This document shows positions 1 to 48,479 of a stretch of DNA of 48,479 bases, in pieces; the stretch's first letter is position 1; each line of letters begins with the position of its first letter. The DNA comes from Bacilli bacterium. Its GTDB lineage: Bacteria > Bacillota_I > Bacilli_A > RFN20 > CAG-826. The position numbers and the translations under genes are program-made. The notes beneath the pieces are model-generated. The model did not search any database and was not told the origin of the DNA. It was given only the letters and a program-made list of their open reading frames with translations. Location of the stretch: assembly GCA_044341785.1 (NCBI GenBank), contig JBIIRB010000001.1, positions 1 through 48,479 of the forward strand, read 5' to 3'.

Positions 1-908
1 ATCACATGGATGGCCACTGGCAAACCAAGTTTTCGTATCGCTTTTAATCGATTTTCCCAAGTCGTCTTAGGATCGATTCTTTGTCCAAAGGATCCATCAA
101 AATAAGGGTTTGTCATGAGCGCTGTTTTAGAGGTTAATGTGCCATCATAAAACATCTTGACGGCCCCTAATTGTAAAAAAGGGTTTTGATCAAGCCAAGG
201 CCGTTTAGATTTTAGGTAATCGTCTAAGGTGAGATGGTGCATCAGCAAATGCGTTCTAAACGGTTTCGTTTCGAGGGCACGTTCAAACGCACGAAGGGTA
301 TCAAAAAAGCCATTGAAATAATACAAATCATCGCTATGACCACCAGTGACACCATAAGCATGTAAAGTGGAGAAAGCGTTTTGAATCATTTGCGTTAATG
401 TGGACACTGGATATTTAGGAAAACTATAAACCGCACGATTAGCTTCCTCTTCTTTGAGAATGCCATCGCTAGAAGTGAATTTTAATTCTTTCAGTTTTGC
501 AGAATTTACTGTCGCTCCATGGTAATCGTGATGCCGCAAAACAATAGGAATTGATGATGAAATGTTGTCTAGATCGTGAGCGGTAATACCTACTTCGTGG
601 TAACCTTGGACAAGCAAGGGTTGACCCATAAACTTCGTCTTCACAAACTTTAAAATCTCATTTTTTTGACTTAAATGCTGAACATTAGGAAGTGTGAGTC
701 GTTCCCCAAATCCAAGAATATGTAAATGAGCATCCACAAATCCAGGAAAGACCCATGCGCCTTCACAATCGATGACACGATCATAATGCGCGGGGCTTTT
801 ATTTTCATCCACAGCAACAATCAGTCCATTTTCAGTCACGATTGAACGATAAAAATGACTGGCTCTTTTCATCGAATAAAAAGTGCCGTTATGCCAAAGG
901 GTGCGCAT
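1..908 (-). CDS. Amidohydrolase-3 family metal-dependent hydrolase (YtcJ-like), N-terminal part; the gene continues past the window start
   Basis: Not in the ORF track because there is no stop in the window. My reverse-strand translation from the ATG at 908 stays open to base 1: MRTLWHNGTFYSMKRASHFYRSIVTENGLIVAVDENK...FPGFVDAHLHILGFG...GAVKMFYDGTLTSKTA...GLPVAIHVI. The DAHxH metal motif and KxFxDG are typical of this family. Confidence 0.7.
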   Translation of the reverse strand, partial: MRTLWHNGTFYSMKRASHFYRSIVTENGLIVAVDENKSPAHYDRVIDCEGAWVFPGFVDAHLHILGFGERLTLPNVQHLSQKNEILKFVKTKFMGQPLLVQGYHEVGITAHDLDNISSSIPIVLRHHDYHGATVNSAKLKELKFTSSDGILKEEEANRAVYSFPKYPVSTLTQMIQNAFSTLHAYGVTGGHSDDLYYFNGFFDTLRAFERALETKPFRTHLLMHHLTLDDYLKSKRPWLDQNPFLQLGAVKMFYDGTLTSKTALMTNPYFDGSFGQRIDPKTTWENRLKAIRKLGLPVAIHV

Positions 909-915
909 AGAATGT

Positions 916-1248
916 TTAGGAATCTTGAAGAGTTTCTGCTAAGCGATTGGCACGGCGTGTTGCTTTATCGATTTCATTTTGTTCGCGATCAGCATAAACC
1001 ACCAACGAGAGGACGGATATGAGCGTTCCAAGAATAACGAAGAAAATACCGTAGAATAAAAAATCATAATTAAGCGTGGTGAATTCAATCACAGCTTCTT
1101 CGGCGATGAGTACCCAATTCAGTTCACTTGCAACAGGAAGATAATCGCCAATGAGTGAAATGATTGCCAACGTGGCACCGACAAGGATGAAAGTATAACC
1201 TAATAGGTTCCATATCCATTCTGATGTTTTTTGTAGATTTTTTTTCAT
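916..1248 (-). CDS. Small membrane protein, unknown function (three predicted TM helices)
   Basis: 110-aa ORF with three hydrophobic segments (LLGYTFILVGATLAIISLIG; NWVLIAEEAVIEF; FLFYGIFFVILGTLISVLSLVVY) and a charged C-terminal tail. Its stop is 7 nt before the amidohydrolase ATG. No family recognised. Confidence 0.5.
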   Translation of the reverse strand: MKKNLQKTSEWIWNLLGYTFILVGATLAIISLIGDYLPVASELNWVLIAEEAVIEFTTLNYDFLFYGIFFVILGTLISVLSLVVYADREQNEIDKATRRANRLAETLQDS

Positions 1249-1295
1249 AGTAACCTCTGCGATATTGTAGCAAAAACACGCTCATTAAACAATCA

Positions 1296-2207
1296 TCAGG
1301 CCGAAACTGGCGGACCCATTCTATTGGCGTCGTCTAAGTAACTTTTTAAATGATTAAAGGCATTGAGCCATTCTTGTTCGCTAATGTTACGGACTAAGGT
1401 GATTTGATCACGCAACATGCTGATCACTTCATTCATAAACATCCTTAACTCACCCTTGACCACAACCCCTGTGGGTTTGCCTTGAATGAACGGGGGTCCA
1501 TCCTTTAAAGGAGTAGGTGTCTTTCCTTGAATCATCGCCATCAGTTTTTCAGCTTCAAGATAAGCGTTACTCATGCCAACATGATTGATGTTGTTTCGCT
1601 TTTGTTGATCCAAGATAACGGAAACAAAAAAATGAAGTCGCTTCTCAATGTTTTGCTTGGCTTTTGGATCTGAAGTAGGCTCATCGATTAACTTTTGAGC
1701 AAGTTTTTTTAATAAAGCAGAATGAAAATCAATTTCATTGATCAGTCCCAAAAGAAGTAACGACTTAAAAAAGACTTGATCATGTTGAAGCACATCTTCG
1801 ATTGGAAGATCAAGATTGTCTTTGATGGATGCTGATTTTAAATACGATTTTAAAATATCGGTAAAGATTTGATGGAGGACGATCACATGGTCATAAAGCA
1901 AATGAATATACGCTAAAGAAAAGACCAATTTTCCATCTTTGATTGCCATGGCCTTGGATTTTCCACGGTAAAATAAGTCCATGAAACTTTGAAGCTTTTC
2001 GATGATCTTCATTCCTTGATCAGGCAACCGCTGAAGAATTTGTAAAATAATACCTTTTTCTTGTAGAAAAACTTCTAATTGTTTTTGCCTTGTTTCATAA
2101 CTGGCAACATCATAAAACTCACGATGAAAACCGTAAAAAACAGTATCTCGAATCAACAAAGTGAATTGATAAAGTTGAATGATAAATCGTGTAGGTTCAT
2201 TGATCAT
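1296..2207 (-). CDS. Hypothetical protein, apparently all-helical and soluble, no recognisable family
   Basis: 303-aa ORF whose ATG overlaps the HAD gene stop (ATGA at 2204-2207). It has no TM segments and no catalytic motif I recognise. Confidence 0.55.
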   Translation of the reverse strand: MINEPTRFIIQLYQFTLLIRDTVFYGFHREFYDVASYETRQKQLEVFLQEKGIILQILQRLPDQGMKIIEKLQSFMDLFYRGKSKAMAIKDGKLVFSLAYIHLLYDHVIVLHQIFTDILKSYLKSASIKDNLDLPIEDVLQHDQVFFKSLLLLGLINEIDFHSALLKKLAQKLIDEPTSDPKAKQNIEKRLHFFVSVILDQQKRNNINHVGMSNAYLEAEKLMAMIQGKTPTPLKDGPPFIQGKPTGVVVKGELRMFMNEVISMLRDQITLVRNISEQEWLNAFNHLKSYLDDANRMGPPVSA

Positions 2208-3034
2208 AAGTATCTGGCAATTTCATAAACCCGTTTAATGATGGTTTTGGCTTGTTTTTTTATTTCAGGATGGGCATTATTCATGACAAAACTTCGGTCA
2301 TAGAAGTGTTTAAACAACACGGTGTCATTCCCGGAATCACCGACCACATAAACTTGATCCTCATGGATTTGTTTAAGTTTGAGTAATTGGATCAACCCTG
2401 TGAGTTTATTGCATGAAAGAGGAGCGATTTCAATGAGACCTTCGATCCAAGAAAATTCAAAATTAGGAAATTTCTTTTTAAAAACCTCACGTGCTTCCTT
2501 AGCGCGATTGGTCCCTTTTCTACCTAGGCCAAAATATAAAAGAACGCGATGAATGTCTTCATTTTTTAATACTTCTAAAAATTTCTTTTCATCAGATGTA
2601 AAGGATTCACGATAAATGCCTTGAAATAAATAATAAAGACGATAAAGAACATGGATCCAAAAACCATGTTGACCGATGTTGACGACATTTTGCGATTGGC
2701 GGGAATCAACACTCCACGTTTGATTGGGATACACGGCTTTGATTGATTCATACAATGGGTGTGCAGTATTTTTGGGCCAAACACGATCTTCAATGATTTT
2801 ACCATCGTGAAAAACAACCGCACCATTCCTCGAAACATAGGATAAATTACGATCGATTTTTTTGAGAACTCTTTCTGTAAAATCACGACTTCTTGAGGTT
2901 ACCAACACCACCTCATGACCTTGATCAACGAGTTGTCTGATGAAGGAAAGGTTTTTAGGATGAATCATACGAAAACGTTCTTTTGGATAGAATAAGGTGC
3001 CATCTAAATCAATCGCGAACAACTTTTTATTCAT
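2204..3034 (-). CDS. HAD-superfamily Cof-type phosphatase
   Basis: HAD motif I is FAIDLDGTLF, motif II is VLVTSRS, and motif IV is VVGDSGNDTVLF. The 276-aa length is typical of Cof/YbiV-type sugar phosphatases. Confidence 0.8.
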   Translation of the reverse strand: MNKKLFAIDLDGTLFYPKERFRMIHPKNLSFIRQLVDQGHEVVLVTSRSRDFTERVLKKIDRNLSYVSRNGAVVFHDGKIIEDRVWPKNTAHPLYESIKAVYPNQTWSVDSRQSQNVVNIGQHGFWIHVLYRLYYLFQGIYRESFTSDEKKFLEVLKNEDIHRVLLYFGLGRKGTNRAKEAREVFKKKFPNFEFSWIEGLIEIAPLSCNKLTGLIQLLKLKQIHEDQVYVVGDSGNDTVLFKHFYDRSFVMNNAHPEIKKQAKTIIKRVYEIARYL

Positions 3035-3086
3035 TTATGAAATTATAACAAAAATTCATCTAGAGAGACGAATAAATTTACATTCA

Positions 3087-3635
3087 TTAAGCAATCTTGT
3101 TTTCGGCTTGGATGATCCCGTAGCCACCATCATTACGACGGTATAAAACTGAAATGAGGCGATCATCAATATCTAAATATACAAAGAAGGTATGGCCTAA
3201 GGCTTCCATCCGTGTGATGGCATCTTCTATCGACATTGGGTCTAAAAAAATCGATTTAGTGCGAACCACTTCTTCTAAAGCAGAAGCAACTTTTTCAGTT
3301 TCAATATTTTCAATGATCAGCGAATCGGCAATCCCTTGGCGTTTACTGCGATCAAGGCGGGTTTTAAGTTTTCGCATTTGACCTTCAAGTTTATCAATCG
3401 CAAAATCCACAGCTGCATATAGATCGTTATCTTTGACCTCCGCGCGGAAGTCCATCATTTTAGTAAAAATGGTAATTTCAACTTTTGCACCCACTTTATA
3501 GCTTCGCACGACTGCCCGGCAAGTGACATCGTCATTGATGACAAAATAACGGTCGAGGCGCGTCATCTTTTTTTTGATTACACTCGCGATGGCATCGGTG
3601 ACTTCAATATTCTTTCCGACGATTTGGTATTTCAT
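3087..3635 (-). CDS. hpf: Ribosome hibernation promoting factor, long form
   Basis: MKYQIVGKNIEVTDAI... is an S30AE/RaiA N-domain. The C-terminal dimerisation domain (HTFFVYLDIDDRLISVLYRRNDGGYGIIQ) is typical of long HPF in Bacillota. Confidence 0.9.
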   Translation of the reverse strand: MKYQIVGKNIEVTDAIASVIKKKMTRLDRYFVINDDVTCRAVVRSYKVGAKVEITIFTKMMDFRAEVKDNDLYAAVDFAIDKLEGQMRKLKTRLDRSKRQGIADSLIIENIETEKVASALEEVVRTKSIFLDPMSIEDAITRMEALGHTFFVYLDIDDRLISVLYRRNDGGYGIIQAENKIA

Positions 3636-3723
3636 AGCTTCTCCTTTACAAAGGTTACCCTTTGCTTATCTTTATTTTGCCATGAGTCGGGAGGTTAAAA
3701 AAGACTTGACTTCAAATATTCGA

Positions 3724-4905
3724 TTATTTAATTAAGAATTTTTTAATTTCTTCAACTTTATCAAGTTTTTCCCATGGCAAATCAAATTCGATTCTCCCAA
3801 AATGACCATAAGCAGCTAAATGTTCATATTGAAACGTAGGGCGATTTAACTTAAAGGCTGAAATGATAACGCCGGGTCGTAAATCAAAAACTTGGCTGAT
3901 GATGGCTTTGACGTTGGACTCGGTTAAGGATGGTTTTAACGTTCCAAATGTAAAGACCGATAGACTTACTGGAAGAGGTTGTCCAATGGCATACGACAAT
4001 TGAATTTCTAATCGAGACGCTACGCCAGCAGCAACGAGGTTTTTGGCTATATAACGAGCCATATAAGCACCCGAACGATCTACTTTGGTGGCATCTTTAC
4101 CTGAAAAAGAACCACCCCCATGCCGACCATAACCGCCGTAAGTATCAACAATGATTTTTCGACCCGTTAATCCAGTATCACCAAGCGGACCTCCAATCAC
4201 GAATTGACCAGCAGGATTGATGAGGGCATCAAAATCAAGATTCAAGGAATATTGTTTGGCAACGGGTATCATGATCTCTTGATGGACGAATTCAATAAAG
4301 TGGTCGTTAAGTTGACCTTCTTCATGTTGGATTGAAAGTAACATTTGGTCGACGCGTGGGTTTTTAGGATTCGTGTAATCAATCGTCACTTGAGATTTCA
4401 TGTCTGGGCGGGCATATTGAAATTTTCCTGATTTTCTTAGTTGCGTCGCTCGTTTGACTAATTCATGGGCTAACGTAATGGCAAGAGGCATATATGAAGG
4501 TGTTTCATTTGAAGCGTAACCGAACATAAGACCTTGATCACCCGCACCAATATTAGACTCTTCCCCTTGATGATTCACTTTTTTGGCAATATCTTGACTT
4601 TGCGCTTTGATTAAATTAAGAATCTTCACGTGTTGATATGAAAAACCTAGAACCGGTTGATCATAACCAATGCGTTTAATCACACGTTTGGCAATCGTTT
4701 CATAATCAGGTAACTTGACCGCTTTTGAAAAGGTGATTTCACCACCAATCAATAAGAACTCAGTGGAGGCAAAACATTCAACCGCGACATGGGCTTTTGA
4801 ATCTAGTGCCAAACAAGCATCCAAAATCGCATCAGCCACTTGATCACAAACTTTGTCAGGATGGCCTTCCGAAACTGACTCTGATGTAAAAAGCATTTTT
4901 TCCAT
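3724..4905 (-). CDS. metK: S-adenosylmethionine synthetase
   Basis: Contains SESVSEGHPDKVCDQ, GAGDQGLMFGYA and GGGSFSGKD motifs. I chose the ATG at 4905 (MEKMLFTSE) because AGAAGGA lies 6 nt upstream. The ORF-track start at 4923 is a TTG inside the leader terminator T-run. Confidence 0.95.
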   Translation of the reverse strand: MEKMLFTSESVSEGHPDKVCDQVADAILDACLALDSKAHVAVECFASTEFLLIGGEITFSKAVKLPDYETIAKRVIKRIGYDQPVLGFSYQHVKILNLIKAQSQDIAKKVNHQGEESNIGAGDQGLMFGYASNETPSYMPLAITLAHELVKRATQLRKSGKFQYARPDMKSQVTIDYTNPKNPRVDQMLLSIQHEEGQLNDHFIEFVHQEIMIPVAKQYSLNLDFDALINPAGQFVIGGPLGDTGLTGRKIIVDTYGGYGRHGGGSFSGKDATKVDRSGAYMARYIAKNLVAAGVASRLEIQLSYAIGQPLPVSLSVFTFGTLKPSLTESNVKAIISQVFDLRPGVIISAFKLNRPTFQYEHLAAYGHFGRIEFDLPWEKLDKVEEIKKFLIK

Positions 4906-4921
4906 AAGGGTTCCTTCTAAC

Positions 4922-5061
4922 AAAAAAACTTTCCACCGCAGGAAAGTTATGCATTCACTTTACCTATCATATCGCTCAGGGGTGGCCCTGCTTGGTGAGC
5001 ACTTACTATTGCTAGAGTTGCTACTGTGATGAAACACCTACATCCACAGTTTCCTGATATG
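4922..5061 (-). promoter_or_regulatory. SAM-I (S-box) riboswitch with intrinsic-terminator expression platform in the metK leader
   Basis: Minus-strand reading: P1 CATATC...GATATG. P2 is CTGTGGATG-loop TAGGTGTTT-CATCACAG. The conserved GCAAC...GTGCT flanks P3, and P4 is CAGGG-CCAC-CCCTG. GGTG in the P2 loop is complementary to CACC in J3/4 (pseudoknot). The terminator AACTTTCC-TGCGGT-GGAAAGTT plus T7 ends 9 nt before the metK RBS (AGAAGGA; ATG at 4905). Confidence 0.65.
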
Positions 5062-5117
5062 AATTGTTCGTTAAATTGTCTTCATTATTATTCTATTTTG
5101 AGCGGCAAAAGTCAATT

Positions 5118-5696
5118 TTAAAGATTGAATAAAATTTCACCTTGAGCATCGCCTGTTAGACCTGCTGCATTGGCTTCGTCAGTATCAATGTGCATGGCTA
5201 AGGCAAAATCATCGCGGACACGAACGACGACATCCCCTAAAATTAAGGCGCGATTAGGTGAAACGATTTTAACCGCGACGATTTGTTTATCTTTAACTTG
5301 AAAAGCATTAGCATCTTTTGACGTCATATGAATATGGCGTTTGGCGATGATGACACCTTCTTTTAACGTGACTTCACCGTGGGGGCCTTTAAGGATAATC
5401 GGTGCGCTACCTTGAATATCGCCTGATTCACGCACGGGAGGATTTAACCCTAATTGTCTTGCTTCGGTCATGGTCACTTCAACTTGCGATCCTTTACGAA
5501 CAGGGCCTAAGACCACAACATTGTCAAGAGAACGCTTGGGACCAACTAAGTTGAGTCGCACATTGGAAACATATTGTCCAGGTTGTGATAAAGGTCGAAC
5601 AGAAGATAACTTAAAACCCTTGCCACATAAGACTTCTAAATGTTCTTGAGTAAGGTGAATATGTCGGGCACTGGTTTCTACTAAAATCGTTTTCAT
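5118..5696 (-). CDS. pduL: Phosphate acyl(propanoyl/acetyl)transferase, PduL family
   Basis: Two PduL repeats, each with an RHIH motif (SARHIHLTQEHLEVL and AKRHIHMTSKDANAF), in a 192-aa protein. Confidence 0.85.
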   Translation of the reverse strand: MKTILVETSARHIHLTQEHLEVLCGKGFKLSSVRPLSQPGQYVSNVRLNLVGPKRSLDNVVVLGPVRKGSQVEVTMTEARQLGLNPPVRESGDIQGSAPIILKGPHGEVTLKEGVIIAKRHIHMTSKDANAFQVKDKQIVAVKIVSPNRALILGDVVVRVRDDFALAMHIDTDEANAAGLTGDAQGEILFNL

Positions 5697-6910
5697 GATA
5701 AAACCTCTTTATTATTATACAAAATCCTTTGAAATAGGTCGATGATGAATACCCAAAAATATCCTGGAGGAGAACTTGCATCAATATGAAATAAGTATTC
5801 TTGATCGTGATAAATGAAGGCGAGTGAAGTTCGATGGATGAGACGATAGGATTGAATGTCTCGCATAGGAATGGTGATCGTGAACTTCACGTTCTTGACG
5901 ATGAAGGATGATGAGGAAACGCTCATGCTGACGTTAGTGTAGTGTTGCTGATGAAGATGGGTTACATGCGTGATGGACAATCGAGTTTGACTCTTTATCC
6001 CTTTTAAAACATCCATGTTTTTTTGTACCCATGTTTTTTGCCAATCATCATGTTGTTTAGGATGCACAGGAAATTGACCATCATGCTTGAATGAATAAGA
6101 ATAAGTAAAGGAACGATTCACATGAACCTCCCAAGCACAATCGCGACAGGATAAAGTGTTGTTGTTTGAAGTTAAGGTGAACAAATGTTGACATTGAGGG
6201 CACCAAAATAGCGCACGCTCAAGCCGTTCAGCGCGACGGTTTGATTGGACCGAAATAGGGCGATTTTTATAAGCATCAACTTGAATGGATTTGCAAATCA
6301 AGTCGTGAAGTTCTTGCACCGAAAGGGTCGCGATGGTGGCTTGTGAAAGCACTTCTACTGTTTCAATCGTCACTTTAGTTTTAAAGGCTCGATCCGACCA
6401 ACGTGGGGCACGTTGATAAGCACCTTTCACTTGAAAGATAACGAGCGGTAAATGAGCGTACTTAACTAATTTTGCCGCCGATAAATCAAAAGGCAAACTT
6501 CCCCCGAGCATGTGGATATCACCTTCGGGAAATAACCCAACGGTATGTCGTTGCTTTGCGTATTGAATGATCGTTCTTGCTGCCGTGATGCGATGATTAA
6601 AACGACCACGATTGATTTGACCAAACCCATTATTTATAACCCATCTTAACCAAGGAAACTGAAATAATCCATCATGCACGATAAAATGTGGGATGTGAAA
6701 AAAATAATAAATCACAGCGTATAACCCATCCCAATTCGAGTGGTGATTACCAAGCAAAAAAATCGGACCTTTGGGTAATTTTTTTCGGTGAGGTAAGTAA
6801 GTTAAACCATGAAAGATAAAGATGATGAATAACACAGGTTTGATGATGAAAAAAGTAATCAACGATGTTAAAAAACCAGTCCCCGGAAGGGCGTGCTTAT
6901 TCGACTTCAT
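5693..6910 (-). CDS. PlsC-family (lysophospholipid-type) acyltransferase with N-terminal TM anchor and an extra C-terminal domain of about 190 aa containing a CxxC...CxxC zinc-ribbon-like motif
   Basis: The HX4D motif is GNHHSNWDG and motif III is FPEGD. The C-terminal part has CPQCQH...CRDCAW. It overlaps the upstream GT gene by 14 nt and pduL by 4 nt. Confidence 0.75.
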   Translation of the reverse strand: MKSNKHALPGTGFLTSLITFFIIKPVLFIIFIFHGLTYLPHRKKLPKGPIFLLGNHHSNWDGLYAVIYYFFHIPHFIVHDGLFQFPWLRWVINNGFGQINRGRFNHRITAARTIIQYAKQRHTVGLFPEGDIHMLGGSLPFDLSAAKLVKYAHLPLVIFQVKGAYQRAPRWSDRAFKTKVTIETVEVLSQATIATLSVQELHDLICKSIQVDAYKNRPISVQSNRRAERLERALFWCPQCQHLFTLTSNNNTLSCRDCAWEVHVNRSFTYSYSFKHDGQFPVHPKQHDDWQKTWVQKNMDVLKGIKSQTRLSITHVTHLHQQHYTNVSMSVSSSSFIVKNVKFTITIPMRDIQSYRLIHRTSLAFIYHDQEYLFHIDASSPPGYFWVFIIDLFQRILYNNKEVLS

Positions 6911-9152
6911 AATAATCAGTAAGTGTGTTTTGATACGTTTGGACTAAGTCTTTTAAAGTAAGAGACCAAGATGGTGCTAATGTTTTTTTAGCTTTTTCAC
7001 CAGCGGCAACAAGCAAGTTTGGATGGGTGAGTAAATGTTTGACTAACTCAGCAAGTTTTTCCGCATCGAGTTGGCAAAGAAACCCATTGTCACCATCTCT
7101 GATCTTTTCAGCAGCATACGAATGGAGAGGGACGATGGAAGGTAGACCATGAATGGCCGCTTCTTTTACGACAAGCGGATCGTTATCATATTGGGAAGGT
7201 AGCAAAAGCACAGAACTTAATTGATAAAATTTACTTAAAGTTTGGGTATCCATCACTCGACCAGCAAAGATAATTTCTTGCTGAAGTCCAAGCTTTTTAA
7301 CATAGCGCTTAATACCCATTTCATGACGGCCCGATCCGACAAAAATCATTGTAAAAACAACCTTCTTTTTTTTCAATTGTAAACAAGCATCAAGAATAAG
7401 TTGAATGTTTTTATGCCAGATTAATTGACCAACAAAAAGTAAATGATGGGGGGTTGAAATGGAAAGGGAAGATTTAAATAACTCCATTTCCATTGCTGTA
7501 ACATCAATCTTTTTGAAATCTGTGCCATTGTTAAACACTTTCACTGCCTGTTGAAGACCATAATCGTTCATCGTTTTAATGGTGGATTGAGATACAGTAA
7601 GTAAACGTTGTGCTTTTTGGAAAACACGCATCACGTGATTTCTAATGAAAAGCGATACCCCAGGGTTCTTCACGATGGCTTTGATATCATCGTCATATTT
7701 GCTGTGAAACGTTGCTATTAAAGGAACATGATGAGCCTGTGCTAATTGCATCGCTTTTTCTCCAACAAAGAAAGGTGAATGCACATGATAAATGGCAGGC
7801 CCTTCATAAAAAATCCGATCTTTAAGTTTTTCACTAAGTGGAAATATGGCAAGCGGATACGGAAAAGAAAATAGTTTTAATGCAGGAAGAAAAAGCGTCT
7901 CGTAAGGATATTGATTGGGAGTTTTACTCGATTGCGGAGCGACCACACATACCCTTACTCCCTGCGTAAGTAAATATCTTGCATAACCATCAACAGCACG
8001 GACAACCCCATCGGTATTTGGGAAAAAATTGTCAACGAATAAATAAACTTTCAACGGTAAACTAAAGTCGGGTTGATGCACGCGGCGTAATTCTCTTTTT
8101 CGATAAAGACTTTGTTGTAGCGTTGTCCAGATGCCGAGAAGCAGCGGCAAATAAAAAGAAAAAATTCGCCAAATAAAAATAGTCCAAAACAACCATTGTC
8201 CCGTTAAATAATTTCCAAAAATAGCAGCGAAAGAAAATTCCGCGGCTCCCGCGTTGCCTAAAGTAGGAATCCAAGAAACCGCATTCACGCCTACTAAGGC
8301 TTTTAGAAAGATTTCTAAGTATGAAAATGTTTCACCTGCGATCAATACCGACGTCACAGAAGACATTAAAAAGAATGGAAACGAGAGCATCGCCAATTGT
8401 GAAATCAAAGAGTTAAGATAAAGTAAAATCATTTTCCATGGTTGGTGAATGATGATTTGAATGGCGCTTTGGTATTTTTGAATCCATTTTTTGATCGTTT
8501 CGATGGTCTTCTTTTTCTTTCTTTCCTGAACAAAAAAGTTAGCAAAATGAACGATCCATTGTTCAAAGAAAGGGAAAAAGGAAAGCGTGATCATCGCCAC
8601 AGGAATCAGCGAGGATAAACCAAAACCAATCCAAGCAATAATGATGATCCAATCTTGCCCAAATGAGGGAATGAACCATAAGCCAATCAACGAAATGGTT
8701 AACATGGCTAACCGCATAAAATAGATGTCTAATGTTGGAGCAGACGTTGCTTGACCAATCGTCACATTTTTATCGCGCATCACCGCCATCATCAACGGCT
8801 GTCCACCTAATCCAAAAGGGGTGATTAAGACGTAATATCGAGCGAGAATCGCAAAGGTCAATCCATCCCAAAAATGAATACGCGTTTTTGAAGTTTGTAA
8901 TAGAACGATATAGCGAAAAGCTCCTAAACTTAATATCAATAAGAATAATAGGAGTGAAGCAATCGAAAAAGGCCAGTGTTGAATCCAAAGCTGAACTAGC
9001 AGCCATAAGTCGTCTGATATTAAACGATGCCAATCATTCGCAATCGCTAAATAACTGACAAGCATACCGATGAAGAATGAAAAGATAAAAATCATCAAAA
9101 ACCAAGTTTTTCGATTGGAAAATAAATTGAGGAAAAAGCCTTTTTTAACCAT
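6897..9152 (-). CDS. Fusion protein: polytopic LPG-synthase-TM/UPF0104 flippase-like domain plus GT4 glycosyltransferase (glycosyl-diacylglycerol synthase-like)
   Basis: Residues 1 to about 345 contain several hydrophobic helices. Residues from about 360 show a GT4 N-domain (VYLFVDNFFPNTDGVVRAVDGYA), then LLFVGQL...FVGSG and an EX7E-like region (VVKEAAIHGLPSIV). Confidence 0.8.
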   Translation of the reverse strand: MVKKGFFLNLFSNRKTWFLMIFIFSFFIGMLVSYLAIANDWHRLISDDLWLLVQLWIQHWPFSIASLLLFLLILSLGAFRYIVLLQTSKTRIHFWDGLTFAILARYYVLITPFGLGGQPLMMAVMRDKNVTIGQATSAPTLDIYFMRLAMLTISLIGLWFIPSFGQDWIIIIAWIGFGLSSLIPVAMITLSFFPFFEQWIVHFANFFVQERKKKKTIETIKKWIQKYQSAIQIIIHQPWKMILLYLNSLISQLAMLSFPFFLMSSVTSVLIAGETFSYLEIFLKALVGVNAVSWIPTLGNAGAAEFSFAAIFGNYLTGQWLFWTIFIWRIFSFYLPLLLGIWTTLQQSLYRKRELRRVHQPDFSLPLKVYLFVDNFFPNTDGVVRAVDGYARYLLTQGVRVCVVAPQSSKTPNQYPYETLFLPALKLFSFPYPLAIFPLSEKLKDRIFYEGPAIYHVHSPFFVGEKAMQLAQAHHVPLIATFHSKYDDDIKAIVKNPGVSLFIRNHVMRVFQKAQRLLTVSQSTIKTMNDYGLQQAVKVFNNGTDFKKIDVTAMEMELFKSSLSISTPHHLLFVGQLIWHKNIQLILDACLQLKKKKVVFTMIFVGSGRHEMGIKRYVKKLGLQQEIIFAGRVMDTQTLSKFYQLSSVLLLPSQYDNDPLVVKEAAIHGLPSIVPLHSYAAEKIRDGDNGFLCQLDAEKLAELVKHLLTHPNLLVAAGEKAKKTLAPSWSLTLKDLVQTYQNTLTDYYEVE

Positions 9153-9233
9153 CTTTCACATTATAACAAACGTTATGACTCTTCATCCTGTTTCATTGAA
9201 TTCAAGCGTTGAATTGTTTATAATAACGTAGTT

Positions 9234-9318
9234 GCAGGTATGGCGAAACTGGTAGACGCGTACGTTTGAGGGGCGTATGGGGTAACCCATGGGAGTTCGA
9301 GTCTCCCTACCTGCACCA
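9234..9318 (+). tRNA. tRNA-Leu(GAG): tRNA-Leu, anticodon GAG
   Basis: Hand-folded cloverleaf: acceptor GCAGGTA/TACCTGC, anticodon stem TACGT/GCGTA, loop TTGAGGG, long variable arm TGGGGTAACCCAT, T arm GGGAG-TTCGAGT-CTCCC, encoded CCA. A TTGAAT-17 nt-TATAAT promoter lies just upstream. Confidence 0.9.
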
Positions 9319-9347
9319 AAAAAGCATCCGAGATGGATGCTTTTTTT
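9319..9347. terminator. Bidirectional intrinsic terminator shared by tRNA-Leu(GAG) and the convergent NERD gene
   Basis: AAAAA-GCATCC-gagat-GGATGC-TTTTTTT; the A-run and T-run flank a 6-bp GC-containing stem. Confidence 0.8.
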
Positions 9348-9999
9348 ATGAATTCATTTTGCGATACGATTTATATAACTTTTTATTTTCTTCACTTAAT
9401 CGATGAATGCTGTTCACCGCAAGTTGAACTTTCTCAGCATTGAGTTTCATGACTTTTCTGTCTTCAAAAGCCATGATCACTCTGGGCAATTTTTTTATCG
9501 AGGTGATATAACTCACAGCATCGCCGCGATTCACACGATCCATCATCGCTTCATCATTGACCACAATGATTGAAACAAATAAACTTTCATTCAACTGGGT
9601 TAATAACGATAACTTCTCGATTCGACGAGCATTGACGATGAATGGATTCTTAACATAAACGCCTTTTTTCTTATCAAAATGGTGAAACAACCAATTTTGA
9701 TCTTTATGTTTACCTAACATGGACCCATTGTAATATTCATCTTTAATGACATAGATATATTTATCACCAAAGAGTAAATGATCAATTTTTAAAAAGGTTG
9801 AATCGTCTAATTTTAGGATGACGGGATTAATCAATTGAAAATCTTGATCCTCAGCAATCCTGAGGATGGTTTTATGATAAATTTCCATATGCTGACGTTG
9901 ATAAAACCAATCCTTGATTGCAGGTTGTAAAAGCACGATTAAACTCGACAACGAAATCAAGGTTAAAACAAAAACAATGATCAGCTGCAATTCGGTCAT
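9346..9999 (-). CDS. Membrane-anchored NERD (nuclease-related domain)-like protein
   Basis: N-terminal TM helix ([21 protein letters not shown]). The pattern [25 protein letters not shown] ... [13 protein letters not shown] ... VSIIVVND resembles the NERD signature. Its ATG overlaps the deoD stop (ATGA). Confidence 0.5.
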
Positions 10000-10703
10000 G
10001 ATTCAGCAATCTCCAACGCCAGTGTCATCATCTTTCTAAGACCTTTTTCACGTTGTTCGCTTGTTGCCTTTTCATGGGTAATAAAATGATCCGTTACGCT
10101 TAAAATGGTGAGCGCTTTTTTGCCTAATTTTGCAGCATTCATGTATAAGGCAAAGGCTTCCATTTCAACTCCTAACACACCTAATCTTGCCCATTGTTTC
10201 CAACTTTCAGGATCTTCGTCATAAAAGACATCGGAACTTAAGACGTTTCCTGCAACAAGGTGAAGTCCCATTTTTAAACCTTGTTCATAAGCTTTTTTAG
10301 CCAATAAAAAATCTGCACCTGCCGAAAAGACACCTTGCAGGTTATATTGTGCGTTCCAATTACTGTTGGTCGAAGCTTGAACCGCGATTAAGATATCAAA
10401 CAGTTTTGTTTCGGCTTGAAAGGCACCACATGTACCAATACGAATGATGGTTTTCACACCAAAGTGGGTGAAAAGCTCATGGGAATAAATACCAATGCTA
10501 GGCATGCCCATGCCGGAAGCCATCACCGAAACACGTTTACCCTGATAAAGACCTGTATAACCAAAAATATTACGAACCGTATTAACGAGTTTGACTTCCG
10601 TTAAAAAATTGTCGGCGATGTATTTTGCGCGTAGAGGATCTCCAGGCATGAGCACAGTTGAAGCAAAATCACCTGGTTGGGCTTGGATATGCATGGTAGC
10701 CAT
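9996..10703 (-). CDS. deoD: Purine nucleoside phosphorylase, DeoD type
   Basis: Contains VLMPGDPLRAKYIA, VMASGMGMPSIGIYSHEL and GVEMEAFALY; 235 aa. Confidence 0.9.
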   Translation of the reverse strand: MATMHIQAQPGDFASTVLMPGDPLRAKYIADNFLTEVKLVNTVRNIFGYTGLYQGKRVSVMASGMGMPSIGIYSHELFTHFGVKTIIRIGTCGAFQAETKLFDILIAVQASTNSNWNAQYNLQGVFSAGADFLLAKKAYEQGLKMGLHLVAGNVLSSDVFYDEDPESWKQWARLGVLGVEMEAFALYMNAAKLGKKALTILSVTDHFITHEKATSEQREKGLRKMMTLALEIAES

Positions 10704-10772
10704 CGATAAAAAGCTCCTTGTCGTTGAATATGATTTTATATTAACACAAGACAGCCCATCATATCGAAGTCA

Positions 10773-12242
10773 TTATGCACGTTTGGTTTGCTTGATGAGT
10801 TTTTTTAATGATGGTATTTTCTCGATAAAAGATTGAAAGTCTACTAATTTCCATTCCCAATTGGGTGAACCCACCGTCCCTGGTGTGTTCATCCGGGCGC
10901 GATCATCGAGTTCGAGAATATCTTGTAAAGGAATCACGGCTAAATCGGCTAGGGATAACAACGTATAGGTGACCATGCGTTGGGCGATGGAATCTTTTTT
11001 TAATCCTTTCATGATCAAAAATTGTTCAAGTATTTTTTGGGCTTGAGAAGATAAACTTTCATACCAACCACGGGTGGTTTGATTGTCATGGGTCCCGGTA
11101 TAGGCAACCGCGTGAGATGTGGTTAAGTAAGGTTGTTGATTCACGTCTTGCCGTGAAGGATTAAGTTCAATGACAAATTGAATAATCTTCATGCCTGGTA
11201 ATTGAAAATGATCCCGTAATGCAAGAACTTCCGGTCGCAAATCACCTAAATCTTCTGCGATGATGTTTAAGTCAGGATAGGCATGCCGCAAAGCATGAAA
11301 TAAGGCATGTCCTGGAGCTTCAATCCACGCACCTTCAACGGCAGTTGGACAGCTCGCAGGGATTTTCCAATACGTATCAAAACCGCGGAAATGATCAATG
11401 CGAATGGTATCAAATAAAGTCGCATTATAACGTAATCGATTAAGCCAAAATTGAAAACCATCTTTTTCCATTTTGTCCCAACGATAAAGTGGATTACCCC
11501 ACCGTTGACCTGTTTTAGAAAAATAGTCTGGAGGAACGCCCGCAATGTGGGTAGGATTGCCATCGGCATTTAATAAAAATTGATCCTGATTAAACCACAC
11601 ATCATCGCTATCAATGCCTACATAAATCGGAATATCTCCAATCAGTTCAATACCGAGCTTGAGTGCAAATTGTTGCAAGGCACGCCACTGTTCAAAAAGC
11701 TTAAATTGAAGAAACATTTCATAAGCAATGCTCGGTTCAAATGCCGATAAATCTTTCGTTGGCTTTTGACCGTATTCTTTAAATTGTTTTGGCCACTCAG
11801 TCCATAAACGTAACTGATTTAATTTTTTAAAAGTAATAAAAATGGCATATTGTCTTACCCAAGAATTTTGCTGAATGAACTGTTGATACGCTCGATTAGG
11901 TTTGAAGGCTTGAAACGCCGTTTGAAGATAGGTTGATTTAAACTTTCGAACGGCATCATACTGAACAGATGTTGATTGTTTTTGAAAAGGTTTTAAGGTT
12001 TTGATTAATTGATCTTTCTTCAATAAGTCCAGTGACAAATACAATTCGTCCATCGCGTTTGAAGAATAAGGCTGATAAGGAGAATTACCATATCCCAGTG
12101 GATTTAATGGTAATACTTGCCAAGCCTTCACGCCTGCTTTTTTGAGTAAGCGTAGCCACCGATAAGCTTGGGGACCGAAGTCACCAATCCCATAAGGGGA
12201 TGGTAAGGAAGAAACGGCAAGCAAAATTCCAGATTTTCTCAT
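10773..12242 (-). CDS. malQ: 4-alpha-glucanotransferase (amylomaltase, GH77)
   Basis: Contains SGILLAVSSLPSPYGIGDFG, GDIPIYVGIDSDDVW, IDHFRGF and GTHDN. The start was moved to the ATG at 12242 (GGAG lies 8 nt upstream) from the ORF-track start at 12272. Confidence 0.9.
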   Translation of the reverse strand: MRKSGILLAVSSLPSPYGIGDFGPQAYRWLRLLKKAGVKAWQVLPLNPLGYGNSPYQPYSSNAMDELYLSLDLLKKDQLIKTLKPFQKQSTSVQYDAVRKFKSTYLQTAFQAFKPNRAYQQFIQQNSWVRQYAIFITFKKLNQLRLWTEWPKQFKEYGQKPTKDLSAFEPSIAYEMFLQFKLFEQWRALQQFALKLGIELIGDIPIYVGIDSDDVWFNQDQFLLNADGNPTHIAGVPPDYFSKTGQRWGNPLYRWDKMEKDGFQFWLNRLRYNATLFDTIRIDHFRGFDTYWKIPASCPTAVEGAWIEAPGHALFHALRHAYPDLNIIAEDLGDLRPEVLALRDHFQLPGMKIIQFVIELNPSRQDVNQQPYLTTSHAVAYTGTHDNQTTRGWYESLSSQAQKILEQFLIMKGLKKDSIAQRMVTYTLLSLADLAVIPLQDILELDDRARMNTPGTVGSPNWEWKLVDFQSFIEKIPSLKKLIKQTKRA

Positions 12243-12290
12243 AACAATTTCTCCACAAGCATTATATAACAAAAGTGATTTTTTTAACCC

Positions 12291-12318
12291 AAATGAAAAG
12301 GCCCTAAAAAAGGGCCTT
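12291..12318 (-). terminator. Intrinsic terminator after the sugar ABC ATPase gene
   Basis: Minus strand: AAGGCCCT-ttttt-AGGGCCTT followed by TTCATTT. A TATAAT for malQ follows about 20 nt downstream. Confidence 0.6.
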
Positions 12319-12348
12319 ATTGAAGATTAATCTTGAGGAAAACTCCAA

Positions 12349-13455
12349 CTAAAAGATGGCGACTCCATTTTCTGATTTATCAAATAAATGCATCTTATTA
12401 AGATTCATCGAGATTTTTACAACATCCCCGATGCGATAAAGACGATTTTCTTGAGCGGGTACTTTAGCAATGAGGTTATTACCTGCAAAATCCGAGTGCA
12501 GAATATATTCATGACCGAGCAATTCAGCGACTTTGATCGTGGCTGGGAACGTGGCTTCAGGAAATTCTTTTTCAAAGAACTCAATGCCACCGTGAACGTC
12601 TTCTGGACGAAGACCAAACACAACTTCTTTACCTTCTAATGCTTCCACTTTTTTAGCAAACGCTTTTGGAACAGGAACCACAACACCTTTGCCAAAATCA
12701 AGTTTACCGTTGCGGATTTTGCAATCCATGAGATTCATGGGTGGAGAACCAATAAATGAGGCAACAAATAAATTAGCGGGATGATTATAAATATCAATGG
12801 GAGCACCAATTTGTTGAATATAACCACCGCGCATGACAACGATTTTCGTCGCCATGGTCATCGCTTCAGTCTGATCGTGGGTAACGTAAATGGTGGTTGC
12901 TCCTAAACTTTCATGGAGTTTAATGATTTCAGAACGCATTTGAACACGCAGTTTGGCATCAAGGTTCGATAAAGGTTCATCCATTAAAAATACTTTAGGA
13001 TTGCGCACAATAGCACGGCCTAATGCCACACGTTGACGTTGACCACCGGATAACTGCTTGGGTTTACGATTGAGAAATTGTTCAATCTCTAACTTCCGTG
13101 CAGCGCGATGAACACGTTCATCGATTTCTTGTTTAGGAAGATGACGAATTTTTAAACCAAAAGCCATGTTGTCATAAACAGACATATGCGGATAGAGAGC
13201 ATAACTTTGAAACACCATGGCAATATCTCGATCCTTCGGTGTGACATCGTTGGAAAGAACATCATCAATAAAAAGTTCTCCGCTCGTGATGTCTTCTAAG
13301 CCAGCAATCATGCGAAGCGTTGTTGTTTTTCCACAACCCGATGGACCAACGAAGACAATAAATTCTTTATCCTTAATTTCTAGGTTAAAATCGAAAACGG
13401 CTTGAACATTGTTATCGTAAATCTTATTAATATTCTTGAGAATGACTTTTGCCAT
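12349..13455 (-). CDS. Sugar ABC transporter ATP-binding protein (MsmK/MalK/UgpC type)
   Basis: Walker A GPSGCGKTT, signature LSGGQRQR, Walker B VFLMDEPLS, and a C-terminal MalK-like regulatory/OB domain. No permease or binding-protein gene is adjacent. Confidence 0.9.
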   Translation of the reverse strand: MAKVILKNINKIYDNNVQAVFDFNLEIKDKEFIVFVGPSGCGKTTTLRMIAGLEDITSGELFIDDVLSNDVTPKDRDIAMVFQSYALYPHMSVYDNMAFGLKIRHLPKQEIDERVHRAARKLEIEQFLNRKPKQLSGGQRQRVALGRAIVRNPKVFLMDEPLSNLDAKLRVQMRSEIIKLHESLGATTIYVTHDQTEAMTMATKIVVMRGGYIQQIGAPIDIYNHPANLFVASFIGSPPMNLMDCKIRNGKLDFGKGVVVPVPKAFAKKVEALEGKEVVFGLRPEDVHGGIEFFEKEFPEATFPATIKVAELLGHEYILHSDFAGNNLIAKVPAQENRLYRIGDVVKISMNLNKMHLFDKSENGVAIF

Positions 13456-13498
13456 AATATGCTCCTTTGATTTAATTTATCATACCTTATCTCAATTC

Positions 13499-13519
13499 AT
13501 TTGTGCAACTTGCACAAAT
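13499..13519. promoter_or_regulatory. Perfect 9-bp inverted repeat (ATTTGTGCA-act-TGCACAAAT) overlapping the putative -35 of the ABC ATPase gene; candidate operator
   Basis: Read directly from the sequence. On the minus strand TTGCAC (13503-13508), an 18-nt spacer and TATGAT (13479-13484) form a plausible promoter, followed by AAAGGAG and the ATG at 13455. No T-run follows the hairpin. Confidence 0.4.
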
Positions 13520-13520
13520 A

Positions 13521-14090
13521 TTATTTGGTTTTCAACAGTCTTGAGGCTAATTCAAAATAAAGCGCATGCCGATAATCACGAATATCAAGACCGGTTAAGG
13601 CGATAAATTTATGTAGCCGATAGTTAAATGTATTGCGGTGAATGTAAAGTTTGTTGGCAGTTTTAATCGCATTTAAGCCACAATGAATAAACATGGAAGC
13701 CGTTAAAATGATTTCGCGAGGAATATTCTTAAATTCATCAATCACAAAGAGGTTAAATTGCGAATCGCCGTCCATTAATCGCTCCATCAAAACATCTCCC
13801 AGATAGCGACAAGTTGAAACCCCTTTTTGAATCAAAAAACGAAGCACGTGATTGGCTAATCGATGATTTTGATGACTCACTAAGATGGTTAAACCAATTC
13901 CTAAATCTTGGTTAATTAAGGGAATAAGCGTTTCTAAAATATCAAATAGTTTTTCATCTGCAATGATGAATCCTTGATTGATTTCAATCATTTCAAACGT
14001 AAAATCATCACGATAATTTTCAGCAATAATATCTTTGATTTGTTTAGGTTGAAATTTAGTTTTTGAATGAAAAAGATAATAATTTTTCAT
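13521..14090 (-). CDS. Short PucR/CdaR-like transcriptional regulator (C-terminal HTH)
   Basis: The C-terminal TANKLYIHRNTFNYRLHKFIALTGLD matches the PucR-type HTH pattern. It is only 189 aa and overlaps the glucosidase gene by 4 nt. Confidence 0.55.
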   Translation of the reverse strand: MKNYYLFHSKTKFQPKQIKDIIAENYRDDFTFEMIEINQGFIIADEKLFDILETLIPLINQDLGIGLTILVSHQNHRLANHVLRFLIQKGVSTCRYLGDVLMERLMDGDSQFNLFVIDEFKNIPREIILTASMFIHCGLNAIKTANKLYIHRNTFNYRLHKFIALTGLDIRDYRHALYFELASRLLKTK

Positions 14091-15796
14091 GCCAAATCGA
14101 TTTCAAAAATATAGCTTTCAAAAGGTCTTAAACGTAAGATCAAACCAGTTTTTTCCATCAAAGGATAATTGTGTAGCAAGGTCTTTTTAATCGCGTATCT
14201 TAAACGGAATTCCACTTCATAAGGGCGAAAATTAGAAACAATGAGTAATGGATAATCACCACGATGGATATACGCAAATACATCTGGATTTTGAGCGTCT
14301 TCAAGGACAAATTCACCTTCTAGAACGGCCGTCATCACTTCTGATTTTTTTCGTAAAGCAATGGCTTTTCTTGTAAAGTTTAAAATTGAATGAGGATCTT
14401 TTTCTTGTTGTGCTACGTTGACAAACAAATAGTTACTATTCACTTTGATGTCGGGTTCGGTGATTGAAAAACCAGCAAAGGGTTCGTTACTCCACTGCAT
14501 GGGCGTTCGCGCGTTAATGCGGGAAGTCCTTCGAAGAAAACGAATGATTTCATCTTCATTAAGACGATTGGAAGCTTCTTTAGCGTAATTCATCGCCGAT
14601 ACATCTTTAAAGTCAGCCAAATTTTCATAGTCCACATTACTCATGCCAATCTCTTCTCCGTAGTATAAAAAGGGAGTTCCATACATAAACAGTAAGGTCA
14701 TTAACAACATCTTCGCCGATTCTTTGCGATACTTTGTGGAGCCATATTGTGAAACGACCCGTGGGTGATCATGATTAAGCCAATACACGGGGAGCCAGGT
14801 ATCCTGATGATTTGACTCATACCATTTCAAAAAAAGGTTTTTTAAGTTGATGACATTAGTGTTAATTTCGTGATCAAGTTTATTTTCACTTCCAAAAGCA
14901 CCATTTTCCCAGCAAGTGTCAAAATTAAACACCATATTCAAAGGACCTTTGTTGAATGAAGCATATTTAAGCGCTTCTTTAGGAGAAGCGCCGCCGCCAA
15001 CTTCACCAATGGCCAAAGCTTTGGGATAGCGAACAAGCACTTCTTGTCGAAACTCATTTAAGTAATCAAACAAGCGAGGAAGGGAAGAAAATTTAGTCGA
15101 ATCAAGCACGGTCCCTTGCGGACCCACGGATAACTTTGAATCTCTAAATTGGCTGTCCTTGGCAAGATGGGCAATGGCATCCATGCGAAAACCATCTGCA
15201 CCTAAATCGAGCCAATGTTTAGCCACTTGATACATTTCTTTTCTCAACGGTTCATGTTCCCAATTTAAATCAGGCATCTTTTTGGAGAATATTTTTAAAT
15301 AGTATTGCCCTGCTTCTTCATCATAGGCCCAAGAGGAATCATCAAAATACCCTTGCCAATTCGTTGGCGGAATACGTTCACCTTGACCATTTTTTCTCGC
15401 ATCTTTCCAAATATAATATTGATGATATTTGGAATATTTGTTTTTCCGGGATTCAATAAACCATGGATGTTCATCTGACGTATGATTAAGAACTAAATCA
15501 ATAATGACTTTGATTCCTAATCCATGCGCAAATTTTAAAAGTTCTTTAAAATCTTGATTCGTTCCAAAAGAAGAATCAACTTGATAAAAATCAGAAACGT
15601 CATAGCCCGAGTCATCCATTGGGGATTGATAAAATGGACAAATCCAAATTAAATTAACTCCTAAACTTGCAATGTAAGGTAATTTTAAAATAATACCCTT
15701 TAAATCACCAACACCGTCGCCATTGGCATCATAAAAAGACTTTGGAAAAATTTCATAACCAATGGCTTCTTTCCACCAAATTCGTGAGGAAGGCAC
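14087..15796 (-). CDS. GH13 alpha-glucosidase / oligo-1,6-glucosidase-like
   Basis: Contains WWKEAIGYEIFPKSFYDANGDGVGDLKG, DLVLNHTSDEH, GADGFRMDAI, GEVGG and NHDHPR conserved regions. Confidence 0.9.
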   Translation of the reverse strand: MPSSRIWWKEAIGYEIFPKSFYDANGDGVGDLKGIILKLPYIASLGVNLIWICPFYQSPMDDSGYDVSDFYQVDSSFGTNQDFKELLKFAHGLGIKVIIDLVLNHTSDEHPWFIESRKNKYSKYHQYYIWKDARKNGQGERIPPTNWQGYFDDSSWAYDEEAGQYYLKIFSKKMPDLNWEHEPLRKEMYQVAKHWLDLGADGFRMDAIAHLAKDSQFRDSKLSVGPQGTVLDSTKFSSLPRLFDYLNEFRQEVLVRYPKALAIGEVGGGASPKEALKYASFNKGPLNMVFNFDTCWENGAFGSENKLDHEINTNVINLKNLFLKWYESNHQDTWLPVYWLNHDHPRVVSQYGSTKYRKESAKMLLMTLLFMYGTPFLYYGEEIGMSNVDYENLADFKDVSAMNYAKEASNRLNEDEIIRFLRRTSRINARTPMQWSNEPFAGFSITEPDIKVNSNYLFVNVAQQEKDPHSILNFTRKAIALRKKSEVMTAVLEGEFVLEDAQNPDVFAYIHRGDYPLLIVSNFRPYEVEFRLRYAIKKTLLHNYPLMEKTGLILRLRPFESYIFEIDLA

Positions 15797-15797
15797 G

Positions 15798-16403
15798 TTA
15801 ATCGACCTCGATTCCTTTTTTTAATGCTGATTGGATGGCGCGCATGACTTCGGCTTGGGTTACCTTCGTTGATAAAGGTGGTAATGCATCGAGCGGGAAA
15901 AACCGAACATCAAGCGTTTCATGGTGATGTGCGGACGATAACGAAACTAATTTTCCTTTAAAAATCAAAGCATATTCGGGAACACTCGTGGGTTCTTTAA
16001 ACGGAGTACGATTAAAAATAGCAGTTAAGCGTTCGATCTTTACAACAGCACCCGCTTCTTGTAAACATTCTTTGATGGCAGCCTCTTTAGGCGTTTCATA
16101 TAAATCAGCCCACCCGCCTGGTAACGAGTATTTCAAATCATTTTTTTCTTGCACCATCAGCACTTCATTTTTTTCATTAAAAATAACGGTGCGAACAGAA
16201 ACATTTGGTGTTGGATAAACTTTGCGGGAAAAATAATTGGGACGTTCAAAACTAATCTCCATAAATTGTTCGAGCATCTTTCTGGTTAGCTCATTGATAT
16301 CATGATAATTTTCAAGTGCATAAGGATCTTTTGAAAATTCAAGACCAATTTTAGCGATGCTTTGAACTTTAATTAAAAAATCATAAAAACTCATTTTTTC
16401 CAT
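15798..16403 (-). CDS. NUDIX hydrolase with N-terminal Nudix_N-type helical domain
   Basis: Nudix box GGWADLYETPKEAAIKECLQEAG. The stop is 1 nt from the glucosidase start. Confidence 0.8.
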   Translation of the reverse strand: MEKMSFYDFLIKVQSIAKIGLEFSKDPYALENYHDINELTRKMLEQFMEISFERPNYFSRKVYPTPNVSVRTVIFNEKNEVLMVQEKNDLKYSLPGGWADLYETPKEAAIKECLQEAGAVVKIERLTAIFNRTPFKEPTSVPEYALIFKGKLVSLSSAHHHETLDVRFFPLDALPPLSTKVTQAEVMRAIQSALKKGIEVD

Positions 16404-16513
16404 TGATTAGATTATATAACATGCAACATTGAATAAAAATAAAGTCAAAAATGCTTACATTTGTTTCTAAATAGTATAAAATAAAATCAATAAGAAAGAG
16501 GAACAATCACACC

Positions 16514-16972
16514 ATGGATTTCTTAAACTTAGCTTGGTTTGGTATCTTGATTTGGGCTCTTGTTTTTGTCATTGCCCTTATTGTTGAATTAATTGAACCT
16601 CAATTAGTGTCCATTTGGTTTGCCTTAGCTTCTTTTATTACACTATTGGTCCAAACAATCTTTTCTTTACCCTTTTTCTTTCAAGTCATTATTTTTATTC
16701 TTACTAGTGCTCTAGCACTTTATCTTTCGCGACCCATCTATCAGCAATTTATTAAAAAGCAAAAAACCACATTAACCAATGCTGCTAGCATGATAGGAAA
16801 AGATATCAAAATATTAACGACTTGTGATAAAGCCAATCCTGGTAAAGGGCTTTTTGGTGATGTCCAATGGACGATCATCACGGACGAAGACACGCGCTTT
16901 AAAACAAATGATATTGCCACAATTACCGCTTTAAAAGGTAATAAGGCTATCATTAAAAGGAAAGTAGGATAA
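16514..16972 (+). CDS. NfeD-family membrane protein
   Basis: Three N-terminal TM helices plus a C-terminal soluble beta-domain, placed immediately upstream of an SPFH gene (the classic NfeD-SPFH pair). Confidence 0.75.
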   Translation: MDFLNLAWFGILIWALVFVIALIVELIEPQLVSIWFALASFITLLVQTIFSLPFFFQVIIFILTSALALYLSRPIYQQFIKKQKTTLTNAASMIGKDIKILTTCDKANPGKGLFGDVQWTIITDEDTRFKTNDIATITALKGNKAIIKRKVG

Positions 16973-16976
16973 ATAC

Positions 16977-17894
16977 ATGGAAGTTTTTGGATTAATTGCA
17001 ATTTTTGTTATCGTATTTTTGCTTGTGATCGTCTTAACACGATCAATCATTATCGTGTCTCAAGCATCATCAGTCATTGTTCAACGCTTGGGTAAATATT
17101 ATAAGACTCTAGAAGCGGGTATCCATTTCAATATTCCTATTATTGATTCGGTTTTACCTTTCATTTCGATGAAAGAACGAGTGTCAGATTTTCCTCCACA
17201 ACCTGTCATTACCAAAGATAATGTAACGATGCAAATCGATACCGTGGTTTATTATCAAGTCACAGATTCTAAACTGTTTGCTTATGGTGTGGAACGTCCA
17301 ATTCAAGCCTTGGAGAACCTTACCGCAACCACGCTTCGTAATCTAATTGGGGACTTAGAACTTGATCAAACACTGACTTCACGCGATAAAATTAACGGCA
17401 AAATGTGGGAAGTTCTTGAAGAAGCTACCGATGCCTGGGGTATTAAAGTCAATCGCGTAGAATTGAAGAACATTATACCTCCTCGCGATATTCAAGAAGC
17501 CATGGAAAAACAAATGCGCGCTGAGCGTATGAAACGCCAAGTGATTTTAGATGCTGAAGGTCAAAAGCAAGCAGCTATTTTAGTCGCTGAAGGTGAACGA
17601 GCATCCGCAATTCTACGCGCTGAAGCTGTAAAAATTCAAAAAATAACGGAAGCAGAAGGTGAAGCATCGGCCATCTTAGCTATCTTTGAAGCTCAAGCAA
17701 AAGGAATTAAATTAATCAATACTGCTAAACCTGACTCGGCTTATTTAACTTTGAAAGGCTTTGAAGCCTTAGAAAAAGTCGCAAATGGTCAGGCAACTAA
17801 ACTGATCATCCCGAGTGAAATTCAAAATGTCACAGGGCTCGTCGCTTCTCTGAAAGAAGTGCTTACCGATCCGGAGAAAAAGAAAAAAGAATAG
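16977..17894 (+). CDS. SPFH/band-7 (stomatin/prohibitin-like) protein
   Basis: N-terminal TM anchor, an SPFH core (QPVITKDNVTMQIDTVVYYQV) and a coiled-coil region (IPPRDIQEAMEKQMRAERMKR). Confidence 0.9.
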   Translation: MEVFGLIAIFVIVFLLVIVLTRSIIIVSQASSVIVQRLGKYYKTLEAGIHFNIPIIDSVLPFISMKERVSDFPPQPVITKDNVTMQIDTVVYYQVTDSKLFAYGVERPIQALENLTATTLRNLIGDLELDQTLTSRDKINGKMWEVLEEATDAWGIKVNRVELKNIIPPRDIQEAMEKQMRAERMKRQVILDAEGQKQAAILVAEGERASAILRAEAVKIQKITEAEGEASAILAIFEAQAKGIKLINTAKPDSAYLTLKGFEALEKVANGQATKLIIPSEIQNVTGLVASLKEVLTDPEKKKKE

Positions 17895-17899
17895 ATCAC

Positions 17900-17927
17900 A
17901 AAACCAGCTAGATTAGCTGGTTTTTTT
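17900..17927. terminator. Bidirectional terminator between the convergent SPFH gene and glmS
   Basis: AAAA-CCAGCTA-gat-TAGCTGG-TTTTTTT. The T-run overlaps the glmS stop codon. Confidence 0.8.
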
Positions 17928-19713
17928 ATTCTACCGTTACCGATTTAGCCAAGTTTCTAGGCTTATCAATATCGTTTCCAAGATGAAGCGCGGTATAGTA
18001 AGACAAATACTGAGCAACTAATACTTTAATGAGAGGCGATAAATATACTTTAGAATCTCCTGTCACAAATTGATCATCATCTTTGGCTATCGCAAGATTA
18101 CTAATGATATAAACATTTGCTCCTCGAGCGAGCACTTCTTGAACGTTGGATCGTAACGCAGCAGCGCTCGTAGGATCAGAGATGAATACAAAAACTGGAA
18201 CGCCTTTTTTTATTAAGGCAATCGGACCATGTTTGAGTTCTCCACCTGGCAAGCCTTCGGAATGAATGTAAGTAATTTCCTTAAGCTTTAATGAAGCTTC
18301 TAAAGCCAAATCAAAATCATAGCCTCTTCCAAGAAAGAAGGCATTGGGTTGATTTTTGATTTCTGAAGCTATTTTTTCAATATCTTTTTTGGAATCAATC
18401 ACGCTTTTCATGGATTTAATCACTGCAACAAAATCAGTCAAAATAGCAGTATTTCCTACTAATGAAGCTTGCAACAAGGCTAATAAAGCAACTTGGGCAA
18501 CATACGCTTTTGTGGATGCAACCGCAATTTCAATCCCTGCATAAAGTAACAGAGTAAAATCTGCAATGCGATCAAGGGCTGAACCTTTGGTATTGGTAAT
18601 CGTTAAGATCGTGTTGCCACGTTCGGAAATAAGTTTAACCGATCGAATTAAATCAGCGGTTTCGCCACTTTGAGAAATGACAACGAACAGAGGATTATCG
18701 CCTTTTATTTCGGGATAATAAGCAAATTCACTTCCGATGTAAACACGGGTGGTTTTGCCAATCGATTCAAAATAACGCCGACCAATGAGCGCAGCATGAT
18801 AACTGGTTCCGCACGCAAGAAAAATAATTTGATCCGCTTCTTGAATTTTCTTCATCATCAAGGGATCAAAAACGAATTGATTTCCATCCGTATAGTTATC
18901 GAGCAAACGTTTGATCACTTCAGGAGCTTCTTCGATTTCTTTTAACATATAGTGGGGGTAACCATGTAAGGCAATGTCTTCAGATTTAATCTCGGTTTGG
19001 TGAAAAACCAAAGGTTTTTCTTCATGAGGATCGAGGTTTTTAACAACGACTTCTTTTTGACTGATGTAACCATATTGATAGTCAGTTAAAATATAAAAAT
19101 CTTTCGCGTAATTGAGCATCGGTAAATAGTCTGATGCTAAATAATGGGTATGTGAGCCTTTACCAATGACCAAAGGCGAATGGAGTTTAGCAAAATAAAC
19201 TTTTGAATCATCTAACTGATATAAGATTGCTAAAGCGTATGACCCTTCTAAATCTTCAAGGGTAAGTTTAATCGACAATAAGGGATCTTTTTTGGCGGTA
19301 GTTTGATAATAAAATTCTAAAAGATTGGCAATCACTTCAGTGTCGGTTTCAGAATAAAAATGAAACCCTTTATTTTCAAGTTTCTTTTTAAGGATACGAT
19401 AGTTGTCAATGACACCATTGTGGACGATATGGAAAAGCCCAGCATTGGATTGGTGAGGATGGGTATTTTTTAAATTAGGTTCGCCATGGGTCGCCCATCG
19501 TGTATGTCCAATGCCAACAGAAGCTTTCTGGTTGATTGGAATAATACGATTTAAATCATCAATGCGTGCAGGGATGCGAAAATGTTCAATTTTGCCTTGG
19601 GTTAAAAAAGCAGTTCCAGCAGAATCATAACCGCGATATTCAAGGGATTTTAAACCTTCAACTAGAAATGTTCTTAATGATTTTTCGCCTGCAGATGCTA
19701 CAATGCCACACAT
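17926..19713 (-). CDS. glmS: Glutamine--fructose-6-phosphate aminotransferase
   Basis: The true N-terminus is MCGIVASAG (Cys nucleophile) at the ATG at 19713, with AAGGAG 6 nt upstream. There are two SIS domains and the C-terminus is NLAKSVTVE. The 49-codon extension in the ORF track overlaps glmM and is rejected. Confidence 0.95.
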   Translation of the reverse strand: MCGIVASAGEKSLRTFLVEGLKSLEYRGYDSAGTAFLTQGKIEHFRIPARIDDLNRIIPINQKASVGIGHTRWATHGEPNLKNTHPHQSNAGLFHIVHNGVIDNYRILKKKLENKGFHFYSETDTEVIANLLEFYYQTTAKKDPLLSIKLTLEDLEGSYALAILYQLDDSKVYFAKLHSPLVIGKGSHTHYLASDYLPMLNYAKDFYILTDYQYGYISQKEVVVKNLDPHEEKPLVFHQTEIKSEDIALHGYPHYMLKEIEEAPEVIKRLLDNYTDGNQFVFDPLMMKKIQEADQIIFLACGTSYHAALIGRRYFESIGKTTRVYIGSEFAYYPEIKGDNPLFVVISQSGETADLIRSVKLISERGNTILTITNTKGSALDRIADFTLLLYAGIEIAVASTKAYVAQVALLALLQASLVGNTAILTDFVAVIKSMKSVIDSKKDIEKIASEIKNQPNAFFLGRGYDFDLALEASLKLKEITYIHSEGLPGGELKHGPIALIKKGVPVFVFISDPTSAAALRSNVQEVLARGANVYIISNLAIAKDDDQFVTGDSKVYLSPLIKVLVAQYLSYYTALHLGNDIDKPRNLAKSVTVE

Positions 19714-19714
19714 A

Positions 19715-21052
19715 TTATTCTCCTTGACCTTCGAGTTGATTGATAACTGCAACGATTTGATTAACATTATTTTCGCATATTTCTTGGGTTTGTGCTTCAA
19801 CCATGACGCGAATGAGCGATTCCGTGCCACTCGCACGAACAAGGATGCGACCATGCCCATTCAATGCCGATTGTTTCATTTTAATCATATCTTTGAGCAC
19901 TTGCTTATGTAAAATGGTTTCTTTATTGTTGACATGAACATTGCGAAGTACTTGCGGATATAGTTTTAATTGACTGAGGGTTTTGGAAAGCGTTAAACCC
20001 TCATCCTTGAAAAGAATATTGAAGAGCCGAACCATGGATAGCAAACCTGAACCCGTATTTAAAAGATCATAAAACATGACGTGACCTGATTGTTCACCAC
20101 CTAATATAAGTTGATGATTTTTTAATCCGAGTTGAACGTGACGATCTCCGACGGGAACTTCGATGATGGAAATGCCTTCTTGTTCTAAGGATTTTTTTAA
20201 TCCTAAATTACTCATGATGGTTAAAACAACTTGATTTTTGACAAGTATATTATTTTTCTTCATTTCCAAAGCGTGAATAAAAATTTGGGCATCCCCATCA
20301 ATCGTGAATCCATTCGGTAGCATAGCCATCATGCGGTCCCCGTCACCATCAAAAGAAACACCAAGAAGGTATTTCCCTTTTTTTAAACCATCTTTTAACG
20401 AATCTAAGTAGGTCGCACCGGAAAGATAATTAATATTTTTTCCATTAGGTTGGTGATGAATGAGTTCAACATTTAGACCCAACTTTTGAATCAATAATGA
20501 AATGAGGTAAGAAACCGAACCATTTGCACAATCAATTAAAACTTTCCCCTTAGGAGACTTGAATGTCGCTTGTTGAGCAATAAAGTCAATGTATTGATGG
20601 ATTAAATCTTTTCCATCCACGATGGTTCCTTTAGTTCTTTGTTTTAATGGAACTGGATGGTCGAGGAATTGTTCAATCAATGATTCAACATCTTCACTTA
20701 ATTTTTCGCCTTTGTGATTAAAAATTTTAATGCCATTATCCTCAAAGGGATTATGAGAAGCAGAAATCATGAATGCAAAATCAAAATTTTTAGTTGATGA
20801 GAGTAAATAGGAAAGGGATGGCGTGGTCGTATAACCCAAATCAATCACCGTAGCGCCACGTTCAATTAAGGCTTGTTTAATAGCTTCAGAAAGTAATGGA
20901 GATGAATATCGCGGATCTTGTCCAATCAAAATTCGATTGGTTTTTCCATGAGGATAATCACCTAAAAATAACCCTATATTTCTCGCTAAAGAAGGGGTAA
21001 GCATGTCACCGAAGCGTCCTCTAACACCATCGGTTCCAAAGTATTTCCCCAT
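19715..21052 (-). CDS. glmM: Phosphoglucosamine mutase
   Basis: Contains GTDGVRG, the phosphoserine loop ISASHNPFEDNGIK, and FDGDGDR. Confidence 0.95.
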   Translation of the reverse strand: MGKYFGTDGVRGRFGDMLTPSLARNIGLFLGDYPHGKTNRILIGQDPRYSSPLLSEAIKQALIERGATVIDLGYTTTPSLSYLLSSTKNFDFAFMISASHNPFEDNGIKIFNHKGEKLSEDVESLIEQFLDHPVPLKQRTKGTIVDGKDLIHQYIDFIAQQATFKSPKGKVLIDCANGSVSYLISLLIQKLGLNVELIHHQPNGKNINYLSGATYLDSLKDGLKKGKYLLGVSFDGDGDRMMAMLPNGFTIDGDAQIFIHALEMKKNNILVKNQVVLTIMSNLGLKKSLEQEGISIIEVPVGDRHVQLGLKNHQLILGGEQSGHVMFYDLLNTGSGLLSMVRLFNILFKDEGLTLSKTLSQLKLYPQVLRNVHVNNKETILHKQVLKDMIKMKQSALNGHGRILVRASGTESLIRVMVEAQTQEICENNVNQIVAVINQLEGQGE

Positions 21053-21054
21053 GA

Positions 21055-21810
21055 TTAATTACTCGTATTAGCTTCCATATAATGAACAAGAACTTTTTGA
21101 AAATTATCATGAAAAACAGCTTCGAGTTCACCACCATAAGCAATCGAAATTCTTCCGGTTTCTTCAGAAACCACAACCGTGACCGAATCGGATAATTCAG
21201 AAATACCAATGGCAGCGCGATGGCGTGAACCATACTTACCGGCCATAGGTTTAGTGGTGGGGGTGTAATAAACGGATGCGGCTATGATTAACCCATTGCG
21301 AACCACAATTGCACCATCATGTAAACGTGTGCCTTGGAAAAAAATGGTCATGATTAATTCAGACGAAATTGGTGCATTAATTTCAACACCGTTCTTCATA
21401 AACTCATTCAGATTTTGCTTTTTTTCAAGTGTAATAATCGCCCCTGTTTTGGTTTTAGATAAATATCCTACAGCTTCATTAATTTCTTGATAAACTTTTT
21501 GATTTTCATCTGCAGTTTGAACAATTTTCTTTTGTTTAAATTTAAACAGATTATCAATGAGTGCTTTAATATCAATCATGTTAAATTCAACAAAAATATA
21601 AACGAGTAAGGCGAATAAAAAAATGAGAACAAAGGTTAAAAATCCAAACTGGAAAAAATAGTAACTCACAATAATGCCAGCGTATAAAAGAATGAACGGT
21701 AAAGAATAAAATTTTCGAGTAACATAAATGATAATAAAAAGAGGGACTAAAATTAAAAACAAAATTCCTAACCCGAAATCGATTTGATTTATCATTTGAT
21801 TGAACACCAT
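21055..21810 (-). CDS. cdaA: Diadenylate cyclase CdaA (membrane-anchored DAC domain)
   Basis: Three N-terminal TM helices, then a DAC domain with LHDGAIVV and GSRHRAAIG motifs. It sits directly upstream of glmM. Confidence 0.9.
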   Translation of the reverse strand: MVFNQMINQIDFGLGILFLILVPLFIIIYVTRKFYSLPFILLYAGIIVSYYFFQFGFLTFVLIFLFALLVYIFVEFNMIDIKALIDNLFKFKQKKIVQTADENQKVYQEINEAVGYLSKTKTGAIITLEKKQNLNEFMKNGVEINAPISSELIMTIFFQGTRLHDGAIVVRNGLIIAASVYYTPTTKPMAGKYGSRHRAAIGISELSDSVTVVVSEETGRISIAYGGELEAVFHDNFQKVLVHYMEANTSN

Positions 21811-21896
21811 ATCGTGTAATTTAAGTTTTTACTTGTCAGCTTTCTATAAGTAGTTTATCAAAACTTTCTTGATTAATAAATGCTTTTAATGACTTT

Positions 21897-21970
21897 TGGA
21901 GCAGCCAACGGGAATCGAACCCGCATATTCAGCTTGGGAAGCTGACGTTCTACCACTGAACTATGGCTGC
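21897..21970 (-). tRNA. tRNA-Gly(CCC): tRNA-Gly, anticodon CCC
   Basis: The reverse complement folds as GCAGCCA-TA-GTTC-AGTGGTA-GAAC-G-TCAGC-TTCCCAA-GCTGA-ATAT-GCGGG-TTCGATT-CCCGT-TGGCTGC-T-CCA. The discriminator U fits Gly. Confidence 0.85.
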
Positions 21971-21996
21971 ATTTAAACAATTATAAGATATTTTTA

Positions 21997-22025
21997 CAAA
22001 AAAACCACCAATCAATCGGTGGTTT
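21997..22025 (-). terminator. Intrinsic terminator between tRNA-Val and tRNA-Gly
   Basis: Minus strand: AAACCACC-gattgatt-GGTGGTTT followed by a further TTTT run. Confidence 0.6.
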
Positions 22026-22036
22026 AATGACTTCGA

Positions 22037-22112
22037 TGGTGGATGCTGAGGGGATCGAACCCCCGACCTTCTGTACGTCAAACAGATGCTCTCCCAGCTG
22101 AGCTAAACATCC
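22037..22112 (-). tRNA. tRNA-Val(GAC): tRNA-Val, anticodon GAC
   Basis: Reverse complement: GGATGTT-TA-GCTC-AGCTGGGA-GAGC-A-TCTGT-TTGACGT-ACAGA-AGGTC-GGGGG-TTCGATC-CCCTC-AGCATCC-A-CCA. The body resembles Bacillus tRNA-Val. Confidence 0.85.
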
Positions 22113-22118
22113 AATGGC

Positions 22119-22194
22119 TGGTGCCGACGATAGGAATCGAACCTACAACCTACTGATTACGATTCAGTTGCTCTGCCAATTGAGCTACGTCGGC
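22119..22194 (-). tRNA. tRNA-Thr(CGU): tRNA-Thr, anticodon CGU
   Basis: Reverse complement: GCCGACG-TA-GCTC-AATTGGCA-GAGC-A-ACTGA-ATCGTAA-TCAGT-AGGTT-GTAGG-TTCGATT-CCTAT-CGTCGGC-A-CCA. It is 6 nt from tRNA-Val. A TTGATA-17 nt-TATATT promoter lies upstream. Confidence 0.88.
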
Positions 22195-22326
22195 GCAACT
22201 TCCTAACGGCTTTTATTAATATATATGTTATCCACAAAATTATCAAGTATCTCTATTCAATTTTCTAAGTCTATTCATGCGATTGTCTTTCATTTTTTCG
22301 GTGCTATAATAATGTAGGTTTTTTAG

Positions 22327-23688
22327 ATGAAACTGCATCAACATTCTTTTAAAAACGTTTTTTGGCCGCTACTAATTGAAACTTTTTTTGCTGTGCTTGT
22401 TGGTTTGACTGATACCCTCATGCTTTATGCTGTGGGGACCACTTCAGTTGCCGCTGTCGGAAGTGCTTTCACCTATTTAAGTTTTATCAACGTCATCTTT
22501 GTGGTGATTGCGTCTGGAATGCTGGCTGTGTTTACTCAATACGTAGGGGCAGGTCAAGCTGAGGTTACTAAAAAGGCTCGTAATTTATCTTTGCTCATCA
22601 ATGGTGGTTTAGCTTTATTCGTAACGTTATTGATCTTTTTAGTCGGTCCTTTCTTTCTTGAGTTTGTCCTAAAAGATACTTTACTTTTGGTGGAAGCTAG
22701 ACAATATTTTTTAATTGTTGGTGCAGGAACTATTTTTGCCGCTCTTAATCCGTTATTAGGCAATTATATGCGTTCTTTTGGTCATGACAAATCACCGATG
22801 TTTGCAAATATTTTTGCCAATATTGTGAACATTACGCTGAACTATTTATCGATTTATGTTTTTGATTGGGGCGTGATGGGTGTTGCTTGGGCGACGACCA
22901 TTTCCTTCTTTGTACAATTTTTAGTTAACGTCATTCTAGGTAATATTCATTTAGAAAAAGTTAACATTCCTGCTAAGGTTTCTTATCATAAATTACTAAG
23001 TGATGCTTTAAAAGTTGGCTTACCCTCTGCTATTGAAGCGTTTATGCTTTTAGGAACCATGTCAATCATCATCACCATGTTGAATCAGTTTGATACGAGT
23101 GGTATTCATACTGCTGCCCGTGTAACTGTTGAACATATCGCCCGCCTTGCCTTCGTTCCCGGAGCTGCTTTAGCCCACGCTTCATCCATTAAAACTGGAT
23201 TTTATGTTGGAGCAGGAAATTATCAAAAAGCTCAGCGAAGAATTAACCTCATCACCTTTTGGGGTATGGTTGTATCGCTGTGTCTTTCCTTATTACTGGC
23301 GATATTCCCTGAATGGATTGTTTATTTATTTATGGAAGCCGAACATGTTGAAGGCATTCATTTCATTGAGGAACTTCAACTCATTCGAATCATTTTATGG
23401 ATCAATATCATTGTTGAATTAGGAAGAAATGCAAACGTGATCATAGGCGAATCATTAAAAGTCACCGGGGATGCACTTTTTCTAAGCATCACGAGTTTTA
23501 TCTCTGAAAGTATCTTAGCAATAGGGTTGTCGTATTATTTTGGTTTAGTTTTAGAAATGGGCGTTGTTGGCGTATTTATCGCAATAGCTTTAGATGAAGC
23601 TTTTCGCGGGTCCTTATTCTTCTATCGATGGTATCACCGTCGCTGGCGGAGCAAAGTTTTTATACAAGTCCCTAGCGTCCAAGCTTAG
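22327..23688 (+). CDS. MATE-family efflux transporter
   Basis: 453 aa with a 12-TM pattern of two 6-helix halves and a MatE-like N-terminus (WPLLIETFFAVLVGLTDTLML). A TGCTATAAT extended -10 lies about 20 nt upstream. Confidence 0.8.
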   Translation: MKLHQHSFKNVFWPLLIETFFAVLVGLTDTLMLYAVGTTSVAAVGSAFTYLSFINVIFVVIASGMLAVFTQYVGAGQAEVTKKARNLSLLINGGLALFVTLLIFLVGPFFLEFVLKDTLLLVEARQYFLIVGAGTIFAALNPLLGNYMRSFGHDKSPMFANIFANIVNITLNYLSIYVFDWGVMGVAWATTISFFVQFLVNVILGNIHLEKVNIPAKVSYHKLLSDALKVGLPSAIEAFMLLGTMSIIITMLNQFDTSGIHTAARVTVEHIARLAFVPGAALAHASSIKTGFYVGAGNYQKAQRRINLITFWGMVVSLCLSLLLAIFPEWIVYLFMEAEHVEGIHFIEELQLIRIILWINIIVELGRNANVIIGESLKVTGDALFLSITSFISESILAIGLSYYFGLVLEMGVVGVFIAIALDEAFRGSLFFYRWYHRRWRSKVFIQVPSVQA

Positions 23689-23690
23689 TT

Positions 23691-23777
23691 TGGTGCCTCC
23701 GGTCGGACTCGAACCGACATGATATCACTATCGATAGATTTTGAGTCTATTGCGTCTACCAGTTCCACCACGGAGGC
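23691..23777 (-). tRNA. tRNA-Leu(CAA): tRNA-Leu, anticodon CAA
   Basis: The reverse complement has acceptor GCCTCCG/CGGAGGC, anticodon stem ATAGA/TCTAT, loop CTCAAAA, a long variable arm, T arm TCGGT-TCGAGTC-CGACC... and an encoded CCA. It begins 2 nt after the convergent MATE stop. Confidence 0.88.
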
Positions 23778-23856
23778 AGCGACATAATTATAGCGATTCA
23801 GATAAAAAATAACAATGATGATTCATATGAATTAAACTATTAACAAGGAGTCATCC

Positions 23857-24141
23857 ATGGATATCAAATCTAAAGAAGGATGCTATTACATCGTCAATGA
23901 AAACCAAGACATGGTTGCCCACATTGATTATCATTTTGATTCGCAAGCGCGCATGGTGGTCACAAGTACGTACGTTCATCCTTCATTACGAGGGCAAGGT
24001 ATTGCCAATCGATTGATGGAAAAAATCATTGCGTTGGCTATCCAAGAAAAGCGTTTCATTATTCCTATTTGTAGTTTTGCGGTTAAAGTATTATCGCAAC
24101 CGGCTTATATACATTTAAAAGATCCAACTTGGCGCGCTTGA
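23857..24141 (+). CDS. Small GNAT-like N-acetyltransferase (YjdJ-type)
   Basis: 94 aa. HPSLRGQGIANRLMEKIIALA is the acetyl-CoA-binding R/Q-x-x-G-x-G/A motif. AAGGAG lies 7 nt upstream of the ATG. Confidence 0.7.
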   Translation: MDIKSKEGCYYIVNENQDMVAHIDYHFDSQARMVVTSTYVHPSLRGQGIANRLMEKIIALAIQEKRFIIPICSFAVKVLSQPAYIHLKDPTWRA

Positions 24142-24206
24142 GACGATTCGAACGTCTGACCCCAACCTTCGGAGGGTTGTGCTCTAATCCACTGAGCTAC
24201 AAGCGC
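24130..24206 (-). tRNA. tRNA-Arg(CCG): tRNA-Arg, anticodon CCG
   Basis: Reverse complement: GCGCTTG-TA-GCTC-AGTGGATTA-GAGC-A-CAACC-CTCCGAA-GGTTG-GGGTC-AGACG-TTCGAAT-CGTCT-CAAGCGC-G-CCA. Confidence 0.9.
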
Positions 24207-24240
24207 ATGAATGTAGCATATCACCTTGAAGCGAAAAATA

Positions 24241-24271
24241 AAAAGGTGAACGCAAAGCTCACCTTTTTTTT
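24241..24271 (-). terminator. Terminator-like hairpin after nqrF
   Basis: Minus strand: A-run, GGTGA-gctttgcgt-TCACC, then TTTT. A/T runs on both sides extend the stem. Confidence 0.5.
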
Positions 24272-24280
24272 GTTCATGAA

Positions 24281-25366
24281 TTAGGAGAATTTATCAAAGT
24301 AAACGTTTTCGGTTTTGATTTGGTGTTTATTTAATACTTTGATACACGCATCAATCATGCCCGGGGATCCACATAAATAAGCTTCATGATTTTCTAGACC
24401 TCCGGTCATACGATCTAAAACATCGGTGATTAAACCAGTTGCACCTTTCCAATTATCATTAGGCAAAGGACTAGAAAGTGCCGGGATATACTCGAAATTT
24501 GGATATTCTTTTTGAAGTTGTGCAAACTCAGCATCATAGTAAAGATCTTTGACGGCTTTAGCACCGAAGAAATAACGGACCTTTCTGGGCATGCCTAAGC
24601 GTTTTAAACGAGCAAGAATGGATCGAATGGGTGCTTTTCCAGATCCACCTGCGATACACACGATATCTTTCGTGGATTGTTCTTGGAGATAAAAATTACC
24701 ATAAGGACCGGTTACAATTAACTTATCACCTTCCTGAAGAGCCTGAAATACATAGGTGGAAACCACACCTTTAGGAACAAATCGCACAATGAATTCAATA
24801 TGACTTGGATCCGCCGGATCGGAAGCAATGGAATACGCTCGTACAACATCGATTCCTGGGACTTTAATTTGGGCATATTGTCCAGGTTTAAATGGCATGG
24901 TTCTTGGATTCAATAGTTGAAAACGAAGCAACTTTATATCGTAGGTTAATTGTTCCATTTTGACGAGTTTGACTGAAAATTCTTTGGCTGTTAACATCGA
25001 AGATGGGATTTCAATTTTAATAGTCCCTTGGGGCTTAACTTGGCAAGATAAACGAACACCGGTGGCTTTATCGTTAGCGCTTAACATGGGAGTTTCAGTT
25101 GGACGAACATCACCGCCACCTTCTGTGACTTTGCATTTACATAGACCGCATGTGGCTTTACCACCGCAAGCCGAAGGAATAAAAATTTTGTTTTGCGCAA
25201 GCACATTAAGCAATGTGTCATCGCCGGTAAAATTAATTGTCTTTAGGTTATTAATGACAACGGCTTTAGGACCACTGTTGCCAAGAATCACATCCACAAA
25301 AATAATTATTAAAGTGATGATGAACAATACTGCAATGAGGATAAGTGGGGAATAAAAGACTTCCAT
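24281..25366 (-). CDS. nqrF: NqrF-type subunit: TM anchor plus 2Fe-2S ferredoxin plus FAD/NAD(H)-binding reductase
   Basis: N-terminal TM helix, a 2Fe-2S cysteine cluster (ACGGKATCGLCKC ... LSCQV), the FAD motif RAYSIAS and the NAD(H) motif IAGGSGKAPIRS. Confidence 0.85.
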   Translation of the reverse strand: MEVFYSPLILIAVLFIITLIIIFVDVILGNSGPKAVVINNLKTINFTGDDTLLNVLAQNKIFIPSACGGKATCGLCKCKVTEGGGDVRPTETPMLSANDKATGVRLSCQVKPQGTIKIEIPSSMLTAKEFSVKLVKMEQLTYDIKLLRFQLLNPRTMPFKPGQYAQIKVPGIDVVRAYSIASDPADPSHIEFIVRFVPKGVVSTYVFQALQEGDKLIVTGPYGNFYLQEQSTKDIVCIAGGSGKAPIRSILARLKRLGMPRKVRYFFGAKAVKDLYYDAEFAQLQKEYPNFEYIPALSSPLPNDNWKGATGLITDVLDRMTGGLENHEAYLCGSPGMIDACIKVLNKHQIKTENVYFDKFS

Positions 25367-25381
25367 GTTAAAAACCTTTCT

Positions 25382-25978
25382 TTATTGTACGACTGGTTGT
25401 AAACTGGCTAAACCAGCAAAACCAATAAACGCTAACGCAAGAATTCCCAAGATGACAAAGGCAATCGCTTTGCCTTTAAGACCTTTAGGTAAATCTGAAA
25501 CCACTGACATTTTTTCTCTCACTGAGGCGAGTAATGTAATCGCAATTGCCCACCCGACGGAAGATCCAAAGGCAAAAACGGTGGTTTCCCAAAAACCGTA
25601 TTCATAGTTCACAAAAAATAAAGAAACTGCTAAGACGATGCAATTGACCGTAATTAAAGGAAGGTAAATACCAAATGTATTATAAAGTGCTGGAAGAAAA
25701 CGTTGAATCGCAATTTCAAGGAATTGAACTGTGGCTGCAATGGTAATCATAAAGACTAAAAGATCTAAGGTTTCCGTTTCCGTTGCCACTAAAAATTGAT
25801 AAATAGGCCAGTTAAGCATCGCGGTTAATGTCGTAACAATAATCACAGCGATTCCCATTCCTTTGGCGTTCGAAACATTCGTGGAAATAGCAATTAAAGG
25901 ACACATACCCAAAATGGATGCTAAGGCGATGTTAAACGGAAGTAAGGAAGCTAAGAAAATTTCTAATAATGCATTCAT
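25382..25978 (-). CDS. nqrE: NqrE/RnfA-family integral membrane subunit
   Basis: 198 aa with 6 TM helices. The conserved cysteines are in GMCPLIAIS (Cys26) and PLITVNCIVLAV. Confidence 0.85.
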   Translation of the reverse strand: MNALLEIFLASLLPFNIALASILGMCPLIAISTNVSNAKGMGIAVIIVTTLTAMLNWPIYQFLVATETETLDLLVFMITIAATVQFLEIAIQRFLPALYNTFGIYLPLITVNCIVLAVSLFFVNYEYGFWETTVFAFGSSVGWAIAITLLASVREKMSVVSDLPKGLKGKAIAFVILGILALAFIGFAGLASLQPVVQ

Positions 25979-25992
25979 GGTTGTTTCCTCGT

Positions 25993-26619
25993 TTATTCTT
26001 CGTAATACTTAAGCCAAACGCGAAGACCCCAAATAAAGAGAGCAATAACAAAGAACCCTCCAGGAGCAATCGCAAAAATAATCCAATTTATCCAGTCGGT
26101 AGGCATCACTTGAAAATTAAGAATAGTTCCTTGAGAGAACGCTTCCCGAATGACTGACATCATTAAAAGAACGAACGTGTAACCTAAACCCGAGGCAAGA
26201 GCATCAATCGTTGAATAACGGACGGGATTTTTAACTGCAAACGCTTCTGCACGACCCATCACAATACAATTCGTGATGATTAAACCAACGTAGGCACCTA
26301 ATCGTTCAGCAATTTCAGGAGTATAGGCTTTTAAAAACATTTCAAAAATGATGGTGAAGGCAGAAATAATCACCATATACGTCACCATGCGAACTTGAGA
26401 GGGAATATAATTTCGAATCAATGAAATAAATGCACTTGAGAGCATCGTGACAAAGGTAACACCTAACCCCATTGCAATGGCGTTCTCCACCATATTGGCG
26501 ACCGCTAAGGATGAACAAATCCCGAGCACCGTCACCACAATCGGGTTATTGCGAGCAATACCATCTCGCAAAACATTAAACCATTTTGTGTAATTCAGTC
26601 TTAATAAAAATTTTTTCAT
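25993..26619 (-). CDS. nqrD: NqrD/RnfE-family integral membrane subunit
   Basis: 208 aa; contains NNPIVVTVLGICSSLAV and GLIITNCIVMGRAEAF. Confidence 0.85.
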   Translation of the reverse strand: MKKFLLRLNYTKWFNVLRDGIARNNPIVVTVLGICSSLAVANMVENAIAMGLGVTFVTMLSSAFISLIRNYIPSQVRMVTYMVIISAFTIIFEMFLKAYTPEIAERLGAYVGLIITNCIVMGRAEAFAVKNPVRYSTIDALASGLGYTFVLLMMSVIREAFSQGTILNFQVMPTDWINWIIFAIAPGGFFVIALFIWGLRVWLKYYEE

Positions 26620-26620
26620 C

Positions 26621-27289
26621 TTAAATGACTCCTAACGAGTTTTCCCAATCAGCATTTCCTGACGGATTGATTTGGACACGATACGTTTCATTGAGCAATA
26701 ACTCAAATTGCTTTGACGTTCGGGTTGCTCCGACAATCGACGTGACATAATTTTCTAAAGCGGCGGAATCTTGGGTTTTATCAATCCGAAGTTCCGGCAC
26801 CATCATTTTATCTTTCAACTCGTCTAAGAATTTGGCTTCTTTAACTTTGGCACCTAAACCAGGAGTCTCTTTTTGTGAAATAATCGCAACTGATTCAATC
26901 GTTTCTAAATCATCTTCTAAGGTTAAAAAACCAACGATCGGCCCCCAAACACCGGCACCAAAGTTTTTGTTAAACTCAATAGTGACTGATAATGTCGTTT
27001 TATTGCGATAGGCGACTAATTCAAGGGGATTCTCTTCAGTATATTTCTTATACACAACCGTACCTTGAATGGTTTCGATTTCTGCTTCAAAAACCTCGGC
27101 GAGATTGTCATTAGTAAAATCGGTTACACCTTGACTGCGAAGAACCGTCGATTGCCTTAATGTTAAATCATTTTGTTCAATTAATCCTTTTGTCAATAAA
27201 TCCGTAACCGTTAAAAGCGTTGCCGTGATGACACCCATTAGTAAGACAAAAAACACAATCTTGCCATATTGCGAAAGACGTTGATTCAT
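26621..27289 (-). CDS. nqrC: NqrC/RnfG-family FMN-binding subunit
   Basis: N-terminal TM anchor plus an FMN_bind domain. The covalent-FMN threonine motif (S/T)GAT is present as SIVGATRTS. Confidence 0.8.
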   Translation of the reverse strand: MNQRLSQYGKIVFFVLLMGVITATLLTVTDLLTKGLIEQNDLTLRQSTVLRSQGVTDFTNDNLAEVFEAEIETIQGTVVYKKYTEENPLELVAYRNKTTLSVTIEFNKNFGAGVWGPIVGFLTLEDDLETIESVAIISQKETPGLGAKVKEAKFLDELKDKMMVPELRIDKTQDSAALENYVTSIVGATRTSKQFELLLNETYRVQINPSGNADWENSLGVI

Positions 27290-27290
27290 A

Positions 27291-28265
27291 TTATTTCACT
27301 CCTTTGATCAGTGCTGGGATTGGTTTTAAATTCACCATCGAATCAATTAAAGGTGCAAAAGCATTCGATAAGATGACAGCATAGATAACCCCTTCAATGG
27401 AACTGGTATAGGTTCGGATAAGAACGGTAATCAAACCTGCAAAAACGCCATAAACGATTTTTCCAACCGTGGTGTTAGGGCTGGTATAGGGATCCGGAAG
27501 AATAAAGAACGCTGCAAACATAACGGTTCCCACAAGCGTGCTATATTCCCAAAGAGCAAATTGAGTACCATCCACATACATTTGGCCTAAGAATGTGAGG
27601 AGCATGACCGCTCCTAAATAAGCAAATGTGATTTTTAAATCGATGGATTTCAAATAGGCTAATCCTAGACCTAAAACGATAATACCTAAGCGAAAGGAAT
27701 CACCAATATAACCGTTGGTTGGGCCCATGAGCAATTCAAGATAAGTCAAGGTAAACGGGGTGACCGTGTGATTTTTTAAAAGACCAGCAATGTTACCTGG
27801 TGCGGCAACGATGAGGGCAAACGAAACTGATAAAAAAATGATGCCAACCACCGAGGGATTGAAAACATACTTTTTATGGCCACCAAAAACGAGCTTGCCG
27901 TAAAGGGAGGCAACTATCGCTCCGACGGCAGGCATCCAAAACAAGAAACTACCATTGATGGGATGAACAATCGTTATAGGAAGAAGCATGGTCATTAATA
28001 AAGGAGTATAAAGCCAGGCTGGATCAATTTTACGTTTTCTAAATTTAGCAAACGTTAATTCAACCAACAAGCCACCGAGAACCGCAGATAAAAAGATATA
28101 AAGAATTTCCACATGAAAGGATGGAAAAGGGGTCACAACTCGATAAAACATCAGCAGGAGTAAAGCCCCGCTTAAATACACTAAATTTCGATCAATAAAA
28201 AGCTGACGGAACGCATCTTGAATTGACGCAATTAAAGTCGATTTCTTCGCGATTTTTAAATCCAT
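27291..28265 (-). CDS. nqrB: NqrB/RnfD-family integral membrane subunit (RnfD-like length)
   Basis: 324-aa polytopic protein with family motifs YVFNPSVVGIIF and FILPDPYTSP. I cannot see a canonical SGAT flavinylation motif by eye; the nearest candidate is HTVTPF. Confidence 0.75.
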   Translation of the reverse strand: MDLKIAKKSTLIASIQDAFRQLFIDRNLVYLSGALLLLMFYRVVTPFPSFHVEILYIFLSAVLGGLLVELTFAKFRKRKIDPAWLYTPLLMTMLLPITIVHPINGSFLFWMPAVGAIVASLYGKLVFGGHKKYVFNPSVVGIIFLSVSFALIVAAPGNIAGLLKNHTVTPFTLTYLELLMGPTNGYIGDSFRLGIIVLGLGLAYLKSIDLKITFAYLGAVMLLTFLGQMYVDGTQFALWEYSTLVGTVMFAAFFILPDPYTSPNTTVGKIVYGVFAGLITVLIRTYTSSIEGVIYAVILSNAFAPLIDSMVNLKPIPALIKGVK

Positions 28266-28310
28266 ATTTCACCTCTTTTTTACCTAGTTAAATGTTTTCA
28301 TTCATTAGGG

Positions 28311-28351
28311 AAAAAAATAAACCATAGACATTATAATACAAAGTCTATGGT
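28311..28351 (-). terminator. Hairpin plus T-run between tRNA-Leu(CAG) and nqrB
   Basis: Minus strand: AACCATAGAC-tttgtattataat-GTCTATGGTT then TATTTTTTT. It has a 10-bp stem and a 13-nt loop, and ends 45 nt before the nqrB ATG. Confidence 0.55.
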
Positions 28352-28370
28352 TGTGCATAAATTCTTCGAT

Positions 28371-28455
28371 TGGTGCAGCCGGGGAGACTCGAACTCCCAA
28401 ACCGTGAAGTACTAGAACCTGAATCTAGCGCGTCTGCCAATTTCGCCACGGCTGC
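28371..28455 (-). tRNA. tRNA-Leu(CAG): tRNA-Leu, anticodon CAG
   Basis: The reverse complement has acceptor GCAGCCG/CGGCTGC, anticodon stem CTAGA/TCTAG, loop TTCAGGT, a long variable arm, T arm GGGAG-TTCGAGT-CTCCC and an encoded CCA. Confidence 0.9.
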
Positions 28456-28473
28456 CTAAACTTAATCTTATCA

Positions 28474-30090
28474 CTACTCAAGCATCGAAGAATCAAATGT
28501 ATTTAATTTCGCTTCAAGATAGTGATGGAACGTCATATTCAACACCGTATAAGAAGGATGGGTTGTCGCGTTGATTGAAAATTGTGCATAAGGCAAATCA
28601 TTGTCAGGAATAACCCTCGAAGCATAGGAACTCGCATATTGATTGAACATCGAATCAAAATGCGTTCGCGTTAACCATTGAGATTCTTTAATTTCTGATA
28701 AATACTGTTGATAAAGATTGACGTAGTCCTGGATACCTCCCGTCATAACGGTAAAGCGATAAAGTGGATTTTGTCGATCCGGGTTCGTCTCAAGTAACGC
28801 AAATTCAAACGGAGTAACCTTAGTCATGGATGGCCCTTTATCATTTTCAAAAGTTGGATCCCAATCCCCATGGGCACCCAAACCGCGATCAAAGTCATAA
28901 GGAATAAAAATGGCTTGATTGGTTGAAGGAACAAAATACACATAAGCATTATTAAAATTGTTTCTAAAGTCATCTGGATTTCCAATAAAGTATGCGATCG
29001 CTTCCATCATGATAAAAGACTCGATATCCACTTTGGTTTCTAGACTATTTTTCATCGATGCATCACTATAATTTGAAGTTGATTTTAACGTGCCAATTAA
29101 ATTGACGATATCAGAAAAATTTGGATTTTGCTTATTGGTTTTTAAATCATAACTCGGCCGATAAGGAGGATTAACATCCCAATTTTCAATTCCAATTTTT
29201 CCACCTTCAATGCGAGCATAATTATTACCACTGACTGAAATGGTTTGTGATTGGCGAAAATTGGCTGGCCATAAAGATTCGCTGCGAGCATCATAGGTGT
29301 AAGTCAATTTGTAAAGATTGCCATTGGCATCAGCTTCAGGAAATACTCGCTTGATGACTCGTTTATCGATCGTTTCGATTAATGTGAATACACCCATGTA
29401 GGTGGTTAAGTTATCAATCCGATTAGGAACATTGGTTTGAGTAATCGAAAATGCGCCTAGCGTTGCATTGGGGGCAATGGGTAAATAATCTTGAAAAAAT
29501 TTATAGGCATAAAGCTGTTTGATTTGAGAATGATCAAAGTTGCGATTCCATTTTAAATCTAATCGAGTCATCCCTAGTAGACGTTGATTTGGAATAAACT
29601 CGGCGAAATTCAATTTGAAATGCACCAAGTCAAAAATCATTCCCTCATCATTGACAAATTCTTGCCGGGATAAATTGCCTTTCATACGCACACCAATCTG
29701 TTCAAGTTCATAGGTTTTATTCGTGTTATCTTCATAAGTAACAAAGAAAGTTACACTTGCTTGGTGATAGGTTTCGCGCGCGTTTGAAAAAGAAATGCCA
29801 TCATCATTAACCTGTTGCAGTGTTGAAGCGCTTATCGTCAGTTCAATTTCAATTTTTGTACTCGGATTGAAAAACGCTAAATAATCGGGATTTTCATCAA
29901 TGACGGGTTGATCATAAGAAGATGATTGAGATTCACTTGACGTTGTGCTGCTCGTTGTTGAGTTTGAAACACTCGAGTTGGAACTTGATGGAATGATGAT
30001 GGTTAATTGACATGATGCTAAAATAAACGTTAAAGCAATCGTGATTAAAAAAGCACGAAGTCGATTAGGATTTGATTTCGATATAATCAT
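28474..30090 (-). CDS. CotH-family (atypical kinase fold) lipoprotein with Ser/Thr-rich linker
   Basis: Lipoprotein signal peptide with lipobox ILASC, then the low-complexity linker SSSNSSVSNSTTSSTTSSESQSSS. The CotH-like core includes LDLKWNRNFDHSQIKQLYAYKFF ... GVFTLIETIDKRVIKRVF...GNLYKL. Confidence 0.65.
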   Translation of the reverse strand: MIISKSNPNRLRAFLITIALTFILASCQLTIIIPSSSNSSVSNSTTSSTTSSESQSSSYDQPVIDENPDYLAFFNPSTKIEIELTISASTLQQVNDDGISFSNARETYHQASVTFFVTYEDNTNKTYELEQIGVRMKGNLSRQEFVNDEGMIFDLVHFKLNFAEFIPNQRLLGMTRLDLKWNRNFDHSQIKQLYAYKFFQDYLPIAPNATLGAFSITQTNVPNRIDNLTTYMGVFTLIETIDKRVIKRVFPEADANGNLYKLTYTYDARSESLWPANFRQSQTISVSGNNYARIEGGKIGIENWDVNPPYRPSYDLKTNKQNPNFSDIVNLIGTLKSTSNYSDASMKNSLETKVDIESFIMMEAIAYFIGNPDDFRNNFNNAYVYFVPSTNQAIFIPYDFDRGLGAHGDWDPTFENDKGPSMTKVTPFEFALLETNPDRQNPLYRFTVMTGGIQDYVNLYQQYLSEIKESQWLTRTHFDSMFNQYASSYASRVIPDNDLPYAQFSINATTHPSYTVLNMTFHHYLEAKLNTFDSSMLE

Positions 30091-30532
30091 GGAAATAACT
30101 TAAGCACTCCTTGCTTGGACGTTGAATCTTTTTTGAATACATGAGAATGATGTCATTGGGAACCCATTTTTCGGAATTTCGTTGTGTGTTTTGTTTGAGA
30201 ATAACGTCGATTGGCCGCTCGATATAAACGAGTATTTTCTTTTCAAACTCGCGTGCATCCTTGGCATATTGAATACGAATGTCATTCGTATCATTGACGC
30301 CATCGGCAATGACCGTCACATGTTCAGAACGTAAGGCATACTCATGAATACGGTTACGAAACGTTTCCCAAACTTTGGGTTCTTGATCAAACTTTTGGTA
30401 AGACCCTGTTACTTCTTTTCTAACCTCATCGCTTGAAACGATATGCACGTTAGTGTGGGTTCTTGCATATTCCGAAGCAAAGGTTGACTTACCTGCTCCA
30501 GGAATCGCACTTAATAAGATAAAAGTCTTCAA
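30065..30532 (-). CDS. Small P-loop kinase-like ATPase (AAA_33 / polynucleotide-kinase-like)
   Basis: Walker A is SAIPGAGKSTFA at residues 8-19. TTG start with GGAGG 4 nt upstream. The 3' end overlaps the CotH gene by 26 nt. Confidence 0.65.
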   Translation of the reverse strand: MKTFILLSAIPGAGKSTFASEYARTHTNVHIVSSDEVRKEVTGSYQKFDQEPKVWETFRNRIHEYALRSEHVTVIADGVNDTNDIRIQYAKDAREFEKKILVYIERPIDVILKQNTQRNSEKWVPNDIILMYSKKIQRPSKECLSYFHDYIEIKS

Positions 30533-30587
30533 TTTGCCTCCATTAAAATAAATTTATTTTAGCAAAAAAAACGTTTCAAGAAAATGA

Positions 30588-31046
30588 TTAAGCGACGAAT
30601 TGGACAAGCTGAGAAACTAACCGCTCTAAATAAAGTTGATCAATTTCATCAAATTGGGCTAATTGATAAGAATCAACGTCTAACACTCCGAGCAGTTTCT
30701 GACCTTTCAAAAGCGGAACGACAATTTCAGAGTTTGAACCTTCATCACAGGCAATATGGCCAGGGAAATCATGGACATTTTTCACAACTTGCGTTTTTCT
30801 TGTCTTTGCAGCCGCTCCGCATACACCGCGGTTTAAAGAAATAGATACACACGCCACTTTGCCTTGAAACGGCCCAAGATAAAGTTCAGAGCCATCAAAA
30901 AGATAAAATCCAACCCAGCTAAAATGGGGAAAATGTTGTTTGATAAGCGCACTCACATTAGCATAGATCGAAAGAGGATTTTGTTGACCTTCAAGCACAC
31001 CCGTAAGTGCGAGAAGCAACGATTCGTACGATTGCTTTTTGTTCAT
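30588..31046 (-). CDS. GAF-domain free methionine-(R)-sulfoxide reductase (fRMsr/MsrC-like)
   Basis: GKVACVSISLNRGVCGAAA ... FPGHIACDEGSNSEIVVP matches the fRMsr cysteine pattern. The start is set at the ATG at 31046 (MNKKQSY), which forms an ATGA overlap with the msrA stop. Confidence 0.75.
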   Translation of the reverse strand: MNKKQSYESLLLALTGVLEGQQNPLSIYANVSALIKQHFPHFSWVGFYLFDGSELYLGPFQGKVACVSISLNRGVCGAAAKTRKTQVVKNVHDFPGHIACDEGSNSEIVVPLLKGQKLLGVLDVDSYQLAQFDEIDQLYLERLVSQLVQFVA

Positions 31047-31543
31047 TTTTGTTCTTCTTTTTTGATCATGCCTAAGTTGATATGACAATATCCACGAGGA
31101 TTTTTATCTAAGTAGTCTTGGTGATAAGTTTCTGCATCATAAAAACCATTTAATGGAATGACTTCCACCGTAATTTTTTCTTGATATTTTTGTTGTTCTT
31201 GCTTGATAAATTGTTTGGCAATAGTTGCATCGTTTTCTTGTTGATAATAAATACCGGTACGATATTGAATTCCTTCATCATGCCCTTGACGATTCACCGA
31301 GGTGGGTTCAATAAATCGAAACATGTGCATGAGTAATTTATCTAATGTCATTAAAGCATCATCGTATTCAATCCAAACGGCCTCAGCATGGGTGGCTTTT
31401 TCATCGCAAACTTCTTCATATGTCGGGTTGGCATAATTGCCATTGCAATACCCTACTTGAGTATTGATGACGCCTTTAAGCTTTTTATAATAGGCTTCAA
31501 CTCCCCAGAAACAACCGCCTGCTAATACAATGGTTTTCTTCAT
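31043..31543 (-). CDS. msrA: Peptide-methionine (S)-S-oxide reductase
   Basis: The active site is GGCFWG, with GYCNGNYANPTYEEVC downstream. The preferred start is the ATG at 31543 (AAGAGG 6 nt upstream); the ORF-track start at 31558 is also possible. Confidence 0.9.
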   Translation of the reverse strand: MKKTIVLAGGCFWGVEAYYKKLKGVINTQVGYCNGNYANPTYEEVCDEKATHAEAVWIEYDDALMTLDKLLMHMFRFIEPTSVNRQGHDEGIQYRTGIYYQQENDATIAKQFIKQEQQKYQEKITVEVIPLNGFYDAETYHQDYLDKNPRGYCHINLGMIKKEEQK

Positions 31544-31622
31544 AATCAACCTCTTCATTATCTTACCAATTATTCATTGATAGTAAAGCATTAGTGCTTT
31601 AAGATAAAGCGAGGTTATATTG

Positions 31623-32435
31623 ATGGCTATAAAAGATTTTTATACGTTAAATCATGGAGTTAAAATTCCAAAAATAGGTTTTGGAACTTGGCAAATTAAA
31701 GAAGGCGATGAAGCCTATCAATCAACTTTATTCGCATTAAAATCTGGCTATCGTCATATCGACACTGCAGCAGCGTATGGCAATGAAAAGAGTGTCGGTC
31801 TCGCAATTAAGGATTCAGGAATTGCCCGAGAAGATATTTATGTGACAACCAAATTGCAATCGCATATCAAAGGATATTATTCAACGTTGGTCGAATGCGA
31901 ACGCTCATTAGAAAAATTAGGATTAAAATATCTCGATCTCTATTTAATTCATGCCCCTTGGCCATGGGCTTTCATCGGCGTGGATAACACGCAAGGCAAC
32001 ATTGAATCTTGGAAAGCGATGATTGAACTTCATAAGCAAGGAAAAATAAAAAGTATCGGTGTCAGTAATTTTGAAATCAAAGACTTACAACCCATTGTGG
32101 AAGCGACAGGATTTATCCCCCACGTTAATCAAATACCTTTTTGGATAGGGAGACCTCAAACCGAGTTGCGTGCTTATTGTGATCAACACAAGATACTCGT
32201 TGAAGCCTATTCCCCATTAGCAACGGGAAGAATTTTTAAACTTGAAATTTTACATTCATTAGCAAAAAAGTACAACGTGACTCCAGCACAACTTGCCATC
32301 CGTTATACGTTAGACATGGGAACATTACCTCTACCAAAATCAACGAATCAAGCTCGAATCATCGAAAACATTCAACTTGATTTTTCCATTTCGAAAGTAG
32401 ATTTAATGATGCTGAGCCAAATCAAAACCGAATAA
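31623..32435 (+). CDS. Aldo/keto reductase (YvgN/YtbE / 2,5-diketo-D-gluconate reductase-like)
   Basis: Contains GYRHIDTAAAYGNE, LDLYLIHAPW and IGVSNF. The ATG at 31623 has GAGG 8 nt upstream. Confidence 0.9.
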   Translation: MAIKDFYTLNHGVKIPKIGFGTWQIKEGDEAYQSTLFALKSGYRHIDTAAAYGNEKSVGLAIKDSGIAREDIYVTTKLQSHIKGYYSTLVECERSLEKLGLKYLDLYLIHAPWPWAFIGVDNTQGNIESWKAMIELHKQGKIKSIGVSNFEIKDLQPIVEATGFIPHVNQIPFWIGRPQTELRAYCDQHKILVEAYSPLATGRIFKLEILHSLAKKYNVTPAQLAIRYTLDMGTLPLPKSTNQARIIENIQLDFSISKVDLMMLSQIKTE

Positions 32436-32437
32436 GT

Positions 32438-32749
32438 CTATTGTTCCCCGTACGCTAAAGGCCCACGATATAAACTCATTCCACCCATCACATTCGTCAC
32501 TTGAAAACCATTTTTACCTAAATAATCCGCAACAACTTGGGAACGCGCACCTGAGTAACAAACAATAAAGTAATGTTTATTTTTTTCGATTTTGTTGATG
32601 TGATTCATAAAATCTGAAATGGGTGTTAAAAGTGCTCCAGGAATATGGCCTTCTTCAAATTCTTCAGGTTCGCGAACATCAAGAATATGAATAGGACCTT
32701 TTTTGATTAATTGTTCGAGTTCATTCATCATGACTGTTTTGTACATCAA
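32438..32749 (-). CDS. Single-domain rhodanese (sulfurtransferase)
   Basis: 103 aa with active-site loop VCYSGARS. Its ATG directly abuts the stop of the upstream reductase gene. Confidence 0.85.
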   Translation of the reverse strand: MMYKTVMMNELEQLIKKGPIHILDVREPEEFEEGHIPGALLTPISDFMNHINKIEKNKHYFIVCYSGARSQVVADYLGKNGFQVTNVMGGMSLYRGPLAYGEQ

Positions 32750-34387
32750 TTAGTTTCCTTTCCAAGCACGATACATATTGTAACCGCCTTCTAAATTGTA
32801 AACATTATAACCTTTACTTCTTAAGATACGTTCAGCATTGTAACCTTTTGATCCAGCATCGCAATAGACGATGATAGTTTTGTCTTTGGGCAAGGTTGCA
32901 TATTGCTCATAGAAAACATCGATATCGATATGGAAATCATTGGGGATATGACCATACGCTAATCGTTCCATCGCGGGTCGGACATCAACAAATAATGCTC
33001 CTTGCTTTTGATAAGATTCCACCTTGCTAGGATAGATGACTTTGGTAATTCCTTGTATCCGATTTTGGGCAACATATCCAATCATATTCACGATATCTTT
33101 AGCAGTACCATAAGGAGGTGAGTAACTTAATTCAAGTTCTTGAAGATCTGTAATTTTCATATTCGCCTTCATTGCCGTGGCAAGTACATCAATTCGTTTA
33201 TCCACACCTTTTTCACCAACCCCTTGGACCCCTAAGATACGTTCATTAGTTGGATCAAAAAGCACTTTGATATCAATCGTGGTTGCGCCAGGATAATAGC
33301 TGACATGGTCATATCCGTGCACATGCAGCACGTCAAAAGTTTGATCCGCCAATTGCCGTTCATTAAGACCCGTTGAAGCAAAACTTAAATTAAATAATCG
33401 CAAAATGGCAGTGCCCAGTGAGCCTTTATTGGTGGCAGGCAACCCACTTAAGATATCCGCGAGTTGTCGCCCTTGGCGATTAGCAGGCGAAGCTAATGAA
33501 ACTAACGCATCTTTACCTGAAATGTTATGTTTGACGATAATAGCATCGCCAATGGCATATATATGCTTAGCAGATGTTTGAAAATGATAATCAACCACAA
33601 TACCCTCACGCATGCCTAATTCAAGATTGGCTTGTTTAGCTAAAGTACTTTCAGGAATAACACCGATTGCAGTAATGATAAAATCAGTTTTAATCCGCGT
33701 TCCATCTTGAAGGCATACTTCAGTTTTCTTAACTTCAACAATTTCATGATCAGTGTAAACATCCACACCATGCTGAGTCAGAGTTTGTTTGGCAAAAGAA
33801 GCCATATCCAAATCAAAAATAGGAAGCACTTCTTTAGCTCGTTCTACAATCGTTACTTTAAGACCTTTTTTATGAAGGTTTTCTGCAACTTCAAGTCCGA
33901 TATAACCCGCACCGACGATGACGACGTGTTGAGGATTATTTTGTTTAATAAAAGCCATAATTGAATCTAGATTAGGAATATTTCTTAATTCAAAGTGAGG
34001 CATCAATGATAATCCTGGAATGTTAGGGACAATCGGACGAGCACCTGGAGATAAAACTAATTCGTCATAATGGAGCTCGTTATTAATTCCATCTTTTTGA
34101 TAAATTACTAATTGCCGATCAGGATGAATAGCGATGACCTCGGTGGAGGAACGAATGTCTAATTGAAATCGATTGACTAAATCTTTTTCTTTAACGACCA
34201 AAAGACGCGTTCGTGAAGGAATTTCTCCTGACATAAAATAAGGTAGACCACAATTTGCAAAAGAAACATAAGGTCCTTTTTCAAAAACAATGATTGTATC
34301 GTCAATGTTTAATCGACGATAACGGGTTGCAAAACTCATGCCACCCGCAACTCCTCCGATAACAACAATCGTTTTTTTAGTTTGCAT
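32750..34387 (-). CDS. CoA-disulfide/persulfide reductase with C-terminal rhodanese domain (CoADR-RHD type)
   Basis: FAD site VVIGGVAGG, redox cysteine in SFANCGLPYF, NAD(P)H site VGAGYIGLE, and a C-terminal rhodanese with VYCDAGSKG. Confidence 0.85.
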   Translation of the reverse strand: MQTKKTIVVIGGVAGGMSFATRYRRLNIDDTIIVFEKGPYVSFANCGLPYFMSGEIPSRTRLLVVKEKDLVNRFQLDIRSSTEVIAIHPDRQLVIYQKDGINNELHYDELVLSPGARPIVPNIPGLSLMPHFELRNIPNLDSIMAFIKQNNPQHVVIVGAGYIGLEVAENLHKKGLKVTIVERAKEVLPIFDLDMASFAKQTLTQHGVDVYTDHEIVEVKKTEVCLQDGTRIKTDFIITAIGVIPESTLAKQANLELGMREGIVVDYHFQTSAKHIYAIGDAIIVKHNISGKDALVSLASPANRQGRQLADILSGLPATNKGSLGTAILRLFNLSFASTGLNERQLADQTFDVLHVHGYDHVSYYPGATTIDIKVLFDPTNERILGVQGVGEKGVDKRIDVLATAMKANMKITDLQELELSYSPPYGTAKDIVNMIGYVAQNRIQGITKVIYPSKVESYQKQGALFVDVRPAMERLAYGHIPNDFHIDIDVFYEQYATLPKDKTIIVYCDAGSKGYNAERILRSKGYNVYNLEGGYNMYRAWKGN

Positions 34388-34409
34388 TTGACTCCTTCAT
34401 ACAATTAAT

Positions 34410-34439
34410 ATAATACCCCATGGGGTATATTAGAATCAA
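34410..34439 (-). promoter_or_regulatory. Putative promoter (TTGATT-18 nt-TATTAT) with an embedded perfect 16-bp palindrome ATACCCCATGGGGTAT (34413-34428); CsoR/CstR-type operator candidate
   Basis: The palindrome was read directly. It fills the -35/-10 spacer and lies 25-40 nt upstream of the reductase ATG (GAAGGAG RBS). Its AT-flank/G-C-core shape resembles CsoR-family operators as I recall them. Confidence 0.5.
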
Positions 34440-34449
34440 GTCAAAAAAC

Positions 34450-34474
34450 AAAAAAAGAGCGAAGACGCTCTTTT
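34450..34474 (-). terminator. Intrinsic terminator after tRNA-Ala
   Basis: Minus strand: AGAGCG-tctt-CGCTCT followed by TTTTTTGTTTTTT. Confidence 0.7.
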
Positions 34475-34487
34475 AAAATTAAGATTT

Positions 34488-34563
34488 TGGTGGAGCTGAC
34501 GAGGATCGAACTCGCTACCTCTTCCATGCCATGGAAGCGCTCTACCAAGTGAGCTACAGCCCC
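34488..34563 (-). tRNA. tRNA-Ala(GGC): tRNA-Ala, anticodon GGC
   Basis: Reverse complement: GGGGCTG-TA-GCTC-ACTTGGTA-GAGC-G-CTTCC-ATGGCAT-GGAAG-AGGTA-GCGAG-TTCGATC-CTCGT-CAGCTCC-A-CCA. The G3:U70 identity pair is present. Confidence 0.9.
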
Positions 34564-34608
34564 AAATACTTATAAACAATACCAAATCACCAACGTTTTT
34601 TCAATACT

Positions 34609-36213
34609 TTATAGCACTAAGACCATGCCACCCACAACGGTCATTAATAATAATAAAAGAAAAATAGCCGTATTAAATTTAGGTTGTCGACTCCGCAACC
34701 AACTAAATACGAAACCATCGCGTTTGACGATCCCTACATAAACGACTAACCCTAATGAGGTGTAAAAAATATAATCAAGCCAAGGTTGAGGATCCATCAG
34801 TTGGATGGTTGAAAAAGGATTGTTAAAAAACACATTGCCAATCCAAGAATAACCAATACCGATACCGATGATTCCACAAGCGAGCGCTCCTAGTGAAATA
34901 AAAGTAAAAGGAGATAAATGGACAGAATGCATTCTTTTTCCTGGAAGCATCCATAACAATTTAGAAAATGAAATCAACGTGGCAAGGTTGATGAAGTTAA
35001 AGAGTAACATCTTCACTGCATCCTCTTTGAATGCATACTTGATGAGCGATTTTGATATATAGCCATTGAACAATGGAGCACCCGTGATCCCTAATATACC
35101 AATGATCAACAAGATGGAAATCCAAGGCATTGTTTTCCAAAGGCCACGAATGTCAGCAATTTTTTTGGTTTGATAATGTTCAATGATCACGCCGGCAACC
35201 AAGAACAATAACCCTTTAAACAAGGCGTGATTAAAAACATGGAGTAAACCGCCGACATAGCTATTATCATGGTCACTCATTAATCCCATCAAGAGTAAAC
35301 CTAATTGCGAAATGGTGTGGAACGCTAGCACTTGTTTTAAATCTTTTTGTGACATTGCAAATAATGCACCACCGACAGCTGAAAGCACGCCGAACCAAAA
35401 AATGACTTCAGAGAATTGATAAGGTGCATGAAACATTTGCAAATGTAAACGAATCAACATATAAATGGCACCTTTAACAATGAGTCCTGACAAAAGCGCG
35501 CTGACACTTGACGTGGCAACACCATGTGCTTTGGGTAACCAACTGTATACTGGGAAAAAAGCAGCCTTAACAAAGATGCCACTCATCATCAATGTATAGG
35601 CTAATTGAATGGCAGGTTGCGCTAACATGGCGGGTGTCATTTCACGCATGATGATTTGAATATTTAACGTTCCAAATGCGTAATATAAAAACATCGTTCC
35701 CATTAAAAATAGCATCGCAGCTAAGGAAGAAATGAGTAAATAGTGTAGCCCTGCTTTGAAGGCAGATTCATTTTTTTTGTACACAATCAGAATGGTCACT
35801 AACAAGGTGGTTACTTCGATAAAAACAAACATATTAAATAAATCATTCGTGGAAATCAATCCAATGAATACTGCTTCTAAGAAAAGTAAAAAGAAGTAAA
35901 ACTTTGACTCCTTTTTCATCGAAGGATAGGCATAAAGCATGATGATCGTAAAAATGAATACGGTAAGACCGATAAATAGGGCAGACGTTTCATCCACAAA
36001 GAAACTGATGACAAAGCGCTCATCATAAGGACCAAAGACGATATAAATCGCTTCTTGAGTATTTTGAATCTCGGTCCATAACCAAACCGTCAGGATCATC
36101 AAAGCGACTTGATTCAAAAAACTTAAATGAATAATCCCTTTCCAAGGAATCAAAAAAATCAATAATGAGACGAATACAGGTAAAAAAAGGATCGCAACGG
36201 GAAGAAAACTCAT
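34609..36213 (-). CDS. mrpD: MrpD/NuoN-like antiporter subunit (proton-conducting membrane transporter family)
   Basis: 534-aa polytopic protein with characteristic segments (WLPKAHGVATSSVSALLSG and HVFNHALFKGLLFLVAG). It overlaps mrpC by 4 nt. Confidence 0.85.
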   Translation of the reverse strand: MSFLPVAILFLPVFVSLLIFLIPWKGIIHLSFLNQVALMILTVWLWTEIQNTQEAIYIVFGPYDERFVISFFVDETSALFIGLTVFIFTIIMLYAYPSMKKESKFYFFLLFLEAVFIGLISTNDLFNMFVFIEVTTLLVTILIVYKKNESAFKAGLHYLLISSLAAMLFLMGTMFLYYAFGTLNIQIIMREMTPAMLAQPAIQLAYTLMMSGIFVKAAFFPVYSWLPKAHGVATSSVSALLSGLIVKGAIYMLIRLHLQMFHAPYQFSEVIFWFGVLSAVGGALFAMSQKDLKQVLAFHTISQLGLLLMGLMSDHDNSYVGGLLHVFNHALFKGLLFLVAGVIIEHYQTKKIADIRGLWKTMPWISILLIIGILGITGAPLFNGYISKSLIKYAFKEDAVKMLLFNFINLATLISFSKLLWMLPGKRMHSVHLSPFTFISLGALACGIIGIGIGYSWIGNVFFNNPFSTIQLMDPQPWLDYIFYTSLGLVVYVGIVKRDGFVFSWLRSRQPKFNTAIFLLLLLMTVVGGMVLVL

Positions 36214-36530
36214 TTTTTAATTTCCTTCCATTCAATCGAACCATTATTATGAAAAACTTTAATGGAAATGATCAAAGCCAATGCAGTGACGGTCGAACCG
36301 ATGACAATCGTCGTGATCATCAATGCTTGTGGAATGGGGTCAACAATCAATGCGTTGCCAATCGTAATAATAGGTATGCCGCCACCTTGAAGCGCACCAA
36401 AATTTAAAAACAATAAAATGACACCCGATTCGATGATGGTCACACAAAAGATTGATTTAATGGTGTTTTTTGAAATAATCAAACCATAAAAACCAACAAG
36501 AATAATGATTAAAGTGAGAAAGGGATTCAT
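36210..36530 (-). CDS. mrpC: MrpC/NuoK-like subunit
   Basis: 106 aa with 3 TM helices, located between the MnhB-like and MrpD-like genes. Confidence 0.75.
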   Translation of the reverse strand: MNPFLTLIIILVGFYGLIISKNTIKSIFCVTIIESGVILLFLNFGALQGGGIPIITIGNALIVDPIPQALMITTIVIGSTVTALALIISIKVFHNNGSIEWKEIKK

Positions 36531-37219
36531 TAGCGTCCTTCCTTTAAAAATCCAACAAAAATCGCTGTAAGTCCAATCGCTACTTTACTACCGATAAGAA
36601 TATTGAGTAAGACCAAAAATAACGCTCTAATTTGCGGGTCTTGTTCCAGTGGAATAAAATTAGTGAATAGCGAATCACGGGTAAAGAATGAAATAAAAGC
36701 AATTAATAAAAACCCAAGGTAAATGATTTTTTCAATGTTAAGGATAAGATTGATGGATGTTTTTTTATTTAGATCAATGTAATAAAGGATGAGAATAGCG
36801 GAAGCAATCACAGATCCTCCTTGGAACCCTCCACCGGGTGCAAGATGACCATTTAAAATAATATAAATGCCAAACAAAAGAATGATGGGGTAAACAATCC
36901 GGGCTAGGGAGATAAACAATTCGGGTATTTTTAATTTATCAAGCATGAATAATGGATTGTGTTCGATATGTTCATGTTGAGCAATCCAAGAAATACCACT
37001 AACAGCAATGAGTAAAATGCCGGCCTCAAATAACGTATCTAATAAGCGATAGTCTAAATAAATGGCCGTGACGATGTTCAGTGAGGCTGTATCGAAAAAA
37101 CCTTCATTCTGAAAGAAGTTTCTCGCAATATCGGTATTGATTAAGACTAAATTGTCGGTTCCATACCAAAGAAAGAAACCCATAAAAATCAGCAAAGGTA
37201 ATGCTAAATATTTAGTCAT
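36530..37219 (-). CDS. mrpB: MrpB/MnhB-domain subunit
   Basis: Contains the MnhB signature LNGHLAPGGGFQGG. The start is set at the ATG at 37219 (MTKYLAL, GAGG 7 nt upstream) rather than the ORF-track start at 37252. Confidence 0.75.
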   Translation of the reverse strand: MTKYLALPLLIFMGFFLWYGTDNLVLINTDIARNFFQNEGFFDTASLNIVTAIYLDYRLLDTLFEAGILLIAVSGISWIAQHEHIEHNPLFMLDKLKIPELFISLARIVYPIILLFGIYIILNGHLAPGGGFQGGSVIASAILILYYIDLNKKTSINLILNIEKIIYLGFLLIAFISFFTRDSLFTNFIPLEQDPQIRALFLVLLNILIGSKVAIGLTAIFVGFLKEGR

Positions 37220-37763
37220 AATGAACCTCATCTTTAAACACTTCAAGGGCAATATTTTTATAGGATTGTTTTGCTTTTTCTAGCGAAGTTAATAAAACAT
37301 TACTACTTTTACCTTTGAGAATGTAATGCGATGGATTGTCCTCATTTTGATAAATAATGAGATCAATATTCATATCATCAAATAATGTTTTTTCATGAAG
37401 GGTCAAATCGCAACAAAGATTAATTTTTAAACGATTTTTCTTAGCGAATTGCTTCAAAAAATCGTAGACCTCACCTTGGAGAGCATCAATGGATAAATTC
37501 TGACCGTGATGCAAGGTATCAAGAACAATCAACTCGCGTTGTCTAGAAATCGCAATGACATAAATTAAAGGAATTATCGCAGCATTGATAGCGACTTCAG
37601 CAATAGCCACGTCAGGTGCTTGATTTAACATATAAAGTGTAGCCACAATGAGCGAGAACACCGACATTAAAATGATAATCGTGAATTGATTTTGATGAAA
37701 GATGATGGCAATGGCCACCGCAATCAACATCAATTGGAAAAAAATAGCCAGTAAATCATTCAT
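37212..37763 (-). CDS. DUF4040/MbhD-like subunit (equivalent to the MrpA C-terminal segment) with an unassigned hydrophilic C-terminal extension of about 100 aa
   Basis: The N-terminal 3-TM part with NQAPDVAIAEVAINAAI matches the DUF4040 pattern. Residues from about 80 to 183 are hydrophilic (RQRELIVLDTLHHGQNLSIDALQGEVYDFLKQFAKKNRL...). Confidence 0.6.
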   Translation of the reverse strand: MNDLLAIFFQLMLIAVAIAIIFHQNQFTIIILMSVFSLIVATLYMLNQAPDVAIAEVAINAAIIPLIYVIAISRQRELIVLDTLHHGQNLSIDALQGEVYDFLKQFAKKNRLKINLCCDLTLHEKTLFDDMNIDLIIYQNEDNPSHYILKGKSSNVLLTSLEKAKQSYKNIALEVFKDEVHYD

Positions 37764-38056
37764 AGTTTAGGTTCCTTTAATGGAACTTTTGACAAATAGG
37801 CCGCGCGAATGACCACATGGGTGGATATAGGGGATGTGATCATTAAAAAGACTAACAAGAGTAAAAAGCGAAAAATCCATTCCCATTCAAGCTGAAAAAT
37901 GATCATAGCAAATATAAAGAGTAATGACGCGACAGTATCAATCGTTGCAGACGCTAAAATTCTTAAATAAACATTGCGATAAAAAAAGACTGAAATGACA
38001 CCAAAAATCATGAAAAGCAAACCAAGAACAGATAAAATGATACCTATCCAAATCAT
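37760..38056 (-). CDS. mrpG: MrpG/MnhG-like subunit
   Basis: 98 aa with 3 TM helices, in an operon position with 4-nt overlaps on both sides. Confidence 0.65.
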   Translation of the reverse strand: MIWIGIILSVLGLLFMIFGVISVFFYRNVYLRILASATIDTVASLLFIFAMIIFQLEWEWIFRFLLLLVFLMITSPISTHVVIRAAYLSKVPLKEPKL

Positions 38057-38319
38057 TGATCTTGCGTTCCTGTCATCACAAATTTTGAGAATAAGGTTGT
38101 GGTTAAAAAACCAATGATGCCATACGTAATGGCAATATCAAGAATCGTGGGACTTTGAACATAAACGGCATAAACGACAATGAATAAAATGACTTTTGCG
38201 GTAATCATGTTAAGTAAAATCATGCGATCAAAAACAGTAACGTTAGAAAACATACGAATGAACATGAATAGCATGGCTAACCCGAGAAACACCATCAAGA
38301 TGATTAACATGAAGTTCAT
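38053..38319 (-). CDS. mrpF: MrpF/MnhF-like subunit
   Basis: 88 aa with 3 TM helices, located between the E-like and G-like genes. Confidence 0.65.
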   Translation of the reverse strand: MNFMLIILMVFLGLAMLFMFIRMFSNVTVFDRMILLNMITAKVILFIVVYAVYVQSPTILDIAITYGIIGFLTTTLFSKFVMTGTQDQ

Positions 38320-38819
38320 ACTTGTTCTGCCTTTTTGATCACTTTTTCAAATTGTTGACGGATGGGCTGTTCTATATCGGCAATCGGAGTTCCTTTTTTG
38401 GCAACCGCAAGAACGGTAATAACGGGTCCGTTCACATCAACACTCACCGTACCAGGGGTCAAAGTAATGGAATTCGCAATCAAAGCAATTTCAATCGGAT
38501 CAGTCAGTGATAATTTTAAATCAAAAACAATCACTTCATAACCACCTTTCAAGATACTTAAGATATACATGAAAGCAGCTTTAAAGATTTCAATGATGAG
38601 CATAAAAAAGTATTGAATTAACGCAAACCATCGAATCCGTTGATATCGATAACCTTTCTCATCATACAAAACTTGTGAGGTGAAAAGCGTCATCAATAAA
38701 CTAATAATTACACCATACAATACTGTATCGAGATTCAAGTTAAAGTTGAATAGAATCCAAAAGAAAAACATCATCAAAAAAAATGGCCAACGGTTCAAAT
38801 ATGTTTTTACTTTTGTCAT
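38316..38819 (-). CDS. mrpE: MrpE/MnhE-like subunit
   Basis: 167 aa with two N-terminal TM helices, then LIANSITLTPGTVSVDV, the conserved MnhE motif. Confidence 0.7.
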   Translation of the reverse strand: MTKVKTYLNRWPFFLMMFFFWILFNFNLNLDTVLYGVIISLLMTLFTSQVLYDEKGYRYQRIRWFALIQYFFMLIIEIFKAAFMYILSILKGGYEVIVFDLKLSLTDPIEIALIANSITLTPGTVSVDVNGPVITVLAVAKKGTPIADIEQPIRQQFEKVIKKAEQV

Positions 38820-38836
38820 AACCTTATTAATATAAC

Positions 38837-38863
38837 AAAAAAACCAACAATAATCATTGTTGG
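38837..38863 (-). terminator. Intrinsic terminator after tRNA-Arg(CCU), ending 17 nt before the mrpE ATG
   Basis: Minus strand: CCAACAAT-gatt-ATTGTTGG followed by TTTTTTT. Confidence 0.75.
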
Positions 38864-38889
38864 TCTTACAAAAGCGAGAATTTCTTGAT

Positions 38890-38966
38890 TGGCGCGCTTG
38901 GTCCGATTCGAACGGACGACTTTCACCTTAGGAGTGTGATACTCTATCCAACTGAGTTACAAGCGC
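38890..38966 (-). tRNA. tRNA-Arg(CCU): tRNA-Arg, anticodon CCU
   Basis: Reverse complement: GCGCTTG-TA-ACTC-AGTTGGATA-GAGT-A-TCACA-CTCCTAA-GGTGA-AAGTC-GTCCG-TTCGAAT-CGGAC-CAAGCGC-G-CCA. There is one A-G mismatch at positions 31:39. Confidence 0.85.
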
Positions 38967-38977
38967 ATTGATTAATA

Positions 38978-40264
38978 CTATACGACGAATTGTAGACTGA
39001 ATAAACTAATTGCTAATAATGGTAAACCAATCATGAAACCATACCTTAAAAAATCATAAAAATGAATGGTGATCTCAAACCGCTTGATGATACTCATCCA
39101 CATCATTCCTGCCAATGCGCCGATAGGGGTGAAGATGGCTCCTAAATTACTACCAATAATGGAAGCATATACGGCTTGTAACGATGAAGAAGGCTCCATG
39201 GATAAAATATTCGTAAATAAAATGCTCATCGGAATATTATTAATAAGATTCGATACCAAGAAAGAACTTAAACCATAAATCCAATCTTGATTGAAACTGG
39301 ATAAAAAAACCATGAACAAAGGTAACCATCCCAAATCATCGAATGCATGAATCATAAACACCATCGATAAGAAAAAAGGAACGAGTGACCAGGGTAGCCT
39401 AAAAATTGTTTTTTTAAAATCTACTTTTTTATCTTTCATCCAAAAAATGAAGATTTGGTGTGCAATAAAAAGAGAAATAACAAAGAAAAAGGCTATTAAA
39501 TACATTTCAAAACCAAGATAAGGCGCGATTGCCATCATCAACGTAACTCCAATTAAATGGATGATTCCTAAAACCGATAAACCGCGATTGGGCAATGAAG
39601 CGTTTTCTTGGAAGACGATTTTTTGAGAAAGATTTTTATAGAATAAAATAACTAAAATGAAGTAGCTCAATAATCCGGTAACTACAGTTGGTAGGGTCAT
39701 CACAGTCAAATACTCAATGAAAGTGATTCCAAATGAAGTTGCCATGTAAATGTTGGTGGGATTACCGATGATGAGTAACATGGACCAAGTATTAGCAGCA
39801 ACAAATTGCATGATTAAAAAAGGAAACGGATTAATTTTTGCGTTTTTAGAAAAGTAAATGATAAAAGGTGTGAGAGTTAAGATGACAATATCATTGGCAG
39901 TAAAAATTGTCAGAAATGATACAAGTACGTAAAAATATAAAAACAATTTTCTTTGATCATGACCTGCAATAGCAACAGTTTTAGAAGCTAAATAAGCGAT
40001 AAAACCTATGTCATCTAAATACAGAGAAATCGCCGAAAAAGAAAGAAATAAAATAAGAATTTTTATTGGATTCATGGTGGTATTTTCAAACAATAAATCA
40101 AAATAAGTTGGCAGCAGGTTGAAATTTAACAATACTAACACCAATGAACCGCTTAAGCCAATGATCCAATATAATGCATAATGCTGCTTGAAAATCTTAA
40201 TCGTTTTGGAATAAACGATTGAAATTATCATGAAAATAATCGTGAATATGATAATGAAACTCAT
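38978..40264 (-). CDS. ArsB/NhaD-superfamily (citrate-transporter-like) permease
   Basis: About 428 aa with 10-12 TM helices and a two-half architecture typical of the ArsB/NhaD/CitMHS-like ion transporter superfamily. The ATG at 40264 has AAAGGAAA upstream; the ORF-track start at 40267 is a TTG. Confidence 0.6.
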
Positions 40265-40283
40265 CAATTTCCTTTTGATTCAA

Positions 40284-40360
40284 TGGTCGGGACGATGGGA
40301 TTCGAACCCACGACCTCTTGGTCCCGAACCAAGCGCGCTACCAAACTGCGCTACGTCCCG
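40284..40360 (-). tRNA. tRNA-Pro(CGG): tRNA-Pro, anticodon CGG
   Basis: Reverse complement: CGGGACG-TA-GCGC-AGTTTGGTA-GCGC-G-CTTGG-TTCGGGA-CCAAG-AGGTC-GTGGG-TTCGAAT-CCCAT-CGTCCCG-A-CCA. Confidence 0.9.
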
Positions 40361-40381
40361 ATTGAACGACTTCATTTTACT

Positions 40382-43300
40382 CTAATCGTTTGCAAATGAA
40401 AATAGCGAAACTTGATCGCGTTCTTCTAATTGACGTAAAGCACCTAAATCTCGTAAATCTTCAAGATTGGTTTGTGAAAGTTTTGTCCGTCTTTTTAAAT
40501 CTTCTTGGGATAAAAAAGGTCTCTCTTTTCGAGCATCTGTAACTGAAATTGCAGCATTATTACCAATTCCATCTAGCACAATGAAGGGAGGAATGATGGC
40601 TTGTTTTTCTTCATCGATGATAAATTCTGTGGCATGCGATTGATTAATATCAACATTAAGAATTTCATATCCTCTTTCTTTCATCTCTAACGCGATAGTC
40701 AAGGTATACTCGATGGCTTCCTCTTTAGGAGGCAGTTTCCTTAATTGGGCTTTTTGTAACTTCATTTTTTCTAATTTTTCAAAAATCGCTTTCGGAGGTT
40801 GAATCATCGTTTTAATGTCGTACTGTTTAGAGCGTATCGTGAAAAAAGTTGCATAATACGATAGGGGTCGATGAAGTTTAAACCAGGCAACGCGAACAGC
40901 CATGGTGACATAAGCAGCTGCGTGCGCTTTCGGAAAAAGATATTTAATTTTTTTGCATGATTCAATATAAAAATCCGGTACTTTTGCTTCTTGCATAATT
41001 TGAAGGTGTTCCGGTGATAAACCATCACCACGACGAACTTTTTCCATGATTTTAAATGATGATAATTCAGGAATACCTTTACGCATAAGATAAGTCATGA
41101 TGTCATCGCGACAACCAATAACTTCATCAATATTGATTTTTTTACTTTCAATCATTTCTTTAGAGTTACCAAAAAAAACTTCCTTACCATGTGACAAACC
41201 AGAAATGACCATGAGATGATTAAAAGTTTTTGGTTTGATGGTGTTTAAAATACTAATACCGACTGCAGTTCCAAACTCCGGAGTTCCTAATGCTCCATTA
41301 TTAAGTGACATGAACTTTTGCTTACGATTTAAGGCTTCATCACTTGCAAAAATAGAAATTGTTTCTGGATCATTTAATGGAATCTCATCGATTGGAATGC
41401 CGGTTTGTAATGACATGTGACGGACCGCTAATGGATCAAGATGACCTAACATGTCAAATTTTAAGAGGGAGGCGTGTAATGCTTCAAAAGGAAAGTGAGT
41501 GGTAATGATATTGTGTTCAGGATTATCGGCTGGATATTGAATGGGAGTAAAATCATTGACGTCAAAGGCCTCTGGAACAACCACCATACCTCCAGGATGT
41601 TGACCCGATGTTCTTCTAACCCCTTGGCAGCCATAAGCGAGCACCGCTAAATCACCATAAGTAATGTCATTAGGGTTAACACCCATTTTCTCATAGTAAC
41701 CTTTCACGTAGCCGAATGCTGTTTTATCAGCGACTTTTTCAACGGTTCCTGAACGATAGACCTTATTATTGCCGAGCATCTTTTTCGTCATGGCTTGCGC
41801 GATTGCTTGGTAATCGGGGGGAAAGTTCAAGTCAATATCGGGAACTTTATTGGCATCGGTTCCAATGAATGTTGCAAAAGGAATATTTTGACCATCACCC
41901 TTTAAGACGTGGGCACACGCTGGGCACAACCGCGTTGGCAAATCGAATCCAGAACGAATTTCTTCAGGAATTTGAAAATCAGTAAATTGGCATTGGGGAC
42001 AATAATAATGAGGAGGTAAAGGATTGACTTCGGTAATACGCGCCATCGTTGCAGCAAATGAGCTTCCAACTGAACCTCGTGAACCGACTAAATATCCTTG
42101 ATCGTGAGCTTCTTTTAAGATTTTACTGGTGACATAGTAAATGACTGCGTATCCATTATCAATAATTCCTTTGAGCTCCGTTTCCAACCGTTTTTCTACA
42201 ATCGCTGGTAAAGATTTACCGTATTGAAGATGCGCTTCGGAATAACACAAATCTCTTAATTTTTGATTACTATTTTCAATAAAAGGTACTTCAAGTTTAT
42301 TTGAAATTGGCGTGACATTTTCAATAAGATCATTGATTCGATTCGTATTGGTAACCACATATTCCAATGCTTTCGCTTTTCCTAACCAATCAAACGCATC
42401 AAGCATTTCTTGTGTGGTACGATAATGCTGATTTGGGTTTTCAAATTTAGTACGACTTTCACGATTATACGGGTTCATAGGATGAGGAACGCCTTTCAAT
42501 CCTTTAGTAAAAATAAAAATGTCACGATAGATCTTATCTTCTGGATTCACATAATGAGCATCGCCTGTAGCAACCACGGGAATGTTTAAAGTTTCAGCAC
42601 AACTGATGATTTCACTTAAAATTTTCTTTAATTCTGTGATCGACTCGATTTGTCCCATATGAATTAAATAATCGTAATTATCTAGCGGTTGTATTTCGAT
42701 ATAGTCATAAAACTTCATCACGTCAAGAAGGTCTTCTCGCGTTTGGGTTCTAGCTGTGTCAAACACTTCACCATTAAAGCAAGCAGAACCAATGAGCAAA
42801 TGTTCTCTTCGTTTGGCAATTTCTTGTCGAGGGGTTCGCGGTTGTTCACTTAAATTGACTGTGTGCGCCAGTGAAACCAGTTCATAAAGGGCGCGCAGTC
42901 CTTTTTTGTTTTTGACTAAAATGGATGTGTGGCTGCTTCGCAAATATTTAATATCAGCGGCACGTTTACTCAATCGATTTAAGTCTTGATGGGAAATGAT
43001 TTGATGTTCTAGATTAAGTTTTTCTGATAATGTTATCCAAATGCGGCTTAATACCTCAGCATCATAATCCGCGCGATGGGCTTCATCAGTATCATAATCT
43101 ACATTCACTCTTTTCGCTAACGCACCCAGGCGATGATTACTAGCTTCAGGATACAAATAACGCGATAGTGAAAGTGTGTCAATGACTGGAAGAGCAATTT
43201 GCATGTTTTCGCGTTTAAAAGCTTCTACTAAAAAACCCATATCAAAGGGAGCATTGTGCGAAACAAGGATGCAATCTTTCATGAAATTAAAAATTGAGGC

Positions 43301-44755
43301 TGAAACCGTTTTAAACGCAGGTTGATTTTTAAGCATCTCTAACGTAATTCCGCTCACATCTAGCGAACCCTTACTTACTGGAACATCTTCAGGAGAGATT
43401 AAGATAGAAAGACGGTCGATGATTAACCCTTTTCTTAATTTAACTGCACCAATTTCAATGATGCGATCATAACGCGAACTTAATCCTGTAGTTTCTAAGT
43501 CAAATACAACCGTATCCGTGTTTTTGATTGTTAAAGATGAAGCATTCATGATGTGCGTATTTACATCATCCACCATGTAAACTTCACAACCATAAATCAT
43601 CTTAATGCCATATTTTTCGGCCATTTCTTGCGCTTCGGGAAAACCTTGAACAACCCCATGATCGGTAATTGCAATCGCTTTGTGACCCATATTTTTAGCA
43701 ACGGCACAATAATCTTCGATTGCACCGACACCATCCATGGTGGACATTTTTGTATGGAGATGAAGTTCGACTCGTTTCGTAATTGCAGCATCCTCTCGCA
43801 ATGGAGCAGGTTCTAAAACGGCTAATTCATGGGCATATAATTTAATTGATTTATTTTTTTCATCGAGCACCACTCGACCTCGAATCCGTAACCGAACTTT
43901 TCGTTCAAGATTAAGTAAGATCGATCGATGCATCGTTTTTTGGTCTTCGTTAATCGTGATGGATATTCCTTTGCGGTTAGAACCCAAAACACCACGAAGG
44001 GTTTTTTTATTATTGTATTCCTTCATTTCAAAATCGACTAAAATACCTTCGATCTCGACGTTGCCTGAATTGGGTTTGAGTTCCCCTATCCCTAAAGGAA
44101 CATAATTACCTCGACGATACTTTTTTTCGTTTTCATCTTTAATTTGTGCTTTGATGGTCTTTTCATAATCTAATAAGATTTGATTTTCCGCTTCTTCCAA
44201 ACGGTTTTCGTGTTCATCATCCACATCCATAAAAATAGATGAATCAACATCCACTTCACTTTCTATTTTTTTTGAAAGCTCTGCTATTTTTTTGGAATCA
44301 ATGGTAGGTGTGATTTGTTTTAGTTGGATATCTAATTGAAACGGATAGACCAATAAAGTTAATAGACTATTAAACTCCTTAACAATGATTTGCCAACGAT
44401 TGAGCTCAAGATCGGAGTCAGTATAAAAAGTAATCAGGCGTTCTTCAAGTTGAAAAGGCAGTTTAAAATCATCATGGTATTGTTTAAAAAACCATGAATT
44501 AAACAAGTCGATGACATCTTGGGCAATCATTGGTTTTTCATAATGAAATCGGATGTCATAAGGGTAATCGATGGATGATAGTTTTTGCAGGAATTCATCA
44601 AGTAAATCAAACCGCCAAGGTGAGGACTTGATTACCGTCATATCCCACCCATTTTTTTTGAAAGGATGCTTGATAATGGATTCAAACTCTAAATCAAAAC
44701 TCTCGATATTTTCAATACCTATTGAACGCAAAAAACGCAACATTTTCTCCGACAT
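40382..44755 (-). CDS. polC: DNA polymerase III alpha subunit, PolC type
   Basis: 1457 aa. The PHP domain has [10 protein letters not shown], the inserted 3'-5' exonuclease has [10 protein letters not shown] ... HRADYDA, and the polymerase core has a Zn-finger-like region (CPQC...CPAC). Confidence 0.97.
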
Positions 44756-44757
44756 CG

Positions 44758-45933
44758 TTATGATCCTAGACTGATTAAATCTCTAAAGAGCAGTAATATC
44801 ATCAACCCCATTAAAATGATAAAACCTATCATTGAAATCGTGTTTTTAACAGTTGGTGGTATCTCTTTTTTAGTCAGTCCTTCAATGGAAATAATCATCA
44901 GATGCCATCCATCCAAACCTGGAAAAGGTAATAAATTAAAAATAGCGAGATTGACTGAGATCAAAGCCCAAATGTAAATATAGAAACCTAAACCAAGGTT
45001 AGAGAGCACGGAACTGGTTGTGGAATAAATGGCAACGATGCCTCCAACTTGATCATAATTTTGTCCGGAAAATAATCCTATAATGGTTTGCGAAATCAGC
45101 GTCACCCCACCCCACCAATCTTGTGTGGTTTTGGTGAGCGCTTCGGGAAGATTGTAATTTGTTTCCTTAACAAAAAACTCAATGCCAGGATCAAGAAGCG
45201 TGAATTGACTATCCACTTCAATGGTGGATAAAGTTAGCGCAACCTCTCGTTCTAAAAATGATTCACTATTTTCAATGCGCGTTAAAATCGGTAATGAAAA
45301 TGTGATGGTGTCGTCCAAACTGTTGGGTTGATAAACTTCTGTTACGCCTAATTCAATACGTCTAAATTCAATAATATCTAACAACGAGTTATCAAATGAA
45401 GTAAATCCTTGATAGTGAATATTATACGTAATGTCTTCATTGGTAATAGCATCGATTTCGTTGCTCTCGAGCAGTTCGAAATCAAGGATTTCATTGGTTT
45501 GAATACCGCTGGTAAAAGCGATTGAATTTTCTTGGATGGTTAATTGATTCGTGACTTGTCGTTGTGTAAAACCAATATTGGCAACAAAAAACAAAATGAA
45601 TGCAAGGAGTAAATTGAGAATAATCCCTGCAGACATCACCACCGCTCGCTTAGGTTTACTAATCCCTAGCAAACTACGAGAGAAAGGAATTTCTTTATCG
45701 GATGAAGAAGCTTCTTCTCCATGCATTGCAACATAACCACCAAAAGGAAATAAACGTAAACTATATTGCGTTTCCCCTCGCTTAAATTTGATGATGGTAG
45801 GACCAAAACCAATTGAAAATTCTTTCACATAAACGCCATATAATTTTGCCATCGCAAAATGGCCCAATTCATGGATGAAAACGAGTAATCCTAGTGAAAG
45901 AATGAACGCAATAAACGACACTAATTGATCCAT
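44758..45933 (-). CDS. rseP: RIP metalloprotease RseP (site-2 protease, M50)
   Basis: HELGHF zinc motif in TM1 and C-terminal NLLPFPGLDGWH. Confidence 0.9.
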   Translation of the reverse strand: MDQLVSFIAFILSLGLLVFIHELGHFAMAKLYGVYVKEFSIGFGPTIIKFKRGETQYSLRLFPFGGYVAMHGEEASSSDKEIPFSRSLLGISKPKRAVVMSAGIILNLLLAFILFFVANIGFTQRQVTNQLTIQENSIAFTSGIQTNEILDFELLESNEIDAITNEDITYNIHYQGFTSFDNSLLDIIEFRRIELGVTEVYQPNSLDDTITFSLPILTRIENSESFLEREVALTLSTIEVDSQFTLLDPGIEFFVKETNYNLPEALTKTTQDWWGGVTLISQTIIGLFSGQNYDQVGGIVAIYSTTSSVLSNLGLGFYIYIWALISVNLAIFNLLPFPGLDGWHLMIISIEGLTKKEIPPTVKNTISMIGFIILMGLMILLLFRDLISLGS

Positions 45934-45983
45934 GCATTGACTCCTTTAATCATATTAACATACAAAAACAACTAAGAAACTTG

Positions 45984-46946
45984 TTAAATCGCAGCAATAC
46001 CTTCATTTAATATAACAATCATGATCGCCGTATATAATGAGGTTAGAATGAGTGAATCAATGCGGTCTAAAATGCCACCGTGTTCACCAAGAAGCGTTGA
46101 AAAGTTTTTGATTTGAAACTCTCGTTTGACCATGGAAAAAAGTAAATCTCCTAAAACCGAAACAAACGGAATCATCGCTGATAATAGAACAATCCAGTAC
46201 CATTCATTCAAAGTTAAAAACGGTAAGATGGGATAACCCATCATATCTAAACTAAACGCAAAGGTTATTGAAACAACAAATGAAATAACGATTCCACCAA
46301 AAAAACCTTCCCAAGTTTTTCTTTTTGAAACGCGTTCATTCAATTTATTTTTTCCAAAATAAGTGCCGACAAAATAAGCCCCAATATCGGTCATAAATGT
46401 GGAAAGAATAACATATAAAGCTAAAGCAGCATCAAAAAAAAGCGGTCGTTCGATGTTCAACTCCTTATAGACGAATTGTGGTAAAAACCGCAAAAACAAG
46501 AAGGATTGAAAACTCATCGCAACTAAGATGATCATCGTGTTTAAATAGGTTGCATCGTGAACTTTAAAGTTTTTATTCAAGATTGAACTTAAAAACAACA
46601 CACTGACCAAGATAGCTATGCCAACGGTAGAAACATTTAATTGAGAAAAACCTTCTTCAAAGCTCCACAAGGCAAAATCGAATTGATGAGCCGAATAGTT
46701 ATTTCTAAAGAAAATCCAATAAACAAACGAAAAGGACATCACCATGATAAAAATATGCATTAATAAGATGTAACGATTATGCGGCCTTGCGTTAGTAAAC
46801 TCGTGAACCGCTAAGGGTAAGGCAATCACCGTAAAAACGATGATAAACCATCCGCCTAAAAGAATACTTGGGATACCTATCATTCCTAATAGCAAACCAA
46901 CAACGATTCGATTGATAAGTTTAGACATCGACGATACTCTTTTCAT
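45984..46946 (-). CDS. cdsA: Phosphatidate cytidylyltransferase (CDP-diglyceride synthase)
   Basis: The C-terminal signature is SMVKREFQIKNFSTLLGEHGGILDRIDS. The start is set at the ATG at 46946 (MKRVSS), which forms an ATGA overlap with the uppS stop. Confidence 0.9.
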   Translation of the reverse strand: MKRVSSMSKLINRIVVGLLLGMIGIPSILLGGWFIIVFTVIALPLAVHEFTNARPHNRYILLMHIFIMVMSFSFVYWIFFRNNYSAHQFDFALWSFEEGFSQLNVSTVGIAILVSVLFLSSILNKNFKVHDATYLNTMIILVAMSFQSFLFLRFLPQFVYKELNIERPLFFDAALALYVILSTFMTDIGAYFVGTYFGKNKLNERVSKRKTWEGFFGGIVISFVVSITFAFSLDMMGYPILPFLTLNEWYWIVLLSAMIPFVSVLGDLLFSMVKREFQIKNFSTLLGEHGGILDRIDSLILTSLYTAIMIVILNEGIAAI

Positions 46947-47713
46947 TCTTTGATTCCTCCAAATCGACGTTGCCTTTGTTGATAAAGCTTTAAACATTCA
47001 TGAAAGGCGTTAATGGTAAAGTCAGGCCAATAAACTGGAGTAAAGACCATTTCAGCATAAGCAATTTGATAAATGAGAAAATTCGAGATACGGAATTCAC
47101 CTGAGGTACGAATCATTAAATCAACTTGCGGAAGACCTTTCGTATATAAGTAGGACTCGAAATCTTTTTTTGTAATCGATTCGGGATCTTTTTGATTACG
47201 TTGGAAGTCTTTAGCCATTTGTTTTGCTGCCATCACAATTTCATCTTGTCCACCATAATTAAGACAAACATTTAAAGTAAACTCGTCGTAAAGCGAAGAC
47301 CGTAAAATGGTTTCTTCAATTGACTCTTTCAAAGATTGAGGAAGGGCTGACAGATTGCCTGAAACGATAACTCGAACTTTTTTTTCATCGAGTTGCTTTC
47401 GTTCTTTCTTTAAAAAGATTTCTAAATTCTTGAATAAGAAATCAATTTCTTGTTTTGGACGAGACCAATTCTCGGTTGAAAACGCATAAACGGAAAGTAC
47501 TTTAATGCCTAAGCGTATCGATTCTTCTAGTATATCGCGTACACGATGAATGCCTTCTTTGTGTCCTTCTGAACGATTGAGCCCACGTTCAGTCGCCCAT
47601 CTTCCATTTCCATCCATAATCATCGCAAGATGATGGAGGGGCTTACTTAAAACAAAAGGAACCTGCTGAACAGGATCCTTGTTGACAAGCATTTTAGACT
47701 TGTTTTTAGACAT
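46943..47713 (-). CDS. uppS: Isoprenyl transferase (undecaprenyl-diphosphate synthase family)
   Basis: Contains HLAMIMDGNGRWA and IRTSGEFRISNFLIYQIAYAE. Confidence 0.92.
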   Translation of the reverse strand: MSKNKSKMLVNKDPVQQVPFVLSKPLHHLAMIMDGNGRWATERGLNRSEGHKEGIHRVRDILEESIRLGIKVLSVYAFSTENWSRPKQEIDFLFKNLEIFLKKERKQLDEKKVRVIVSGNLSALPQSLKESIEETILRSSLYDEFTLNVCLNYGGQDEIVMAAKQMAKDFQRNQKDPESITKKDFESYLYTKGLPQVDLMIRTSGEFRISNFLIYQIAYAEMVFTPVYWPDFTINAFHECLKLYQQRQRRFGGIKE

Positions 47714-47759
47714 AAATTGATTATACTCCGATTTAAATGTTTACGACCCTAAGCAACAT

Positions 47760-48302
47760 TTACAAGGTAAGAATTTCTTTTTCTTTCACCATGAATGCCG
47801 ACTCGATAGAACGGGAACATTCATCCGTGACTTTTTCAATTTCTTCATGCAGGCGTTTGATTAAATCTTCAGTGTATTCGTCCTTGGTAATTTTGCTCAT
47901 CCAATCTTTGCGAATATTGCGAATCGCAACCTTTGCTTCTTCTGCAATTTTTTTTGCTTGTTTTGCTAACTCTTTTCTTCGCTCTTCAGTTAGCATCGGC
48001 AACATCATCCGAACCATGTTACCATCGTTAATTGGATTAAGGCCGAGGTCACTGGCAACAATCGCGGCGGTAATCGCTTTGCAATCATCCTTTGAAAAAG
48101 GTTTGATCAGCAATTGTCTAGGTTCAGGAATGGAAATGGTCGCAATTTGATTGAGCGGGGTTGGTTCACCATAATAATCTACGAGGACTTTATCTAAAAG
48201 TGAGGAAGACGCTCTTCCGGTTCTGAGCGTTTGAAATTGCTGTTGCAAAGCAAGAAGTGATTTATCCATGCCTTGTTTCATCGTTAGGACGAGTGGATCC
48301 AT
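47760..48302 (-). CDS. frr: Ribosome recycling factor
   Basis: Contains LRTGRASSSLLDKVLVDYYG, the LTEERRKELAK motif, and a 180-aa length. Confidence 0.95.
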   Translation of the reverse strand: MDPLVLTMKQGMDKSLLALQQQFQTLRTGRASSSLLDKVLVDYYGEPTPLNQIATISIPEPRQLLIKPFSKDDCKAITAAIVASDLGLNPINDGNMVRMMLPMLTEERRKELAKQAKKIAEEAKVAIRNIRKDWMSKITKDEYTEDLIKRLHEEIEKVTDECSRSIESAFMVKEKEILTL

Positions 48303-48305
48303 AGA

Positions 48306-48479
48306 TTAACCTTTCTTGATGGTAGTGCCATAACCATCATCTTCTAATACTTTGAGAAAGCTATTGGGCTGATTCATGTCAAATACTTTAATCACAATGT
48401 TCTTATCTTTGACGAGTGAAATCGCAGTTAAATCCATGACTTCAAGTTTTTGTTTGAGCATATCATCAAACGTAATCAC
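48306..48479 (-). CDS. pyrH: UMP kinase, C-terminal fragment (the gene starts beyond the window end)
   Basis: My reverse-strand translation reads ...VITFDDMLKQKLEVMDLTAISLVKDKNIVIKVFDMNQPNSFLKVLEDDGYGTTIKKG-stop. This is a typical PyrH C-terminus in the conserved position upstream of frr. Confidence 0.8.
   Translation of the reverse strand: MITFDDMLKQKLEVMDLTAISLVKDKNIVIKVFDMNQPNSFLKVLEDDGYGTTIKKG

Follow-up and report, generated by a model that had tools for sequence, protein, structure and literature searches.

The window analysed here, a 48,479-nt stretch of a Bacilli contig, holds five closely packed minus-strand genes (28265–24281; Table 1) separated by gaps of 1, 1, 14 and 15 nt, and our re-examination confirmed the coordinates, lengths, spacing and sequence motifs that an earlier note had given for them. 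The five genes form one real, autonomous operon: a promoter-like site and, after it, an AGAGGTG ribosome-binding site precede the first gene, and a strong intrinsic terminator starts 13 nt past the nqrF-like stop codon. tRNA genes lie on both sides, and a CotH lipoprotein gene is found upstream. In gene order, the products (B, C, D, E and F) match the Pfam families NQR2_RnfD_RnfE, FMN_bind, Rnf-Nqr, Rnf-Nqr and Fer2 with FAD_binding_6 and NAD_binding_1, respectively. All five match Nqr/Rnf models, each under the NCBIfam equivalog cutoff.

Table 1 Genes and signals of the NqrBCDEF-like operon and its flanks
Feature	Coordinates	Strand	Evidence or context
NqrB/RnfD-like membrane subunit (B), 324 aa	27291..28265	(-)	Pfam PF03116, 169 bits
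NqrC/RnfG-like subunit (C), 222 aa	26621..27289	(-)	Pfam FMN_bind
NqrD-like membrane subunit (D), 208 aa	25993..26619	(-)	NCBIfam nqrD 214 bits, rnfE 179 bits
NqrE-like membrane subunit (E), 198 aa	25382..25978	(-)	NCBIfam nqrE 175 bits, rnfA 165 bits
NqrF-like NADH-oxidizing subunit (F), 361 aa	24281..25366	(-)	NCBIfam nqrF 272.5 bits (cutoff 295)
Promoter-like site, TGCACA-16-TATAAT	28330..28357	(-)	Between tRNA-Leu and first gene; 10/12 consensus matches, a consensus match only, in a region without an excess of such sites over shuffles
Intrinsic terminator	24240..24268	(-)	Terminator scan; 12-bp stem, 5-nt loop, T-run
tRNA-Leu(cag)	28371-28455		Upstream of operon
tRNA-Arg(ccg)	24130-24206		Downstream of operon

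Subunit F combines an N-terminal transmembrane helix, a 2Fe–2S ferredoxin domain and an FAD/NADH-binding FNR-like domain, carries the motifs CGGKATCGLCKC, RAYS and GGSGKAP, and aligns over its full length to Vibrio cholerae NqrF (193 bits); its second-best NCBIfam model was MmoC (207.6 bits). Alignment with four canonical NqrF sequences revealed that two of their insertions are missing from F. In searches against PDB sequences, D scored higher with V. cholerae NqrD than with RnfE (162.6 versus 135 bits), and E higher with V. cholerae NqrE than with RnfA (147 versus 133 bits). Both hold the cysteines of the intramembrane 2Fe–2S cluster: C35 and C118 in D, aligned to C29 and C112 of V. cholerae NqrD, and C26 and C113 in E, aligned to C26 and C120 of V. 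cholerae NqrE. Subunit C consists of an N-terminal membrane anchor and a single FMN_bind domain, scored better with nqrC than with rnfG (67 versus 45 bits, NCBIfam) and had the NqrC entry 3lwx as its top PDB match. It contains the VGATRTS motif, and a motif scan based on the ApbE motif definition of PMC12052999 predicted T189 in TSIVGAT as its flavinylation site. Cofactor ligands are conserved in C, D, E and F.

Subunit B presents a different picture. Its best NCBIfam model was rnfD (115 bits versus 80–92 bits for nqrB, all under cutoff), and its N-terminus of 54 residues has the length found in RnfD, as opposed to 137 residues in NqrB. Absent from B is the N-terminal extension of about 80 residues that belongs to the NqrB quinone pocket; in NQR this pocket is formed by two N-terminal NqrB helices that RnfD does not have (PMC12174285), and the whole A-less clade is without them. 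The AlphaFold2 model of B (pLDDT 82.9) gave Foldseek TMt values of 0.71–0.77 to RnfD versus 0.56–0.67 to NqrB, so that, as modelled, B has an RnfD-type architecture and fold. We attribute this Rnf look to the absence of NqrB-specific additions rather than to an Rnf origin. The earlier note had described the subunit lengths as closer to Rnf than to Nqr, which held for B (RnfD 310–352 aa, NqrB 400–412 aa) and C (RnfG 177–254 aa, NqrC 264–283 aa); D and E are compatible with both families, and F falls below canonical NqrF (405–428 aa).

The threonine that carries covalent FMN is also lost from B. At the position of GYSGATAL in V. cholerae NqrB and VTTATPL in Clostridium tetanomorphum RnfD, B reads PGNIAGLL, in agreement with the earlier remark that a canonical SGAT motif could not be seen, and in most Mycoplasmatota relatives the site has degenerated or been deleted. 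Because loss of this threonine abolishes flavinylation (PMC12052999), the window's B cannot covalently bind the FMN that forms the bridge between C and riboflavin. Most riboflavin-site residues, namely T87, N136, F254 and D258, persist in B together with the gate residues and the acidic E69 and D308 (aligned to NqrB E144 and D397). Within the clade, B is 42% identical, compared with 67% for D, 69% for E, 63% for F and 62% for B in canonical NQR; B is thus specifically relaxed and evolves far more rapidly than those three subunits. B was present in every genome with the operon that we examined.

Profile HMMs for NqrA, RnfC, RnfB, ApbE and NqrM found no match anywhere on the 48-kb contig, nor in the ±10 kb around the operon in about 50 related genomes; as a positive control, the RnfC HMM matched only four ordinary rnf loci. 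The earlier description of a self-contained five-gene operon with NqrF-type NADH input and no A, RnfC or RnfB gene nearby was thereby borne out. An ApbE gene may sit elsewhere in the genome, outside the searched region. The B-C-D-E-F order is identical in about 50 named genomes without a recurrent neighbour, and this A-less arrangement is invariant across Mycoplasmatota and a large family of Clostridia. The Clostridia members carry a conserved sixth gene after nqrF, encoding a 155-aa protein without a relative in the window or related loci, and the FMN site of their B is mostly canonical, so the complete route through B is probably retained by A-less complexes in general. The nearest operons come from metagenome-assembled genomes of freshwater ‘Bacilli’, Izemoplasmatales and Acholeplasmataceae, and the host reads TGA as a stop codon, which together place it in the wall-less-Bacilli radiation, in line with the acholeplasma-like host that the earlier note had considered.

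Neighbour-joining trees (24–28 sequences, with limited NQR sampling) grouped each of B, C, D and E with NQR and apart from RNF, with 84–100% bootstrap support. Together with the full-length NqrF-like F, this placement led us to reject the ‘Nqr/Rnf hybrid’ of the earlier note. The operon's lineage is deep and lies outside canonical six-subunit NQR, as its sister or as a grade; the trees do not resolve in what order canonical NQR and the two A-less clades diverged. In an uncultured freshwater bacterium of the wall-less-Bacilli radiation, the operon very probably encodes a functional complex that belongs to the RNF/NQR redox-pump superfamily, on its NQR branch, and lacks NqrA.

The arrangement itself was known. 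NqrBCDEF without NqrA had been reported in Pseudothermotoga thermarum and P. lettingae (PMC4148951, 2014), in Clostridium ultunense and Alkaliphilus metalliredigens (PMC5924567, 2018) and in the Tenericutes ‘Ca. Izimaplasma’ ZiA1 and Acholeplasma palmae (PMC6256511, 2018), so that the novelty implied earlier was overstated. These clusters share the gene order, the NqrF-type input and the absence of nqrA with the window; the ZiA1 locus was recovered among our relatives in the same order, and the Thermotogae loci were compared by their published description. The three papers, which give the electron acceptor as unknown, are one-paragraph annotations that do not mention an RnfD-like B, missing helices, decay of the B FMN site or phylogeny. 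The window's lineage adds a further, freshwater A-less member that has lost the B FMN site.

The phylogenetic nearest neighbour is canonical NqrABCDEF (V. cholerae; PDB 7xk3, 8a1t), with which the operon shares NqrF architecture, the four D/E cysteines, the C flavinylation motif, several riboflavin ligands and the B acidic residues. Unlike V. cholerae NQR, it is without NqrA and linked apbE or nqrM, its B lacks the FMN-carrying Thr236 and about 80 N-terminal residues, and its F lacks the two insertions. With RNF (RnfCDGEAB; C. tetanomorphum 7zc6, A. woodii 9eri, A. vinelandii 8ahx) it has a D/G/E/A-type core in common, and RnfD matches B in size, N-terminus and fold coverage; however, RnfC with its NAD+ site and RnfB with its ferredoxin site are missing, input is through NqrF, and the core subunits separate from RNF in the trees. 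Two-subunit ‘NQR/RNF-like’ flavinylation-associated systems (Meheust et al. 2021, PMC8238504; PMC10979944) are likewise trimmed derivatives, proposed to carry electrons unidirectionally from NAD(P)H to a flavin outside the cytosol, and in them too the flavinylation site has disappeared from the NqrB/RnfD-like subunit. They pair an NqrC-like protein with a fusion of NqrB/RnfD and NAD-binding domains and are without D, E and F, whereas the operon has an unfused B and the full F–D/E–C path, and would count as ‘NQR’ by the definition of Meheust et al. (PMC8238504).

The complex is most likely NADH-driven and probably Na+-motive, and ‘minimised NADH-driven pump’ is a fair description of it. The sequences show a path in which NADH is oxidized at the FAD domain of membrane-anchored F and electrons pass through the 2Fe–2S centre of F to the intramembrane cluster on the D/E cysteines and on to the outer-face FMN that an ApbE-type transferase is expected to attach to T189 of C. 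Beyond this flavin, the canonical return path would not be taken: since the RnfC module and the NqrB quinone pocket are absent and B has lost its threonine and evolves fast, we tentatively suggest that electrons exit at, or close to, the flavin of C on the outer face rather than at the canonical quinone site, coupled to export of Na+ (or H+). B would be retained as docking partner of C and as ion path. Candidate acceptors, extracytosolic or at the membrane surface, include O2, free flavin, quinone-like compounds, Fe(III) and a surface reductase. Three relatives have C subunits with 2–4 FMN-binding domains, a layout tied to extracytosolic electron transfer (PMC8238504), but these are confined to one sub-lineage to which the window does not belong. 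Also against an exit at C, no extracellular acceptor protein is encoded beside the operon, no ApbE gene was found in the searched region, the Clostridia branch mostly keeps the FMN site of B, and the retained riboflavin-site and acidic residues mean that B could still be redox-active, returning electrons to the cytoplasmic side.

Such a return underlies a possible but doubtful alternative, an NADH:quinone (menaquinone) oxidoreductase in which electrons from C would reach a membrane quinone, bound where the cytoplasmic rim of B is exposed, by way of first a non-covalent flavin and then riboflavin in B. NqrA would be dispensable: it has no cofactor or assigned function (PMC12174285), and NqrB, not NqrA, binds quinone in NQR (PMC10643135). 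The conserved riboflavin ligands and gate residues, the universal retention of B and the B FMN site of the Clostridia branch are consistent with this route; the loss of both pocket-forming helices across the A-less clade and of the bridging FMN argues against it. No men or cyd genes were found in the window. Many Mollicutes and fermentative Clostridia are not known to make quinones, which also counts against a quinone route. Less likely still is a cytoplasmic exit supplied by a partner encoded elsewhere, whether a borrowed NqrA/RnfC-like protein or an unrecognized subunit such as the 155-aa Clostridia protein. In its favour, our searches covered only ±10 kb per operon, Izimaplasma genomes are reported to have separate complete Rnf operons (PMC6256511), the Clostridia sixth gene is conserved, and B keeps an RnfD-like cytoplasmic face with most riboflavin-site residues. 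Yet no such gene is linked to the operon in about 50 Mycoplasmatota loci, the sixth gene has no counterpart in the window or in related loci, nqrA is reported to be absent genome-wide in Pseudothermotoga and C. ultunense (PMC4148951, PMC5924567), and NqrF input joined to an NAD+-reducing RnfC output would make a futile cycle.

We regard as highly improbable that the operon is a true RNF–NQR intermediate that never had NqrA, or a decaying, non-functional remnant. The deep position outside canonical NQR with its unresolved branching, the RnfD-like B and the compact F without NqrF-specific insertions keep the ‘evolutionary intermediate’ of the earlier note weakly tenable, and the fast evolution of B would suit a remnant. 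But RnfC and NqrA are homologues (PMC12174285) that occupy the same place in their operons, so the NQR ancestor must have carried the gene and the A-less state is most simply a secondary loss. Against decay stand intact open reading frames in more than 45 genomes, phylum-wide identities of 60–70% for D, E and F, the conserved cofactor ligands and the recurrence of the exact protein on 16 metagenome contigs. On the tentatively favoured reading, with electron exit near C and export of Na+ (or H+), an Mrp antiporter cluster 6 kb from the operon is in keeping with a sodium cycle; a wall-less cell would profit from such a cycle in its ion and volume homeostasis.

The operon was found exactly as described in an earlier note, as five packed minus-strand open reading frames with the coordinates and lengths given there (intergenic gaps of 1, 1, 14 and 15 nt), and every sequence motif cited in that note is present in the window proteins, here called B, C, D, E and F. 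Their Pfam domains are, in this order, NQR2_RnfD_RnfE; FMN_bind; Rnf-Nqr; Rnf-Nqr; and Fer2, FAD_binding_6 and NAD_binding_1. A promoter-like sequence and ribosome-binding site upstream and a terminator downstream indicate that the five genes probably constitute one autonomous transcription unit. TGA serves as a stop codon in the window. The NqrF-like protein is identical on 16 JGI metagenome contigs with unchanged gene order, and near-identical protein copies lie on contigs of 290–325 kb.

Positions of the operon, its flanking elements and further features in the window and in related or reference loci
Feature	Locus	Position	Remark
B-C-D-E-F operon	window	24281-28265	minus strand; 324, 222, 208, 198 and 361 aa
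tRNA-Leu(cag)	window	28371-28455	upstream of B gene
Promoter-like TGCACA-16-TATAAT and AGAGGTG ribosome-binding site	window		between tRNA-Leu and B gene
Terminator, 12-bp stem	window		starts 13 nt past stop codon of F gene
tRNA-Arg(ccg)	window	24130-24206	downstream of F gene
Ten tRNA genes over 48 kb	window	9234, 21897, 22037, 22119, 23691, 24130, 28371, 34488, 38890, 40284
Redox/oxidative-stress gene group	window	30588-34387	adjoins operon
Mrp-type (Mnh) cation/proton antiporter cluster	window	34609-38819	minus strand; seven genes
CitMHS/ArsB-type transporter gene	window	38978-40267	next after Mrp cluster
Diadenylate cyclase (DAC domain) and glmS-type genes	window	17926-21810
Band_7 gene and preceding small membrane-protein gene	window	16514-17894	adjoin DAC/glmS-type region
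Multi-domain NqrC-like subunit	L012	1374-2969
Multi-domain NqrC-like subunit	L018	10863-12803
Multi-domain NqrC-like subunit	L044	4748-6265
Sixth gene of Clostridia cluster	L080	12927-13385	directly after nqrF
Sixth gene of Clostridia cluster	L081	12890-13357	directly after nqrF
Sixth gene of Clostridia cluster	L082	8625-9095	directly after nqrF
Partial Rnf/Nqr-type cluster	L062	8425-10738
Partial Rnf/Nqr-type cluster	L063	822-3135
Partial Rnf/Nqr-type cluster	L067	3768-6023

In NCBIfam, each of the five subunits matched both Nqr and Rnf models, none reaching the curated equivalog cutoff. The scores were 115 (rnfD) and 80–92 (nqrB) for B, 67 (nqrC) versus 45 (rnfG) for C, 214 (nqrD) versus 179 (rnfE) for D and 175 (nqrE) versus 165 (rnfA) for E; F reached 272.5 bits with nqrF (TIGR01941), just below the cutoff of 295, followed by MmoC at 207.6. 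Against solved structures, D matched V. cholerae NqrD (162.6 bits) better than RnfE (135 bits), and E matched V. cholerae NqrE (147 bits) better than RnfA (133 bits). Separate neighbour-joining trees of the subunits (200 bootstraps) included NQR references from Alpha-, Beta- and Gammaproteobacteria and Bacteroidota, and RNF references from Gammaproteobacteria, Bacteroidota, Fusobacteriota and Clostridia. RNF was split from canonical NQR (NqrABCDEF) together with the clusters that have no NqrA (A-less) at 100% for D, E and C and at 84–90% for B. Canonical NQR was monophyletic without the A-less clade (86–100%), as were the Mycoplasmatota and Clostridia A-less groups (95–100% each); for the branching order of these two groups and canonical NQR, the concatenation gave no clear preference (55% versus 44%). 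Together, the RNF split and the monophyly results argue that the operon belongs to a deep NQR-side lineage outside the canonical clade and is no Rnf/Nqr chimera. The earlier label of an Nqr/Rnf 'hybrid' was therefore not upheld, as B, C, D and E all fall on the NQR side. NqrA is homologous to RnfC (PMC12174285) and occupies the same operon position, so the NQR ancestor must have had the gene, and secondary loss is the simplest account of the A-less state. B in its RnfD-like form and the compact F may even so be ancestral.

F aligns over its full length, N-terminal helix included, to V. cholerae NqrF, is 36% identical to canonical NqrF and has the same architecture of a transmembrane anchor, a 2Fe–2S ferredoxin domain and an FAD/NADH domain (three Pfam domains). 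Across the A-less clade, F (359–365 aa) lacks two insertions of canonical NqrF, one of ~35 aa before the RAYS FAD motif and one of ~6–15 aa after 'VRI/VRF' (in comparison with reference loci L070, L071, L073 and L078), and thus resembles monooxygenase reductases in length. All four intramembrane 2Fe–2S cysteines are kept, C35 and C118 of D corresponding to V. cholerae C29 and C112, and C26 and C113 of E to C26 and C120. C has one FMN_bind domain, in which 'TSIVGAT' (residues 183–189) agrees with the ApbE motif D-x-x-[S/T]-G-A-[S/T] at its G-A-T core; a covalent FMN is predicted for this subunit, with the motif ending in Thr. By sequence, the electron path from NADH to FAD, the 2Fe–2S cluster of F, the 2Fe–2S cluster of D/E and the FMN of C appears intact.

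B (324 aa) contains PF03116 only. The earlier note had seen no canonical SGAT motif in it, and the alignment agrees: the covalent-FMN segment reads 'PGNIAGLL', with neither Thr nor Ser, versus 'GYSGATAL' (S-G-A-T, Thr236) in V. cholerae NqrB and 'VTTATPL' in C. tetanomorphum RnfD. Exchange of Thr for Ala at the FMN-bearing site abolishes flavinylation (PMC12052999). Displacement of the flavinylation site to 'TVTPF', located 12 residues past the aligned site, was considered and rejected: the G-A context is missing there, the spacing to the GxIGE motif is wrong, and P0122, a 48%-identical relative, does not keep the sequence. Residue-level alignment of all loci found the site of the Mycoplasmatota branch to be canonical in ~11 loci, degenerate in ~27 (Thr kept, preceding Ala replaced) and absent or deleted in ~17, the window and its nearest relatives among the last; this spectrum rules out a clade-wide loss. 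In the Clostridia branch the site is mostly canonical.

The AlphaFold2 model of B (pLDDT 82.9, pTM 0.83) superposes on both families, with target-normalised TM scores of 0.71–0.77 for RnfD (nearly complete cover) and 0.56–0.67 for NqrB (partial). Ahead of the residue equivalent to NqrB E144 there are 68 residues in B (E69), versus a median of 54 in the A-less clade, 59 in RnfD and 137 in canonical NqrB. The length comparison and the model agree that B is without the N-terminal extension that makes the quinone pocket of NqrB, a feature defined in PMC12174285. Riboflavin is hydrogen-bonded in V. cholerae NqrB by T162, N203, F342 and D346 (PMC10643135). The equivalents in B (T87, N136, F254 and D258) are kept, as is gate residue F338, and N200, another residue of the riboflavin site, is replaced by Y133. 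Two acidic positions, matching E144 and D397 of NqrB, are conserved too; mutagenesis work implicates these residues in Na+ transport. With B as query, only 11 of 1.84 billion representative proteins matched at E ≤ 1e-30, which marks a divergent subfamily. Within the Mycoplasmatota branch, B has a mean pairwise identity of 42%, D of 67%, E of 69% and F of 63%. The B value of canonical NQR is 62%, and its D, E and F values equal those of the branch, so the relaxed constraint is specific to B.

Multi-domain C subunits (505–646 aa, two to four FMN_bind domains) occur in Haploplasma, an Acholeplasmataceae MAG and Mariniplasma (L012, L018 and L044), that of L044 having three good flavinylation motifs. 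All three loci lie in the sub-lineage in which the B FMN-site region is deleted, L018 grouping in the trees with two of its members, L013 and L026. Because they share one sub-lineage, the correlation may reflect a few evolutionary events and not three independent ones.

Profile HMMs were built from authentic NqrA (sources spanning three phyla), RnfC, RnfB, ApbE and NqrM taken from annotated operons. None of the five matched in the window or in ~50 related B-C-D-E-F loci, and tblastn likewise found no RnfC or RnfB in any B-C-D-E-F locus. RnfC was strongly detected in control rnf loci gathered by the one-genome-per-species scan described below (L061–L064), where the NqrA HMM also detected it weakly. 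The earlier statement that no NqrA, RnfC or RnfB gene belongs to the operon thus holds within the window, where a promoter-like site and a tRNA lie directly upstream of B. A recurrent gene of NqrA size (450 aa) upstream of B in nine loci proved to encode an aldehyde dehydrogenase. An unannotated 443-aa ORF upstream in the Clostridia locus L080, absent from the other two Clostridia contexts (L081 and L082), had no NCBIfam match and none recorded in Pfam; it could conceivably be a very divergent NqrA. No gene of any kind recurs next to the operon across the clade, and so none that would hint at the acceptor (reductases, ApbE, cytochromes).

As the earlier note had suggested surveying, the B-C-D-E-F-only arrangement is widespread. 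When one genome per species was scanned, 61 loci came up, and ~50 of them have this order whenever the contig is long enough; including the Clostridia contexts, it is recorded in L007–L059, L065 and L080–L082. Carriers are Acholeplasmataceae, Izemoplasmatales (including Izimoplasma ZiA1), Mariniplasma, Haploplasma, Erysipelotrichaceae, Bacilli and Bacillota MAGs and one Limnochordia. Using the B subunit of the basal Limnochordia locus as a new seed uncovered a far larger Clostridia family (5,951 proteins at E ≤ 1e-20). Three Clostridia contexts, two of them on contigs >2 Mb, show B-C-D-E-F with no A evident, the NqrA HMM set having covered the other loci. In this branch B exceeds the rnfD cutoff and F the nqrF cutoff, so annotation makes such operons resemble hybrids. 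Directly after nqrF, the three clusters carry a sixth gene for an apparently soluble protein (152–156 aa, 49–75% identical) with an invariant Cys in 'CPF' and two invariant His in 'HMI..H'; it had no NCBIfam match and none recorded in Pfam. It is a candidate extra subunit or acceptor in Clostridia, and was rejected as the missing subunit here since it has no relative in the window or the Mycoplasmatota loci.

The operon matches the A-less NqrBCDEF type described in PMC4148951, PMC5924567 and PMC6256511 in its B-C-D-E-F order, NqrF input and lack of an adjacent nqrA. Such clusters were noted in Clostridium ultunense and Alkaliphilus metalliredigens (PMC5924567) and, in a paper that also refers to Acholeplasma palmae, in 'Ca. 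Izimaplasma' ZiA1 (PMC6256511). These papers took NqrA to hold the quinone site, which later structures revised (PMC10643135, PMC12174285). The novelty implied earlier accordingly falls away: the family had been noticed, and the literature searched (subscription journals lay outside it) holds passing remarks in genome papers and no functional study, leaving it biochemically uncharacterised. The operon is a new member in whose lineage the covalent-FMN site of B has also been lost. Canonical NQR has six subunits with the NqrA gene at the operon head. The window shares with it the NqrF architecture, the four D/E cysteines and the C flavinylation motif, but has no NqrA, no covalent-FMN Thr in B and no N-terminal NqrB extension, scores below the cutoffs and lies outside the clade. 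RNF (RnfCDGEAB) has RnfC (FMN, two [4Fe–4S] clusters and an NAD+ site) and RnfB (poly-ferredoxin input), whereas the window has neither and its core subunits do not cluster with RnfD/G/E/A. A flavinylation survey counts a system as NQR when NqrF is present (PMC8238504), so the A-less type would not be set apart there. The 'NQR/RNF-like' class of that survey is a different, two-subunit system (PMC8238504, PMC10979944), in which NqrB/RnfD is fused to a C-terminal NAD-binding domain (PF03116+PF00175) and has an NqrC-like protein as its only partner (PMC8238504); here, B is unfused and D, E and F are separate.

Neither of the known electron exits is present in the complex, which has no RnfC and no quinone pocket of the NqrB kind; its B also has no covalent FMN site, the usual link from C to riboflavin. 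Because both exits are absent, the covalent flavin of B is lost and B evolves fast, we tentatively favour a scheme in which electrons would leave at the outer-face flavin of C for an acceptor that is external or at the membrane surface, B would stay on for docking and to provide the ion path, and export of Na+ or H+ would be coupled to the reaction. Its main rival, a quinone reductase independent of both NqrA and the N-terminal pocket, draws on the mostly conserved riboflavin-site residues and on the Clostridia branch, which retains the full B cofactor set; we consider it rather unlikely. A partner encoded elsewhere in the genome, beyond the window and the ±10 kb around related operons that the searches covered, seems improbable.

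Exit from C could be taken further, although we consider the extension doubtful: A-less complexes would form a third functional class of RNF/NQR. In the Mycoplasmatota branch, electrons would no longer return through B; the enzyme, driven by NADH, would pump ions and pass electrons out to the cell surface, and would be identical with the 'flavin-terminated' NADH oxidase of acholeplasmas. If so, it would be a flavin-based extracellular electron-transfer pump and would give that classical membrane oxidase its molecular identity. An external acceptor would mean an unexpected capacity, akin to respiration, in wall-less bacteria that live freely. A natural NqrA-free NQR also bears on which electron-path steps ion pumping requires, those at NqrB or at the D/E pair. 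The family offers a naturally occurring test of what NqrA and NqrB do; as this lineage also lacks the quinone pocket, and many members lack covalent FMN on B, it amounts to a set of deletions already made for testing such models. The family comprises thousands of proteins in Clostridia and Mycoplasmatota, including gut and environmental fermenters. They are inconsistently annotated as RnfD, NqrB, NqrF or "FAD-binding oxidoreductase", which may lead metabolic reconstructions to assign quinone respiration or Rnf activity wrongly.

Some loci gathered alongside differ in content or label. The Ruminococcus MAG loci L062 and L063 hold an rnfC-rnfD pair with no G, E, A or B on same-strand ORFs within 10 kb. 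L067, from a Clostridia MAG, has a B/D-like gene and then two Rnf-Nqr (D/E-type) genes, and neither a C-like nor an F-like gene separates or immediately follows these three; the two D/E-type proteins reach only 23–24% identity to those of the window. L008 (CAMCVC010000033.1), labelled 'MAG: Staphylococcus epidermidis', carries the same B-C-D-E-F operon as the Lake Mendota 'Bacilli bacterium' MAG L016: gene lengths match, and the two are nearly equal in their identity to the window. The organism name on L008 seems to result from misbinning or misnaming.

In the window, the gene group adjoining the operon encodes a GAF-domain protein (possibly a free methionine-sulfoxide reductase), MsrA, an aldo-keto reductase, a rhodanese and a CoA-disulfide-reductase-like fusion of pyridine-nucleotide disulfide oxidoreductase and rhodanese. 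MsrA-like and GAF genes lie directly upstream of the operon in ~5 related loci, for example L016. The Mrp cluster, ~6 kb from the operon, comprises Proton_antipo_M and MnhB domains and small membrane subunits; as context from the window genome alone, it is compatible with a sodium cycle. Nine of the ten tRNA genes are on the minus strand, mostly singly between protein-coding operons, and two flank the nqr-like operon; the hairpin after tRNA-Leu overlaps the promoter-like site. Last, the related locus L001 has DAC, phosphoglucosamine-mutase-type and glmS genes in the order of the DAC and glmS-type genes of the window, an arrangement that matches the conserved cdaA-glmM-glmS of Firmicutes and that is here kept in a probably wall-less lineage.
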